Shown piece by piece: positions 1 to 64,000 of a DNA stretch of 64,000 bases. The notes under the pieces were generated by a model. That model did no database searches. It saw only the letters and a program-made list of their open reading frames with translations, and had not been told where the DNA came from. This DNA is from Spirochaetaceae bacterium. Lineage in GTDB: Bacteria; Spirochaetota; Spirochaetia; DSM-2461. The position numbers were made by a program, and so were the translations under genes. Numbering within the stretch: the stretch's first letter is position 1; every line of letters starts with the position of its first letter. Location of the stretch: NCBI GenBank assembly GCA_965224705.1, contig OZ245056.1, forward strand, positions 1,728,001 to 1,792,000, in the 5' to 3' direction.

Positions 1-317
1 GCCAGAAGCAGGCATTTGTATGCGATTTTCTCTCCCCCGACGACAATCTGTCGGGCATCGGGGATGATGTCTTCAACGGTGAGGCCTCTTTGAAGGTCAA
101 CATTATTTCGGCTGTACCATGTTTCTTCGTGGATGGCAAATTCATCCGGAAGCATCCCACTCTTTACGTGTTTGCTGACCTGTGTCCTTTTGTAGGGAAG
201 GGCATTTTCCGCATCGACAAGATTGAGTGATGCCGAGGGGACTTCCCTGATAAGGGTTTCGGCGGCGGTGCGTCCGGCGCTGCCGGCTCCAACGATGATG
301 AAATCATAACTTCTCAC
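1..317 (-). CDS. FAD-dependent pyridine nucleotide-disulfide oxidoreductase, N-terminal part (runs off the window)
   Basis: Manual translation from GTG at 317, with a GGAG RBS upstream: MRSYDFIIVGAGSAGRTAAETL...LPYKRTQVSK...KCLLL. Contains a GxGxxG FAD motif; not in the ORF track. Confidence 0.8.
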   Translation of the reverse strand, partial: MRSYDFIIVGAGSAGRTAAETLIREVPSASLNLVDAENALPYKRTQVSKHVKSGMLPDEFAIHEETWYSRNNVDLQRGLTVEDIIPDARQIVVGGEKIAYKCLLL

Positions 318-364
318 TGTTTTCTCCAGGATGCCCGAATTTCGCCGTTTATCATACTTTATCA

Positions 365-388
365 AGTGTCAACAAGCTTGCTGACACT
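365..388. repeat. 24-bp near-perfect palindrome AGTGTCAACAAGCTTGCTGACACT
   Basis: Read directly. It matches the inverted repeats at 9094/9314 and 36026/36248 fused at the central AAGCTT. Confidence 0.85.
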
Positions 389-453
389 CCGGATTCCTTA
401 CTGAGGTATGCTTGAATGGAATTCTGAAGAGTATCGGCCTCCCTCCAACTTCA

Positions 454-831
454 TCAGGTAACAAGTGCCTCAACCTCCACCTGCACATCTCTGGGTAAAC
501 GGGATACTTCCACGCAGGAACGCGCCGGAAACGGAGCATTGAAGTAAGTGGCATAGATGGCATTAAATGCAGGAAAGTTTCCCATGTCGGTAAGAAAACA
601 GGTGGTTTTTACGACATTGTCCATGCTGGATCCGGCGGCTTCAACGACGGCCTTCAGATTGTTCAACGCCTGCCTTGCCTGATCCTCAAAATCATCGCTT
701 ACAACTTCCCCGGTCCGGGGATCCAATGCAATCTGCCCGCTTGTGTAGACAAAATTACCTGCCTTTACAGCCTGGGAGTATGGCCCTATGGCTGCCGGGC
801 TTGCCTCTGTTTCTATTGCTGATTTATGCAT
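454..831 (-). CDS. ridA: RidA family enamine/imine deaminase
   Basis: PAAIGPYSQA, SGQIALDP, FPARSCVEV, VEVEA motifs. Confidence 0.93.
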   Translation of the reverse strand: MHKSAIETEASPAAIGPYSQAVKAGNFVYTSGQIALDPRTGEVVSDDFEDQARQALNNLKAVVEAAGSSMDNVVKTTCFLTDMGNFPAFNAIYATYFNAPFPARSCVEVSRLPRDVQVEVEALVT

Positions 832-1512
832 TGTTCCTCCTGTTTCACCTCTCTGAGGTAGTTGTAAATTGTGTATTTGGATAATCCCATTTCTTTGGCC
901 ACATATTCAATGATCCCTTTTATTTCAAATATACCGCGTTGATTGAGTTCGGATACAATCCGCTTGTTTCTGGCTACCGGCGAGAGCTGCCGTTCTCTGG
1001 ATAAGGCGGTATGGACTTCATCCAGGGAACGGCTTATCAGTTCTTCAACACTGGAGGCGAACTGTTCCTTCGGTCCCTTATCGGCATCCATTGTGTGGCG
1101 AAGAAATTCACCAACAATATCAATGAACGGGGCAGATAAATCCATGTTGATGCACAGCATTCCGATGGGACGTTCATTCTGATTGTGGATTACAGCGGTT
1201 ATGGAACGCATCTGTCGGCCATCTTTGGCCATCGATGGATAGGGGCCGAATATCTGATTGCGGGTTTTCCTGCTGTCACGAAGAATGTGCATGGCAAATT
1301 CGGTTATGGGGGAACCAATTGTCCGGCCCGTAATATGCCCGTTGGCTATACAGCGAACGGAATGGGAAAGATCGTCCAACGCATGAAGAAGGACTTCACA
1401 ATACGGACCGAAGATACGGGCTATAGCACCGACAGCGGGTTCCATGGACTTCAATATGGCGTTATCCGCCGCATCCAGAGGAAACATGTTGCCCACCGCA
1501 CCGTCCTGTACA

Positions 1513-1523
<11 letters not shown>
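813..1523 (-). CDS. YheO/DauR-like PAS plus HTH transcriptional regulator
   Basis: CEVLLH, IANGHITGR, IGMLCIN, GIFEIKG...SKYTIYNYL. Confidence 0.88.
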
Positions 1524-2700
<1,177 letters not shown>

Positions 2701-2790
2701 GTACTAACCTCCATTGCGGATGAATGAGATGATTATTATGTATAGCTATAAATTTTTCAACATAATTTACAATATTTTTGCAAATTTATA

Positions 2791-2818
2791 TTGACATTTA
2801 TACTTTATACATTAAAAT
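2791..2818 (+). promoter_or_regulatory. sigma70-like promoter of the ABC operon
   Basis: TTGACA-16 nt-TAAAAT in an AT-rich divergent intergenic region; AAGGAG RBS before ATG 2844. Confidence 0.5.
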
Positions 2819-2843
2819 TAATAAAAAATAAGGAGATTTTGCA

Positions 2844-3974
2844 ATGCGTAAATCACTCTTTTCATTAACTATTCTCATGATAGTTACAGCAGTACTGCCG
2901 GTTTTTTCAACCGGCACCAGGGAATCCGGGGACTCCTCCATTCATATTGCACTGTCAGCACCCATAACGGGAGACTGGTCGGAGTACGGGGTCAATTTTG
3001 AACGCTCCGTGACCATGGCCATAGATAAACTGAATGAGGCAGGCGGTGTACTTGGACGGCAGTTCAGTCTATCGACAGGCGATACAAAAGGTATCCCGCA
3101 GGAGGCAGCCACTTTGGCCCAGAAATGGACCAGCGATCCCTCCATTGTAGCCGAGATTGGGCCGTTTTCATCGTCCAGTTCCATGGCGGCCCAACCCATT
3201 TATGATTCTATGGGTATGGTCCAGCTTTCACCAACCGCAAGCCATGCGGACTATGCCGGGGGATCGACCTGGAGTTTCGGAATAGTTGGCACACAATCCA
3301 GTGAAGGTCCATTCAATGCCGCTTTTGCCTATGACGACATTGGCATACGCAATGTTGCGGTGCTTCACCTGAACAACGACTGGGGTATAGATACGGCACA
3401 GTATTTTACGAAGGCCTTTGAAACAATGGGCGGCACAGTTACGGATGTTGAATTCTATTTCGATGGTGAAAGTGATTTTACCGCCGTGCTGACCAAACTG
3501 AAGGATTCTGGTGCCGATGGCCTGTTCATGGCTGCATTTTATAATGACGGAGCCGCCATAAACATTCAGCGCAAGCGGCTTGGCTGGAATGTTCCCGTTA
3601 TCGGTCCTACTTCTCTGTATTCCCCCCAGATTATTGAACTTGGCGGAGATTCAGTCGAAGAACTGTACACCGGCACCGGATTCTTTGCCGAAGATCCGGA
3701 TCCCGTTATTAAGGACTATGTGGACAGATTCAGGGAACGCTATGGTGCATCACCGAATTTCCATGCGGCCCTAGCCTATGATGCCATGATGCTGTTGGCC
3801 GATGCCATTAAACGTGCCGGAAGCACAGATCATGCGGCTATACGTGACGCATTGGCCAGCACAGACAGCTTTCCCGGACTGACCGGTTCCATAACCTTTA
3901 ACCCGGACGGTTCGGCCACTAAAAGTTACAGGAAACTGGTCGTCAAAGACGGGAAGTTTGTTCCTTTCGAATAG
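2844..3974 (+). CDS. Branched-chain amino acid-type ABC substrate-binding protein
   Basis: Signal peptide; APITG, GGVLGR, AYDAM, FPGLTGSITF (LivJ/K family). Confidence 0.9.
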   Translation: MRKSLFSLTILMIVTAVLPVFSTGTRESGDSSIHIALSAPITGDWSEYGVNFERSVTMAIDKLNEAGGVLGRQFSLSTGDTKGIPQEAATLAQKWTSDPSIVAEIGPFSSSSSMAAQPIYDSMGMVQLSPTASHADYAGGSTWSFGIVGTQSSEGPFNAAFAYDDIGIRNVAVLHLNNDWGIDTAQYFTKAFETMGGTVTDVEFYFDGESDFTAVLTKLKDSGADGLFMAAFYNDGAAINIQRKRLGWNVPVIGPTSLYSPQIIELGGDSVEELYTGTGFFAEDPDPVIKDYVDRFRERYGASPNFHAALAYDAMMLLADAIKRAGSTDHAAIRDALASTDSFPGLTGSITFNPDGSATKSYRKLVVKDGKFVPFE

Positions 3975-4039
3975 CATTAATCAGAAATGATGGTGTGGAA
4001 ATGGGGGAACACTCCGGAAAGAACAGGTAAAATGTTGTC

Positions 4040-4903
4040 ATGTTTGCACAGCAGTTGATAAATGGTTTGACGCAGGGCAGTTTATTTGCTTTGCTGGCCA
4101 TTTCGTTTTCCATTGTCTATGGAACGCTCAGATTGGTGAACTTTGCCACAGGATCCATCTACATGATTGGGGCCTTCTGCGGCTGGTTGATTGTTAAACA
4201 TGCCGTCCCGAATCTGTTTGCGGCTATTGCCGCCGGAGCTGTCGGCGGATTCATTGCGGGCTATGTTCTTGAACGGTTTGCTTTCAGGGCCCTGCGCGGA
4301 GTCGCACGGATAGCTTCTCTCATCTGCACCATCGGATTTTCGGTACTGTTAAATGAACTTATGGCGGTTCTGTTTGGCGCAGAGCGTAAAAGTATGCCGC
4401 CTTTCTATTCGCATACGGCTTTTACTGTGGCCGGGGTGAATGTCAGCTGGCTGCAGATTATTCTTGTGGGCGTCGCCGCGATTATCCTTACCGCATTACA
4501 ATTGTTCATCTTCCGTACAAAAATGGGTCTGGCCATACGCGCTGTATCCCTGGACTTCAAAACGGCCAGCCTTATGGGAATTCCTGTGGACCGGGTTATT
4601 TCGCTGACTTTCTCCCTGGCCGGAGCTATGGCGGGCATTGCCGGGGTTATGGCCAGTGCATATTACAATGCAGTATTTCCTTTTATGGGGAACATTGCGG
4701 GGTTGAAATCCTTTTCGGCGGCAGTATTCGGCGGGCTGACATCCATTCCCGGGGCCATTCTGGGCGGGTATCTTCTGGGATTGATAGAGAATTTCGGTGT
4801 GCAGGTGATTTCTTCGGGTTACCGGGACTTAATCGGTTTTGTCATACTGGTTGTTTTTCTATTGGCAAGGCCCCGCGGACTTCTGGGCCGCAAAGTTGCT
4901 TGA
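4040..4903 (+). CDS. livH: Liv-type ABC permease (LivH-like)
   Basis: QQLINGL..GS.FAL.A, VNFATG, GLAIRA, FGGLTSIPGA. Confidence 0.88.
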   Translation: MFAQQLINGLTQGSLFALLAISFSIVYGTLRLVNFATGSIYMIGAFCGWLIVKHAVPNLFAAIAAGAVGGFIAGYVLERFAFRALRGVARIASLICTIGFSVLLNELMAVLFGAERKSMPPFYSHTAFTVAGVNVSWLQIILVGVAAIILTALQLFIFRTKMGLAIRAVSLDFKTASLMGIPVDRVISLTFSLAGAMAGIAGVMASAYYNAVFPFMGNIAGLKSFSAAVFGGLTSIPGAILGGYLLGLIENFGVQVISSGYRDLIGFVILVVFLLARPRGLLGRKVA

Positions 4904-4916
4904 GGGATGACGGATT

Positions 4917-5945
4917 ATGCGGTCAGATAGAATTAGTATAGCTTATTTCATCAGAAGATACCGCTGGCCTTTTGCCATCGGAACAGGTTTATTGCTGTTG
5001 ATCCTGCCCTTTCTTCTGGGCAATGCGTATTACATACGGGTGGCTACCATTGTGGGCATTTATGCAATTCTGGTTTCCAGTCTGAACATAATTATTGGAT
5101 TTACGGGAATGTTCTCCCTGGGTCACGCGGCTTTCTACGGCATTGGAGCCTATACCTCGGCCATGCTGACGACTATGGCGGGTTGGTCCTTCTGGACAGC
5201 CATGCCTGCAGCGGGTCTTGTTGCAGGTATTTTCGGCGGGCTTATAGGGCTGGTTACATTGCGTCTAAAGGCTGTATTTCTGGCCTTTACAACGTTGGGA
5301 TTCGGTGAGATTACCCGCATAGTCATTTTGAACTGGCGATCGTTCACCCGCGGCCCGCTGGGCATTGCGGGTATTCCTGTTCCCACATTTTTCGACTGGA
5401 AATTTAACCGATATGGTTACTACTACCTTGTTCTTGTTCTGGCTTCGCTGACCGTACTCCTCATTGCCAGAATGTATTACTCCCGGATCGGGCGGGCCTT
5501 TGTGGCCATACGCGAGGATGAAACAGCGGCCAGGAGCATGGGTATTCATGTGTTCGGGTACAAGGTTCTGGCATTTACCATTGCCTGTTTCTTTGCGGGT
5601 ATAGCGGGCAGTTTTTTTGCTCATTTCCAGCGGTTTGTCAGCGCCGATTCCTTTTCCAATCTGGAGTCTTTTGTCATTATTACCATGGTGGCTCTGGGCG
5701 GAACCGGGTCCATTGTGGGTCCCATCCTGGGTGCTGGCATTCTGGTTGTGTTCCCGGAGGTATTCCGGTTCCTGGCCCGGTACCGCGGGGTAATCTACGG
5801 ACTGGTACTGATACTGGTTATTGTTCTGAAACCGGGCGGACTTGCCGGTGTCAAGGGTATCTTTGAGAAGCCCAAAATACCCAGGAAGAGAGGCAATCGC
5901 AGAAAGTATCACATAAAACCTCTTCCCGGGAGTAACGGCGGATGA
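4917..5945 (+). CDS. livM: Liv-type ABC permease (LivM-like)
   Basis: GMFSLGHAAFYGIGAY, TLGFGE, AIREDE.AA. Confidence 0.88.
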   Translation: MRSDRISIAYFIRRYRWPFAIGTGLLLLILPFLLGNAYYIRVATIVGIYAILVSSLNIIIGFTGMFSLGHAAFYGIGAYTSAMLTTMAGWSFWTAMPAAGLVAGIFGGLIGLVTLRLKAVFLAFTTLGFGEITRIVILNWRSFTRGPLGIAGIPVPTFFDWKFNRYGYYYLVLVLASLTVLLIARMYYSRIGRAFVAIREDETAARSMGIHVFGYKVLAFTIACFFAGIAGSFFAHFQRFVSADSFSNLESFVIITMVALGGTGSIVGPILGAGILVVFPEVFRFLARYRGVIYGLVLILVIVLKPGGLAGVKGIFEKPKIPRKRGNRRKYHIKPLPGSNGG

Positions 5946-6700
5946 TTCTTTCTGTAGAAAAACTCTGCAAATCCTTTGGCGGTTTACTGGCAAACAACAG
6001 CATTGATCTACATGTACAGCCCAGAACAATCCATGCAATCATAGGTCCCAACGGGGCAGGCAAGACAACTTTTTTTGATGCCCTGACCGGTCTCCTCCCT
6101 GCAGACAGCGGAACTATAACTTTTGAAGACAGACGAATTGAATCTCTGCCCACTCACCGGATTGCCGCAATGGGTATAGGAAGAACATTCCAGAACATCC
6201 GGCTGTTCCCCTGGCTTTCTGTTCTGGACAATGTCAGGATTGGGGCACACGTCCGCCAGAAACAAAATGTGTTCGATGCATTAATCCGTTCTTCCCGCAA
6301 CCGCCGGGAAGAACGGGAGATAAAGGAATTTGCATTGAACTTGCTCGAACAGGTGGGACTGTCCAGGGTCTCCGACACTTTTGCCCGCAACCTTCCTTAT
6401 GGGGAACAGCGCAAACTGGAGATTGCCCGCGCCATGGCCGGCAACCCCCGGCTGCTGCTGCTGGATGAACCGGCGGCGGGAATGAACAACACGGAAACAG
6501 CCAACCTGGATGCCTTTATACGGAGCCTGAAGGACAAGGGATTCACAGTTCTGCTTATTGAACACGACATGAAGCTGGTAATGAGCATTGCAGACCGCAT
6601 AACGGTAATTGATCATGGAATTAAAATAAGCGAGGGGACGACGAAAGAAGTGCAGAACGATGAGCGGGTCATAGAAGCCTATCTTGGGAGGGACAAGTGA
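5942..6700 (+). CDS. livG: Liv-type ABC ATPase (LivG-like)
   Basis: GPNGAGKTT, RTFQNIRLF, LPYGEQR.LEIARA, LLLDEPAAG, VIEAYLG. Confidence 0.92.
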   Translation: MILSVEKLCKSFGGLLANNSIDLHVQPRTIHAIIGPNGAGKTTFFDALTGLLPADSGTITFEDRRIESLPTHRIAAMGIGRTFQNIRLFPWLSVLDNVRIGAHVRQKQNVFDALIRSSRNRREEREIKEFALNLLEQVGLSRVSDTFARNLPYGEQRKLEIARAMAGNPRLLLLDEPAAGMNNTETANLDAFIRSLKDKGFTVLLIEHDMKLVMSIADRITVIDHGIKISEGTTKEVQNDERVIEAYLGRDK

Positions 6701-7410
6701 ACCTGCTTGAGATACATAACCTGGAAGTGCATTATGGCAGGATCCATGCCTTGAAGGGAGTTTCCATAAATGTGGAACACGGTAAACTGGTCACGCTTAT
6801 TGGTGCCAATGGTGCTGGCAAAACAACGCTTCTGAATGCGATTTCCGGTATTGTTCCGGCTAGCGGGGGCACTGTAGCTTTTAATGAAAACAACATTTTC
6901 AATGAGGAGCCGCACATTATAACCCGAATGGGCATGGTTCATGTTCCCGAGGGACGGAAAATTTTCAGTGAATTAACCGTGGAGGAAAATCTAACTATCG
7001 GTGCTTACATACATCCCAACCGTTCCCAGGTGCAAACCTTGATTGACCGCAACTATGCGCTGTTTCCAAAACTGGCCGAGCGGCGCAGCCAGGAGGGCGG
7101 CTCATTGTCCGGGGGCGAACAGCAAATGCTGGCCATCGCCCGAGGGTTAATGTGCAATCCAAAACTACTTCTTCTGGACGAACCAAGTCTTGGACTGGCT
7201 CCACTTTTAGTAGAAGATGTCTTTGCACTGATAAACGAAATAAATCGGTCGGGTGTTGCCGTTCTGCTGGTGGAACAAAACGCCAATGCGGCCCTGCAAA
7301 CTGCCGATTATGGCTATGTTCTGGAAACCGGTTCCATAATTCTGCACGACAGGGCCGCCAATCTTTTGAAAAATGCACAGGTTCGCAAGGCCTACCTGGG
7401 CATTGCATAG
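6697..7410 (+). CDS. livF: Liv-type ABC ATPase (LivF-like)
   Basis: GANGAGKTT, VPEGR.IF, LSGGEQQMLA, DEPSLGLAP. Confidence 0.92.
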   Translation: MNLLEIHNLEVHYGRIHALKGVSINVEHGKLVTLIGANGAGKTTLLNAISGIVPASGGTVAFNENNIFNEEPHIITRMGMVHVPEGRKIFSELTVEENLTIGAYIHPNRSQVQTLIDRNYALFPKLAERRSQEGGSLSGGEQQMLAIARGLMCNPKLLLLDEPSLGLAPLLVEDVFALINEINRSGVAVLLVEQNANAALQTADYGYVLETGSIILHDRAANLLKNAQVRKAYLGIA

Positions 7411-7421
7411 GAGGCAAATCA

Positions 7422-8357
7422 ATGAACAAAAAAGAACGGGTAGAGGCCAGCCTGGCTGGTAAACCTTTCGACAGAGCGCCGGTGTCATTCTGGTACCACT
7501 TCGGGGTTCAGCATGAACCGGGGGAACGGATTGCGGAAATAGAGCTGAATTTTTTCAATTACTTCGATCTGGATTATCTGAAGCTAATGAACGACTACTA
7601 CTATCCCATGCCGGACGGTATGCAGGAATTGAAAACACGGGAAGACCTGAAAACAATCAGCCATTTCGATGTTCATAAATCCCCCTGGGGTGAACAACTT
7701 AAAGCCATTAACATAATAGCCGGCCAGCTGGATAGAGAGGCATATTTCGTCGATACCATTTTTGAACCCTGGCAGTGTTTAATACGAAATCTGGTCGGCG
7801 AACACCTGCCTATGCTTGTCCGGGATGCCCCGGATGCAATCCTGGAAGCCCTGGAAATCATTACTGACAATATTGTGGCTTACTGTAAAGCAGCCATTTC
7901 CGCCGGGGCAGCCGGAGTGTTTTTGTCCACCTTTTCCTCTTCCGCACAGATGGACAGGGCTCATTACATGAAATTCGCCTATCCCTTTGTAAAAAGGATT
8001 ATGGAAGAAATTAAGGACATGGGCATCATGAACACTCTGCATCTGCATGATTACGGTATCTTTACCAGGGAAATGGTGCAGCTTCCCGCCCACATTATAA
8101 GCTATGAGGACACCGATTCCCGGAACCCGTCCATAGCCCGGATGCGCACAGAATGGAAGGGCAGCATAATGGCCGGTATGGACAAGAATTTGATGACCCG
8201 CGTTACACCCCGCAAAGCCGTGGACAATGCCCTGACCGGCATAAAAAACGGAGGAAATACCCGTTTCTTCCTGGCCCCGGGATGCAGTTTCCCAACCTGG
8301 CTCTATCCCGAATCGGGTAAACTTCTGGTGGAAGCGGTTCAACAATCCGTTCACTGA
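7422..8357 (+). CDS. Uroporphyrinogen decarboxylase (URO-D/MtaA-like) family protein
   Basis: True start is probably ATG 7422 (GGAGG RBS; MNKKERV..SLAG...DR.PVSFW). Also AISAGAAGVF, LHLH and C-terminal LAPGC. Confidence 0.8.
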   Translation: MNKKERVEASLAGKPFDRAPVSFWYHFGVQHEPGERIAEIELNFFNYFDLDYLKLMNDYYYPMPDGMQELKTREDLKTISHFDVHKSPWGEQLKAINIIAGQLDREAYFVDTIFEPWQCLIRNLVGEHLPMLVRDAPDAILEALEIITDNIVAYCKAAISAGAAGVFLSTFSSSAQMDRAHYMKFAYPFVKRIMEEIKDMGIMNTLHLHDYGIFTREMVQLPAHIISYEDTDSRNPSIARMRTEWKGSIMAGMDKNLMTRVTPRKAVDNALTGIKNGGNTRFFLAPGCSFPTWLYPESGKLLVEAVQQSVH

Positions 8358-8902
8358 TGAACCTGTATCTGTGCGGCATGATCGGTTCCGGCAAGACCAC
8401 CATTGGCCAGGCGGTCAGTGCTGAAACCGGCCTGGCATTTCAGGATCTGGACCGGGAAATGGATGCCCGACTGGGGTATTCCTTCCACCGACTGGTGGCT
8501 GAACAGGGCTGGCTGCCCTTCCGCGAACTGGAGTACAGCATTTGCAAGCACTTTGCATCGCTGGACCATGCCATAATTTGCCTGGGCGGAGGCACGGTCC
8601 GTTACGAATGGAATCTGGATGCCATACGCGGTACCGGTCCGATAGTTCTGCTGGAAGCTGATGAGGAAGTCCTTATCCGACGGGTTTCCAGGGCCGACCG
8701 CCCAAGGGTAACCCCCAACACCGACCTGGAACAGGATATCCGCAATATGTGGCAGACCTATGCGGATCGCTACCGCAATGCGACGGATTACACCTACCGG
8801 ACAGATCAAAAAAATCTGGAGCAGGAAGTCGAAGATTTTCTGGAGCTTCTGGGGACACATGAGGTGTTTGCGGGGGTCGTGCCGAATGCTGATGAGGATT
8901 GA
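8357..8902 (+). CDS. Shikimate kinase family P-loop kinase
   Basis: GMIGSGKTTIG, DLD, FRELE, LGGG, RP motif. Confidence 0.85.
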   Translation: MNLYLCGMIGSGKTTIGQAVSAETGLAFQDLDREMDARLGYSFHRLVAEQGWLPFRELEYSICKHFASLDHAIICLGGGTVRYEWNLDAIRGTGPIVLLEADEEVLIRRVSRADRPRVTPNTDLEQDIRNMWQTYADRYRNATDYTYRTDQKNLEQEVEDFLELLGTHEVFAGVVPNADED

Positions 8903-8925
8903 TCGGTTTCAGCCCTGGAGCCTTA

Positions 8926-9086
8926 GAGCCTGTCGGACTTACGCCTCACGGCTCGATTTTTGCCCTTTTTTCCCGCTACGGCGTTGCCAAAATGCTCACG
9001 TAGCCCAGCTACGCTCCGCTTTTGCCGCCTTGTATCGGAAAAAAATCATCAAAAATCGCCTCGAAGTCTCAAAGTCCGACAGACTC
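8926..9086 (+). mobile_element. MITE family A, full copy 1 (161 bp)
   Basis: Terminal inverted repeats (TIRs) GAGCCTGTCGGACTT and AAGTCCGACAGACTC; 4-bp target duplication CTTA at 8922-8925 and 9087-9090. Confidence 0.92.
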
Positions 9087-9093
9087 CTTACGT

Positions 9094-9314
9094 AGTGTCA
9101 GAAAGCTTGTTAAATAAATCGATTGCTATTGTCAGAGATTTAATATATTATAGAATAAGTACTTACATGACCTTCGCCGACAGGGCTTCTCTCCGTTCCA
9201 AAGAGTGATTCGCCGAATTACAGCCATCAGTCAGCATTGAACAACGACACCAGACAGGGATCTCCATCTGGCTGGATTCTAATGAATCCAGGCTCCAACA
9301 AGCTTACTGACACT
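9094..9314. promoter_or_regulatory. IR-bounded 221-bp segment with internal promoter (candidate invertible promoter, locus 1)
   Basis: 18-bp IRs AGTGTCAGAAAGCTTGTT (9094-9111) and AACAAGCTTACTGACACT (9297-9314), one mismatch; internal TTGCTA-17-TATTAT; homologous unit at 36026-36248. Confidence 0.65.
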
Positions 9315-9512
9315 CAATAAGAATTGTGTTTTCCTTTTCCAAACAGGATATTATTCATTCCGGCAGCCGGATTATTATCCGCAGGGGCAGTTTTCTCTTT
9401 TACCGATGGCACAGGAACTGTGTCAATTTCTTCTGTAAAGAACAAACATTAACCACTATTCAGCCACAAAGAAATATTGCTGATCCGATTCAAACAATTT
9501 ATTTTGACCTGT

Positions 9513-12287
9513 ATGAAGATTCAATATTTTTTAAGGATTTCCTTTGCAATGCTGGTAATGCTGGCAATTCCGGCAATATTGACGCAGTGTTCCAGTTCCC
9601 ATCCGGAAAATGAACCTATTCCCAATGACCCGAAAGTCCTCCATGGTTTTCTGGACAATGGACTGGAATACTTTGTCCGGGAAAACAGCAAACCGCAGCA
9701 TAGGGTCGAGCTTAGATTGGTCATAAAGGCAGGCGCCCTTGCGGAGGATGAAAACCAGTCCGGGGTTGCCCATCTTCTGGAGCACATGCTGTTCAATGGG
9801 ACAGAGAAGTATTCCGGTCAGGCATTGAAGCGGCAACTAAAAGCATTTGGGATAGACTACGGTGCGGGTATCCATGCATACACCAGCCCGGACCGCAGCA
9901 TCTACCAACTGTCCCTGGGCTCTGACAATTTGGACATCGGTCTGGACATTCTTAATCAATGGGCATTCCATGCCGAACTGGATCCGGAATCTCTAAAAAA
10001 AGAAATCCTTGTTGTCCGGGAAGAATGGCGGCTGTCGGAGAATGCCGAAACACGCAAATACGATGCACTCCGGGCACTGTATTTTCATGGAACGGCGTAT
10101 GTGAAGCATCATCCCTTAGGCAGCATGGATCTGCTGATGAATGCTTCGGTTTCCGATCTTCAACGCTTTTACAAAGAATGGTACAGGCCGGAGCTTATGG
10201 CTGTTATAGCCGTGGGCGATTTTGATGCGGATGAAATTGTACGGAAGATACAGGAACTGTTCGGCAAAGCGGTCAACCCTCCCGATACCCGGCCCCTACC
10301 CGTTGCTGCCGTACCCAGCCATGATGACCTTCTTAGGGACATATTCCTGGACCCCGGTCTGGATGAGACATGGATAGAGATTGGAACAATTTTCCCCAGA
10401 CCGGTCTTGACGGATTTGGCATCGCATAAAACTCGTCTTATATACAGGCTCCTTTCCGATATGATGATAGAACGCCTGTATCAACTGAACTTTGATTCCT
10501 TCTTTTTCAATACTTATGATCTGTCCAAACCCATTGCTGTGGGGGCACTTGTCGGTAAAACCGATGATGTCCCGAAGGGCATGGAAACCCTGCTTCTGGA
10601 AGCGGAGCAGATTAGACAGCATGGTTTTCTGCCATCTGAACTTGATAATGTCAAAATCTGGTTCTGGGAGGATTTTAGGGAATACTGGGAACTGCGGGAT
10701 AAGCAAAGATCGGAGACTCTGGCTGAAACATACATCGATGCCTTCACATTCGGCGAGGCATGGCCATCCATAGACTGGAGATGGAAGACTGTCAACAACC
10801 TTCTAAACGATATAAGTCTGGAGGATATGAATCAGGCTGCCCAAACTCTGTTTGGCAGCACAAACCGATATGTCTTCGTAAGCGGACCATCCAGGTCCAG
10901 ATGGAGCGATTTTGACGAAGGGGACATACCGGAACTGATGGCCGATGTCCGTTCCCGCAAACTGCCCCCTCGGAATGACCTTCCCTCCAGCGACGACTAC
11001 AGAACAGCTCTGCCCGCTAAAAATCCCGAACCAGGCAGCATAGTCAGAAGGGAAGTTATGCCCGAAACAGGCATAGTCATACTGACCCTGTCCAACGGAG
11101 CACGTGTGTATTACAAAGTCAGAAATACCATGCCCAACGAACTGTATTTCGGTGCGGCAAGTCCGGGCGGAACAAACATGCTGGATGACAATATGCTTTT
11201 TGCAGAAGACTTGAGTCTGCATAGCTACAACAAAAATCCAATTGAACTTTTGATGGCCAACACTGGTGTTAATGCCTCAGTCTATCTGAAAGCCAATACC
11301 GAAGGAATGTACGGTACTGGACGGGGTGATGAGATGGAAGCCGTTTTCCATTATCTCTACATGCAGCACAGCGCCAAACCCGCATCCCGGGAAGATTGGA
11401 ATAATGCCAAAATCAGTTTAATAAAAGAGGCTGACAGCCGAAATTCCAGTCCCGCCACTATGTTCCGGATTAGCGGTATGCAGGAAATGAAGGGAAATCC
11501 GTATCGCGGACAGCCTGTATCATCCGACATTCTCGCACGCTGCACATTGGACGATGCCTATGCCATCTACCGGGACCGGTTTGCACAGGCAGGGGACTTC
11601 ATCTATCTGTTTACAGGCGATTTTGATTCTGATGAACTGGAACGATTGGCTAGCGTGTGGCTGGCTCCCCTCCCCTCCCCGTCTGAACCCGAAACATGGA
11701 AGGACAGAAAGATCCGTTATCTTCAAAAACCTATAGAGTATATGGCTCAAAACGAAACAGAACCCATAAGCCATATCTGGCTGGCCTGGGCCGGTGACTG
11801 GGACGGAAGTCAAAATCAATACAATCTTATAAAAATTCTGGTGAAAGCCCTTGAAAAAAAGCTGTACGATTCCATCCGGGAGGAATACGGCGGCGCATAT
11901 CGCATCGATGTTTATTCAATCATCGAATATGTTCCCATCCCCCAATACCGCATCAACATATCCTTCCAATGCGATCCCGAACGGGCCGGGGAACTGTTAT
12001 CAAAACTTAAGGGAATAGTGGAAGGATGGAAAACCAATCCTCCTGAAACCCGCTACCTCCACGAGACGATCGCCATGCTCAGTCATGAATATCAGGAAAG
12101 CAAAAACGAGAATTACTGGTGGATAGACCACATTGAAAAAATGGCCCTTTACGGTATTCCTTTTCCGGATTTGTCAGAATGGAAGCAGAATTTCGAAGCA
12201 GTCACACCTGAACTTCTTAGGAAAACCGCCGTTCGCTATCTGGATGGGAATCGGATGTTCACAGGCTTATTGATGCCGGAGAATTAG
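9513..12287 (+). CDS. M16 family zinc metallopeptidase (PqqL-like), probable lipoprotein
   Basis: LDNGLEYF, G.AHLLEHM.F.GT (HxxEH), EEWR, FY..WYRP, second LSNGA domain; signal peptide ending LTQC from ATG 9513. Confidence 0.9.
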   Translation: MKIQYFLRISFAMLVMLAIPAILTQCSSSHPENEPIPNDPKVLHGFLDNGLEYFVRENSKPQHRVELRLVIKAGALAEDENQSGVAHLLEHMLFNGTEKYSGQALKRQLKAFGIDYGAGIHAYTSPDRSIYQLSLGSDNLDIGLDILNQWAFHAELDPESLKKEILVVREEWRLSENAETRKYDALRALYFHGTAYVKHHPLGSMDLLMNASVSDLQRFYKEWYRPELMAVIAVGDFDADEIVRKIQELFGKAVNPPDTRPLPVAAVPSHDDLLRDIFLDPGLDETWIEIGTIFPRPVLTDLASHKTRLIYRLLSDMMIERLYQLNFDSFFFNTYDLSKPIAVGALVGKTDDVPKGMETLLLEAEQIRQHGFLPSELDNVKIWFWEDFREYWELRDKQRSETLAETYIDAFTFGEAWPSIDWRWKTVNNLLNDISLEDMNQAAQTLFGSTNRYVFVSGPSRSRWSDFDEGDIPELMADVRSRKLPPRNDLPSSDDYRTALPAKNPEPGSIVRREVMPETGIVILTLSNGARVYYKVRNTMPNELYFGAASPGGTNMLDDNMLFAEDLSLHSYNKNPIELLMANTGVNASVYLKANTEGMYGTGRGDEMEAVFHYLYMQHSAKPASREDWNNAKISLIKEADSRNSSPATMFRISGMQEMKGNPYRGQPVSSDILARCTLDDAYAIYRDRFAQAGDFIYLFTGDFDSDELERLASVWLAPLPSPSEPETWKDRKIRYLQKPIEYMAQNETEPISHIWLAWAGDWDGSQNQYNLIKILVKALEKKLYDSIREEYGGAYRIDVYSIIEYVPIPQYRINISFQCDPERAGELLSKLKGIVEGWKTNPPETRYLHETIAMLSHEYQESKNENYWWIDHIEKMALYGIPFPDLSEWKQNFEAVTPELLRKTAVRYLDGNRMFTGLLMPEN

Positions 12288-12436
12288 CCCATGAATTGAG
12301 GCCTGACGCATACGAGGCTGCACGATACATCTAACAATGGAGTTTACTCGCCCGCATCAATCCTTTCCATAACACGCAATGTGTTTAGCTTGGGAATTCC
12401 CCTCCCCCCGCCTGTTTGTTTCGGGCCGAAATAAGG

Positions 12437-14194
12437 CTAATCCGCAACACTCGGCTGATTCTCGTGCGTCAGGGCCAGTTCCTTTCCCCGGAAACTCACA
12501 CCCAGTGCCAGACATCGTTTGGGATGCCACCTGGCCATTGCGCTGTCCCGGTATTTCTCCACGGCCTGGGCCAGAGCCTCGCGGGATAGCTGCTCCAGCG
12601 GGGTTTGGCCGCCTGCGTCCTCGTGCTTCAGCTCAAACAGAACAAGCTCATCACTCCAGCCCTCACCAGCGGTGCGCCGAACCAGAAGGATGTCGGCCCG
12701 CCCGGTGCCGTACTCCCGGTTGCTCTCTACCAGGTACTCTCCCCCAAGATAGGCCAGAAGACCCAGAAGTAATCCGTGGTAGAACATTTCCCCACTCTTC
12801 CTTCTACCCTTCCCGGTGCCCGCCATGTCGTGAAAGCTGGTCAGTGCCCGTAGCATCGCTCTCAGGCTCATTTCAATCAGACGGGGATTCATCTCTCGAA
12901 CGCCTCCGATAAAGGCCAGAAAATCCTCTCTGGCCTGAAACTCGTCATCCAGCCAGGTCTTGATAATCTTGTTGTAGACATAATGCACCTCCTTGTTGGG
13001 TATCGACAGACAATAATCCTGGCTGTATTCATGCTGCTGCCGGTCGGCGGCCTTCAAGTAGCCGCTGTGGAGGAGGAAGCTCCACACCGCATCGGGGTTT
13101 TTCTCTATCTCCGGGTAGGCAATATGGGGGTATACTTCTTTTCTTACCTCCTTGTTCCTCAGCAGGCGGGATACGATTTCGATTGATTCATGTTTTTCCA
13201 GATGGAGGGTTTCGCGCACCAGTCTGTTGTCGCTGGTATGCACCCAGTAGGGCCGCAGGCCATCTTCGGGCGCGCTTAAATAGTTGATGATGCTCCAGGG
13301 GTTGTAGATAACCGTGTCGCCGCCGAAAACATAGCCGTTGTACCAGTTTCGGATGCCGTCCATCTCGCCCTCCAGTCCGAAATGGGATGCCATGTTCTTC
13401 ACCTCATCCTCGGTGAATCCAAAGCAGTCCTTCATGGCCGAATTAAGCAGAGTTGACACCTTGGGATTGTTGAAGTCGCTGAATATACTCTCCTGGGCCA
13501 CTTTGAGTATGCCGACGACCACCGCCTGTTTCAGGTTGGGGTTGTCCTTGAAGCTCTGCGCCATGAAGCTTCGGATGAAGGCGATCATCTCCCTGTAATA
13601 CTCCTCCATGTAGGCGGTCATCAGAGGGGTGTCGTATTCGTCCAGAAGGATGTAGGCCGGTTTGCCAAAGGCGCGCTTTAGCCAGAAGGAGAGGTATTTG
13701 ATGGATTGGGCGCAGTCATTGTCGCTGCTGTTTCTGTTCAATACTCTGGAAAACAGTTCTTTATCGGCTTCGCGCAGCACTCCGCAATTTTGTAAATACT
13801 CATGCCGCTGGTATTCCATAGAGAGCATATTCCTGATGATCTCCATGCACTCATTGAATGATGCCCCTTTGGCATCCTTGAAACTCAAATGTATCACCGG
13901 ATACTGTCCCATGTATTCGCCGCACCGGGAGTGTTCCGTGATGGACATGCCGTCGAAAAGGGAGGCGTTGGGCGGCGCGTCAGTGCTGCTTCCGCCCGGC
14001 GGCAGGGCCTCAAAGAAATAGCGGATCATGCTTAAGTTCAGGGTTTTGCCGAAGCGGCGGGGGCGGGTGATGAGGTGCACCTTGCTGGGGTCATTGATAA
14101 AATGCGCTATGAGATGGGTTTTATCGACAAAGTAGCAATCATTGTCGATGAATTCCTTAAAATCGGTGATGCCCTGAGTGAGATTCTTTTTCAT
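12437..14194 (-). CDS. AAA-ATPase-like plus PD-(D/E)XK nuclease protein, copy A
   Basis: GITDF...YFVDKT, RPRRFGKTLNLSM, LLDEYDTP, WYNGY, YNPWS, FYHG, SNREYG.GR.DI, ELK. Confidence 0.9.
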   Translation of the reverse strand: MKKNLTQGITDFKEFIDNDCYFVDKTHLIAHFINDPSKVHLITRPRRFGKTLNLSMIRYFFEALPPGGSSTDAPPNASLFDGMSITEHSRCGEYMGQYPVIHLSFKDAKGASFNECMEIIRNMLSMEYQRHEYLQNCGVLREADKELFSRVLNRNSSDNDCAQSIKYLSFWLKRAFGKPAYILLDEYDTPLMTAYMEEYYREMIAFIRSFMAQSFKDNPNLKQAVVVGILKVAQESIFSDFNNPKVSTLLNSAMKDCFGFTEDEVKNMASHFGLEGEMDGIRNWYNGYVFGGDTVIYNPWSIINYLSAPEDGLRPYWVHTSDNRLVRETLHLEKHESIEIVSRLLRNKEVRKEVYPHIAYPEIEKNPDAVWSFLLHSGYLKAADRQQHEYSQDYCLSIPNKEVHYVYNKIIKTWLDDEFQAREDFLAFIGGVREMNPRLIEMSLRAMLRALTSFHDMAGTGKGRRKSGEMFYHGLLLGLLAYLGGEYLVESNREYGTGRADILLVRRTAGEGWSDELVLFELKHEDAGGQTPLEQLSREALAQAVEKYRDSAMARWHPKRCLALGVSFRGKELALTHENQPSVAD

Positions 14195-14522
14195 ACCGTA
14201 TTGAACATAGCATGGTTTTGCCGATTATGTCATACTATCCTCAACCAAATTCACATTGGAAATGAAGCTTTGTCATACCTTTTAACTACTGGAAAAGTGG
14301 GTGCGTCCATGCACCCCCGGTGCCTTATCAATCATAAAAAACCGCCAGTTCCCTGCCCCTAAACCCTACCCCCAGAACAAGCAGCCGCTGCGGATGCCAT
14401 TTGTTCCTTACTCCGTCCATGTACTTCGTTACCGCCTGGGTATGGGCTTCACGGGCTAAATCTTCCAGGGCTTTGCCGTCCTTCGCTGTTCCATGTTTGA
14501 ATTCCAGCAGAACGGCTTCCTC
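13672..14522. repeat. Long direct repeat, copy 1 (N-terminus of A, spacer, C-terminus of B)
   Basis: Aligns by eye with 15551-16421 at an offset of about 1.88-1.90 kb. Confidence 0.85.
14299..14316 (-). terminator. Hairpin after AAA gene B
   Basis: GGGTGCGTCCATGCACCC stem-loop followed by ACTTTT on the minus strand; similar copy near 16180. Confidence 0.45.
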
Positions 14523-16073
14523 GGCCTGGGCCGGATTGTTTCCCTTCTTGAGTACCACGATGTCCGGGCGGCCCTCACCATATTCCCGGTTGCTCTCAAC
14601 GGTATACGCCGGGCTCAGGCAGGCCAGAAGTCCCAGTACCAGACCGTGGTAGAAGTTTTCCCGTCTGGATTCCTCGTCTTCCCCCTCCTCTTTGCTCCTG
14701 GCCGTATCATGGTAGCTGGCCAAACCGCGAAGAATGCGGGATAGTCCCCGTTCTATGTGCCGGGGACTGGCTTCCTGGATGCCGGTGACGAAGTCCGTGA
14801 AGTGTTCGTTTATTTTTATGTCTTCCTTTAGCCAGCGGGAAATAACGGTAATCCAGGCGGTTTCCACCTCCAGGTTGGGAATGGCGAGCCGCCATGTTAT
14901 GTCCCTGTGTTCCTGCCGCCTCTCGGAGGCCTTCAGGTAGCCGCTGTGGAGTAAAAAGCTCCATACTACGTCCGGGTCGCTTTCCACCTGAGGGTAGGGA
15001 ATGTTGGTCAGCAGGGGTTTGCGGACTTCCTCCTTCCGCAGGAGTTTTTCTATGGTCATCTTGGCTTCCCGGCGGTCTAATTGGATGACATCCTTGATCA
15101 GTCTGTTGTCGCTGGTGCCTATCCAGTGGGTCATCAACCCTTCCTCGGGTGAACGCAGATAGTTGACGATGCTCCATGGGTTGTAGATGACGGTGTCCCC
15201 GCCGAAGAGGTAGCCGTTGTACCATTCTTTTATGCCATCCATTTCGTCTTTCAGTCCAAAGTAAGCGGCCATTGCCTCCACTTCCGCTTCGGTGAAACCA
15301 AAGCAGTCCTTCATGGCCGAGGAAAGGATGGTAGACACACTGGGATTGTTGAAGTCGCTGAATATACTTTCCTGGGCAACTTTCAATATGCCGATCACCA
15401 CGGCCTGTTTCAGGTGGGGGTTGTCCTTGAAGGTCTGCACCATGAAGCTGCGGATGAAGGTGATCATCTGATCGTAGTAGTTGTCCAGATGGGCCGAATG
15501 CAGGGGCGTATCGTACTCGTCGAGAAGGATGTAGGGTGGTTTGCCGTAGACGCGCTTTAGCCAGAAGGAGAGGTATTTGATGGATTGGGCGCAGTCGTTG
15601 TTGGTACTGTTTCTGTTCAATACTCTGGAAAACAGTTCTTTATCGGCCTCGCGCAGCACTCCGCAATTTTGTAAGTATTCATGCCGCTGGTATTCCATAG
15701 AGAGCATATCCCTGATTATTTCCATGCACTCATTGAATGATGCCCCCTTGGCATCCTTAAAGCTCAAATGTATCACCGGATACTGTCCCATGTATTCGCG
15801 GCACCGGGGGTGTTCCGTGATGGACATGCCGTCGAAAAGGGAGGCATTGGGCGGTGCGTCAGTGCTGCTACCGCCCGGCGGCGGGGCCTCAAAGAAGTAG
15901 CGTATCATGCTTAAATTCAAGGTTTTGCCGAAGCGCCGGGGCCGTGTGATAAGATGTACCTTGCTGAGGTCATTGATAAAATGTGCTATGAGATGGGTTT
16001 TATCGACAAAGTAGCAATCATTGTCGATGAATTCCTTAAAATCGGTGATGCCCTGAGTCAGATTCTTTTCCAT
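14328..16073 (-). CDS. AAA-ATPase-like plus PD-(D/E)XK nuclease protein, copy B
   Basis: Same motifs as copy A; first ~180 aa nearly identical, remainder divergent. Confidence 0.9.
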   Translation of the reverse strand: MEKNLTQGITDFKEFIDNDCYFVDKTHLIAHFINDLSKVHLITRPRRFGKTLNLSMIRYFFEAPPPGGSSTDAPPNASLFDGMSITEHPRCREYMGQYPVIHLSFKDAKGASFNECMEIIRDMLSMEYQRHEYLQNCGVLREADKELFSRVLNRNSTNNDCAQSIKYLSFWLKRVYGKPPYILLDEYDTPLHSAHLDNYYDQMITFIRSFMVQTFKDNPHLKQAVVIGILKVAQESIFSDFNNPSVSTILSSAMKDCFGFTEAEVEAMAAYFGLKDEMDGIKEWYNGYLFGGDTVIYNPWSIVNYLRSPEEGLMTHWIGTSDNRLIKDVIQLDRREAKMTIEKLLRKEEVRKPLLTNIPYPQVESDPDVVWSFLLHSGYLKASERRQEHRDITWRLAIPNLEVETAWITVISRWLKEDIKINEHFTDFVTGIQEASPRHIERGLSRILRGLASYHDTARSKEEGEDEESRRENFYHGLVLGLLACLSPAYTVESNREYGEGRPDIVVLKKGNNPAQAEEAVLLEFKHGTAKDGKALEDLAREAHTQAVTKYMDGVRNKWHPQRLLVLGVGFRGRELAVFYD

Positions 16074-16421
16074 GCCGTATTAAACTTAGCATGGTTTTGC
16101 TGATTATGTCATACGGTCCTCAACCAAATTCTCATTGACAAATGAAGTTTTTGTCATACCTTTTAACTACTGGAAAAATGGGTGCGTCCATGCACCATCG
16201 GTGCCCTTATGTATGAGAAGGGAGTTATCAATCGTAAAAACCGCCAGTTCTTTGCCCTTGAACCCTGCCCCCAGAACAAGCAGCCGCTCAGGATGCCATT
16301 TTTCCCTGACCCCGTTCAGATATTTTTCTACCATCTGGGTATGGGTTTCACAGGCTAAATCTTCCAGGGATTTGCCGTCCTTCGCATTCCCATGTTTGAA
16401 ATCCAATAAGACGATTTCCTC
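15551..16421. repeat. Long direct repeat, copy 2 (N-terminus of B, spacer, fragment C)
   Basis: See 13672-14522. Confidence 0.85.
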
Positions 16422-16430
16422 GCCTGGGCC
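16225..16430 (-). pseudogene. C-terminal fragment of a third AAA/PD-(D/E)XK gene
   Basis: EEIVLLDFKHG...GKSLEDLA...KWHP.RLLVLG.GF.G.ELAVF matches the C-terminus of B; no N-terminus; 1-nt deletion near the stop. Confidence 0.85.
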
Positions 16431-16773
16431 GGATAGTTTCTTTTTTATTGGCTTGTGCAATTCTCATTCATCCTTCTACTTGCGGCAATCTTATAGAACA
16501 ACGAATACAATAAACCTAGCAGGCAAGAAGACTGGCAGTAGGGACTGCTTGACTTGAGCAAATTCAGCGGTACAGGAGACAGCATTCTTACTAACAGAAT
16601 TGTTATTTTGAGCCGAATAGTGAAATCTGAAGGCGATGCGGCGATTATAGCCATGTTATCAATTTATTCTTTATTAAGATTTCTATCAATAGAGATTCCC
16701 CAAGTTACCGAGATTCCCCAAGCTAAAAAAAATCATTCACCCTGCCCCGGCAATCCAGAAATATCCCTCAATC

Positions 16774-16825
16774 TCGGAAAAAAATCATCAAAAATCGCCT
16801 CGAAGTCTTAAAATTCGACAGACTC
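16774..16825 (+). mobile_element. MITE family A, right-end fragment
   Basis: TCGGAAAAAAATCATCAAAAATCGCCTCGAAGTCT...CGACAGACTC matches 9035-9086. Confidence 0.85.
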
Positions 16826-16951
16826 CAGGCATCTTTTCTGTAAAAACAGAAAAAAGTTAATCAGTCTCCATATCCAGATATCGTTCCCTGTTTCCCAATC
16901 TTCATCTTTTTCCATTTATAGAAAAATAATGCACTAATTCAACATGCTCTG

Positions 16952-16968
16952 TTCATAATTCTTTCACA
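16952..16968 (+). promoter_or_regulatory. TTCAYA-N5-TTCAYA direct repeat (OmpR-family-type box)
   Basis: TTCATA attct TTCACA with an 11-bp period; same motif at 49175-49191. Confidence 0.5.
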
Positions 16969-17004
16969 TATTATCTTTATTCGTTGTTAACGAAAGGAGC
17001 GAGT

Positions 17005-18222
17005 ATGAGAAAGATGATTTCAGGTATCTTTGCGAGGAAGTACACTGCTCTGGCAACCGCTTTGATCTTTGCCCTTTTAGCCGGAAACGCGGCCTTATTC
17101 GGGGAAAGTCTGACTTTCCGTGGGGAGCTGGATCAAACTATCCAGATCGATACAGCCGAAGAGGTAGAGATTCTGCTATCAAATGTCTCCCTGAGCAGCA
17201 GGACGGCTATTCCTATCCATATTAAAAACGCCCGGAACGTGATACTCGTGCTGGAGGGAACAAATCTCATTGAAACCGGAGCCGTTCCGGCGATAAAAAG
17301 TGAAGCACCGCTGCTTATCAGAGGCGGCGGCGCACTCCGCTTAATCGGTAAAGACGATGGCATAAACACGGTGTCTCTGACTGTCGAGGGAGGAAATTTT
17401 AACATTGATGTTGGCGATGACGCTATAAAAGCGGAAAATGAACTCACTATCAAGAACGGCAGCTTTATCATCTCCAGCCTGGGGGACGCCATTCACAGCG
17501 ACAACCGGGTCGTCATTTACGATGGGGTCATCGATATACGCCAATCCTATGAGGGCATTGAGGGGTGCAATATCTCTATCTTTGACGGTGATATAAAAAT
17601 CGTATCCATCGATGACGGTCTCAATATAGCGGGAGACAATTTGGACTTTAACAGCGACGCGCTCATCATCGAGGGAGGTTTTATCGAGGTGGATGCCACT
17701 GCGGACGGCATTGATTCCAATGCTTCTGTTTACATAAACGGGGGCGTCGTGCTGATAAACGGTCCGCCCGGCAGAGACACAGAGGGAAAGATTAATGGTG
17801 CTCTGGATTACGACAACACTTTTCACATGAATGGGGGTCTTCTGGTCGCTGTTGGGGATCATTCCATGGCCCAGGCCCCCTCTGGAGCGTCCTCCGTCAA
17901 TTCCGTGTTTTACATTCTCGACAGGCAGTGGGAAGCCGAAACCCTTCTCCACGTGGAAGACGACAGCAGCCAATCCCTTATCACCTTCCGCTCAAAAAAA
18001 CCGTTTCAGTCTTTTGTCGTCGCCAGCCCAAAATTAAAGAGCCGACAGAACTATCGTTTTTATATCGGGGGAGAGATTCTGTCTTCCGGCGGCGAAAGAG
18101 GGGGATTGTACACCAACCCTGTCTACAGAAACGGTCAACTGTTGGCGGAAACGACCATCACTTCAAGCGTCTCCTACCTGAAAGATCCAAACGCCCCAAT
18201 ACGCCGGAGAAGACGAAGATAG
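17005..18222 (+). CDS. Secreted carbohydrate-binding domain protein (Cthe_2159-like beta-helix)
   Basis: Signal peptide; repeated DGI/DAI.S, EGIEG, DDGLN, DGIDSN, GALDYD; AAGGAG RBS before ATG 17005. Confidence 0.82.
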   Translation: MRKMISGIFARKYTALATALIFALLAGNAALFGESLTFRGELDQTIQIDTAEEVEILLSNVSLSSRTAIPIHIKNARNVILVLEGTNLIETGAVPAIKSEAPLLIRGGGALRLIGKDDGINTVSLTVEGGNFNIDVGDDAIKAENELTIKNGSFIISSLGDAIHSDNRVVIYDGVIDIRQSYEGIEGCNISIFDGDIKIVSIDDGLNIAGDNLDFNSDALIIEGGFIEVDATADGIDSNASVYINGGVVLINGPPGRDTEGKINGALDYDNTFHMNGGLLVAVGDHSMAQAPSGASSVNSVFYILDRQWEAETLLHVEDDSSQSLITFRSKKPFQSFVVASPKLKSRQNYRFYIGGEILSSGGERGGLYTNPVYRNGQLLAETTITSSVSYLKDPNAPIRRRRRR

Positions 18223-18382
18223 ACCGCTGTCGCCTTTGAATTGCCCAAAAACAGCCCGTCATTTTTGAGAATATCCCGAAAATCGAGATCCCTACTCTAT
18301 TATCAAATGGAATTGAGATCCTGGACTACCTTCTTGAAGATGTCTGTGCTAGAGTAAAGAGAATCCAGCAGGTACAGGCTAG

Positions 18383-18544
18383 GAGTCTGTCGGACTTTAA
18401 GGCTTCGAGGTGATTTCTGATGATTTTTTTCCGATACAAGGCGGCAAAAGCGGAGCGTAGCTGGGCTACGTGAGCATTTTGACAACGCGGTAGCGGGAAA
18501 AAATCATCAGAAATCGAGCCGTGAGGCGTAAGTCCGACAAACTC
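18383..18544 (-). mobile_element. MITE family A, full copy 2 (162 bp)
   Basis: Reverse complement of 8926-9086; CTAG duplication at 18379-18382 and 18545-18548. Confidence 0.93.
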
Positions 18545-18581
18545 CTAGGACGCGTTGGAGTGCGGAAGAGAGGAGAACCCA

Positions 18582-19805
18582 ATGAAAAAACGAAGTGAAG
18601 AAATGACCGGGGAGAAACTTGACCGCTTGATCGAGGAGATCACGACCGACGCCTACGGAGACGACGAGCGGGCCTTTCACTGCGCCTTCGAGGACGGTTT
18701 CAAACTACCCTGCGATGCCTTCGTCATTGGTGAGCCGGTCTCCGTGATCGGGTTTGACTATGACGGAAACCAGCGGCGCGGACTTGTGGCCCGATGCAGA
18801 AAGAAAGACGGCTCGGAGCACAGGGTGGCTGTGTCCGAGGTAGCGATCGCCGAGCAATCCAGGGGCGGCCATCTGATCGCCGCCTACCGCAAATGGGCGG
18901 GGCTCGATCCCTGGCCTGAGCAAGCGGCCCCTCTCTCTCATAAAAAACGCCGGTACAAGACCGCTGCCGCGGGCCTCGATTTGAGCGGCCCGGTCGATCT
19001 GGTCGTCCTGTCGGTGAAGGAAAAAGCCGCCAGATGCCGTCTCGTGGGCAGCGATCAAGTTATCATGCTGCGTGCGGGCATGCTGCGGGACATCGTGCCG
19101 GGCGAAATCGCGGTCGTGAAACCGCGCAAGCAATGGACCTACGGAGGACAGCTTTGTCTTTCCGGCGAGATTGAATCTTCGCGCCTCGACATTGATGCCC
19201 TGGGGCTGGTCCCGTTGAAGCTTGAAGATCAGGGACTCTGGACACCCGAAGAGCACTACTGGGGTGAGGACGATGAACCGATCGAGGAGTGGGTCAGGCC
19301 GATCATCGCCCGCGGTCCGAGAAAGGTGTTCGAGATGGAGCAGGTCGTTCCAGGCCGTGTTCCGGGTGACTTTGATTCCGATCCGATCTGCGAGTCCAAC
19401 GACCTGAAGGATAGCGGCGACCCCGCTGCCGCCTGGCAGATATTGATGGATCTTTGCCAGGCGGATCTGCGCTGTCTCGATGCCCACGCCCATCTTGGCA
19501 GCTTCGTCTTCGATAGCTGGGCCGAGGAAGCCATACGCCACTACGAGGTCGGCGTGCGCATCGGGGAGTTCACCCTCGGGCCGGACTTTGATGGTCTCTT
19601 GCCCTGGGGACTCATCGACAACCGCCCCTTCCTGCGCTGCATGCACGGGTTCGGCCTGTGCCTGTGGCGGCTTGAACGTTTCGAGGAGGCTGAGCGCGTC
19701 TTTGAACGGATGCTCTGGCTCAATCCGATGGACAATCAGGGCCTGCGCTTCTTGATCGACGATGTGCGTGCCAGGAAGGCATGGGAAGACTGTGAATCAG
19801 AGTGA
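18582..19805 (+). CDS. Hypothetical cytoplasmic protein with CcbP-like N-terminal domain and TPR-like C-terminus
   Basis: LIEEITTDAYGDDE N-terminus; C-terminal DAHAHLG...LPWG.IDNRPFLR...LNP.DNQG.R; AGGAG RBS; GC-rich codon usage. Confidence 0.65.
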   Translation: MKKRSEEMTGEKLDRLIEEITTDAYGDDERAFHCAFEDGFKLPCDAFVIGEPVSVIGFDYDGNQRRGLVARCRKKDGSEHRVAVSEVAIAEQSRGGHLIAAYRKWAGLDPWPEQAAPLSHKKRRYKTAAAGLDLSGPVDLVVLSVKEKAARCRLVGSDQVIMLRAGMLRDIVPGEIAVVKPRKQWTYGGQLCLSGEIESSRLDIDALGLVPLKLEDQGLWTPEEHYWGEDDEPIEEWVRPIIARGPRKVFEMEQVVPGRVPGDFDSDPICESNDLKDSGDPAAAWQILMDLCQADLRCLDAHAHLGSFVFDSWAEEAIRHYEVGVRIGEFTLGPDFDGLLPWGLIDNRPFLRCMHGFGLCLWRLERFEEAERVFERMLWLNPMDNQGLRFLIDDVRARKAWEDCESE

Positions 19806-19961
19806 GCCGGACGATGGGCATAAACGAACGATGTCAAAATAGCCGTCGGCGAATGCAGCCAACGCCAACGATGGAGGTAAAATGAGACGACGCTACTCAG
19901 ACAGTGGCACGACGAGAACGCCGGGCCGATCCGCGCCTTTGCCTGGCCGATGATCGTGCAA

Positions 19962-20099
19962 GCCGGGGAGGCTCGCGCAGCTCACTTCTTCACCCTGGTT
20001 TCACGCGACACCCTGGAGGAAGAATTCGCCCACCACCGCAAGCTCTTCCTCTCCGAGCAGGGCTATTCCTACCAGGTCGTCATCGCCGACGGGCCATGA
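19962..20099 (+). pseudogene. C-terminal remnant of an XPB/Rad25-type helicase
   Basis: Manual translation AHFFTLVSRDTLEEEFAHHRKLFLSEQGYSYQV resembles the bacterial XPB C-terminus as recalled from memory. Confidence 0.65.
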
Positions 20100-20169
20100 G
20101 CATCCTATCTTTGAACCCAAATCGCGGTATTGAACCTGGCAGTGGAGTTGGACTAGTATGTCTTTCAGG

Positions 20170-20225
20170 GAGTCTGTCGAACTCTAAGACTTCGAGCCGT
20201 GAGGCGTAAGTCCGGCAGGTTGCTC
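20170..20225 (-). mobile_element. MITE family A, internally deleted mini-copy
   Basis: GAGTCTGTCGAACTCTAAGACTTCGAG joined to CCGTGAGGCGTAAGTCCGGCAGG at a TCGAG microhomology. Confidence 0.8.
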
Positions 20226-20237
20226 ATGGAGGTTGCG

Positions 20238-20588
20238 ATGGCACAGCATAGGGTATTCGCGATGGCTTTTGCAAAGGTCTATCCCCTGTACGTTCAAAAG
20301 GCTGAACGCAAGGGCCGCACAAAGGAAGAGGTTGACCGGATTATCTGTTGGCTAACCGGGTATGAGGAATCTGGGCTGCAAAAGCAAATCGAGCAGGAGA
20401 ACGACTTTGAAACTTTCTTTGCCCAGGCGCCGGAGTTTCACCCAAAGGCCTCGCTCATCAAGGGTGTCGTGTGCGGCGTGCGGGTGGAAAATATCGACGA
20501 CCCGCTGATGTGGAAGATACGCTGCCTGGACAAGCTCATCGACGAACTTGCCAGAGGCAAGGCTATTGAGAAGATCTTGCGGCAATAA
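20238..20588 (+). CDS. DUF2200 family protein
   Basis: [25 protein letters not shown]...[11 protein letters not shown]...[19 protein letters not shown] before ATG 20238. Confidence 0.88.
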
Positions 20589-20740
20589 CCGCCGTTTGAA
20601 GCTCCTTTTCAGATGGTCACGCCGCCATTTACCGCCTGGGTAAAGACTCACCCCAGGGGCCAGATTGCTCTGAGCCAAATGACTAAAACGCTTGTTTTCT
20701 TCGCCATTCTGTCTTAGAATCGGAAGAGAGGAAAAACAGG

Positions 20741-21235
20741 ATGAAATGCGCCCTTTTAATTATCGACCTTCAAAAAGAGTACTATTGCGGATTGGCGGAG
20801 AAGTCCATGAATGAAGCCTGTGAGTACATCAATGAAATGATCCCCTATTTTAGAAAAAACAAGCTCCCGGTTATCTGGATTCAGGATGTGGATGAAGCAA
20901 GCGGCGTCATCCCCGGAAGCAGGGGTTTTGAGTTTATTGATCTCCTCAAGCCTCTGAAGGAAGAATACTCAATTCACAAATACTATGGCAATTCCTTCAA
21001 TAAAACCGAGCTTCATAGCATCCTGAAAAAAGAGAATATTGATACTCCGATTCTCTGCGGCTACGCGGCGGAAAATTGCGTGCTTTCCACTTACAGGGGG
21101 GCGCTGGATCTGGATCTTCATCCCGTCATTCTTCAAAACGGAATTGCCAGCAGCCGTACTGGAGCCGTCTCGTTTGTCAGTGAGATCAGTCAATTGATCT
21201 CCTATGAGATATTGACCAGAGTCATAGAGGATTGA
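20741..21235 (+). CDS. Isochorismatase/cysteine hydrolase family protein
   Basis: ALLIIDLQ, K.YGNSF..T.L, CG.AAE.CV.ST. Confidence 0.88.
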   Translation: MKCALLIIDLQKEYYCGLAEKSMNEACEYINEMIPYFRKNKLPVIWIQDVDEASGVIPGSRGFEFIDLLKPLKEEYSIHKYYGNSFNKTELHSILKKENIDTPILCGYAAENCVLSTYRGALDLDLHPVILQNGIASSRTGAVSFVSEISQLISYEILTRVIED

Positions 21236-21288
21236 CGATGGGGCAATAATGCCAATTCAGTTTATTTGATTTGCAGGAGATAGAAAAA

Positions 21289-22011
21289 ATGATAGTCCTT
21301 TTAGTAGGAGCAACAGGCGCAACCGGTCAACTTTTGGTGGAGCAATTACTCCTTCGCGGACATAGGGTCAAGGCGATTGTTCGATCCCCTGAGAAACTGC
21401 CCACGGCTGTTAGAAATCATGATTGCCTGACAGTGATACAGGCAGGCATCCTGAACATAAGCGACAGGGAAATGACCGAAATTGTCCGGGATTGTGCTGC
21501 GGTTGCTTCCTGCCTGGGGCATAACTTAAGCTTTAAGGGAGTTTTTGGTCATCCCCGCCGATTGGTAACCAATGCCGCCCAACTCTTGTGCCGCGCTATT
21601 AAAGCTAACAATAAAAAAGAGACAACCAAATTTGTGCTCATGAACACAGCAGGTAACAGTAATCGCGGTATACACGAGCCCCTATCCTTATTGCATAGAT
21701 GTATTATTGGGCTTCTGCGCTTACTGCTGCCCCCACAGTTGGACAATGAGATGGCTGCGGACTATCTGCGGACGGTTATAGGACAGGATGACAGGACCAT
21801 TGCATGGTCGGTGGTTCGGCCGGATACCCTGATCAATAAAGACGAAGTCTCCCCCTATGAAGTACATCCTTCCCCGATAAGAAGCGCGATTCTCAACCCG
21901 GGTAAAACCAGCCGAATCAATGTGGGGCATTTCATGGCTGACTTAATAACTGACAACGATATCTGGAATAAGTGGAAGGGGAAAATGCCCGTGCTTTATA
22001 ATAAAAAATGA
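21289..22011 (+). CDS. NAD(P)H-binding Rossmann-fold oxidoreductase
   Basis: VGATGATG, VRSPEKL, W.VVRPD.L, SRINV..FM. Confidence 0.85.
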   Translation: MIVLLVGATGATGQLLVEQLLLRGHRVKAIVRSPEKLPTAVRNHDCLTVIQAGILNISDREMTEIVRDCAAVASCLGHNLSFKGVFGHPRRLVTNAAQLLCRAIKANNKKETTKFVLMNTAGNSNRGIHEPLSLLHRCIIGLLRLLLPPQLDNEMAADYLRTVIGQDDRTIAWSVVRPDTLINKDEVSPYEVHPSPIRSAILNPGKTSRINVGHFMADLITDNDIWNKWKGKMPVLYNKK

Positions 22012-22226
22012 GCATAGATTTTAAGTCTTTCTGCTCTTGCCTTTTGCCGCACCCTCCTGGTGCGATATTGTGGTTGATTGTACATCGTTTAAACGGAATC
22101 TTGTATTAATGTTTTCCGTTATAGTATAGGCACCCTATTGTCACAATTCTTTGGATAGGGGGCGGCAAACCGATGATCAGCCTGCCGAAGAGCGTCATGC
22201 CGTTGTCACCGCCGAATCCGCAAGAC

Positions 22227-22265
22227 TTGACAAAAGCTTCATTTTCAATGAGAATCTGGTTGAGG
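22227..22265 (+). promoter_or_regulatory. Promoter-like motif homologous to the AAA-gene spacers
   Basis: TTGACA-17-GAGAAT, then CTGGTTGAGG; matches the minus strand of 14239-14275 and 16118-16156. Confidence 0.6.
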
Positions 22266-22310
22266 TAGCGTCAGGGGCAGCGACATTCCTTCTCTGGCTG
22301 ATACCTTATA

Positions 22311-22473
22311 GGGCACCTCTAAAAAACATCCATTCCGTTTCTGGCTTGATCTTTACCACTGCTACTGCGTTGCCAAAATGCTCACGTAGCCCAGCTACGC
22401 TCCGCTTTTATCGCCTTGTATCAGTGAAAAATCTCTGCACCAGATTCCGAAAGCAGGTTTTTTAGAGGCGTCT
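22311..22473 (+). mobile_element. MITE family B (163 bp) carrying the family A core
   Basis: TIRs GGGCACCTCTAAAAAAC and GTTTTTTAGAGGCGTCT; TATA on both flanks; 22361-22422 matches 8975-9036 at 59/62. Confidence 0.85.
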
Positions 22474-22582
22474 TATAGAGGTTTTTAAATCAGTTTTCTG
22501 TAACAACCCCCTACGATAAGGTACTGATTGATTCACAATAGGGAGTGTTCCCGGGAGAATATGGGACAGGAAGAGGGAATTT

Positions 22583-22790
22583 TGGCTGATTCATGGCCGT
22601 ACCCGGACTCCCACCTTTCTTAACACTCTGCCCAGGCGGTGTTTGACAAGGCCTGCGAAAGGTGTAAAATAAGAAAGAAGGTCTCCATCCATTCCCTGCG
22701 GCACACCTTTTCCACTCATCTTTCTGAAGAGGGTGTTGATCTTCGCCCCACATCCAGGAACTTTTGTGACATACCGGCAGTCCTTTGGCA
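22583..22790 (+). pseudogene. Tyrosine recombinase (integron-like integrase) C-terminal remnant
   Basis: Manual translation SAQAVFDKACERCKIRKKVSIHSLRHTFSTHLSEEGVDLR, frameshift, HIQELL*HTGSPL; catalytic-Tyr segment absent. Confidence 0.85.
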
Positions 22791-22862
22791 GGGCGGGGGG
22801 TTAAGTGTATGAAATTCGTGGATATAAGATTTAGTTATACACAATTTTAAAATGAGGTGATT

Positions 22863-23309
22863 ATGAAAAGATTTGTTATTATAGCTTTATTTTTTTATAT
22901 CCCAGGTATAGCCTTCTCTTTAACGCCCAATGAGTATGAGTCAGTCTGTATCCAAGCTATGAAACTTATTGAAGCAGCTATTGAACCTGAATTACCTGAA
23001 GGCTATTTCATAGTAGATAAACATAGCAGTTCTTTTGGTGAGGTTGTTAATAATCAAATGTTTATCCGAGATTGTTTAATAGAGAAGGAACATCAAGAAC
23101 AATTCGGTCAAGCTTATATATTCTTTTACACAAAAGATAGCACTTTTTCTAAGCAGTTTAATAATCTATTTCTTAATGATATCGAATTAGAGTATCCTGA
23201 ATTTACAATAAAACTAGGATTGACCAGCGAGAATCTACCTCTAATAGAGATTATTAAAAATGTGATTCATACCATTAACTTTGACAACATTGAACCAATC
23301 GCATTTTAA
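22863..23309 (+). CDS. Hypothetical exported protein (cassette 1)
   Basis: Signal-peptide-like N-terminus, AT-rich; lies between GTTATAC (22834) and attC1. Confidence 0.7.
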   Translation: MKRFVIIALFFYIPGIAFSLTPNEYESVCIQAMKLIEAAIEPELPEGYFIVDKHSSSFGEVVNNQMFIRDCLIEKEHQEQFGQAYIFFYTKDSTFSKQFNNLFLNDIELEYPEFTIKLGLTSENLPLIEIIKNVIHTINFDNIEPIAF

Positions 23310-23315
23310 AACTAT

Positions 23316-23408
23316 GCATAACAAGAAATATATGCTTCGCTACGCTACGGGCTTTGCCACATTGGCATCGTTCCTCAGCCAACGTCATATATTTCTGGAA
23401 CGTTAGAT
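23316..23408 (+). other. attC-type recombination site 1
   Basis: GCATAAC...AGAAATATATG / CATATATTTCT...GGAAC GTTAGAT. Confidence 0.8.
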
Positions 23409-23435
23409 GATATAAAATTGACAGAGAAATAATAA

Positions 23436-24329
23436 ATGACAATAGACGAAATAGCTAATTTTCTTAAATCTACAGAGTTCACTCATATAGCTGATTCCAT
23501 TACATATATTAAGCAAAATGGGGAGAAACTAAAAAACATATATAAAATAGGCAATGCAGATTCAGGATATTTTGTAATTAAAATCCGAAATCAGAATTAT
23601 CGTTATATTTCAGATTCACTAGAAAATTTAAATTTGATGGTCGATGAATCAAATTTGTTTTTCAGATATAAGCAGGTCTTTAAACATGGTGATTATCTGA
23701 TTCTTATTTCTAATTTTGTTTTTGGGCAACTCCTACATCCAGATCATAGAAGCGAATTACCAAGACTATTTTCAGAATTGGCTAAATTCAATAAAAGTAA
23801 CATAATCTCAGGACCTTTCACATCTATGTATGCAGATGGAAATTATTTTGAGACAACAGAAGAATTGATTGAATGGGAATTGAACCATCATTTTTCTTTT
23901 TGGGTAGAAGAAGAATTAAACACAATTATTAGGCAATGTATTCAGCCTTTAAAAATGGGTTTATCTTGCTTAATTAGTGAAGATTTAAATTTAGGTAATA
24001 TGAAACTATTACCTGATAATCGCATTGTGTTTATTGATACCGAATGGCTCCAACGAGGACTAAATCTTTATCAATTTGATCATATAAATTATTTTCAGTT
24101 CGATGAACCAGAATGGTATTTTATATCTACCGAAGCAAAATTGTGTTATTCAGCGTATTTCAAAGAAATAGAAATATCACTAGAAAATGCAAATAAACAA
24201 ATTAAGGCTTTTGAGATTTTGTCTGTTTTAAGAAGAAATACATATTGGCGATTCTTTAAAATGGAAAATAAATATGGTCAAGAAAAATTAAGACTGGAGA
24301 CCGTCCTCGATACTGCTGAATTTATTTAG
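23436..24329 (+). CDS. Phosphotransferase (APH/choline-kinase-like), cassette 2
   Basis: EDLNLGNM and FIDTE kinase-like motifs; AT-rich; bounded by attC1 and attC2. Confidence 0.65.
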   Translation: MTIDEIANFLKSTEFTHIADSITYIKQNGEKLKNIYKIGNADSGYFVIKIRNQNYRYISDSLENLNLMVDESNLFFRYKQVFKHGDYLILISNFVFGQLLHPDHRSELPRLFSELAKFNKSNIISGPFTSMYADGNYFETTEELIEWELNHHFSFWVEEELNTIIRQCIQPLKMGLSCLISEDLNLGNMKLLPDNRIVFIDTEWLQRGLNLYQFDHINYFQFDEPEWYFISTEAKLCYSAYFKEIEISLENANKQIKAFEILSVLRRNTYWRFFKMENKYGQEKLRLETVLDTAEFI

Positions 24330-24356
24330 AAAAGCAAACAACCACAATTTTACATC

Positions 24357-24446
24357 ATCTAACAGAGTTTACAAGGTTCGGCCTGTGGCCTCTTCCAAAT
24401 TGTCTTGCTGCGCAAGCCAACTTCTTGTAAACTCGGAATGTTTAAT
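24357..24446 (+). other. attC-type recombination site 2
   Basis: ATCTAAC A GAGTTTACAAG / CTTGTAAACTC GGAAT GTT; 24345-24363 is an 18/19 inverted match to 23402-23420. Confidence 0.82.
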
Positions 24447-24453
24447 GGGATTC

Positions 24454-25425
24454 ATGGCAAAAGGCATTTTGTTTCGGATCCTCACTATCCTTAGAAACTT
24501 ATTTGGTTATATATGCAGCAGATATGGAAAAATTCAGCACGGGCAAAGCCTCAGCCTTATTATGGGAGACTATCACATCCTTCATGAGATGCTGAGAAAT
24601 GTGGACGGTGAAAAACTTGATTTCTACATCGAAACGCCCGGAGGTTCAGGAGAAGCCGCCGAGGAAATCGTCGAGTTCTTGCACAGTAAGTTTGAAACCA
24701 TTGATTTTGTTATCGCTGGTGAAGCAAGAACGCTGGTACCCTAATGGCAATGTCCGCAGATGAGATTTACATGACTGACAGCGGCAGCCTTGGAGTCTGT
24801 CGGACTTTAAGGCTTCGAGGCGATTTTTGATGATTTTTTCCTGATGCAAGGCGACAAAAACGGAGCGTAGCTGGGCTACGTGAGTATTTTGGCAACGCGG
24901 TAACAGGGAAAAAGGGCAAAAATCGAGCCGTGAGGCGGAAGTCCGACAGACTCCTTGGCCCTATCGATGCTCAAGTAAGGATTGGCAGGTCAACAGTCTC
25001 TGCCTTTGAATACGTTGAGTGGATGAAAAGCAAGCGTAAAGAAGCAACAAAAACAGGAGGATTGAATCCTGTAGATGCAACTATGATCGCTCAAATTACT
25101 CCCGGTGAGTATGAGAATGTATATCATGCCCAACAATTTGCTGTTGATAAGCTCAAAAATTGGTTGCCTAAATACAAATTCAAACATTGGTCAGAAACTG
25201 AAACAAATAGCAGAATTGTCCGTGCACTGCCCTCAATGTGGGAAACAACATCCTCTATATGCCAAGTTTGGCAAAGTACCCAGGGACCTTGAGAATGACT
25301 TGAAGAAAAAAGCAACTCTTTTTCCTGCCGATAATAAGTTGACATGCGATTGTAGATTTCAGTTCAATCTGGCAGCGCTAAGAAACACACTGGAAGCACA
25401 AATCGGTAGAAAAATCATTGATTAG
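24454..25425 (+). pseudogene. SDH/ClpP-class serine protease pseudogene (probable cassette 3), MITE-interrupted
   Basis: LDFYIETPGGSGEAAEEIV, frameshift, AGTLMAMSADEIYMTDSGSL[MITE]GPIDAQ...; C-terminal CPQCG/CDC in another frame. Confidence 0.85.
24793..24953 (-). mobile_element. MITE family A, full copy 3 (161 bp)
   Basis: TIRs as in the other copies; CTTG duplication at 24789-24792 and 24954-24957. Confidence 0.95.
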
Positions 25426-25448
25426 TTTAGTTATAGGGTAAGCTGTCT

Positions 25449-25655
25449 ATGGAAAACGCCATCCCATTGATGCTCAAATCCCAGTACAACCACATCGCCC
25501 ATCTGGACGAGCAGATGGTTGCCAAAACTGAATTTAATGGGTTTAAAGGGCAATTCAGAGGGCTCAAAGAGCAGGTGGGGTTCATGAAATGGATGATTAT
25601 GCCTGGATTCGCCTTGCTCGCCACGCTGCAGGTTTACACAGGTTTCGTCAAGTAG
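25449..25655 (+). CDS. Small coiled-coil, membrane-anchored hypothetical protein (possibly a fragment)
   Basis: Heptad-like stretch followed by a hydrophobic C-terminus (MKWMIMPGFALLATL). Confidence 0.35.
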   Translation: MENAIPLMLKSQYNHIAHLDEQMVAKTEFNGFKGQFRGLKEQVGFMKWMIMPGFALLATLQVYTGFVK

Positions 25656-25919
25656 GGAAATCGGTGAAAAATCCCCTATCACATCATGATTTCCTGTCTT
25701 CTTTACAATATCACTGTAATAACGAATTGCTTCATAATTAATCGACTCAAACCATGATGCTTGCCCTGGTCCACCTGGTCTTGATGTTTATTTGTTTAGC
25801 GATTAGTCTTAGAAGTGATACAAGGGGTTAAGGGCTTGTTCCCACGTGCGGGAGTAGCCTCTGGAAACTCCTGGAGTTTTTAGATATCCCAATAACAAAT
25901 ATCCAATAAGGAGGGTGTT

Positions 25920-27287
25920 ATGAAGAGATTTTTTCTTACAGTTTTGACGATGCTGATTCTCGCAGCTACAGTCTTTGCCAATGGTGCGGAGGAGAGTACA
26001 GCATCCGGGCCGGTAGAAATAGAGTTCTGGACAACGGAAACCCAGTCGGAACGGCTGGCCACTATTCAGGTTCTGGTGGATACTTTCCAGACGCTGAATC
26101 CGGAAATCACAATAAAGGTTATTCCCGTCGATGAAAACGACATGCCCACGCAGATAAATGCCGCCGCCGCTGCGGGAACACTGCCGGCACTTATTGAGGC
26201 GGCCACCCAGAACACCGTGGCATTTGGCTCCCAGGGCCTGCTCAACACGGATGCGGCCACCGCTGTCGTCAACGAAATCGGCAGTGCCAAATTCTATGAA
26301 GGCGTGCTAAGGCTGAACCAGACCAGTACGTCAGGCAGCTATTATTCCATTCCCTATCATGGCTGGGTCCAGGGCATCTGGTACAGAGCCGACTGGTTTG
26401 AAGAAGCGGGACTGAATCCCCCCGAAACATGGGATGACATTCTTGCCGCCGCTGAAGAGTTCTACGATCCGGCAAACAATCAATACGGAATACTGGTTGG
26501 CACAAAGTCAGAAACCTATGCGGAGCAGTGTTTTACCCAGTTTGCCATGTCCAATGGGGCTGGTCTGTTTGACAGCAGCGGCAACCTGATTTTCAATTCT
26601 CCTGCAATGAAGGAAGCGGTGGAATTTTATGCCGAACTGGCCAAATACAATCCGCCCGGACCACAGACCTGGCGTGCCCGTGATTACTACCTTCAGGGCA
26701 AAATGGCCATGTTCTTCTATTCCACTTATATTATGGACGATCTGGCCCTGGCCGAAGTGGCCGCCGGTTCACTAACCTCCGAAAACTTTGAGAATCTGGC
26801 CGGAGCCGGTTTTGATCCTGATCTGGTCAACAATACCCGGATGGCACCCATTATTTCCAATACCAAACCCGCCGGATACGGCACCATCGTCTCCCTGGCT
26901 CTGCCCAACACGGATGACACGGCAAAAACTGCCGCGGCCAAGAAATTTGTGCGTTACCTGTTTTCGCCCAATGCCTATATTACCTTCCTCCACATGGCTC
27001 CCGGCGGCATGAACCCCGTGTTAAAGGAGATTGCAACCAATCCGCGTTTCCAGCAGGACCCCAAGGGAATATTCACGCATTACGGACCGGAAAAAATGGC
27101 CGAAATAATCAATGGTCTGGACAGCATTGAAACTTTCGGCATTGTCGAAGGAAAGCGCATAGATGCCGCCGATGTTATCTATTCCAAACAGATTATCCCC
27201 CAGATGATCTACAAGATAACTCAGGAAAACATGAGTGTGGACGAGGCCATGTCCTGGGCTGAATCCGAGATGAAAAAGCTAATGTAG
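25920..27287 (+). CDS. Sugar ABC substrate-binding protein (YcjN-like)
   Basis: FANGAEE signal, IEFW, WVQGIWYR.DW, PETWDD. Confidence 0.88.
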   Translation: MKRFFLTVLTMLILAATVFANGAEESTASGPVEIEFWTTETQSERLATIQVLVDTFQTLNPEITIKVIPVDENDMPTQINAAAAAGTLPALIEAATQNTVAFGSQGLLNTDAATAVVNEIGSAKFYEGVLRLNQTSTSGSYYSIPYHGWVQGIWYRADWFEEAGLNPPETWDDILAAAEEFYDPANNQYGILVGTKSETYAEQCFTQFAMSNGAGLFDSSGNLIFNSPAMKEAVEFYAELAKYNPPGPQTWRARDYYLQGKMAMFFYSTYIMDDLALAEVAAGSLTSENFENLAGAGFDPDLVNNTRMAPIISNTKPAGYGTIVSLALPNTDDTAKTAAAKKFVRYLFSPNAYITFLHMAPGGMNPVLKEIATNPRFQQDPKGIFTHYGPEKMAEIINGLDSIETFGIVEGKRIDAADVIYSKQIIPQMIYKITQENMSVDEAMSWAESEMKKLM

Positions 27288-27369
27288 CTGACGCGCAGGC
27301 AAGGGAGCCATGAATCGCATGGTTCCCTTGTCCGTCAATATCCATTATAAAAGAACGGGAAAAAATCTC

Positions 27370-28242
27370 ATGAAACATGGGGCCACCTTCCATCAGCATG
27401 AAGCCAGAACGGGCTGGGCTTTCATTCTCCCCTCGCTTATTGTCATATTAAGCCTGATACTCTATCCCATAATCTCCAATATAATATCCAGCTTCTTCAA
27501 AGTGTCATTGGTGGAGCGCAATGTCTTTGTGGGGATTAAAAACTATGCGGAAATTGCATTGGACCCGGCATTCTGGCGGGCGGTGGGCACGACTCTTGTC
27601 TATGTGCTGTTTTCAACACTGGGAACCACCCTGGTCGGCCTGGGTACGGCTCTGGTTATGAACAGGAAATTTCCATTCAGGGGTCTGGTTCGCAGTCTTA
27701 TTCTACTGCCCTATGTCGCACCGGTGTTCTCGGTCGTCTACGCCTGGAAATTCTTTTTTGATCCGGTAAACGGGCTGTTCATGGACATAACGATGGAAAA
27801 ACTGGGACTGTTCGCTGAGAGGTTCAATCTTATAGGCAGTCCCAATACCGCTCTTTGGGTGGCAATAATCTTTTCCATCTGGAAGAACTTCCCGTTTACC
27901 TATTTGATGCTGCTCTCCCGGATGCAGGCGGTAGATAAGAATCTCTACGAAGCGGCGGATGTGGACGGCGCCGGGGCCTGGCACAAGTTCCGTTTCATAA
28001 CCCTGCCGGAGCTGTACTTCGTTATGGGATCCATTGTGCTTTTGCGCGTAATATGGAATTTTAACAAGTTTGAGGACATTTTTCTGCTGACTGACAATGT
28101 CAAAGTGCTTTCGGTATACACCTATTTCAAGGCATTTGTCGGGGTGACCGATCTGGGGCAGGGGTCGGCACTGGTTATACTGCAATTCGCCCTTTTAATC
28201 GGGTTCATATTCTACTATGTCAAAAAGGTGCTCAAATGGTAA
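27370..28242 (+). CDS. Carbohydrate ABC permease (YcjO-like)
   Basis: FVGIKNY, WKNFPF, LYEAA.VDGA. Confidence 0.88.
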   Translation: MKHGATFHQHEARTGWAFILPSLIVILSLILYPIISNIISSFFKVSLVERNVFVGIKNYAEIALDPAFWRAVGTTLVYVLFSTLGTTLVGLGTALVMNRKFPFRGLVRSLILLPYVAPVFSVVYAWKFFFDPVNGLFMDITMEKLGLFAERFNLIGSPNTALWVAIIFSIWKNFPFTYLMLLSRMQAVDKNLYEAADVDGAGAWHKFRFITLPELYFVMGSIVLLRVIWNFNKFEDIFLLTDNVKVLSVYTYFKAFVGVTDLGQGSALVILQFALLIGFIFYYVKKVLKW

Positions 28243-29195
28243 AATCGAAAAATCTTTTACAGAAAACCGGATTCCTGCTCCTGGTCCTGCTGATTGTCCT
28301 TTTTGCCCTGTTCCCTTTTTTGCAGATGCTCTCCATGTCCCTGAAATACCAGTGGGACTGGGGTAATCCCTCGCTTATACCAACCCAGATAAATACGGAA
28401 GCCTACAAGGAGTTGTTGAACATTGGCCAGGAAATGAAAAATGTCCCGGAATCGGTGCGTATTCTTCTGGAAGAATCCGATCTGACCAAAGAGCAGCGCA
28501 ATACCATTCTTGCTAAATACCAGAATTCCAGCGATGTGTTCCCCTTTCTTCGGTATTTCCGCAATTCGCTGCTGCTGTCCTGCATGGCGGCCGTGCTGTC
28601 GGTTGTGCTTGCCGTCTTTGGGGCCTATTCATTCAGCCGTCTGCAATACCGGGGCCGGGCACTTATACAGCGGGGAGTGCTTTTTGTCTACATGATAGGA
28701 GGCATTCTTCTTCTTATCCCCTTATACCGTATTGCTGTTGCCCTGGGGCTGCTGGCAACACCGGCGGGCACATTTCTGGCCCTTCTGGTCATCTACCTGG
28801 TTCAAACCCTGCCGGTGTCCCTGTACATGCTGGGCAACTTCTTCCGGACAATCCCTTTTTCCATAGAGGAATCCGCCCTTATCGAGGGAGTATCCCGCCT
28901 GGGCATTGTCTGGCGCATAATTGTTCCGCTGTCCATCTCGGCCATTGTTACCGTGTTTATCTACGCCTTCATGATAGCCTGGAATGAGTATCTTTTTGCT
29001 TCGGTTTTTCTTAAAGGATACAAGGAGTTGTACACCCTGCCCATCGGTCTGCGGACCCTGTTTTTCTCAAAGAATGCCATCTGGGACCGCATTATGGCCG
29101 GTTCCATGCTGACCGCCATGCCGGTGGTCGTTCTGTTTATGTTCATCCAGAAAAATCTTGTTGGCGGCATGGCCGAGGGCGGGGTTAAGGAATAG
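28236..29195 (+). CDS. Carbohydrate ABC permease (YcjP-like)
   Basis: IP.SIEESA.IEG, AWNEYLFA, TLPIGL, GGVKE. Confidence 0.88.
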   Translation: MVKSKNLLQKTGFLLLVLLIVLFALFPFLQMLSMSLKYQWDWGNPSLIPTQINTEAYKELLNIGQEMKNVPESVRILLEESDLTKEQRNTILAKYQNSSDVFPFLRYFRNSLLLSCMAAVLSVVLAVFGAYSFSRLQYRGRALIQRGVLFVYMIGGILLLIPLYRIAVALGLLATPAGTFLALLVIYLVQTLPVSLYMLGNFFRTIPFSIEESALIEGVSRLGIVWRIIVPLSISAIVTVFIYAFMIAWNEYLFASVFLKGYKELYTLPIGLRTLFFSKNAIWDRIMAGSMLTAMPVVVLFMFIQKNLVGGMAEGGVKE

Positions 29196-30702
29196 GCTTA
29201 TCAGGCATTGTCCCGTTCGAGTACGGTGTTCTATAGAACGGTGCCAGGCGGTCTCCCCACTGCTTATAGTGCGCATAAGCACCTTTATACAATTCTGACC
29301 GGGCGGCATCCGGCTTACAGGCGGATGCGTCATCTAAAACCACATGTTCATCCGTCAACGAAAACAAAGTCTTCTCGCCCCCGCCGTGCAGCATCCACAA
29401 AGCTTGCAGGGCGGCCCCGAACGCCGCCGATTCCGGCTGGCGAGGTATCAAAACCGGCAAATCCAGTACATCGGCGGCCATCTGCCGCCAGAGCTTACTT
29501 CTGGCACCGCCGCCAATCAGGCGGATTTCCGTCACCTTGAATCCCAGTTCCCGAAAGCGGTCCAGGCCAGTTTTCAGCCCGAACACCGCCGATTCCATAG
29601 AAGCGCGGATTATGTTGGCACGCTTAAAATTCAGAGAATTCAATCCCATAATACTGCCTCGGGCATGGGGAAGATTGGGTACTCTTTCGCCATTGAAAAA
29701 CGGCAGCATGCAAACTCCTTCCGCACCAATCGGCGCCCCGGATCCCGCTTCATTGATTTCCTCCAGGCTCATCTTCAGGAAGTCTCGGGTAAGTTCTGAT
29801 GCGACTGTACAGTTCATTGTGCATAGCAGGGGCAGCCAGCTATTGCTGGAAGAGCAGAATGCGGCAAGAATACCATCTTCATCAACAATCGGCTTGTCAC
29901 TGCATCCATAGAGGGTGCCGCTTGTGCCCAGGCTCATCGTCATTACCCCATTCCGTACTGCGCCGGTACCAATGGCTCCCATCATATTATCGCCGCCGCC
30001 GCTGGATACCGGTGTCTGCTCAGGCAGCCCGGTAAGGGCTGCCGCCTGTTTCGATATCCTGCCCATCACCGCATCCGGCGGAATAAGACGGGGCAGCTTG
30101 TCCGGCAGGGCATCGTCTATGCAGCGGATAAGCTCTTTATGCCAAACCCTGCCGCGGATATCCAGCAAGGCGGTACCCGAAGCATCGCCATATTCCATAG
30201 CCGCCTCGCCGGTAAGCCAGAAGTTCAAATAATCATGAGGAAGAAGGACCCAGCGCATCTGCTCAAACAATTCCGGATGACGTTTTTTTAACCAGAGAAT
30301 CTTACTGGCAGTGAAACCGGGAGCAATGAGATTGCCTACTTCGGACAGGAGCTTTTCCCTGCCGCCGAACTTTGCGGTTAACTCATTGCACTCCGCCGCA
30401 GTGGATGTATCGCACCATAGTTTTACCCTGTGGAGAGGATTGCCCTGTTCGTCGATGGGAACAAAACCATGCTGCTGACCGGAAACCCCCACTGCCTTCA
30501 CCCGGGAGCGAATCTCCGGATCAACCCGATCCATACAGGATTTCAATGCGTCAGTCCACCACTCTGCTCTCTGCTCACGGCAGCCATCATTCCCGGATAT
30601 AAGTTCGTGATTGGCGGATGCCATAGCCGCTATTTCCCGTTTTTCAGGATCGTAAAAGAGTACTTTTGTACTTTGAGTGCCGTTGTCTATGCCGAGTATC
30701 AT
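29185..30702 (-). CDS. xylB: Xylulokinase (FGGY kinase)
   Basis: LGID.GTQSTK, SGQQHG, LWCD, GGGDNM.GAIG, SLGTSGT, GERVP, GGGARS. Confidence 0.85.
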   Translation of the reverse strand: MILGIDNGTQSTKVLFYDPEKREIAAMASANHELISGNDGCREQRAEWWTDALKSCMDRVDPEIRSRVKAVGVSGQQHGFVPIDEQGNPLHRVKLWCDTSTAAECNELTAKFGGREKLLSEVGNLIAPGFTASKILWLKKRHPELFEQMRWVLLPHDYLNFWLTGEAAMEYGDASGTALLDIRGRVWHKELIRCIDDALPDKLPRLIPPDAVMGRISKQAAALTGLPEQTPVSSGGGDNMMGAIGTGAVRNGVMTMSLGTSGTLYGCSDKPIVDEDGILAAFCSSSNSWLPLLCTMNCTVASELTRDFLKMSLEEINEAGSGAPIGAEGVCMLPFFNGERVPNLPHARGSIMGLNSLNFKRANIIRASMESAVFGLKTGLDRFRELGFKVTEIRLIGGGARSKLWRQMAADVLDLPVLIPRQPESAAFGAALQALWMLHGGGEKTLFSLTDEHVVLDDASACKPDAARSELYKGAYAHYKQWGDRLAPFYRTPYSNGTMPDKPIP

Positions 30703-30713
30703 TGCCTGGTCCT

Positions 30714-31595
30714 CTACAAATGGGAACTGCAGTGAACAACGGAACTTTTAGTGTTCGCCAGTACGTCTTCATCCGTCATCTCAAAAGGATAGAAAACTTC
30801 CAGAAAAACCGGAACATTGTTTAAATTGTACTGCTTCATTTGTTTGCCGAACTGCTCCACGTCAAACAGTCCGCGCTTATCCGGCCAGCCCCAGTGGGAA
30901 TCACTTTGAAAATCGGTATTTTGAATATGAAGCGCACCGATATGTTTCTCCAGTTTTTCAAACCATTCCGTCATCGCTGCCGAATCACCATACAGCGGAC
31001 GGTAGAGGGCATGGCCTATGTCGAGAAGAAAACGGATAGGAATCGCCGTATTACTGAGATCTTTGACCATGGTTAAGGTCTGTTCAATTGTGTGAGGGAA
31101 TTCCCGCTTCAACGGTGTCGGCTCCAGGAGAATCTCCTTCAAACCAGATTTTTTGGCGCACTCGCAGAGGGTATGGAGAAAGTCAATCTGCTCCTTATAC
31201 AACTGACTGGTTTTCCCGGCATCGTTCGCGGCAGCCCAGCTTAATCCACCCAGCGGACCGCCTATAATGCTTACTTCCAGTTCCTCCGCCAGATCAACAG
31301 CGTTCATCCACCATGTTTTTGAGCTTTGTCTCGCCTCTGCGGAGGGATGCATCAAACCATTGTAGGTGTAATAAGCCAGGCCGGCAAATGCACTGTGGAT
31401 AACTATTTCCCGCTGCCTGCAGATTTTATTTGTTGCCGTGGCAAGTTTCCTCCTTTCCGATTGGGGCCACCAGGGATCGATAATATCAAAAGTGAACTGA
31501 ACATGCTTAACTCCCATTTCATCGGCTATCAGCCTGGTCCACTCTTCCGGTTCCGGCCAGCGTTTTACCGCAAAGCTCAAACTTAACCCAAACAT
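30714..31595 (-). CDS. Sugar-phosphate epimerase, TIM barrel (EryC-like)
   Basis: LSFAVKRWPEPEEW, LEPTP..RE.P, LD.GHA, H.Q.TD...D.HW; AGGAGG RBS before ATG 31595. Confidence 0.75.
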   Translation of the reverse strand: MFGLSLSFAVKRWPEPEEWTRLIADEMGVKHVQFTFDIIDPWWPQSERRKLATATNKICRQREIVIHSAFAGLAYYTYNGLMHPSAEARQSSKTWWMNAVDLAEELEVSIIGGPLGGLSWAAANDAGKTSQLYKEQIDFLHTLCECAKKSGLKEILLEPTPLKREFPHTIEQTLTMVKDLSNTAIPIRFLLDIGHALYRPLYGDSAAMTEWFEKLEKHIGALHIQNTDFQSDSHWGWPDKRGLFDVEQFGKQMKQYNLNNVPVFLEVFYPFEMTDEDVLANTKSSVVHCSSHL

Positions 31596-31616
31596 AATCA
31601 ACCTCCTGTGGGTGAC

Positions 31617-32180
31617 TTATTCCAGATTTGTGTGCCGTGAACGCATTTCTTCCGGACTCTGTCCGGTCTTTTCCCGCAGCATTATTGAAATTATATCGAA
31701 AAAGACAATCTGAACAATTTCATACAGGCTGCCCATTGGCAGAATGCTTTGGCCACCGCTTTTATCATCAGCCATGGTTTGTGCCGGTAAGCAGACAACG
31801 GTATCTGCCTGTTTTGGTACATCGCCATCGGACTGTGCCGTTACCGCCATCACCCGGGATCCAGCCTTCTGGGCTGTACCGGCAAGGGCTGAAACGGTGG
31901 AAAAATATCCCGGTCCCGCGCTGACAATCAGCAAATCCCCTTTCCCCAGAGGGGGAGTGGTCATGTCGCCTGTTACATGGGCATCCAACCCCAGATGCAT
32001 CAAACGCATGCACAGGGCTTTAATCATCAAACCTTCCCTGCCCACGCCGTAACAGGCAATCCGTTTTGCCTTCAGTATTTCCGCACACATGGCTTCTGCC
32101 GCTTCGGTGGATATCTTTTCACAGACTTTTTTAACATCTCCCAGAGCCGAGTTCGCCATTTCTTGAAAGTTGTTTGTCAT
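31617..32180 (-). CDS. SIS-domain protein, 6-phospho-3-hexuloisomerase-like
   Basis: GVGREGL...MRLMHLG, GDMTTP, PMGSLYE, RHTNLE. Confidence 0.85.
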
Positions 32181-33187
32181 TAGTTCTTTTTCCTCCTCTT
32201 ATTTAACAGTAGCCGTGAGACAGCATCAATGGACACGGCTATTACGACCACCGAACCGCTGACTATTGTCTGCCAGTAAGAGGATACTCCCAGAAGGACG
32301 ATAACATTCTGGATAACAGAAATAATCGAAACTCCAACGATAGCACCGACAGGATTGCCAATCCCTCCGGTAAGCGCCACGCCGCCGATTACCGGAGCGG
32401 CTATCGAAGTCAGCAGCCAGACTTCACCGATGGAAGGCTGGGATGAACCGAGCCGCGATACCATAAGCATTCCGGCCAGAGAGCCAAGAATACCGGCGGC
32501 GGCAAATGTCGCGGTACGGACAAGTTTTACCCGGACACCGACAATCTTCGCCGCTTCACGGCTGTCACCGATGGCGTAGATATAGCGTCCAAAAGTTGTA
32601 TACTGGGTTAAAATGATTATGAGCACTATACTGATGAACATGACAATAAACGGTACTGGCAGCCCGAATGCCATGCCCTGGCCAAGAAACAGGATTTTCT
32701 CCGGTATGTTCGTTATCGCTCTGCCGCGGGTAATAACCAGATTTATTCCCTTATATATACCAGACATGCCAATGGTAACCACCAGAGGATTCAATTCCAG
32801 TGCGGAAATGATTCCTCCATTTACCGCCCCGAAAACACCGCCCAGCAGAACACAAAGAATAAAGGAAAGCACCGGGTCCATTCCTGCTTCCACCATCAGC
32901 TTTCCACCGATTATCGCGGTGAGGCCGGCAATGGAGCCAATCGACAGATCAAGCTCGCCAAGAAGCAAAAGCAGCGATTGGCCAAGTGCCACCAGTCCCA
33001 CGAAGGCGATAGAACGAATAATGATGGTAATATTGTATTCAGTAAAAAAATTCCCCCGGGTTGCAGCCTGAGAGATAATCATGATAATGATCAACACCCC
33101 GATCATCCCGATAAACTGCTTTTGCCCGCCTATGTAGTTATTTCTGTTCAGGACGCTTCTTTTTATAGTGTTTAAGCTGAATTTCAT
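32180..33187 (-). CDS. Ribose-type sugar ABC permease
   Basis: [28 protein letters not shown]. Confidence 0.9.
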
Positions 33188-34677
33188 TTCGCTGCTCCAA
33201 TTATTTCCCGCATTATTACGGATTTATCGATTTCCCCGGTGTAGAATTCAGCGGTCTTTCGACCCATGTAGAAGGTGATAATACGGCTGGTACATTTTAT
33301 TATCTCATCCATTTCCGATGATACTAGAATTATGGCGATGCGCTCCTGTTCGGCAAGATTTCTGATACGGCGGTGAATTTCTGCTTTTGCTTTAACGTCT
33401 ATTCCTTTGGTGGGTTCATCAAAAATTATCAGTTTGGGCTTTCCGAAGATAGCCCGGCCAATAATAGATTTTTGTTGATTTCCCCCGCTAAGGTACATAA
33501 TTTGCTGATTCAGGCCGCTGGTTTTTACATCAAGTTTTTCAATAAGCTGCTGAGAGATGTTTTTTTCAATGCTGCGTCGGATAAAACTCAGTTTTGAGGT
33601 TGCTTTGAATAAGGCAATGCCAAGATTATGCTGCACGCTCTGGGAAGGAAATATCCCCTGTTGTTTGCGTTCTTCAGGCAGATAGACAATCCCTGAACGC
33701 AGCGCATTAGGCGGACTTGATTTGTACTTTTTCCCCTTGAATTCAATGCTGCCGGAATCGTATTTCAAATAGCCCAGTATTGACTGCATCAGTTCACTGC
33801 GTCCGGCACCGATTAACCCGGCAAACCCGAGAACCTCCCCTTCGCGAATCTCGAAACTCACATCGGAAAACCTGATTCCGTCAAGATGCTGAACTTTCAT
33901 AACCACATCGCCACCGGGAACAGTCGGACGAAATACTTCATCAATATCAATTTCTTCCCCTGACATTTTCGTGACAATCCACTTGCTGTCCACCTGTTCA
34001 ATTGGCAGTTCCCCTACCAGGCAGCCATTGCGCAGTATGGACACATGAGTGCCGATGGCGAACATTTCTTCCAGCTTGTGGGATATAAAAATGATTGTCT
34101 TTCCTTCGCTTTGAAGCCGTTTAACGATTCTAAACAGCACCTCTATTTCTAAATTGGTGAGCGATGTGGTTGGTTCATCCATGATGAGAACTTTGTAGCC
34201 GGTTTGGGTTTCGGCTCTGGCAATTTGTAAAAGCTGCTGGTGCGCGATGGAGATATTTCGTACCATTTCCTGCGGGTTCACATTGATGTGGAATTCCGCC
34301 AGCCGTTCCTTTGCCCGCTGATTCATCATTTTCTTTGAGACAAAAGGCCCTTTCATGCCGCTTTTATTAAACGGCATGAAAAGGTTTTCCGCGACAGTCA
34401 TATTGGGAAACAGATCAATCTCCTGAGGGACGCAGGCAATCAAATCATGGACAGCCCGGTGAGCTGAAACATCCCGGCCATCAATTAGAATCCTGCCTTT
34501 GTCAGATTTGTAAAACCCGGTTAGGACTCTTACCAACGTACTCTTTCCGGCACCGTTTTCACCTATGATGCAGTGAACACTCCCCGCACGGACTTTCAGA
34601 TTTATATCATCCAGTGCGATAACTCCCGGAAAACTCTTGGTCAGATTAAAAACTTCAATTACAAATTGCTGATCCAT
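33184..34677 (-). CDS. Sugar ABC ATP-binding protein (two ABC domains)
   Basis: GENGAGKST, MDEPT, LSGGNQQK, DEPTKGIDV; start probably ATG 34677. Confidence 0.9.
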   Translation of the reverse strand: MDQQFVIEVFNLTKSFPGVIALDDINLKVRAGSVHCIIGENGAGKSTLVRVLTGFYKSDKGRILIDGRDVSAHRAVHDLIACVPQEIDLFPNMTVAENLFMPFNKSGMKGPFVSKKMMNQRAKERLAEFHINVNPQEMVRNISIAHQQLLQIARAETQTGYKVLIMDEPTTSLTNLEIEVLFRIVKRLQSEGKTIIFISHKLEEMFAIGTHVSILRNGCLVGELPIEQVDSKWIVTKMSGEEIDIDEVFRPTVPGGDVVMKVQHLDGIRFSDVSFEIREGEVLGFAGLIGAGRSELMQSILGYLKYDSGSIEFKGKKYKSSPPNALRSGIVYLPEERKQQGIFPSQSVQHNLGIALFKATSKLSFIRRSIEKNISQQLIEKLDVKTSGLNQQIMYLSGGNQQKSIIGRAIFGKPKLIIFDEPTKGIDVKAKAEIHRRIRNLAEQERIAIILVSSEMDEIIKCTSRIITFYMGRKTAEFYTGEIDKSVIMREIIGAAK

Positions 34678-34736
34678 TATGCAATAATTTCTGTCCTCTG
34701 GTATGATCTCAAAGATACTGAGAGATTCTCCGCGGT

Positions 34737-35720
34737 TTAGAAGCCAACATAATTGGGATCCGCCGCCAATTCCGTTGTTAACAAACCAATACCCGTATCG
34801 ATAACTCTTGGTGAGGGCTGGCCTATTGCCTGCTGCCATAATGCGAGAACGGAATACTGCCCCTGCATGAGCGGTTTTGTACAGGCTGAAAATTGCATTA
34901 TGCCTTCATTCATCAATTGAATCATTGGCGGCAGATCTTCCAGGCCGATTAGCAGAACCTCGCCCGCTTTACCGGCTTCGCGGATAGCTGAGCCGATACC
35001 GATGGGACCGGCCGCATCACTGGTAACAAAGCCGTTAAGATCGGGATGGGCGGACAGAATGGAAGCCGCCTGCTCCTGAGCCTGCTCAATACTGTCATTT
35101 GCGATGCCTTCGGCAACAACTTCAATATCGGGATATTTCGCAAATACAGCACGGTGCGATTCGGTGCGAATCCTGTGATTCGGTGCTGTCGGCACACCCT
35201 GCATAATGGCCACTTTCCCCTTGTAATCAATCATCTCTGCGAGTCTTTCCGAAGCGTAGGCCGCCTGCTCCGCGAAGTCGTTATTCACTTCTGTAAGGTT
35301 CATGCCCGGAGGGGAAACAGAGTCAAAAATAACCACAGGGATGCCCCGCGAAATAGCTTCTTCCAGCAGCACCCGGTTTCCATCCGGATCGAGCAAATCA
35401 ATGAAGATTCCATCGGGGTTGGTTGCAATAGTTCTCTCGATAATCTCATTTTGTTGAACAACATCGGCGTTTTCCGGAGCACGATACTCTACTTCAACAA
35501 TATCACCCGTTTCTTCCGAAAGACGCTCTGCTGCGGCAATCGCACCTTTCTCCACCTGATCAAACCAGGGATGAACAACCTTCGAAATCATGACGAACCG
35601 GAAAGTTCGCTGAGTTTCGGCTGTCTGATCCGTCTTCTCTGCTTCTTCCTGAGCAGTACAGGCTGCGAAAAGGATACTGAACAGCAACAAAACGACAATG
35701 CTGGGCACAAGTTTTTTCAT
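34737..35720 (-). CDS. Sugar ABC substrate-binding lipoprotein
   Basis: Lipobox FAAC; K.VHPWF, GIPVVIFDS, QGVPTAPNH; GAGGAGG RBS. Confidence 0.9.
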   Translation of the reverse strand: MKKLVPSIVVLLLFSILFAACTAQEEAEKTDQTAETQRTFRFVMISKVVHPWFDQVEKGAIAAAERLSEETGDIVEVEYRAPENADVVQQNEIIERTIATNPDGIFIDLLDPDGNRVLLEEAISRGIPVVIFDSVSPPGMNLTEVNNDFAEQAAYASERLAEMIDYKGKVAIMQGVPTAPNHRIRTESHRAVFAKYPDIEVVAEGIANDSIEQAQEQAASILSAHPDLNGFVTSDAAGPIGIGSAIREAGKAGEVLLIGLEDLPPMIQLMNEGIMQFSACTKPLMQGQYSVLALWQQAIGQPSPRVIDTGIGLLTTELAADPNYVGF

Positions 35721-35817
35721 GAATTACCTCCTCAATGAAAATTAGTGCTATTGAGAAATAATCTCAAACCCATAATGGCTTTATAGTATACACAGTTCAT
35801 TTAGTCAAGCTGTTTTG

Positions 35818-35829
35818 CCCCCCCCCCCC
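35818..35829. repeat. C12 homopolymer just upstream of the minus-strand promoter
   Basis: 12 consecutive C; TTGACT (35808-35803)-17-TATAAA on the minus strand begins about 10 bp away. Confidence 0.8.
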
Positions 35830-36025
35830 ATCTTACAGCACCGAACTTATGTGGAATGCCTCTTTCCCGTCATTATATCGCACGTTGGACGGATTTTATG
35901 GGAACAATAATGGATACAGATTCAAAGGCAGCCCGAAGGAAAAAGAAAAATCTGGTGAGAAAATTAAAAGAGGAATCAAACAAAATACAAAAATCGGAAA
36001 AAACATCGGGAGGGCACTCGTATTG

Positions 36026-36248
36026 AGTGTCAGGAAGCTTGTAGGGATGAGTAGAGACAGCTTTTTCAAAAATAATATATTGTTAATAAAGTAATTACAA
36101 TGGGTTTTGACCGGTGCGGATTTTTAACGATCAGCATGGTTCTTTTATCAAATCATAACCATAAACATATAAGAACAATTACATCAGGTAGAAAACGCCT
36201 CCTTACCTAAGTACAATGCAAGCAGACATCTACAAGCTTTCGGACACT
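36026..36248. promoter_or_regulatory. IR-bounded 223-bp segment (candidate invertible promoter, locus 2)
   Basis: IRs AGTGTCAGGAAGCTTGTAG and CTACAAGCTTTCGGACACT; interior motif shared with 9141-9167. Confidence 0.65.
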
Positions 36249-36316
36249 ACGTAAGCATAAAAAACAGCCATGATTCAAACATTAGAGGTGTTTTCTGATG
36301 GACAATATGCTAGACT

Positions 36317-37255
36317 GTGGGCGTGATCGTTACAATTATCGTTCCCTGTTTCAATGAAGAAGAAGTCATCACGGCCACATGCAGCCGATTATCCGATATG
36401 GCCAGGGGTGTAGACTGGAATGCGGAGTTCCTGTTTGTCAACGATGGGAGCCGGGATCGGACTTTAGAACTGCTTAGAGAGCAATGTGCACTAGACACAA
36501 GGTTCAAAATTGTCAGTTTCTCCCGGAATTTTGGACACCAGTCTGCGGTCAGTGCCGGATTAAAATACGCTTCGGGAGATGCGGCCGTCATTATCGATGC
36601 CGATCTTCAGGATCCGCCGGAACTTATCCCCGAGATGGTGAAAAAATGGCAGGCGGGCGAAGGCGACATTGTCTTCGGTCAGCGAACCGTTCGGAAGGGA
36701 GAGTCCGTATTCAAGAGAGTCAGCGCGAAGCTGTTTTACCGGATACTCAACCGGCTTGCCGATACATCAATTCCCAATGATACCGGGGACTTTCGCCTGG
36801 TTGACAGGAAGGTTGTCGATGCTTTCAACAATCTACCTGAGCGAAACAAATACATCAGAGGCCTGTTCCCCTGGCTCGGTTTCAAATCGGTGCCTATTGA
36901 ATATGAACGGGATCCACGGCTGGCCGGGGAAACAAAGTATCCTCTGACGAAGATGATCCGATTTGCCTCCGATGGATTCCTTTCCTTCAGCCGTAAACCT
37001 CTGAAGATGGCCACTGGATTCGGAATTGCCAATATAATTATCTCGCTTGCCCTTGTGGTTTGTGTCTTTGCCGCTTACCTTTCGGGCTTGATTGTAGCGG
37101 TTTCGGACTGGATTTTGATTCTTCTGATCGTTATTTTCTTCAGCGGTGTGCAGCTTCTCTGCATCGGAGTTCTGGGGTCATACATCGGACGGATATTTGA
37201 TGAAGTTAAGGGACGGCCGGAGTTCGTTGTCGATGAAACTCTTGGATTGGAATAG
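36317..37255 (+). CDS. GT2 polyprenol-phosphate glycosyltransferase (GtrB-like)
   Basis: VPCFNEE, VNDGS.D.T, FSRNFGHQ, IDADLQDPPE, GDFRL.D, two C-terminal TM helices. Confidence 0.92.
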   Translation: MGVIVTIIVPCFNEEEVITATCSRLSDMARGVDWNAEFLFVNDGSRDRTLELLREQCALDTRFKIVSFSRNFGHQSAVSAGLKYASGDAAVIIDADLQDPPELIPEMVKKWQAGEGDIVFGQRTVRKGESVFKRVSAKLFYRILNRLADTSIPNDTGDFRLVDRKVVDAFNNLPERNKYIRGLFPWLGFKSVPIEYERDPRLAGETKYPLTKMIRFASDGFLSFSRKPLKMATGFGIANIIISLALVVCVFAAYLSGLIVAVSDWILILLIVIFFSGVQLLCIGVLGSYIGRIFDEVKGRPEFVVDETLGLE

Positions 37256-37269
37256 GAGATGGATAATAC

Positions 37270-38643
37270 ATGAAACTGCAGAGCGATCGCTGGTTCAAAC
37301 CGATCTGGATTTTTTACGCTGTCATCCTTGTGCTTCTCTATACAGTTTTCTTTGATTCATATCTGAATGAATATCTGGATAATGCCTGGACTCTCTCCTG
37401 GGCTCACGGATGGTGGACGGATGGCGAGGTCTATGATCAGGTCTTCGGACATATCAAAGGAGACGGAGGAACATCCCTTTTCAGCCGGTCATTTGTATTT
37501 GTCTACGGCGGGCTTGCACAGGTTTTCGGATGGAGCCGGGGTGTCGGAATTATTATCTCCTCACTGTTCACTATCGGAACGGCAGTACTCTGGTATCGTA
37601 TTGTCCGGAATCTGGGATATCGCAAACAGGCCGCAGTCAGTTTTGCCCTGATCTTGCTTCTTCTTGAGATTTTCTATGCCAACGGGCACAAGATCCGGGT
37701 GGATGCCATGGGATTATTCCTGGATAGTCTGGCCCTTCTTCTTTTTATCAGGCACAGGTATCTGCTCGCAGGATTGGTCCTTGGCATTGCCTTTGAGAGT
37801 CATCCCTTCGCCATGGCCGCAGGTTTCTGGATGCTGGCATATCTGTGGACTTTTCGGAAAGATGTACAGAAGGACTGGAAAATCTGGTTTAAAAGGGCCG
37901 GGTTGTTCTTTGCGGGGCTGAGCATTGGATTTTTGTACTGGTGGCTTCTGCACCATAAGTACTTAGGAAACACTGGAGTTGGTGAACGTTTGAACGGCAA
38001 CGCACTCTGGGAATACTTTTTCGTGAAGCGGTATTCCTGGAGGCACTGGCCGGAACTGGTCATGATTTTAGCGGGAACAACTGTATTTATTGTAAAAAAA
38101 TCCTGGAAGAAACATCCGTTCATCCTGCCGTTTATGATCGCTTCCCTATTGGTTACTTTCATAATACCCCGGGCGAATTTTCACTATACCGCTTATGTCT
38201 ATCTCTCTTTTGTGCTGCTTCTGATTGTTGCCGCCGAGGATTTCAAAATACTTCCATGGCTGCTGGCGGGTATTTTCCTCTTCCAGGTTCCCCAATACGG
38301 CTGGCTGTTCTGGACACAGAAGGGATATAACCAGCGTGAGTACATGGCCGAACTGCAGGCCAGAGTTCCAAAGGAACCGGAAACGATCTATGGGAATCCG
38401 GGTTCCTGGTTTGCCTTTCAGGACCGTGATTACAGAGCCTACGGATATTATGAGAGAGCCGGGATTCCGCAGGAAGAATGGCCGAAAGCGTTTCTGACAA
38501 TAGTCACCAAAGATATTGTCCGATGGGGAGGAATGAATACTTATTCGGAAATGACTCACAGGTACAGCACAACCCTCCTCGACGAATGGACCGACTGGGA
38601 GGGAAAACCCGTAAGGCTGCTGCTTCATGAGCGAATCGATTGA
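37270..38643 (+). CDS. Multi-TM membrane protein, probable GT-C glycosyltransferase
   Basis: Many TM segments, early acidic LD motif, RVD motif; lies between GtrB-like and GtrA-like genes. Confidence 0.65.
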   Translation: MKLQSDRWFKPIWIFYAVILVLLYTVFFDSYLNEYLDNAWTLSWAHGWWTDGEVYDQVFGHIKGDGGTSLFSRSFVFVYGGLAQVFGWSRGVGIIISSLFTIGTAVLWYRIVRNLGYRKQAAVSFALILLLLEIFYANGHKIRVDAMGLFLDSLALLLFIRHRYLLAGLVLGIAFESHPFAMAAGFWMLAYLWTFRKDVQKDWKIWFKRAGLFFAGLSIGFLYWWLLHHKYLGNTGVGERLNGNALWEYFFVKRYSWRHWPELVMILAGTTVFIVKKSWKKHPFILPFMIASLLVTFIIPRANFHYTAYVYLSFVLLLIVAAEDFKILPWLLAGIFLFQVPQYGWLFWTQKGYNQREYMAELQARVPKEPETIYGNPGSWFAFQDRDYRAYGYYERAGIPQEEWPKAFLTIVTKDIVRWGGMNTYSEMTHRYSTTLLDEWTDWEGKPVRLLLHERID

Positions 38644-39088
38644 TACCGCTGAGTCCCGTAAGGGGCATCATTTTTTTTTCCGCGAATTCTGGACAATGTT
38701 CCGCTACGGTCTTGTGGGCTTTGCCAATACCGGTGTGTTTGCCCTGGCCGCCTGGCTGCTTGAAAAGACCGGTTGGCATTATACGGCCTATACGGCTCTG
38801 GCCTACGCCATCGCAATTCTGTTCAGCTTCACGATGAACACGCTCTTCACATTCAGGAAATCGGGTAATCCTCTGCTTCCTATGTTCACAAAGTTCATCA
38901 TTACGACCCTGAGTCTGCTGGGCCTGGTACAGTTAATACAGCTGGTTCTAATAGAAAAGGCGGGTTGGCAGGAACTGGCCGGCATCATCGCCGGGATGGT
39001 GTTCTACACAGGAGTCGGGTACACTATCAATCGGATCTGGGTCTTCCGGATCGCAGGACCGAAGGACCAGGAGTCTGTCGGAGCTTAA
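38627..39088 (+). CDS. GtrA family protein
   Basis: RYGLVG..NT, SF.MN..FTF, Y..NR.WVF. Confidence 0.88.
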   Translation: MSESIDTAESRKGHHFFFREFWTMFRYGLVGFANTGVFALAAWLLEKTGWHYTAYTALAYAIAILFSFTMNTLFTFRKSGNPLLPMFTKFIITTLSLLGLVQLIQLVLIEKAGWQELAGIIAGMVFYTGVGYTINRIWVFRIAGPKDQESVGA

Positions 39089-39150
39089 GTCAGAACTCGT
39101 CTTTGACCCTTAATACGGCACCTAAAAAGCCGCTTAAAATGCTCATGGAG
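39071..39150 (+). mobile_element. Degenerate MITE family A copy overlapping the 3' end of the GtrA gene
   Basis: CCAG|GAGTCTGTCGGA...CTCG.CTTTGACCCTT...AAAATGCTCA. Confidence 0.55.
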
Positions 39151-39377
39151 TGCGCTATGAAAACTCGTAGGGAGGGGAGGTCAGAAAAATAGAATTTTAG
39201 TTACAGAAACTTCTTTTACAACCTGATGGATATCAATCCCATCTGTTAGGAGTACTGGCAATGCAGGCAGAAGCAGTCCTGCATGTGTTATCGTAAAATA
39301 CTACTGGACAAATCGCCCAGGTAGATTTAATATGCTTATAGACATCTAGAAGACTATATTTCTATAAGAGGTGCGGG

Positions 39378-40181
39378 ATGGGAAGGCAGTTACGATATCT
39401 GGAGATTGCGCAAACTCTGAAGGACAGGATCCGAACGGGGAGGTATCCGCATGGGGAATGCCTTCCCAGCCAGAGAGAGCTGGCGAAAATTTTTACAACT
39501 TCCCTCATGACTGCCCGACAGGCTTTGGCGGTTCTCGAAGAAGAGGGAATTATCAAAGTGGTGCATGGCTTAGGTACCTTTGTTTCCGCCCCGGAGATAC
39601 ACTCTGATGATATCAGCCTCCAGGGGTTCCAGAACGAAATGGACCAGCACAGGACAAAAATCATCAATAAGACCATTGGCAAGGAGTACGGTCTTTCCGA
39701 TCCTCTCCTTGATGCCGTTTTTAGGGGCACAGACATGCGGTTCTCTCGTCTCTCCTGTCTCCGCATGCTGGACGATACTCCTGTTATCCTCCAGCGTTCC
39801 TATGTGGAGGGGGATGAATACAAGCGGGTGATTGAGGAATACCAGGAGGATCAGTCCCTCTATCAACTGTTCATTGAGAGAACCGCGGTTATGATCACAC
39901 TGGGCAGGGAGATTGTCAGTTCCGTACTGCTGGAGGGTGAGGAGCTGAAGCTGCTTGGACTTAATACCCCCTGTACCGCTTTTAGATCGAGAAGAATCAG
40001 CATCAGTCTGGATGCCCGGGTGGTCCTCTACGATGAGGCGTATCTTCCCGGTCAGTACATCATTATGGCCTCAAGCAGGCAGGGTAAAAATAATAGATTC
40101 AAGTACATCATCAACAGGGATGGAATCTCAAACTCCACGAGAAGCTTCAACGATCCGGATTTATGGGAAGATTTGATTTAG
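39378..40181 (+). CDS. GntR family regulator (HutC/UTRA type)
   Basis: RY.EIA..LK.RI..G, LPSQRELA, T.RQAL..L, G.GTFV; upstream TGGACA-17-TAATAT. Confidence 0.88.
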   Translation: MGRQLRYLEIAQTLKDRIRTGRYPHGECLPSQRELAKIFTTSLMTARQALAVLEEEGIIKVVHGLGTFVSAPEIHSDDISLQGFQNEMDQHRTKIINKTIGKEYGLSDPLLDAVFRGTDMRFSRLSCLRMLDDTPVILQRSYVEGDEYKRVIEEYQEDQSLYQLFIERTAVMITLGREIVSSVLLEGEELKLLGLNTPCTAFRSRRISISLDARVVLYDEAYLPGQYIIMASSRQGKNNRFKYIINRDGISNSTRSFNDPDLWEDLI

Positions 40182-40182
40182 T

Positions 40183-41691
40183 ATGCAGAATGCGAGTGCA
40201 CTGAAGGTTACCAATCTCAAGAAGGGATACCCGGGAGTTCAGGCCCTGAAAGGAGTGGATCTTTCTTTTCTGAAAGGGGAAGTGCATGGCCTCATCGGGG
40301 AGAACGGTGCAGGAAAATCGACCCTTATCAAAATTTTGGCGGGGATTGTCGAATCCGATTCGGGAACGGTCCATGTAGACGGAAAGATCGTGGAGATTAA
40401 GAATAGCAAGGATGCCTCCCGGGCGGAGCTCTGCTTCATACACCAGGAGCTTAACCTGGTTACCTACTTTAACGCCGTGGAGAACATCTTCTTAGGGCAT
40501 GACTACCCCCGCCGCATCGGCCCCCTGGTAGACTGGAAGAGATTGAATAAGAAAACCAGAGCAATCCTGAAACAGCTGCAAATGGAGATTCCCCTAAACC
40601 TTCCGGTGAGTTATCTCTCCGCAGTGGACAGAGCAATGGTGGCCATTGCCCGGGCATTCGCCGTTTCTGGCGAGGTCTACTTCATGGACGAACCGGCCAC
40701 CGCCCTGACGGACGTCGAGAAGGAGAAACTCTTTGCGGTGATCAAAAATCTAAAAAATCAGGGAAAGACGGTGGTTTATGTCTCCCATAATCTGGACGAT
40801 GTGCTTTGCATAACCGATCGTATCACGGTGATGCGGGACGGCACCGTGGTGGAGTGCAAATCCACATCGGAAATGACTAAAGACAGTCTGATCTCAGCGA
40901 TGATCGGAAGGAATCTGGAATCTGCCTTCCCGGAAAAAGATTACAAAACCGGCGAGGTTGTCTTTCGGGCCGATGGTATCTGCAGCTCTGCCGTTGAAGA
41001 GGTCAGTTTTGAAATCCGTTCTGGTGAAATTCTGGGAATCGGAGGTCTTGTCGGTTCGGGCCGGACCGAACTTCTGGAACTGCTCTTTGGTGTAACTCCT
41101 CTAAGCAAAGGAAGAATGTGGCTGGACGGAAGGAAGTACAAACCCGTCGCCCCCGGAAAGGCTATCGACAGGGGAGTCAGCCTGGTTCCGGAGGAGAGGA
41201 GAAAGCAGGGCTTGGTGTTACGCCGATCGATCTACGAGAACATCTCCCTCATGTTCCTGAATCAGTTGGCAAGGGGTGGATTTCTGAACCACCGTGAGCT
41301 AAAGACGGTTTCGAAAGAGGCGGGCAGGCAGGTACGGCTTAAAACGGCGAACTACAGCAACCATGTGGGAACTCTCTCGGGAGGGAATCAGCAGAAGGTG
41401 GTCTTCGCCAAAACGCTGCTTAAACCACCGCGGCTTCTTCTTTTAGATGAACCTTCCAAAGGTGTGGATGTGGGGGCGCGATTCGAGATTTATTCGATTA
41501 TCAGGGATCTGGCCGCACGGGGAACCGCCGTCATAGTGGTGAGTTCCGACTCCAATGAAATCCTCGGTCTGGCGGATAGAATTCTCTTTCTTAGAGAGGG
41601 AAAACAGAGCCGGATAATGAGGAACAGAGGCATGGATCAGGAGTACTATTTGAATTACTGCTATGGGAAAGAGAAGAATGACCAGAAATAA
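40183..41691 (+). CDS. Sugar ABC ATP-binding protein
   Basis: GENGAGKSTL, MDEPAT, LSGGNQQKV, DEPSKGVDVGA. Confidence 0.92.
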   Translation: MQNASALKVTNLKKGYPGVQALKGVDLSFLKGEVHGLIGENGAGKSTLIKILAGIVESDSGTVHVDGKIVEIKNSKDASRAELCFIHQELNLVTYFNAVENIFLGHDYPRRIGPLVDWKRLNKKTRAILKQLQMEIPLNLPVSYLSAVDRAMVAIARAFAVSGEVYFMDEPATALTDVEKEKLFAVIKNLKNQGKTVVYVSHNLDDVLCITDRITVMRDGTVVECKSTSEMTKDSLISAMIGRNLESAFPEKDYKTGEVVFRADGICSSAVEEVSFEIRSGEILGIGGLVGSGRTELLELLFGVTPLSKGRMWLDGRKYKPVAPGKAIDRGVSLVPEERRKQGLVLRRSIYENISLMFLNQLARGGFLNHRELKTVSKEAGRQVRLKTANYSNHVGTLSGGNQQKVVFAKTLLKPPRLLLLDEPSKGVDVGARFEIYSIIRDLAARGTAVIVVSSDSNEILGLADRILFLREGKQSRIMRNRGMDQEYYLNYCYGKEKNDQK

Positions 41692-42652
41692 CGTAGAAAA
41701 GACCCCTGGCCGTGAGGATGTGATCGGGCGGTTCATAAGGATCTGGGGAACCCTTCTGGGATTCGTTCTTTTACTCTTTGTTTTCACCATTATCAGGCCC
41801 GATGTGTTTCCTTCTTTGAAAAACATCAAAAACATTGTAGAGCAGGTGGCTACCCTGACCATAGTCGCTTCGGGAGTGACGGTGGTTATGGTGACCGGTG
41901 ATTTTGATCTCTCCGCAGGGGCCATTGCCAGCCTGGTGGGAATTGTATGCGCCATGCTCATGAAGGCGGGGACCGGAACTTTCCTGAGTATTCTTGCCGC
42001 CCTTGCTCTGGGCACCGGGGCGGGACTGGTCAACGGCCTCTTCATTGCCTATGGCGGACTTTCAGCCTTCGTGGGAACCCTGGCCACCATGACTGCTTTC
42101 GGTGGAACGGCCCTGCTCATATCAGGGGGAACGACCCTCTTCGGATTATCCGAGAATTTCAAGTTTCTGGGGCAGGGGAGTGTTGGATTCGTTCCCTTCC
42201 CGGTACTGGTAATGGTGGTAACGCTGGTGGTGATTTATCTTCTGCTGGAGCAGACCACCTATGGAAGACGGCTCTACGCTATAGGGGGAAACACCGAAGC
42301 CTCCTTTCTTTCGGGAATTGATACTAAGAAGGTGCGTCTGGCAGCCTTCGGGATATCCGGATTTTTCGCCGCCCTCGGAGGGGTGGTTCTGACCAGCAGA
42401 CTCAACTCCGCCCACCCGCAGGCGGGATCTCCCTTCATGTTGAACGCCGCCGCCGCAGTTTTTCTTGGAATGACCGCTTTTAGAGAGGGAGAGGCTAACA
42501 TTCAGGGAACCCTGCTGGGAGTTTTTATCATGGGTGTGATGGGCAACGGCTTGAATATCCTGGGGATCAACTCCTATGTTCAGTCCATTTTAACTGGAAT
42601 TATCATCATTTTAGCGGTGCTGCTTTCCAGTCTGTCGAAGAAGAGAGGATGA
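41678..42652 (+). CDS. Ribose-type sugar ABC permease
   Basis: GDFDLS.G, YGRRLYAIGGN.EAS.LSGI. Confidence 0.9.
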   Translation: MTRNNVEKTPGREDVIGRFIRIWGTLLGFVLLLFVFTIIRPDVFPSLKNIKNIVEQVATLTIVASGVTVVMVTGDFDLSAGAIASLVGIVCAMLMKAGTGTFLSILAALALGTGAGLVNGLFIAYGGLSAFVGTLATMTAFGGTALLISGGTTLFGLSENFKFLGQGSVGFVPFPVLVMVVTLVVIYLLLEQTTYGRRLYAIGGNTEASFLSGIDTKKVRLAAFGISGFFAALGGVVLTSRLNSAHPQAGSPFMLNAAAAVFLGMTAFREGEANIQGTLLGVFIMGVMGNGLNILGINSYVQSILTGIIIILAVLLSSLSKKRG

Positions 42653-43452
42653 TGAAACAGGAAATTCTGTCATTCAAAGACAGGGAGAGACATCCTCCCC
42701 TCATCGGATATCTCCCGGCTTTCTATCCCGATACGGCAGCTTATCAAGAGATGATGGGGCTCTGTTCCCTCCTGGGCCTTAGATTTATCGAGGTAGGGAT
42801 TCCCTGCGAAAACCCCTATCTCGACGGTCCGCTGATACAGCAGGCTCTGACGGCCGTTTTGAAGAGTGCACCCGACCCCTTTCGTGTCCTGGAAGACTCG
42901 GGTCGAATCATACGTACTTCGGGATTGCGGGGAGTGGCCATGATGTACAATGAAACATTGGAAACCCTATGTGTGGATTTGGTGATAGATCACTGCGGCG
43001 TAACCGGATTCGAGACGGTGCTTGTTCCCAATGTGAAGGAGAAGAACAGGAGCCGTCTCTATGATGCGTCTTTGAGAAACGGGGTGGAGATTGCAAACTT
43101 CATCAGCTTACACCAGGGAGAAGGGGAGATCCGAGAAATCGCCGCCGAAACAACGGGTTTTCTCTACCTCCAATCCACCGAGGGAAGCACGGGTGGTCAA
43201 TTCACCGGTGGTAGTGAAATGGCCGAGCGTGTCAGAATGGTGAAGGAAATTGCCGAACCCCTGGGGCTTCCGGTTGCTTTAGGATTCGGCATCAATTCTC
43301 CCTGCGATGCGGAAGAGGCAGCCGCCATCGGCGCCGATGCGGTTATTGTGGGCACTTCTTTTCTAAGGGCTGCCCAGGCAGGAAGAGATTCTCTCTCTGT
43401 TTATCTTAAGGATTTCTCCCTACACATGGAGGATGCACGATGTCCAGAATAA
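42649..43452 (+). CDS. Tryptophan synthase alpha-like protein (orphan, in a sugar operon)
   Basis: IEVGIP..NP.LDGP.IQ.A, M.YN, GFLY.QS..GSTG, LGFGI, ADAVIVGT. Confidence 0.82.
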   Translation: MMKQEILSFKDRERHPPLIGYLPAFYPDTAAYQEMMGLCSLLGLRFIEVGIPCENPYLDGPLIQQALTAVLKSAPDPFRVLEDSGRIIRTSGLRGVAMMYNETLETLCVDLVIDHCGVTGFETVLVPNVKEKNRSRLYDASLRNGVEIANFISLHQGEGEIREIAAETTGFLYLQSTEGSTGGQFTGGSEMAERVRMVKEIAEPLGLPVALGFGINSPCDAEEAAAIGADAVIVGTSFLRAAQAGRDSLSVYLKDFSLHMEDARCPE

Positions 43453-44951
43453 TCTCCGCCGATATCGGCACAACCGCCGCTAAGGTCGCTCTGGTGGAAC
43501 TCTCGGGAAACATTGTAGACACGACGGCCCGCTCCTACCCTTTGAAAGTGAAAGGTTCATGGGCGGAGCAGAATCCGCAAGACTGGTGGACGGCCTTTTG
43601 CGGGGGAGTGAAGGAACTGATGGACCGGAATGGAGATTCTTCCCTTCAGGCATTGGTCTTGAGCGGGCAGATGCAGGACTTGATTCGCATCTCCCAGGGC
43701 GAACCGAAGGGAGACGCCATTCTATACTCGGACACCAGGGCGCGAAAAGAGTGGACCCAGCTGGCACAGGAACTGGGGGAGGATCTCTTAATCGAGAAAA
43801 CCCGAAACCTGGGGGATCCTGCCGGACTTCCTGGTAAGCTTCTCTGGCTGAAGAGTCGGAGAGAACAAATCTCCGGAGAGAGAACCATGGTTCTCCTGGG
43901 GGCTGCCGATTTTATCTGTTGGAAGCTTACGAATCGCTTTGTCACCGACTATACAAACGGTTCCACCACCGGGCTGATGAATTTCGACGACAACCGCTGG
44001 GATCCAGATATCCTTCAATATCTTGGCATATCCGAACTCAACCTGCCTGAACTTGTTTCGGCGGATGAGATTGTCGGTACTGTATCTGGAGGAGCAGCGG
44101 TAGAAACCGGACTGCCCAATGGGATTCCTGTGATCCACGGCACCGGCGATGCTGGTTCGGTCACCATCGGGGCGGGGGCCGGCATCCAGGGAATAATCTC
44201 CTGCTACCTTGGTACCTCCGGCTGGGTCGCCGTCACTGGAGAAAGTCCCGTTGATCCTACAACGGGGATTTTCAACTTAAGACATCCCGATGGAGATAAG
44301 GTTCTCAACATCGGGCCCATGCTCATGGCAGGCGGCAACGTGGAGTGGGCTTTGAGGACCTTCCTGGGGGATCACGAGGGCGACCTTTCCGAGAACGCCT
44401 TTGAACTCTACACCCGCCTGGCAGCGAAAGCGGTTCCAGGTTCAGGGGGGATTTTCTACCTCCCCTATCTCATGGGAGAGCGTTCACCCTTCCGGGATCC
44501 CGATGCCCGGGGAGCATTCATCGGAATGGGGAGAGAAACCGGTCGGGCGGAGATGTTTCGGGCGGTTCTTGAAGGGATTTCCTACTCTATGAATTCCATT
44601 TTGGGGATACTTACACCGTCGTCGCAATCGGAACGAATGATCTATCTCTCAGGCGGTGGGGCGGAGAACCCGGTATGGGCGGAAATTCTTGCTTCGGTTA
44701 CCGAAAGCATAGTCGTTACCGCCTCAAGTGCCAGGGAAACCGGAATCCTTGGAAACACCGTGATCGCCGGAAGGGCGTTGGGGCTTTTTGATTCCTATGG
44801 ACTGCCTCCCGGTTTTTTGCAGGTTGAGGAAGAGTTCTACCCAGAGAAGGAACTGGTGGATTTTTACCGGGGGGGGATGGAGATCTTTAATGGGGTCTAT
44901 CCTGCACTTAAGGAAACCTTCAGGACTGTCCCCCTCTGGTTAAATAAGTAA
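43440..44951 (+). CDS. FGGY family carbohydrate kinase (xylulokinase-like)
   Basis: DIGTTA.K, SGQMQ, ILYSD.R, GDAG, LGTSGW, GERSP. Confidence 0.9.
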   Translation: MSRIISADIGTTAAKVALVELSGNIVDTTARSYPLKVKGSWAEQNPQDWWTAFCGGVKELMDRNGDSSLQALVLSGQMQDLIRISQGEPKGDAILYSDTRARKEWTQLAQELGEDLLIEKTRNLGDPAGLPGKLLWLKSRREQISGERTMVLLGAADFICWKLTNRFVTDYTNGSTTGLMNFDDNRWDPDILQYLGISELNLPELVSADEIVGTVSGGAAVETGLPNGIPVIHGTGDAGSVTIGAGAGIQGIISCYLGTSGWVAVTGESPVDPTTGIFNLRHPDGDKVLNIGPMLMAGGNVEWALRTFLGDHEGDLSENAFELYTRLAAKAVPGSGGIFYLPYLMGERSPFRDPDARGAFIGMGRETGRAEMFRAVLEGISYSMNSILGILTPSSQSERMIYLSGGGAENPVWAEILASVTESIVVTASSARETGILGNTVIAGRALGLFDSYGLPPGFLQVEEEFYPEKELVDFYRGGMEIFNGVYPALKETFRTVPLWLNK

Positions 44952-44991
44952 TAATGCCTGCGGGCATAATTATAATAATATGGAGGAGCAG

Positions 44992-45915
44992 ATGAGAAAA
45001 CTTAGTTTACTGCTTGTTGCGTTGATCCTGGCTGCTGTATTGGCAGTACCGGTTTTTGCCGGAGGGGCTCAGGAAGGAGGTGAGGCTTCAAAGACCGTAG
45101 CGGTGGTTACACCCTATATGGCCAATGCCACCACCGCCTATGTGATCGAACAGTTCAAGAAAAACGCCTCGGCGGAGGGGTGGAAGGTTAATGTCTCCGA
45201 TACCGCCGGTGATTTCGGTCTTCTGGTAAGCCGGATCGAAGACGCCGTGGCCCAGAATGTGGATGCCATCGTTCTTGGAATGGGGGATCCAGCCCAGATG
45301 ACCAGGGGGTTGAAATCCGCCACGGAGGCGGGGATCCCTGTTTTCGGTCTTGATGCGGGTCTTGCCGAAGGGGTTTTGTTAAACATTACCTCCGATAACG
45401 CCGACCTGGGAAAACAGACTGCAACTCTCCTGGCTGAGGCTATCGGCGGAGAAGGAATGGTCATTATGTACACCCATGATCCTCACCCGGGTGTAAGGGC
45501 CCGAGCGGTAGGAGCCCAGGAGGTTTTCGACAGCTATCCCGGAATTACAGTGGTCAATAAATTCCACATAGAGGTTCCCGGACCGGTGGATAACGCTCGA
45601 AAGATCACCGAAGATGTTCTTACTGCCGATAGTGCCGATGGTACCGTGGCCGGTATTTGGGCCGGATGGGATGAACCAGCCTACGGAACAACCCAGGCTT
45701 TAGAGGCGGCGGGCCGCACCGATGTAAAGGTCGTTGGTATCGACGGAACCGACTTTGCAAAGGCGGAGATTGATAAAGGCGGTCCCTTCGTGGGAACCAT
45801 TGAACAGAACTTCGATACAATGGCGGCTCAGCTGGTTGAACTGATTGGCAGCTATTTTAACGGAATCGCCCCGGAAAGTGACTGGTACCAGATTCCCGGA
45901 AAGCTGTATAAGTAA
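44992..45915 (+). CDS. Sugar ABC substrate-binding protein
   Basis: FAGGAQE signal, GIPVFGLD, SDN...G, VVGIDG; GGAGG RBS before ATG 44992. Confidence 0.9.
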   Translation: MRKLSLLLVALILAAVLAVPVFAGGAQEGGEASKTVAVVTPYMANATTAYVIEQFKKNASAEGWKVNVSDTAGDFGLLVSRIEDAVAQNVDAIVLGMGDPAQMTRGLKSATEAGIPVFGLDAGLAEGVLLNITSDNADLGKQTATLLAEAIGGEGMVIMYTHDPHPGVRARAVGAQEVFDSYPGITVVNKFHIEVPGPVDNARKITEDVLTADSADGTVAGIWAGWDEPAYGTTQALEAAGRTDVKVVGIDGTDFAKAEIDKGGPFVGTIEQNFDTMAAQLVELIGSYFNGIAPESDWYQIPGKLYK

Positions 45916-45939
45916 ATCCCTGCGGGAAACCGCGACAAC

Positions 45940-45973
45940 AAAAGGATAGTTTTCTTAAGAGGACTGTCCTTTT
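45940..45973 (+). terminator. Rho-independent terminator
   Basis: AAAAGGATAGTTTTCT..AGGACTGTCCTTTT stem followed by a T-rich tail. Confidence 0.7.
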
Positions 45974-46365
45974 GTTGTTTCAAACACCATCCATGTCGAC
46001 ACCCATGAATGCTCGTGATTTCGATGCCCGTGGGTTATTTCTTATGTACCTCTTTTCAGGAGTAGTTTCTCCGACAAAGAAATTCCCCACGAAGAAAATG
46101 TCTCAAATCCCCTTCCCATACTCTAAATTTAGCCCAGGAGTCTGTCTATTCTATTCACACAGTTTTTCTACTCAAAACATGGTCAGCTCTGACACAACAG
46201 TTTTGAGAAATTTCCGTTGACTGTCAGTCAGAGAGAATCGAAGATCTCTATGGACAAAACTGTTCAACTGAATTCTTCTTATTTAACTATTGCGGATATC
46301 AGAAAATAAAGTGAATTGTTTCTCTCTAAAAAGATGGTAGATGGGAAATTTCTATCAGAAAATGG

Positions 46366-46393
46366 TTGACATTTACGGTAAAAAGTTTATCAT
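46366..46393 (+). promoter_or_regulatory. sigma70 promoter of the R-M pair
   Basis: TTGACA-16-TATCAT, then AAGGAG RBS at 46409-46414. Confidence 0.6.
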
Positions 46394-46423
46394 TCATACG
46401 ATTAAACTAAGGAGAACATAACC

Positions 46424-47305
46424 CTGGAAGTCAAAACCAACTGTTATCTCGGTGATTGTGCAGAAGTATTGAAAGAGATGCCCGAAAACAGTATTGACCT
46501 TATTTTTACCTCACCTCCCTATGCCGACCAGAGAAAAAACACCTACGGTGGTATTCACCCGAAAAAATATGTTCAATGGTTCTTACCAAAATCAGAGCAA
46601 TTTTTACGAGTTCTCAAACCAAACGGGACATTTGTTTTAAACATCAAAGAAAAAGTAACTGACGGGGAGCGCAGCACCTATGTCATGGAACTGATACTTG
46701 AGATGAAAAAACAGGGATGGTTCTGGACGGAAGAATTTATCTGGCATAAGAAGAATTGTTACCCCGGAAAATGGCCCAATCGTTTTCGGGATGCCTGGGA
46801 GAGACTTCTTCAATTCAATAAAACGAAAAAATTCAAAATGTATCAGGAAGAGGTCATGGTTCCTATGGGGAATTGGGCAAAAAGCCGTCTAAAGAAATTG
46901 AGTGATACGGATAGAATTCGCGATGAATCCAATGTCGGCAGCGGATTCGGAAAAAATATCTCCAACTGGCTGGAAAGAAGTAAAGCCTATCCCACAAACG
47001 TACTTCATCTTGCCACAGAGTGCACTAATAAAAAGCACAGTGCTGCTTTTCCTGAAGAACTACCCCGATGGTTTATCAAACTCTTTACAAAAGAATGCGA
47101 CACTGTTCTGGATCCGTTTATGGGAAGTGGAACAACAAATATTGTTGCAAGCAAAATGCTAAGACATTCAATTGGAATTGATATTGTACCGGAGTACTAT
47201 GAAATGGCAAAAAAACAGATTAAACCTGTAGAGTTTTATCTTTGCGAGAAACCACCGGAGGATTATGGCAGCGCTAAAAATCGCCGACGTAGTGCAGTAC
47301 GTTGA
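46424..47305 (+). CDS. Beta-class N4/N6 DNA methyltransferase (probable CTG start)
   Basis: GDC..VL, TSPPY, H.A.FP, VLDPFMGSGTT; in-frame CTG 9 nt after the RBS. Confidence 0.9.
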   Translation: MEVKTNCYLGDCAEVLKEMPENSIDLIFTSPPYADQRKNTYGGIHPKKYVQWFLPKSEQFLRVLKPNGTFVLNIKEKVTDGERSTYVMELILEMKKQGWFWTEEFIWHKKNCYPGKWPNRFRDAWERLLQFNKTKKFKMYQEEVMVPMGNWAKSRLKKLSDTDRIRDESNVGSGFGKNISNWLERSKAYPTNVLHLATECTNKKHSAAFPEELPRWFIKLFTKECDTVLDPFMGSGTTNIVASKMLRHSIGIDIVPEYYEMAKKQIKPVEFYLCEKPPEDYGSAKNRRRSAVR

Positions 47306-48020
47306 AAAGAATATAGATGTTTTTCATGAGAAACGAATTGACAGGCTTAAATCCTTAAAGCTTAAAACTGTACTCAGCAAAAAGAACCCCTACCTTTTCA
47401 AAGCTAAATATTTTCTAACTGCAGAAGAAGTAATACGAGGTATCACAGATGCTTTTATCTCGTCAAATGAAGAGACTGTTTTTGGTGACTGGCTGGAAGG
47501 ACTTGCTATTTTCATCAATGAAAAAGTGTATAAAGGCCGAAAATCAGGAATTACCGGAATTGACATAGAATTTGATAGGGATAAAATCCGCTACATAGTT
47601 GCCATAAAATCAGGACCGAACTGGGGAAACAGCAGTCAGGTGGCAAAGATGAAATCAGATTTCAAAACAGCAATTAAAGCATTGCGCACAAGTAATTCAG
47701 GATTACACGTAACACCAATCAATGGTTGTTGTTACGGGAAAGATAGTAATCCTGACAAGGGAGATTATTTCAAATACTGTGGACAGCAGTTCTGGGAATT
47801 CATATCAGGAGATAAGAATCTATTCACTGACATAATTGACCCGCTGGGGCATAAAGCAAAAGAAAGAAATGATGATTTTCAAAAGTCCTATTCTCAAATG
47901 CTCAATGTGTTTACAAGAGAGTTTACAAATGATTTCTGTTCAAGCGATGGAGCAATTGACTGGAAGAAACTGGTCGAATTTAATTCTGCAAAAAATGAAA
48001 AAACGCCCCATAACGGTTAA
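47265..48020 (+). CDS. Type II restriction endonuclease (EcoO109I/PmeII-like)
   Basis: KNPYLF, SSNEETVFG, GIDIEF, IKSGPNWGNSSQ, GQ.FWEFI; overlaps the MTase. Confidence 0.82.
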   Translation: MAALKIADVVQYVEKNIDVFHEKRIDRLKSLKLKTVLSKKNPYLFKAKYFLTAEEVIRGITDAFISSNEETVFGDWLEGLAIFINEKVYKGRKSGITGIDIEFDRDKIRYIVAIKSGPNWGNSSQVAKMKSDFKTAIKALRTSNSGLHVTPINGCCYGKDSNPDKGDYFKYCGQQFWEFISGDKNLFTDIIDPLGHKAKERNDDFQKSYSQMLNVFTREFTNDFCSSDGAIDWKKLVEFNSAKNEKTPHNG

Positions 48021-48142
48021 TAAGTTCCTGTTGCCATTGGTCGCTCCGTTCAACAGGGAATTGCCTTTGCCATGATTTCGAGATGGAAAAATCACACCAG
48101 ATCTGCGAACAGGAAACGACACTTATTGTCAGAACGTTGTAA
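48008..48142 (+). other. attC-type site 3
   Basis: CCATAAC...AATAAGT TCCTGTT / AACAGGA...ACTTATT...AGAAC GTTGTAA. Confidence 0.72.
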
Positions 48143-48168
48143 GCTATAAAAGGAATCTAAGATAAAGT

Positions 48169-48744
48169 ATGAAAGAAGTTGAAAACTATAGTCCTATTGA
48201 CAAAGAAGACTGGAGGAAATGGCTTGAATTAAACCATGGGAAGAAAGATGGAGTTTGGGTGGTTTTTTACAAGAAGAAATCACCGAAGTATAACCTGAGT
48301 TGGAGTGAGTCGGTTGATGAAGCACTTTGTTTCGGCTGGATTGATAGCACCAAAAAAACGATAGACAGTGAAAAATACAAACAGTATTTTTGTAAGCGTA
48401 AATCAAAGAGTAATTGGTCAAAGATAAATAAGGACAAAGTGAAAACCCTGATCGAGCAAGGACTTATGAAAGAAGAGGGCTACAAAAGCATTGAAACGGC
48501 AAAAAAGAATGGTTCCTGGACAATTCTGGATGAGGTTGAAGATCTGATAATTCCAGAGGATTTAAAAGAAGAATTAGAGAATTACAAAGGATCAACAGAG
48601 TACTTTGAAAGTCTGGGCAAGTCTGTTAAAAAAGCTTTGCTGTATTGGGTTGTTTCTGCTAGAAGAAAAGAAACAAGACAGAAAAGAATTGTAGAAATCG
48701 CAGAAAATGCAAGTGAGAATTTAAACCCCAGGCAATTTAGATAG
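48169..48744 (+). CDS. YdeI/OmpD-associated family protein (cassette gene)
   Basis: WR.WL..NH, V.EALCFGWIDS, S.WS.IN, IP.DL, A...ETR..RI. Confidence 0.88.
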   Translation: MKEVENYSPIDKEDWRKWLELNHGKKDGVWVVFYKKKSPKYNLSWSESVDEALCFGWIDSTKKTIDSEKYKQYFCKRKSKSNWSKINKDKVKTLIEQGLMKEEGYKSIETAKKNGSWTILDEVEDLIIPEDLKEELENYKGSTEYFESLGKSVKKALLYWVVSARRKETRQKRIVEIAENASENLNPRQFR

Positions 48745-48762
48745 GCCCAAATTCGAGTTGAG

Positions 48763-48830
48763 TTATAACAAAAAAATGTGGATGGGATGGCTTGCAATCG
48801 CGAAGAAAAATAATCGAAAATTTGTTATGC
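48763..48830 (+). other. Degenerate attC-like site 4
   Basis: TTATAAC (6/7 complementary to GTTGTAA at 48136)...GTTATGC; arms poorly paired. Confidence 0.4.
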
Positions 48831-48894
48831 CGTCAAGGGATTTAAGTGAATTTAAAGTGTTCTCAGGCGTAAAGAAAAACTCGAAATCTCCCAG

Positions 48895-49010
48895 GGAGCA
48901 GATTGTCAGTGTCTCACAGCCGCATGTGAGAGTGATGGTCAGAGGAGGACTGGTAGAAAGTATGAGTTTGGAGCCAGGGTATCACTGAGTCTGAGAGGCG
49001 GTTTCAGTTC
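48895..49010 (+). pseudogene. IS5-family transposase internal fragment
   Basis: QIVSVSQPHVRVMVRG, frameshift, TGRKYEFGARVSLSL.GGFS. Confidence 0.75.
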
Positions 49011-49057
49011 ATTCTGACAGGGCTGATCAGAGCCGGGAAAGCAGGAAGTTTTGCCAG

Positions 49058-49100
49058 GAGCCTATCGGATGTACGCCTCACGGCTCGATTTTTGCTCTTC
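49058..49100 (+). mobile_element. MITE family A, left-end fragment
   Basis: GAGCCTATCGGATGTACGCCTCACGGCTCGATTTTTGC matches 8926-8963. Confidence 0.85.
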
Positions 49101-49174
49101 TCTCCAGAAGTAAGCCTCCTGGGAAGTATGGATTGCAAGGAAACGTTAAGTGTTTGCGAAAATTACAGACAGGG

Positions 49175-49191
49175 TTCATAGATAATTCATA
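49175..49191 (+). promoter_or_regulatory. TTCATA-N5-TTCATA direct repeat
   Basis: 11-bp period, upstream of the gene at 49239. Confidence 0.5.
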
Positions 49192-49238
49192 CAGCACAGG
49201 CATATTTTGTATTCAGAATAAATAACAAGGAGTTAACT

Positions 49239-49751
49239 ATGTTAAGAATTAAGAAATCATTTATTGCTGTTCTGGTTTTATTGATTTTTGGCCGTTTCGC
49301 TGTCTTTGCTGATGCTTCGGCTTATGGAGCAAAAGGTGTTGATTCAGCCGATGGTTTGACATTGGAAGAAATGCTAAATTATGCAATTCAGGACGAGTAT
49401 TTGGCCCGGGCTGAGTATGAACTGATTATGAAGAAATATGGGGTTATACGACCATTCAGTAACATAATCCGGGCAGAACAATCCCATATTTCCTGGGTAT
49501 CCGCTATGCTTGAAAAATATGGGTTTAGCGTTCCCAAAGACACATCACAGGACCATGTTGCCACACCATCCAGTATGAAAGTGGCATTGGAAACGGGTGT
49601 TCAAGCCGAAATAGACAACATAGCAATGTATGAAAAATTTCTGACTCAGTCCGATCTTCCTATCGATATACGGGATCTTTTCCAGAGATTACAGAGAGGT
49701 TCACGGAATCATTTAAGGGCGTTTCAGAATAATTTAAGGCGTGCTGAATAA
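49239..49751 (+). CDS. Exported ferritin-like protein (DUF2202-like)
   Basis: QDEYLARAEY, RPF.NI..AE..H, GVQAEI.NI.MY, S.NHL.AF. Confidence 0.82.
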   Translation: MLRIKKSFIAVLVLLIFGRFAVFADASAYGAKGVDSADGLTLEEMLNYAIQDEYLARAEYELIMKKYGVIRPFSNIIRAEQSHISWVSAMLEKYGFSVPKDTSQDHVATPSSMKVALETGVQAEIDNIAMYEKFLTQSDLPIDIRDLFQRLQRGSRNHLRAFQNNLRRAE

Positions 49752-49856
49752 AAAGACTGAGATTCTGCTTCTAAAAGCTTGAGTGTATCTAAAACGTCCT
49801 TCTGGAAGATTCTGGATTGGCATTTGACGGTCGTTTGTGTGAAGTCGCTCTGGGGT

Positions 49857-49960
49857 GGTAACGAAAGTATGGAATGGGATTGGTAAAATCCGATTTGAAA
49901 GAAAAAGTGAGTGTGATACGTCTCTTTCAGTCATTATGCTGAACCTTGACAAAATCTATG
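49857..49960 (+). pseudogene. IS5-family transposase C-terminal fragment
   Basis: RKYGMGLVKSDLKE, frameshift, SECDTSLSVIMLNLDK. Confidence 0.65.
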
Positions 49961-50028
49961 ATGAGATAATACGCAGACCCTCTTCTCCTGTCCCTGCCGC
50001 CGCGAACGCTTCCCGTGCACTGTTCAAG

Positions 50029-50042
50029 GAGCCTGTCGGACT
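50029..50042 (+). mobile_element. Isolated MITE family A TIR
   Basis: CAAG|GAGCCTGTCGGACT, a 14/14 match to 8926-8939. Confidence 0.6.
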
Positions 50043-50086
50043 CTCCGATGGGCATCCAGGATTTTTCCGGCGAAGGTCATTATAAT

Positions 50087-50125
50087 CTGACAATTGTTGA
50101 CAGTCGACAGTTCTGCGAGTATAAT
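50087..50125 (+). promoter_or_regulatory. Consensus sigma70 promoter with overlapping GACA repeats (probable GntR operator)
   Basis: TTGACA (50097)-17-TATAAT (50120); CTGACAATTGTTGACAGTCGACAG. Confidence 0.75.
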
Positions 50126-50251
50126 GATTCTGATTTATCCGACATCACATCATCTGCTCCTAAGACATTTCTTTAAGAGCGAAAATACCGGACATTCGTC
50201 AGACTTTCCGATATAATGGCAGGATGGACATTCATACAAGGAGCCTCAATT

Positions 50252-50857
50252 TTGGTACGATCAGTTTATCGCACGATTCCCCATCAAATCGCAGAGGGGG
50301 TTCGCACCGACATCTACACCGGGAGATATAAGGAAAATGCGGAACTCAAGGAGCAGGATCTGGCCGATCAATTCATGGTCAGCCGCGGAACAATCAGGAG
50401 CGCCCTCATGATTCTCGTGTCCGAAGGGGTGGTCAAATCTGTACCGAATAAGGGGATGCGGGTTGCCAATCATCCATCCGGAGAAGCCCTGACTCTCATC
50501 ATCGAGCTGCGAAATCGAATTGAAGAATTCGTATTACAAGATGTTTTTCAAGTTCTTCGGGATAATCATCTTGAAGAGTGGAAGCAGATACTTATGGACA
50601 TCCAGCAGGCAAGTCAATTAGACGACCTTGAGACCTTCATTGATGCCGACATTCGGTTCCATGGCTTCCTTATCAGCCTACACCCGGACCAGCACATCCG
50701 TGACCTGTGGGAGGCGACCCGGACCCGAATGATGATGCGCTATTCCCGGCTTGAGAACCTGAAAAGTGGCTATGAGGAGCACGAACGGATATTTCAGGCC
50801 GTGCAGGCCGGGAACCTGGAGAAGGCCATCGAAAGTCTGCATCGGAATATCCTTTGA
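50252..50857 (+). CDS. GntR family regulator (FadR/FCD type)
   Basis: L.E.DLA..F.VSRG.IRSAL, D..FH, EH..I..A; AAGGAG RBS before TTG 50252. Confidence 0.88.
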   Translation: MVRSVYRTIPHQIAEGVRTDIYTGRYKENAELKEQDLADQFMVSRGTIRSALMILVSEGVVKSVPNKGMRVANHPSGEALTLIIELRNRIEEFVLQDVFQVLRDNHLEEWKQILMDIQQASQLDDLETFIDADIRFHGFLISLHPDQHIRDLWEATRTRMMMRYSRLENLKSGYEEHERIFQAVQAGNLEKAIESLHRNIL

Positions 50858-50938
50858 AACATTTTGCTTAAAAGATCAGAATCAGGGCCTGCCGTTACCG
50901 AGGGTATGCATTATAAACTCTGTCAGGCACAGATTTTG

Positions 50939-51427
50939 TTAGTCTATTTTTCTTTGCTGCTCGTCGTAAAGTCCTATTAATAAGCTATTTCCGTTCTTAT
51001 CTATTTTCACTCCCCCGTATTTTGCACTTTCATATTTTTCCGCTTGTCCTTCCTGAAAAAAGAAGGATTCCGCTCCGATGCTAACGTTCCGTTCGTCTGA
51101 CGATGCGTATTTGATAAGATGCTCACCCTCATTTAGAGGAGTTAGGTCTTTCTGAAATCTAATTTTAGCAGCTATGTTATTGGTGTTAAGCCTGATAACA
51201 CAATATCCTCGTCTGGGCATATTATCAAAATCCATGTTTTCCGAAATCTCATATCGGAGAGCCATATAGTCGCCCTGCATTAAAGAACGAGGGTCAACTG
51301 GAGCAAGCTCCAACAAAACTAATAGTCCATCTTTCAATAATGCCTCTTTCTTCACTATGGAATGGTTAAAGTATATTAGCAAAAAAACGAGGTTCAGAAG
51401 TATGATTATACTCTTATACTTCTTCAT
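50939..51427 (-). CDS. GDYXXLXY domain protein
   Basis: LAPVDPRSLMQGDYMALRY, GAESFFFQEG. Confidence 0.92.
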   Translation of the reverse strand: MKKYKSIIILLNLVFLLIYFNHSIVKKEALLKDGLLVLLELAPVDPRSLMQGDYMALRYEISENMDFDNMPRRGYCVIRLNTNNIAAKIRFQKDLTPLNEGEHLIKYASSDERNVSIGAESFFFQEGQAEKYESAKYGGVKIDKNGNSLLIGLYDEQQRKID

Positions 51428-52475
51428 TTGCAGTCAACTTTTTATTGGTGAACAAATAAAGCAGTATAAAAACTACACCTGTAGAAAATAAAAGTATGGA
51501 TTTGGTAAGTAAAGTAAAATTCAAATCGTAATAATACTGGGAAATAAAGTAGATAAATGAGATAATTCCCAACACAAACCCTGTTTTGTAGTTTACCAAA
51601 AAACTCAATAGAATAATGAGAATAGCACCGGATATTGCAGGAGATAATGCTGTTAATGATAATGCAAGAACGGTGAAAATGTAAATACCGATTCTATGCT
51701 TCGGTTCGGTTATATTCAGGATATTGAATAGTTTGGAAACCAAAAAAACTATTGCAGCAATTATAACAATAGAGGACAACCAGACATATCCGGGTGATAC
51801 AGGAAAAAGTCCTCTTTTTCCAAGAAATACCAATCCTGGCAGAAATGAGAAAATCAATCCTATTCTGACAGGATTGTAAAGTTTCGATAAGGATTTTCTG
51901 GCCTTAATTAGCATGGCTTCTTTCAGAAAAATATAAGTCATAGCTAATGCAATTAAAATAACATAGGCATGAATAGCATCATAAGCTTCGTTCCATGTAA
52001 TCAGCATTAGAATATTTCCGTTAATAACTAGAACAGAAACAAAAGACAGTATGTAGTTCTGAACAATACTTAGCGATCCACAAGCAATAATGATGAGTGT
52101 AATATTTATAATTATTGCGTCTATGCCCAACTCTTCAAAACCAAGGCCAATAAGTATAAAACCAATGATGAAGCAGGAGATACTTACTGTGTCCATGATA
52201 AATTTATCAAATTTTTTGTTTATCCAAATTGAAGCTGCAATAAAAATTCCTCCAAATATTAATGATACATAATCGTAAAATATTGAAAGATAACTCAAAA
52301 ATACTGAACTTGCCAGTATTCCTCCGAAGACAGATAGTATTTTTACTGACAAAGATTGGTTTCCACTATCGTTCCGATAAGCCGAAACAATAGCATCTTC
52401 ATCAAATAGTAGTGGTTTGTCTTCCATTTTTTGGAAATAATCCAACATGGTTTTAATGTCGTCTTTATTACTCAT
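51414..52475 (-). CDS. DUF4401 membrane protein
   Basis: Multi-TM; YYYDL..TLL.KS C-terminal motif; context. Confidence 0.8.
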   Translation of the reverse strand: MSNKDDIKTMLDYFQKMEDKPLLFDEDAIVSAYRNDSGNQSLSVKILSVFGGILASSVFLSYLSIFYDYVSLIFGGIFIAASIWINKKFDKFIMDTVSISCFIIGFILIGLGFEELGIDAIIINITLIIIACGSLSIVQNYILSFVSVLVINGNILMLITWNEAYDAIHAYVILIALAMTYIFLKEAMLIKARKSLSKLYNPVRIGLIFSFLPGLVFLGKRGLFPVSPGYVWLSSIVIIAAIVFLVSKLFNILNITEPKHRIGIYIFTVLALSLTALSPAISGAILIILLSFLVNYKTGFVLGIISFIYFISQYYYDLNFTLLTKSILLFSTGVVFILLYLFTNKKLTANEEV

Positions 52476-53421
52476 TTGCCCATCTCTTTTGAAAGTTAAT
52501 CAGGTTTTTAATTGTTAGTGTAACGCCGGCTATGATAAGCAAACTCACCACGAACACCATCATTTCTCCTTCTGATATTTCAATGAGTAAAGCCGACATG
52601 ATGATGATAAGGCTAAATGGTATAACTGAAAGGTAAAAACCGCTTTTTGTTTTCAGTCCGGTCCAAATTCCCAGGGCGAATGTTATGGCAGTGGTTAAAA
52701 TTAATATGGACATGGATAAGGCCGACTGATTCTCGCCAAAAATACCGATGACTATACCGATAGTTGCATAGATCACAGAAGCTAAAGCGACTGTATATAC
52801 AAACCAATTGGAGGTTCTTTTCCTGATAAAAAGAAAGATGAAAATAAGTACAGCCGTATTGGTGATAAAAAGGAAGGTGCAAACAAAAACTCCCGACCGA
52901 TTTTTGGCAACTTGTTGTGAATATAAAATGAATGTCGTATTAATCAGAATGAGATACAGCAACCATAAAGGAGTGAAATTTGAAACCAGAACCCATAGTG
53001 TTACAAAAACAGTCCAGGTTAAAAATAAGTCGTAGGCATCAGCTCCTGTTTGGTAAATCTGTCCGAACACGGCAAACAAAACGCCAATTATAACCGATGC
53101 TCCTGTAAGGATAATATTTCTGACACTATTGTTTATTCTTGTATGAAAAACTAAAATAGTTGTCGCAATCAGCACTCCCTCCGCCAGCCCGATTTTGGCG
53201 AATTTGTGCAGGTCTGCCCAATTGTAGGCAAAAAAGAAAACAATCCCCGACACAGTAAAACCAACACCAAGACTGATGAAAAACAGTCGGGAAAATTTTT
53301 TCCAGGCCTCTTTATCATTATAAACATTTTCTTCCAAAGCTCTGGCAATCTCTTTTTCTGTCAGGTTTGAATGCCTGCCAATTATGTGGATGTCATTTCG
53401 CTCCATACTCTTTACTCGCAT
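52468..53421 (-). CDS. DUF2157 membrane protein
   Basis: GIVFFFAYNW, GQIYQTGAD.Y.LF..W. Confidence 0.85.
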   Translation of the reverse strand: MRVKSMERNDIHIIGRHSNLTEKEIARALEENVYNDKEAWKKFSRLFFISLGVGFTVSGIVFFFAYNWADLHKFAKIGLAEGVLIATTILVFHTRINNSVRNIILTGASVIIGVLFAVFGQIYQTGADAYDLFLTWTVFVTLWVLVSNFTPLWLLYLILINTTFILYSQQVAKNRSGVFVCTFLFITNTAVLIFIFLFIRKRTSNWFVYTVALASVIYATIGIVIGIFGENQSALSMSILILTTAITFALGIWTGLKTKSGFYLSVIPFSLIIIMSALLIEISEGEMMVFVVSLLIIAGVTLTIKNLINFQKRWANE

Positions 53422-53443
53422 TTGTTCTTATACTACCACATTG

Positions 53444-53468
53444 GAGGGGTAAGAACATTTTACCCCTC
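53444..53468. terminator. Stem-loop between kdgK and the DUF2157 gene
   Basis: GAGGGGTAA-7 nt-TTACCCCTC. Confidence 0.5.
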
Positions 53469-53591
53469 TACTCAACAAGCTCATTCATTGGGCCTGTTAT
53501 TCAGATCTGTCTTCAAAATTTGTAAGTAGTATAACAGAAGTTTTCACCAGAAGGAATAGAAAAAGCATCTGAAATACACCACGGATTCAGG

Positions 53592-54662
53592 TTAGCGTTT
53601 AACTCTGGCATTTCCCTGCCAGATGCTCCAGATCTGTTCCTCATCAGCAGGAATTCCGTAATCCGTGTGCATGGTTGCGGCGAGGACACCTGATGCCCAA
53701 CCAAACTGAATCCATTTCTCATCCTTCCAGCCCTTCAAAATACCGTAAAGCATTCCTCCCACAAACCCATCACCTCCGCCGATGCGGTCAAGAACTTCAA
53801 TAGGCCTTGGTTCAACAACATGCCACTGATCACTGTTAAGCATGATTGCTCCCCAATGGTGACGGTTTGCATGTTCAACTTCACGCAGAGTCGTGGCAAA
53901 CGTGTGTGCGTTACTGTATGTCTGACGAACCCGCTCAATCATTTCCTTAAAACCATCGATTTTTGCGTCAAGGTCCTCACCTCCGGCTTCGGGGCCCTGC
54001 ACTCCGAGACAGAGTTGAAAATCCTCTTCATTTCCGACGAGTATGTCAGAGAGAGAGGCAAGCTCATGAAAGACCTTTCTCAGCTCTGGTTCCCGATCCT
54101 TCCAGAAGGTGGCTCTGTAGTTCAGATCAAATGATATCTTAGACCCTGCGGCTTTTGCTGCCCTGGCAATATCCACACAAAATACAGCTGTTTCAGGAGA
54201 GAGACCCGCAATCAGGCCGGAAAGGTGAACTATTCCAACACCTTCTTCTTCAAATATCCTCTTAATGTCAAAATCCTTCAGGTTTAGAAACCGGCCAACC
54301 TCACCTGCTCTATCATTGTGGACACGGGGACCACGGCTGCCAAATCCGCTGTCCGCAATATTGAACTGATGACGGAATCCCCATGGTCCACCCTGTGGGA
54401 TATCCGGACCTTCATATGAAAACCCCCGGCTGCGAAAGTTAGCCTTTATAAGTGTCGATATCGGACTGTTTTCAACAAAATTCGTTAGAACCTTTACCGG
54501 AAGCCCCAGATACGATGCAACAGAGGCCACATTCGTTTCAGCGCTGGTGACCTGAATCCGAAAAATATCTGAGCTGTGTACCGGTTGAGCTCCAACCGGA
54601 TCAATTCGAACACCTATGCTTGTGGGAACAAGCAAGGACCATTTACAATCTTTTTTCATCAC
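53592..54662 (-). CDS. kdgK: PfkB sugar kinase, 2-keto-3-deoxygluconate kinase-like
   Basis: SAETNVA, SFDLNYR, GNEED, DRIGGGDGF, ARVKR C-terminus. Confidence 0.8.
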   Translation of the reverse strand: MMKKDCKWSLLVPTSIGVRIDPVGAQPVHSSDIFRIQVTSAETNVASVASYLGLPVKVLTNFVENSPISTLIKANFRSRGFSYEGPDIPQGGPWGFRHQFNIADSGFGSRGPRVHNDRAGEVGRFLNLKDFDIKRIFEEEGVGIVHLSGLIAGLSPETAVFCVDIARAAKAAGSKISFDLNYRATFWKDREPELRKVFHELASLSDILVGNEEDFQLCLGVQGPEAGGEDLDAKIDGFKEMIERVRQTYSNAHTFATTLREVEHANRHHWGAIMLNSDQWHVVEPRPIEVLDRIGGGDGFVGGMLYGILKGWKDEKWIQFGWASGVLAATMHTDYGIPADEEQIWSIWQGNARVKR

Positions 54663-54679
54663 TGTGATTTTTTCCTTTC

Positions 54680-56140
54680 CTACACTTCGTAAGTTGTTGA
54701 AGAAACGTTACCGCCGGTACCCGTCCAGTTTGTGTGAAAAAACTCACCCCGGGTCCTGTCGATACGCTCATACGTATGGGCCCCGAAATAGTCTCGTTGA
54801 GCCTGAATCATGTTTGCGGGAAGTTCGGCACTGCGGTATCCATCAAAAAATGAAAGAGATGTACTTAAGGCAGGTACAGGAACTCCAAGTTGGGTTGCTG
54901 CAACCAATATCCTGCGCACACTGGCCTGGGATTTCACAAGAATATCCCTAAAATACTCATCCAGCATCAACGAGGGTTGAGACGGGTTTCGGTCAAAAGC
55001 TTCCTTGATTTTGCCCAGAAAAGCCGAACGAATAATACATCCTCCCCGCCACATGAGAGCAACTGATCCGAAATTAAGATCCCACTCATTTTCCTTCGAG
55101 GCTTCCTTCATGAGCATAAATCCCTGAGTATAGGAAATGATTTTAGCAAAAAGCAGTGCTGCTTCAAGATCCTTAATAAACTGTGCCCTGTCACCTTCAA
55201 GCTCATAATCCGGACCAGGAAGCACTTCTGACGCCTCAATACGCTCGCTTTTCAATGAAGAGAGGCAACGGGCAAACACCGCTTCACCAATAAGAGTAAC
55301 AGGCACTCCCATTTCAAGGGCTGCAATTCCTGTCCATTTTCCTGTTCCCTTCTGGCCGGCAGAATCAAGAATTCTTTCCACAAGGGCAGTTCCATCCTCA
55401 TCCTTATAAGCCAGGATATCCCTGGTTATTTCAATGAGATAAGAATCAAGGGGGCCTTTGTTCCATTCAGCAAAAACTTCATGCATTTCCTGAGAAGTAA
55501 GTCCCGCACCATTTTTTAAAAGCTGATACGCCTCGGCTATGAGCTGCATATCTCCATATTCAATGCCGTTATGCACCATTTTTACATAATGACCTGCCCC
55601 TGCATTCCCAACCCAGTCGCAGCATACTTCATCTGTTTCTGTTTTCGCAGCAATAGCCTGAAAAACAGGTTTCACCGCCTCCCATGCATCTGTGTTTCCG
55701 CCGGGCATAATGGACGGCCCTGTACGAGCTCCTTCTTCCCCTCCCGATACTCCGGTACCGATAAAAAGGATTCCTTTTTCAGCCAGTTCTTTCGTACGGC
55801 GGTTTGAATCGTTAAAGCGGCTGTTTCCACCATCGATAATTATATCACCCGGTTCAATCAGTGGTAGAAGACTGTCAATCACCTTATCAACTACCTCACC
55901 AGCCTTTACCATAAGCATGATTTTTCGGGGAGTTGAAAGTCGGTTAACCAGCTCTTCAAAACTGTATGAACCGATAATGCTTTCCCGGTCTTTCGCACCG
56001 GTAGTAAGAAAATTTCTGGTTATGTTTTCAGATCTGTTGTAAACCGCAACAGTATATCCATGATCATTCATGTTCAGAACAAGGTTCTGTCCCATGACCG
56101 CCAATCCAATAAATCCTATATCAGCTTTCAACACAGTCAC
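54680..56140 (-). CDS. gnd: NADP-dependent 6-phosphogluconate dehydrogenase
   Basis: GLAVMGQNL, GVSGGEEGA, VKMVHNGIEYGDMQ, QKGTGKW, QAQRDYFGAH. Confidence 0.97.
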   Translation of the reverse strand: MTVLKADIGFIGLAVMGQNLVLNMNDHGYTVAVYNRSENITRNFLTTGAKDRESIIGSYSFEELVNRLSTPRKIMLMVKAGEVVDKVIDSLLPLIEPGDIIIDGGNSRFNDSNRRTKELAEKGILFIGTGVSGGEEGARTGPSIMPGGNTDAWEAVKPVFQAIAAKTETDEVCCDWVGNAGAGHYVKMVHNGIEYGDMQLIAEAYQLLKNGAGLTSQEMHEVFAEWNKGPLDSYLIEITRDILAYKDEDGTALVERILDSAGQKGTGKWTGIAALEMGVPVTLIGEAVFARCLSSLKSERIEASEVLPGPDYELEGDRAQFIKDLEAALLFAKIISYTQGFMLMKEASKENEWDLNFGSVALMWRGGCIIRSAFLGKIKEAFDRNPSQPSLMLDEYFRDILVKSQASVRRILVAATQLGVPVPALSTSLSFFDGYRSAELPANMIQAQRDYFGAHTYERIDRTRGEFFHTNWTGTGGNVSSTTYEV

Positions 56141-56371
56141 TCCTCTAATTGTTATGCATTTCTAAAAGAGCTGCGGCGGCGGGAAAAAGCCGCATCCCGC
56201 TTGTAGTCATAATGAATCAAATTATGACCTACATTCAGTCTATCGCAATATAAATCGCTTCAATCGCATAATAGTGCGGCGAATCGCCATATGGAAAATT
56301 GAAGCACTTTCACTTACAGTTCAGCACACTCTTTGACCGTTTATGCGAAATACCTTATCCTGGAGAATACT

Positions 56372-57403
56372 ATGAAAGCACTATTAATGGAAGCGTATCA
56401 GCAGTTGAGTATTGTCGAGCTTGATATACCCCGGCCCAACGATGATGAGGTGCTCATCCGCATTCATTCCACCGGTATCTGCGGGAGCGATGTTCATGGA
56501 GTTGACGGCAGTACCGGTCGGCGCATTCCCCCTATTGTTATGGGTCATGAGGCAGCAGGTATCATAGAAGCCGCCGGTGCAAAGGTATGGCACTACAAAG
56601 CCGGAGACCGGGTCACTTTCGATTCCACCATCTTCTGCGGTGAATGTTTACACTGCAAAGCCGGGAATGTAAACTTCTGCGAGAAGAGGAAGGTTCTTGG
56701 CGTGGGTTGTGATGAATATCATCAAGCAGGAACCTTTACGGAATATATTTCAGTCCCGGAAAGAATCCTTCACCGCCTGCCGGAGAATGTGAACTTTGAT
56801 CAGGGAGCCATGGTTGAACCCTTATCAATTGCGGTTCATGCTGTGTCCATTACTCCGATAAAACCTGAAGACAGGGCATTGGTTATCGGTGCCGGGGTAA
56901 TTGGGCTGTTGACCCTTCAGGTACTGATCGCTCAGGGATGTTCAGAGGTGCATGTGACCGATCTTAATGATAGCAGATTGCAGGCGGCCAAAAAACTTGG
57001 TGCACATGCGGTTTTCAATTCCCGGGCAGAAAACCCGGTGGATGCAGTTATGAAGCATACATCCAACACGGGGGTCGACTGTGTGTTTGATGCCGTCGGC
57101 CTTCAGACAACTGTCAATGCCGGTATTAGATCACTGCGAAAAGGGGGTACATTAACAGCAATCGGCAATTTCGCCCCTGAGATTCAAATTCCCCTCCAGT
57201 ATATTGTCTCACGCCAGATTCGGGTACAGGGATCAAATGCTTCAGCAGGTGAATTCCCCGAATGTATTCGAATGATTTCACAGGAGGAAGTTGATGTGAA
57301 CAGCCTTATATCCAGAACAGTTCAACTCAGCGAAGGCGCACACTGGATGAAAATTCTGCATAAGGGAGAAAGCGACCTGCTCAAGGTAATCCTTCATCCA
57401 TAG
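56372..57403 (+). CDS. Zn-dependent sugar/polyol dehydrogenase
   Basis: GICGSD, GHE, CGEC..C, EPL, GAGVIG; GGAG RBS before ATG 56372. Confidence 0.9.
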   Translation: MKALLMEAYQQLSIVELDIPRPNDDEVLIRIHSTGICGSDVHGVDGSTGRRIPPIVMGHEAAGIIEAAGAKVWHYKAGDRVTFDSTIFCGECLHCKAGNVNFCEKRKVLGVGCDEYHQAGTFTEYISVPERILHRLPENVNFDQGAMVEPLSIAVHAVSITPIKPEDRALVIGAGVIGLLTLQVLIAQGCSEVHVTDLNDSRLQAAKKLGAHAVFNSRAENPVDAVMKHTSNTGVDCVFDAVGLQTTVNAGIRSLRKGGTLTAIGNFAPEIQIPLQYIVSRQIRVQGSNASAGEFPECIRMISQEEVDVNSLISRTVQLSEGAHWMKILHKGESDLLKVILHP

Positions 57404-57472
57404 TTCTAAAGCGGCACATGGTCCATGAGTATATAGCTCGCCCCTGCCGATTGACTCTGTATAGGAGAATTC

Positions 57473-58255
57473 ATGAACAATACAGTTTTTGACTTACACG
57501 GGAAGATAGCCCTTGTCACCGGAGCAAGCCGGGGTCTGGGGCAGTATATGGCACGGGCTCTAGCCGGAGCCGGCGCAGACCTCATTATTACCAGCAGGAG
57601 ATTAAGCAGTCTGGAACCCTTCAGGAAAGAACTTGAAGACATGAACCGTAGAGTACTTCCTCTTGAACTGGATGTCCGCAGCGAACAGAGTATAAAAACA
57701 ATGGTTGAATCGGCTGTCAGCCATTTCGGCCGTATTGATATTCTTGTAAACAATGCTGGCTGCAATATCCGAAAACCTGCATTGGAAGTTGAATGGGAAG
57801 ATTGGAACACAATTCTTGAAACAAATCTCCGCGGCCCCTTCTTTGTTGCCCAGGCTGTTGCAAAGGGTATGGTAGAGAAGAAATCCGGCAGAATTATAAA
57901 TATTGGATCTGTTACCAGTGTATTTGGATATGCAGGCATTACCCCCTACTGTGCCAGCCGCGGCGGTATCAAACAGATGACAATGAGTCTGGCAGATGAG
58001 TGGGGCAATGATGGTATTACAGTTAACTGCCTTGCGCCGGGATGGTTCAAAACCGAGCAGAATAAGGTTCTCTATGAGAATGCCGGCTGGCTTGAATACA
58101 TCAAGGACCGGATTCCTCTTAACCGTCCTGGACAGCCAGGAGATCTTGACGGAGCAGTTGTTTTTCTCGCATCCGATGCATCAGCCTACATCAGCGGACA
58201 ATGCCTACTTGTAGACGGAGGCATTAGCACCGGGGCAACAAAAGCTACCGTTTAG
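57473..58255 (+). CDS. SDR, gluconate 5-dehydrogenase/KduD-like
   Basis: VTGASRGLG, NNAG, YxxxR (Lys replaced by Arg), APGWFKT. Confidence 0.85.
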   Translation: MNNTVFDLHGKIALVTGASRGLGQYMARALAGAGADLIITSRRLSSLEPFRKELEDMNRRVLPLELDVRSEQSIKTMVESAVSHFGRIDILVNNAGCNIRKPALEVEWEDWNTILETNLRGPFFVAQAVAKGMVEKKSGRIINIGSVTSVFGYAGITPYCASRGGIKQMTMSLADEWGNDGITVNCLAPGWFKTEQNKVLYENAGWLEYIKDRIPLNRPGQPGDLDGAVVFLASDASAYISGQCLLVDGGISTGATKATV

Positions 58256-58256
58256 A

Positions 58257-59009
58257 CTATACCCGAAGACCGATTCTGGTTTTAAACTCTTTCATGCGAT
58301 CCCTACTCACCTGCAGGGACTCATTTGAGTCTATAACAACAGCAAGCTTCCCCTGTCCCCACGGCATCACTTTCGTGATGCGCTCCAGATTCACAATTGC
58401 CGTCCTGTGTATTCTCATAAACTTCTGAGGATCCAGATTCCCTTCAAACTGTCCCAGGGATGTATCAGTCTGATACTCATCTCCACCTGAAGAAATAAAC
58501 ACCAGACCAGATGAAGTCTTTATGGAGCTAATTTCATCCACGGGAATTATCTTGAAAGAAAATTTGTTTCTCACTGTCACTCTGCGGAGATAGTCCTTCC
58601 GGTCATTCATTAGTTTTGAAACAAGCTGGGTTCGCTCTAAATAACCCTCTGGCTGAACCGTAAGTTTGCGGATAAGGTCCATGGATTCTTTAAACCGTTC
58701 CTTGCTGAAAGGCTTTAACAGATAATCCAGAGCATGCTTGTTGAAAGCCTGAATTGCATATTCATCAAAAGCCGTTGCAAAAATGATTATCGGCACATGA
58801 TTCAGGCTGTCAATTACTGTAAAACCATCACCCCGGGGCATTTCAATGTCGAGGAAGAGAACATCGGGCTTCAGATCATTTACAATGCGGACTGTTTCCT
58901 CACCGTTCTGTGCCTGTCCTTCAATTGTAAAATCAGGATACTCGGAGAGGAATGAACACAACCGTTCTCTTGCCAGCGATTCATCATCAGCAACTACCAC
59001 TCTTATCAT
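58257..59009 (-). CDS. LytTR family response regulator
   Basis: DDE.LAR, FLDIEMP, TAFDEYA, DYLLKP, F.RIHR..IVN. Confidence 0.93.
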   Translation of the reverse strand: MIRVVVADDESLARERLCSFLSEYPDFTIEGQAQNGEETVRIVNDLKPDVLFLDIEMPRGDGFTVIDSLNHVPIIIFATAFDEYAIQAFNKHALDYLLKPFSKERFKESMDLIRKLTVQPEGYLERTQLVSKLMNDRKDYLRRVTVRNKFSFKIIPVDEISSIKTSSGLVFISSGGDEYQTDTSLGQFEGNLDPQKFMRIHRTAIVNLERITKVMPWGQGKLAVVIDSNESLQVSRDRMKEFKTRIGLRV

Positions 59010-61052
59010 TTACACTCCTCCTTCACATGGAATATTGATGCAAACTTCCAGTCCCCCTTCAGCGGGGAGGTTAAAATCAAGCCTCCTGCGGTATAAGGTC
59101 ATCAGTCTCTGATTTATATTATTCAGACCTGTCCGGTCGTTATTGAGAAGCTTTTCAAAAGAAACTTCATCCATGCCCCTGTCACAGACCGATACCTTGA
59201 GCTGATCCCCCTTAATCCGGGCACTTACAGAAATATCAATATTTCCGTCTATGTCCGCACCGTATTTTATCGCATTTTCAACAATGGGCTGCATCAGCAT
59301 TGGCGGAATCTCTATGAGCCGGGCGGATTCATCGAGGTCAATATGGAAGAAAAGTCTTTCATCGTGGCGGATTGCTTCAATATCAAGATACTCTCTGATG
59401 TGAAGAATTTCGTCTTCCAGGGGAACGGTGCTTCGTTTTGTAGAAAGTAACGAATAGCGGAACAAATCGGCAAGTTTTTCAACAACCCTCACGGCGGTAC
59501 GGCTGTCTTTTTCAATGAGCTGGGCGATACTATTCAATGTATTAAAAAAGAAATGAGGATTAATCTGGGCTCTTAATGCCCTTAGTTCTGCCTCAACAGC
59601 CTGAGCGCTGAGTTTTTCCTGCTCCCTTCTCATCCTGATTTTCAGCGATTCATTGGAAACGAGTGTCATAACACCCTTGATACTTCCCGACTGATCTGTG
59701 AGGGGACGGATATTCATTTTTACCGGAATACGCTCTCCTGTACAGGGCAGGAGATAACAATACTTATCCTTCACTATCTTCCCGTACTTCAATCCGCCAA
59801 GCAGTTCCTCGTCTTCCATGCCTATGCGTGAAATAAAATCGCAGTTCTGCAGCTCATTCTGACTTTCTACAGCCATGAGATTCATAAAATGTTGGTTCGC
59901 CACCATGACAGTGCCATTCATATCCGTAAGAAAAACACCTTCTTCAATGGTCTCAAACATATTGGTGAGTGTGCTGAGTTTTTCAGCAATTTCCTTAGAC
60001 ATGATATTGAAACTTCGGGCAAGAACATCATGGGGCGATTTCTCCCTTACCTGAAGCCCATATTTTCCTTCGCGGATCCAGTCGGCAGCAGTAGCCAGCT
60101 CTTTGAGATAGGCCGCAATTTCCTTCATGGCATTTCCCACAACCCCCTCTCTCGGCAAATCAAGCAGGGAGGTTTCGATACGGCCGTCGGACAGACGCAG
60201 TGCAAGTTTTGATAAATTGGTATAATGCAGTATCAAATCATCAACAGAATCCTCCAGCAGATCCAGTTCATCACTGAAAGTTTTTTTACGGGGCGCCATA
60301 CTTTTTCCAATGAAACTATTCAGCTTCTTGCTGACAGTAATGATTGGACGGGCGAGAGAATTGGTAAAATGTCCTGTTGCATATATCAGACCGGTTATGA
60401 ACAATGCAAAGAACACAATACCCACAACATTCTGGGTCATTTGTAATTGCTCATAACCCCGCTCTATCTTTTCAAAAATAATATCAAAAAGCTGGTTCAT
60501 TGAAACACTGTAAATTGGAAAAAACTCCACGGCGTCAATGTATTCTTTAACAGCCAGAGCCTGGTCGTTGTTGGCAGAATCTTCATCGAAAATAAGCTTC
60601 ATATAGATTGAGTAAAGCCGCTGAAGCCCCAGTTCTGTTTCAAGTTTTTTTTCAGCCGCAAGAAATGCAGGACTTTCTCTTGTTTGAGATAATTGTTTAT
60701 TACTGACCTGCGCAAGCTGCCAGACATTATTCAGATTATCAATATAAGAAAAAACATCTTTCCTATACCAGAGCAATTTACTGTCTGCATTAATCAATTC
60801 TGAAAGCCGGTCACTGAATGTTCTTGTATGAACCAGATACTGTTCATATGCATCCCCGTCATCCCAGTCACTCACAGATTCATGGAGGTACATTAGAAGG
60901 TTTCCCCAGTCAATATTGACTTCCAGCAATGTGTTTCTATCCCTTTCCATGGTGAGTCTGAAGCTGCTCAGGGCAAAACTGAACGCAATATAGAACAAAG
61001 CAAGTAGTATAAGAATCAGGTAGGATTTTAACAGTCGTTTTCGCACACTCAT
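59010..61052 (-). CDS. LytS-type sensor histidine kinase with HAMP/PAS domains
   Basis: LRAQINPHF.FNTLN, QPIVENA.KY; two TM helices. Confidence 0.9.
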   Translation of the reverse strand: MSVRKRLLKSYLILILLALFYIAFSFALSSFRLTMERDRNTLLEVNIDWGNLLMYLHESVSDWDDGDAYEQYLVHTRTFSDRLSELINADSKLLWYRKDVFSYIDNLNNVWQLAQVSNKQLSQTRESPAFLAAEKKLETELGLQRLYSIYMKLIFDEDSANNDQALAVKEYIDAVEFFPIYSVSMNQLFDIIFEKIERGYEQLQMTQNVVGIVFFALFITGLIYATGHFTNSLARPIITVSKKLNSFIGKSMAPRKKTFSDELDLLEDSVDDLILHYTNLSKLALRLSDGRIETSLLDLPREGVVGNAMKEIAAYLKELATAADWIREGKYGLQVREKSPHDVLARSFNIMSKEIAEKLSTLTNMFETIEEGVFLTDMNGTVMVANQHFMNLMAVESQNELQNCDFISRIGMEDEELLGGLKYGKIVKDKYCYLLPCTGERIPVKMNIRPLTDQSGSIKGVMTLVSNESLKIRMRREQEKLSAQAVEAELRALRAQINPHFFFNTLNSIAQLIEKDSRTAVRVVEKLADLFRYSLLSTKRSTVPLEDEILHIREYLDIEAIRHDERLFFHIDLDESARLIEIPPMLMQPIVENAIKYGADIDGNIDISVSARIKGDQLKVSVCDRGMDEVSFEKLLNNDRTGLNNINQRLMTLYRRRLDFNLPAEGGLEVCINIPCEGGV

Positions 61053-62389
61053 GGAAGATCTTCCTTTTCCCGATCCATGAGCTCACTCATGAGAAAATCG
61101 GACATTCGGGCATAATCCTCCACACCGGTACTGAATATTGCAGAAGTAATTACGAGACTCGCAATTTCACGTCCTGCACTGACGTCCGTAACCGGAGGAT
61201 TCCAGTTTGCCACCCCCCTATTGTAGCTTTCAAGAGAAGATTCTATCCATTCAAGAAATCCGCCTTCCGCATTGACATGAAGCCTGTCCCAGGTGCTTTT
61301 ACGGGCAGCGGGTATTCCTTTTTGAAGCCCCTCCCAGGACATGGCCTTTCCAGTAGCCCATTCCATGAAAAGCCAGGCCGCTTCTTTTTGCTCTGAACCG
61401 GGATACATTGCCAGCCCCCAGACAGCTACATGGGGAACTGACCCTGCTGGTCCCATCGGTATGGGCAGATACCCGACTTTACCGGCCACAACTGAGGAGG
61501 AGGAATGTTCAAAGAATGAATAGAAAACATTGGCATCGTATATCATGGCTGCTTCACCCCGGCTAAAAACCCAGGTATTTTCATACCACCCATTTGATGC
61601 AGCTTCCGGTGGTCCGTAATTGCTCAGTAAATCCCCGTAATAGCGGGAGGCAGAAACAGCTTCATCTGATGACAGAGCAGGCTTTCCATTCCTGTCAATC
61701 CATTCTCCGCCGAAGGAGTGAACGAAATCTATCCACTGACTGGTGGCTGCTATACGCTTTCCACGGAGTGTAATGCCATAGATTTCTCCATCACTTCGCT
61801 TGAAGATTTCGGCTGCCGCTTTTTCAAGCGCATCCATAGTTTCCGGAGGTTTGAGACCATACGTGTGGAAAACTTCCTTGTTATAGGCAAGCAGGCTGGT
61901 TTCAAAGGCGATCGGAACAATGTAATTCGAGTCATTAAAAGATCCTGTTTCCATAGCAGCGGGAATGATATCATCCACTTCGTATATGGAAAATGTATCT
62001 GTAGGGTTATTGAAAAACGGCGATAGACTTTCAATCCAACCTTCTTTGATGTATCGCTTTAAACTATTCCCGGGCATGATCATATAGACATCAATGTCTG
62101 AAATACCGGAAACCATCTCTACATCCCGTTTCATCCGGAACTGTTCCTCAGGATATATTTCGAGAGACACGTTTATACCAGTGACTTCGGTAAACTCACT
62201 GATAAACGGTTGAATAAGATCGGTCCAGGGATGCTTATTAGCCATAACCTGAATTTCAGTACCATCGTAAAGGTCGGGAGGATTTGCTTCTGATCTATTA
62301 GAATTAGTTTTAATGCTGTTACTGCCGCTGTAGTTGAACACTGCAAAAAGCAATAAAAGCATGCACGGCAGATAGAATATTCGTTTCAT
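61049..62389 (-). CDS. Sugar-binding protein coupled to the sensor kinase
   Basis: F.E.TGI.V, LAYNK, PETMD.L, W.F..WAT. Confidence 0.85.
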   Translation of the reverse strand: MKRIFYLPCMLLLLFAVFNYSGSNSIKTNSNRSEANPPDLYDGTEIQVMANKHPWTDLIQPFISEFTEVTGINVSLEIYPEEQFRMKRDVEMVSGISDIDVYMIMPGNSLKRYIKEGWIESLSPFFNNPTDTFSIYEVDDIIPAAMETGSFNDSNYIVPIAFETSLLAYNKEVFHTYGLKPPETMDALEKAAAEIFKRSDGEIYGITLRGKRIAATSQWIDFVHSFGGEWIDRNGKPALSSDEAVSASRYYGDLLSNYGPPEAASNGWYENTWVFSRGEAAMIYDANVFYSFFEHSSSSVVAGKVGYLPIPMGPAGSVPHVAVWGLAMYPGSEQKEAAWLFMEWATGKAMSWEGLQKGIPAARKSTWDRLHVNAEGGFLEWIESSLESYNRGVANWNPPVTDVSAGREIASLVITSAIFSTGVEDYARMSDFLMSELMDREKEDLP

Positions 62390-62404
62390 GAAATAGCCCT
62401 ATAT

Positions 62405-62429
62405 GGGGATTGGAACCTGTCCAATCCCC
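62405..62429. terminator. Stem-loop downstream of dctM
   Basis: GGGGATTGGA acctg TCCAATCCCC. Confidence 0.55.
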
Positions 62430-62444
62430 CCGCAAGAGACAGGG

Positions 62445-63731
62445 CTAATTTCCATAAACCAGATTAGGAATAAACATAACCAGGTCAGGAAAGAAAATAA
62501 GCAGGACAAGAACCAACAATAGTGTTGCAAGAAACGGGAGGAGCGAACGAACAAGCTCTTCCAATTTCACATTGGCAACACCACTTGCAACATACAGAAC
62601 AGTACCTACCGGTGGTGTCACCAGTCCAATTCCAAGATTGATGCTCATTATAACACCAAAATATACCGGATCAACTCCAACTGCATCCATGACCGGAGTA
62701 AGGATCGGTGCAAGAATAAGAATTGCCGGAGTCAGATCCATTACAAAGCCAATGAGAAAAAGCATCAGATTACTGATAAGCAGAATAACAAGCTTTGACT
62801 GTGTTAGATTTGTCAGCATATCTGCCAGCGACGCAGGAACCCGAGCTCGGGTCAACAGCCATGCCGAAACCATGGCCATACCGCAAAGAAAAAGAACAAT
62901 CGCCGTTGTTTTAGCCGTTGCCAGAAGGATCCTGGGTAGATCCCGAATTGTGATTTCCTTGTAATAGAAAAGTCCAATTAGAAGAGCAGCAACGGCGGCC
63001 ACCGCACCAGCTTCAGTAGCTGTAAAAATACCGCCAAGAATACCACCGACAATGATTATGGGAAGCGTTAGTGCCGGCCACACCTCTACAAGTGCCTGTC
63101 CAACAGCCTTCCAACTGAACGTATGCCCTTCCTGACGCTTTCCATAGCCGTATTTCCTGCTTGTAAAATAAGTGGTAAGCATAAGAAAAATCCCAACTAT
63201 AATTCCGGGAATGATTCCGCCAAGAAACAGGCGGGCAATGGATGTACTCGTAACAATACCGAATAGAATAAAGGGAATACTTGGAGGAATAATAATCCCG
63301 ATAACTGCTGAACTGGCTGTTACTGCAGCAGAGTAGGGGGGGGAATACTTCTGCTCCACCATCGGCGGAACCATCAATCCCCCGATTGCCGCAGTATCGG
63401 CAATTGCCGAACCGCTAATCCCTCCAAAGAACATACTGGCAAGAATATTGACATGACCAAGACCGCCGGTAATATGACCGACAAAAGCATCGGCGAGCTT
63501 AACCAGTCTTTTGGCGATACCGCCATGGTTCATAACTTCACCAACGAACATGAAGAAGGGAATTGCCAGCAGAGGAAAACTGTTCATCCCTGAAATCATC
63601 CGGCTTGGAAGAATTGTAAAGGGCAGATCCAGCACAAGCATCAAAACAACATTGGCAAGACCAAGAGAAAATACCACCGGAATCCCAATAAGAACGGAGG
63701 TAAATAAAACTAAAAGAAAAATCCAGAGCAT
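62445..63731 (-). CDS. dctM: TRAP transporter large permease
   Basis: LAIPFF, GISGSA.AD, IIPPS, TATEA, TPPVG. Confidence 0.93.
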   Translation of the reverse strand: MLWIFLLVLFTSVLIGIPVVFSLGLANVVLMLVLDLPFTILPSRMISGMNSFPLLAIPFFMFVGEVMNHGGIAKRLVKLADAFVGHITGGLGHVNILASMFFGGISGSAIADTAAIGGLMVPPMVEQKYSPPYSAAVTASSAVIGIIIPPSIPFILFGIVTSTSIARLFLGGIIPGIIVGIFLMLTTYFTSRKYGYGKRQEGHTFSWKAVGQALVEVWPALTLPIIIVGGILGGIFTATEAGAVAAVAALLIGLFYYKEITIRDLPRILLATAKTTAIVLFLCGMAMVSAWLLTRARVPASLADMLTNLTQSKLVILLISNLMLFLIGFVMDLTPAILILAPILTPVMDAVGVDPVYFGVIMSINLGIGLVTPPVGTVLYVASGVANVKLEELVRSLLPFLATLLLVLVLLIFFPDLVMFIPNLVYGN

Positions 63732-63737
63732 AACAAT

Positions 63738-64000
63738 TTACTCCACTGAAACTCGAGATTCATGCTGCTCTTCTTTACCAGAAATCAGAGCAATTACTTT
63801 GCCGCTTCCGATCAGCACCATGAGGGCACCGCAAAATGGCACGATGAGGTAGATCAACGACATTGGAATAGATAATGCCGGAGATACATTCATAACTGTT
63901 GTTGAAGCGGTATACCCGAACCATGTCAGGAGTCCTAAAAGCATGACAATCAGCAATTGCCGAATGATCGCAATACCCTGCTGCAGTTTTTTGGATTTAA
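63738..64000 (-). CDS. dctQ: TRAP transporter small permease, C-terminal part (start outside the window)
   Basis: SPAL.IPM..IY..VP motif immediately upstream of dctM. Confidence 0.75.
   Translation of the reverse strand, partial: KSKKLQQGIAIIRQLLIVMLLGLLTWFGYTASTTVMNVSPALSIPMSLIYLIVPFCGALMVLIGSGKVIALISGKEEQHESRVSVE

Follow-up and report, generated by a model that had tools for sequence, protein, structure and literature searches.

Pseudouridine breakdown by PsuK/PsuG and polyol pathways linked to solute-binding proteins (SBPs) follow one scheme, in which a compound is imported and phosphorylated and a C-C bond is then broken to free a sugar phosphate. To our knowledge, neither kind of route pairs an FGGY kinase with a TrpA fold. 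Stand-alone indole-3-glycerol phosphate (IGP) lyases are known from plants as BX1 and IGL (PMC11574760, PMC9100643). Glu49/Asp60 is the catalytic pair, a loop-6 arginine has been discussed for BX1, and IGL activity has been engineered by design (PMC11574760). Among bacterial TrpAs, IGL activity is not widespread; the TrpA of Corynebacterium glutamicum has it (PMC9100643).

The operon analyzed here lies in a 64,000-nucleotide stretch of DNA from a Spirochaetaceae bacterium (the window). It shares the import, phosphorylation and cleavage logic of PsuK/PsuG-type routes, but the enzyme families differ. Its TrpA-like protein resembles BX1/IGL (PMC11574760, PMC9100643) in being a TrpA paralogue without TrpB that carries the same catalytic pair, and the Tyr/Ile of maize BX1 is paralleled by its Tyr58/Leu59 (bulky residue 59). 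Unlike the plant enzymes, it is tied to uptake and phosphorylation, not secondary metabolism, and lacks the loop-6 arginine. As in C. glutamicum (PMC9100643), a bacterial TrpA would be able to free indole without TrpB; there it is a subunit of canonical trpBA, whereas here it is a dedicated paralogue that comes with a transporter, a kinase and a regulator of its own. Our analysis suggests that this operon probably serves ABC import of indole-3-glycerol, phosphorylation to IGP and a retro-aldol split, independent of TrpB, that yields glyceraldehyde 3-phosphate and indole.

Operon layout and regulation

Six same-strand ORFs were identified in the window, and Pfam backs every label (Table 1). The tight packing and overlaps described in the earlier note were confirmed, the junctions in gene order being a 1-bp gap, overlaps of 29, 4 and 13 bp, and a 28-bp gap. 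The cluster lacks trpB, as that note had reported: the only above-cut-off trpB of the genome (C1:1810321-1811463) lies outside the window and adjoins a canonical trpA. The TrpA-like gene is therefore a paralogue and not the only trpA of the genome, in which trpC is also present elsewhere. Neither a tryptophanase nor a second TrpB or TrpB2 (a possible indole captor) was found in the source genome. The ABC ATPase is RbsA/XylG-like yet scores under both cut-offs, and the permease is 61-82% identical across subfamily loci. One RNA run, in which the share was small, yielded just scattered pieces of the contig and gave no evidence for either expression or habitat.

Table 1. Features of the operon, with positions in the window
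Feature	Position	Strand	Basis
Sigma-70-like promoter candidate for the operon	39305..39333	+	Consensus scan, 9/12 matches
22-bp near-palindromic operator, predicted site of the operon's GntR	39337..39358	.	20/22 positions match reverse complement
GntR/UTRA regulator, 267 aa	39378..40181	+	PF00392 + PF07702
CUT2-type ABC ATPase, 502 aa	40183..41691	+	PF00005 twice
ABC permease, 329 aa	41663..42652	+	PF02653
TrpA-like TIM-barrel protein, stand-alone, 267 aa; predicted IGP lyase	42649..43452	+	PF00290, 113 bits
FGGY kinase, 503 aa; predicted indole-3-glycerol kinase	43440..44951	+	PF00370 + PF02782
Solute-binding protein, 311 aa	44980..45915	+	PF13407

The operator recurs upstream of GntR in nine of ten subfamily loci with 16-22 of 22 matches. 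Its matrix score at the operon is 34.6 and the next best in the genome is 16.2. Three of five other genomes carry it at one site each, located at the operon, and a regulon search of the source and these five other genomes found no second site. The promoter candidate, weak alone (8 sites in the scan against 4.4 expected), abuts the operator.

The TrpA-like protein and its linkage to the kinase

The TrpA-like protein scored 96.4 bits against TIGR00262, under the cut-off of 102.35. Its model (pLDDT 94.6) gave Foldseek matches that were all TrpA/BX1, with TM 0.80-0.87, and BX1, which is not among the tree sequences, was its top solved-sequence match. The motifs listed in the earlier note were all located: Glu48 and Asp59 align with Glu49 and Asp60 of E. 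coli TrpA, Gly179/Thr181/Gly182 with loop-6 Gly181/Thr183/Gly184, and, at the phosphate site, Gly212-Phe-Gly with Gly211-Phe212-Gly213 and Gly235-Thr236 with Gly234-Ser235. Across 45 subfamily sequences, Glu49, Gly61, Ile64, Tyr175, Thr183, Gly184, Gly211-Phe212-Gly213 and Gly234 are kept in 100%, and Asp60 and Tyr102 in 97%; the aromatic pocket residues Tyr22, Tyr102, Tyr175 and Phe212 are retained. Ser55, Asp56, Asn104, Asp130, Pro132, Glu135, Pro156 and Arg162, which we take to be the TrpB-facing positions of TrpA, are variable or replaced in the subfamily, whereas they are 94-99% conserved in 175 comparison TrpAs. At the level of sequence, these proteins make up a TrpA subfamily of their own: the catalytic and phosphate-binding residues are retained, but residues characteristic of TrpAs that work with TrpB are gone. 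The subfamily matches canonical TrpA in fold, in the catalytic Glu/Asp and loop-6 Thr-Gly, and in the phosphate site, but its genes lie away from trpB and are joined to an FGGY kinase gene either as neighbours or by fusion.

The subfamily also forms a separate branch in trees, all of which were quick SH-aLRT trees. A constrained clade of the TrpA of genome G070 with the subfamily was not rejected; since an unrelated control clade was likewise not rejected, no donor is claimed. Purifying selection was indicated by dN/dS of 0.08-0.22 in three divergent pairs. A role as a partner without catalysis, or as a reserve alpha subunit for TrpB, is barely credible: the TrpA-like gene is the least conserved of the operon, some GntR rows aside (27-48%), and seven related genomes have a second trpB1-like gene elsewhere, but these genes are far from the operon, the catalytic residues are 97-100% conserved, the TrpB-side residues are lost and selection is purifying.

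Compared with canonical TrpA, the subfamily pocket shows Ala59 replaced by Leu (97%), Ile/Leu153 by Phe (100%) and Leu177 by Gln/Pro. At neither of the loop-6 positions 179 and 186 (E. coli numbering) does the subfamily have a conserved Arg; a conserved Arg/Lys occurs at position 196. Given the changed pocket and the missing loop-6 Arg, specificity may have shifted.

Neighbourhoods were compared in 160 listed loci, which are a sample, the alignment scans having spanned 27/64 and 22/64 parts. The TrpA-like gene lies between permease and FGGY kinase in all 15 subfamily loci listed, and trpB1 is adjacent in none of them, against 133 of the 145 other TrpA loci. FGGY or binding-protein matches occur in 0/145 of those other loci; with the constant gene order, this indicates that the linkage is not due to chance. 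A single-protein locus scan gave no match. GntR heads the operon in 11 of the 15 loci and the remaining four contigs end early; at one locus (L009) a binding-protein gene is absent within about 5 kb downstream. Homologues are thus linked to kinase and ABC genes, as the earlier note had expected, and are often fused to the kinase: fusion is seen in Sphaerochaetaceae, single-ORF fusions measure 758-761 aa, and PF00290 occurs in 11 of the best 120 kinase matches. The TrpA-like gene was found in none of 400 other sampled genomes of the phylum (E<=1e-35). A second, canonical trpA is present in all four of the other subfamily genomes examined and in all four examined genomes of a second stand-alone subfamily. 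A different orphan TrpA-like gene was observed in a nucleoside-type operon; the fold can therefore be recruited elsewhere.

Kinase, binding protein and trp-linked sister operons

FGGY kinases are described as often acting on ketoses, with Met-His as the xylulokinase signature (PMC3245297). The best family score of the window kinase is XylB, at 295.8 bits against a TIGR01312 cut-off of 380.25, and its closest solved sequence is PDB 3hz6 'xylulokinase' (E 4e-58). The FGGY fold is alike, but the specificity signature is M-Q-A-D-W in place of M-H-G-D-V in XylB; from the GlpK signature Arg83/Glu84/Tyr135/Asp245/Phe270 only the Asp is kept. Trp-linked kinases have M-[QE]-x-D-W in common. Seven actinobacterial kinase matches obtained with a Rhodococcus-relative query have other signatures, and were set aside, with trp genes near none of the six examined.

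For the binding protein, 4wt7, which has been reported with allitol, is the best match in both sequence and TM, and the NCBIfam RbsB, XylF and allose-binding cut-offs exceed its scores (best 76 bits vs 337). Atlas searches returned family names and nothing further. In all, there were 510 binding-protein and 2537 kinase matches, with Chloroflexota and Rhodococcus among their sources. The binding protein was not found in three other phyla (251, 301 and 131 genomes), and among 20 genomes of the order/class of G070 it was found in G070 only. In an SBP-first search, a trp synthase gene adjoins the binding-protein gene in 15 of 16 further genomes; the set includes one duplicate and comes from two families, kin and not independent. 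These 15 loci comprise four of the window subfamily, eight of the second stand-alone subfamily, two with the order trpB-trpA-SBP-ABC-permease-kinase and one kinase-trpB. Stand-alone operons directly adjoin trp genes at L215, L236 and L240, L236 lying immediately upstream of trpE-G-D. Nitratireductor plasmids have trpBA adjoining the transporter-kinase module, and G070 has a trpBA form of the operon. The latter is preceded by a leader of 18 codons in which two Trp codons stand side by side; with its two hairpins, after each of which a U run follows, this leader is Trp-attenuator-like in sequence. Upstream of the window operon, and of the trpBA-linked operons tested besides that of G070, a Trp leader was looked for and not found, no Rfam leader family matched, and the terminator scan did not pick up the G070 hairpins.

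Plain sugar or polyol catabolism, with the kinase making a ketose or polyol phosphate, the barrel repurposed as an aldolase, isomerase or epimerase and the trp links being historical, would fit the XylB score, the allitol-reported 4wt7, the orphan gene in the nucleoside-type operon and Rhizobium sp. BG6, which has a 38% identical binding protein and an FGGY kinase but no trpA on that replicon. We consider it quite unlikely: it leaves the canonical trpB/trpBA of the sister operons and the Trp leader unexplained, the kinase misses both XylB cut-off and signature, the aromatic pocket is retained, and none of nine control loci, whose kinases or binding proteins belong to other subfamilies, has a trpA/trpB match.

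Salvage of the earlier, dephosphorylated intermediate carboxyphenylamino-deoxyribulose, which the kinase would rephosphorylate and TrpC convert to IGP for the TrpA-like enzyme, appears very improbable. The frequency of ketoses as FGGY substrates (PMC3245297), the position of L236 and the presence of trpC in all ten genomes tested agree with it; but what the operon retains, or has fused in, is TrpA, the contigs with trpC in G070 and G1185 are not those with the operon, and trpC was identified inside no operon (it was not a query in the subfamily-locus and SBP-first surveys).

It is also unlikely that the window branch has shifted to another (hetero)aryl-polyol cleaved for an aldose phosphate (for instance an indolyl-polyol with a substituted ring or a longer chain, or a pyrrole or imidazole polyol), leaving indole-3-glycerol to the trpBA-linked operons. 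The invariant or nearly invariant pocket changes 153Phe and Ala59Leu (Leu59 97%), the 34-42% identity between window and trpBA-linked binding proteins, and the different regulator family (PF04198) of the second subfamily speak for such a shift. On the other side, the second subfamily keeps Ala/Ser59, BX1 cleaves IGP despite its bulky residue 59, three stand-alone operons directly adjoin trp genes, and both operon types share one kinase signature and a set of binding-protein motifs, the motifs common to Trp-linked binding proteins being absent from the non-linked Rhizobium one.

Proposed pathway and its significance

Indole-3-glycerol is excreted by microbes. Literature searches found no paper on it as a natural nutrient in free form and no description of such an operon or pathway. 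In the pathway favoured here, the importer would take up indole-3-glycerol or a close indolyl-polyol, the kinase would then convert indole-3-glycerol to IGP, and the TrpA-like paralogue would split IGP, independently of TrpB. The triose phosphate would enter glycolysis, and the indole might be released or captured by the TrpB of the cell to form tryptophan. Where sister operons have trpBA, tryptophan synthase would directly receive the product of this import-and-phosphorylate module. The proposal of the earlier note, aryl-glycerol import, phosphorylation and triose-phosphate release, is thus supported on genomic grounds by the linkage and fusion of TrpA-like protein and kinase and by the trp-linked sister operons. 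Its example substrate, indole-3-glycerol, gains support because the sister operons carry canonical trpB or trpBA, one behind the Trp-attenuator-like leader. Judged from gene content and motifs, salvage of tryptophan/indole is indicated as strongly as carbon catabolism, if not more so. On balance, we lean towards a so far undescribed pathway for the salvage of indole-3-glycerol that would occur in Spirochaetota, Chloroflexota and some Alphaproteobacteria, in which importer and kinase feed tryptophan synthase or bacterial stand-alone IGP lyases, including kinase-lyase fusions.

Dedicated stand-alone TrpA paralogues have been described from plants; two natural bacterial subfamilies and the kinase fusions would add blueprints for TrpB-independent TrpA. 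If the pathway is true, these enzymes would be candidates for indole production and would provide an indole route without tryptophanase. It would also assign a substrate both to binding proteins that carry the label ribose-binding and to FGGY kinases that at present go by the name of xylulokinase, and would expose wrong annotations of genes as tryptophan synthase alpha chain. A leaked tryptophan intermediate would then be a cross-fed nutrient.

Conservation and predicted control of the window operon

All six packed ORFs proposed in the earlier note (GntR regulator, ABC ATPase, permease, TrpA-like protein, FGGY kinase and binding protein, SBP) were present at the places proposed; each label was backed by Pfam and neighbours abut or overlap. 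A canonical trpA and trpB lie side by side in the same genome outside the window, adjoined by trpC, with trpE/trpG-D-like ORFs read from the sequence upstream, and the window TrpA-like gene is therefore an extra paralogue. Its product is not a canonical TrpA and does not reach the TIGR00262 cut-off. The AlphaFold model (pLDDT 94.6) gave TrpA and BX1 as structural matches. A homologue search found 61 matches, 31 with E<=3e-53 and the next only at E=4e-28; the stand-alone subfamily was enlarged by profile search, and its named members belong to Spirochaetota and Chloroflexota. Phylogeny set it apart from canonical TrpA with SH-aLRT 99 in a quick tree (58 vs 43 rows) and 100 in a second quick tree (27 vs 23 rows, six long or duplicate rows being removed and the rest subsampled). 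For the TrpA-like gene, three divergent pairs gave dN/dS values of 0.15, 0.08 (with dS close to saturation) and 0.22; a pair at 99% identity, which has few changes, gave 0.44.

The operon is real and conserved, and consists of known families. Among 160 TrpA loci fetched, the gene sits between permease and kinase in 15/15 subfamily loci (near-duplicates L087/L090 and L013/L091 included), none with trpB, which bears out the linkage anticipated earlier. The SBP gene follows the kinase in 11 of these; the contig ends in three and L009 is without an SBP. At the other 145 loci trpB was adjacent in 133, and FGGY or SBP matches were found in none. TrpA-like protein and kinase form one ORF in L010 and L011, and such fusions account for 11 of the best 120 kinase matches. 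A rough assembly-matching check paired 15 of 30 subfamily proteins with an SBP or kinase match, vs 0 of 27 comparison TrpAs. Two other proteins, P0292 and P0310, have TrpA fused to NUDIX or prephenate dehydratase domains.

The 22-bp near-palindrome matched at 16-22 of 22 positions 5' of GntR in nine of ten related loci, and a genome search found no comparable second copy; it is thus probably the operator of the operon's own GntR.

Coordinates of features in the window and in related loci
Feature	Location	Strand	Remark
Promoter-like site	39305-39333		Upstream of operon
22-bp near-palindrome	39337-39358		Just after promoter-like site
Small repeated element, suggested in two runs by a spike in depth and by loose ends	~39080-39275		5' of promoter
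Surface-glycosylation cassette	36317-39088		GtrB-like glycosyltransferase, PMT-like membrane protein, GtrA
Type II restriction-modification pair	46469-48020		Just downstream, low GC; N6/N4 methylase, EcoO109I-like endonuclease
Sugar operon unrelated to the TrpA-like operon	29185-35720	minus	Binding protein, ABC, permease, SIS-domain protein, xylose-isomerase-like barrel, different FGGY kinase
Own canonical trpA	L001:1462-2346		Long branch; His at position 22, Gln at 51
Trp-attenuator-like leader of G070	L172:8906-8962	minus
Operon ending in a third kind of orphan TrpA-family gene (G1192)	L245:7469-17923
Pair of radical-SAM-like ORFs plus a His-Xaa-Ser-repeat protein (presumed labels, read from sequence)	L245:3932-7303

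Residues kept and lost in orphan TrpA-like proteins

The catalytic and phosphate-site residues recognised earlier in the window protein hold across the subfamily: Glu49, Asp60, Thr183, Gly184, Gly211-Phe212-Gly213 and Gly234, and likewise Gly61, Ile64, Tyr102 and Tyr175, are 97-100% conserved in 45 sequences (E. coli numbering; frameshifted L090 left out). Eight positions conserved at 94-99% in 175 comparison sequences (mostly Solirubrobacterales, and including three proteins later assigned to the subfamily) are variable or replaced; we take these eight to face TrpB. The loop-6 arginine is lost, and the pocket is changed (Leu58Tyr 80%, Ala59Leu 97%, 153Phe 100%). BX1 has Tyr/Ile at positions 58/59, which the Tyr58/Leu59 of the window subfamily parallels. 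These pocket changes leave room for a substrate other than indole-3-glycerol.

A second subfamily keeps the catalytic residues, shares Gly21, Phe153 and Gln177 with the window subfamily and has, like it, lost Asn104, Pro132 and Arg162; both fall on one side of the canonical TrpA set (SH-aLRT 93). Its members at L234-L242, from Sphaerochaetaceae-related genomes, show 21-26% identity to the window protein and to canonical TrpA, and their operons are headed by a PF04198 sugar-binding regulator, not GntR. A third kind of orphan gene, last in the L245 operon, has Glu for Asp60 and no loop-6 Thr-Gly. It follows genes for GntR/UTRA, a BMP-type ABC importer, an isochorismatase-family hydrolase, PfkB kinase, nucleoside phosphorylase, BtpA and Fe-ADH, possibly a modified-nucleoside pathway; such an unrelated orphan in a nucleoside-type operon also leaves room for another substrate of the window operon.

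Neighbourhoods starting from the binding protein

The SBP was also searched without use of TrpA. Among 400 genomes of the phylum, the sole other match was G070, with same-strand order trpB, trpA, SBP, ATPase, permease, kinase. In this genome (89% complete) a canonical TrpA was the sole TrpA detected, and no trpA follows its trpCF. Upstream of this operon is an ORF of 18 codons, two of them neighbouring Trp codons, followed by two GC-rich hairpins with U runs. A Trp-codon leader ORF with such hairpins is the anatomy of a tryptophan attenuator. Rfam gave no match to this leader. Neither the window operon nor any other trpBA-linked locus tested yielded a Trp leader. Read-through over the 101-bp trpA-SBP gap would join the two parts.

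A plasmid search placed the closest SBP matches in five records, of which three were inspected. In the Nitratireductor OM-1 plasmid, kinase, SBP, ABC and GntR adjoin divergent trpBA. The N. kimnyeongensis record is listed as linear with trpBA at its opposite end, so adjacency to the module is proposed from synteny. The Rhizobium BG6 replicon yielded an SBP match and no trpA, a case that leaves room for another substrate, but its kinase signature and SBP motifs differ.

Searches of two families, covering 21 and 101 genomes, added 16 SBP loci, with a trp synthase gene adjacent in 15, the genomes being kin and the counts ignoring shared ancestry. Four were of window type: one of these has the fusion, another is identical to L088 and another also adjoins trpBA. 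Eight carried the second subfamily, placed between the permease and kinase genes; of these, one is cut, another also adjoins trpBA and another stands just upstream of trpE-G-D. Two were of G070 type, one had trpB following its kinase where the contig ends, and in the sixteenth the contig ends directly after the SBP. The five-position kinase signature was M-Q-[ST]-D-W in 11/11 kinases examined from SBP-first loci; the window kinase (M-Q-A-D-W) is not a XylB (M-H-G-D-V). No trp matches were found at three distant-SBP or six other-signature kinase control loci. In the window's own genome one of six other SBPs of the same fold lies <=10 kb from a trp gene, and that gene is the window's own. At L185 and L186, distant SBPs of this fold are accompanied by an FGGY kinase and by E1 subunits of thiamine-dependent dehydrogenase.

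Proposed salvage of indole-3-glycerol

PMC3245297 gives small sugars and polyols as substrates of FGGY kinases, and PMC11574760 describes indole-3-glycerol phosphate (IGP) cleavage into indole and glyceraldehyde 3-phosphate (G3P) by TrpA via Glu49/Asp60. Where transporter and kinase are kept beside canonical trpBA, in one case with a Trp leader in front, their simplest role would be IGP supply, and we infer that the imported compound would be indole-3-glycerol. Two observations leave room for a different substrate of the window operon: SBPs of the two operon types are just 34-42% identical, and the nearest SBP structure is allitol-bound. On genomic evidence, salvage of indole-3-glycerol, which would draw on a presumed natural supply, is the somewhat favoured reading. 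Tryptophan at the fifth signature position of the kinase might, speculatively, stack on the ring.

Searches of the open-access literature brought up no account of this operon, of the TrpA-like/kinase fusion or of an indole-glycerol kinase; the supplementary protein lists of PMC3245297 and PMC9100643 could include members. The proposed system would resemble the plant stand-alone IGP lyase but be coupled to uptake and phosphorylation. In indole-3-glycerol salvage, the same transporter and kinase families would import and phosphorylate the compound, and since the TrpA paralogue stands without TrpB, its cleavage would release free indole, and G3P for glycolysis. The indole could be recaptured by TrpB: the window's genome has one trpB only, and seven related genomes (G401, G403, G1185, G1192, G1197, G1201, G1207) carry a further trpB1-like gene separate from trpA, possibly an indole-salvage TrpB.
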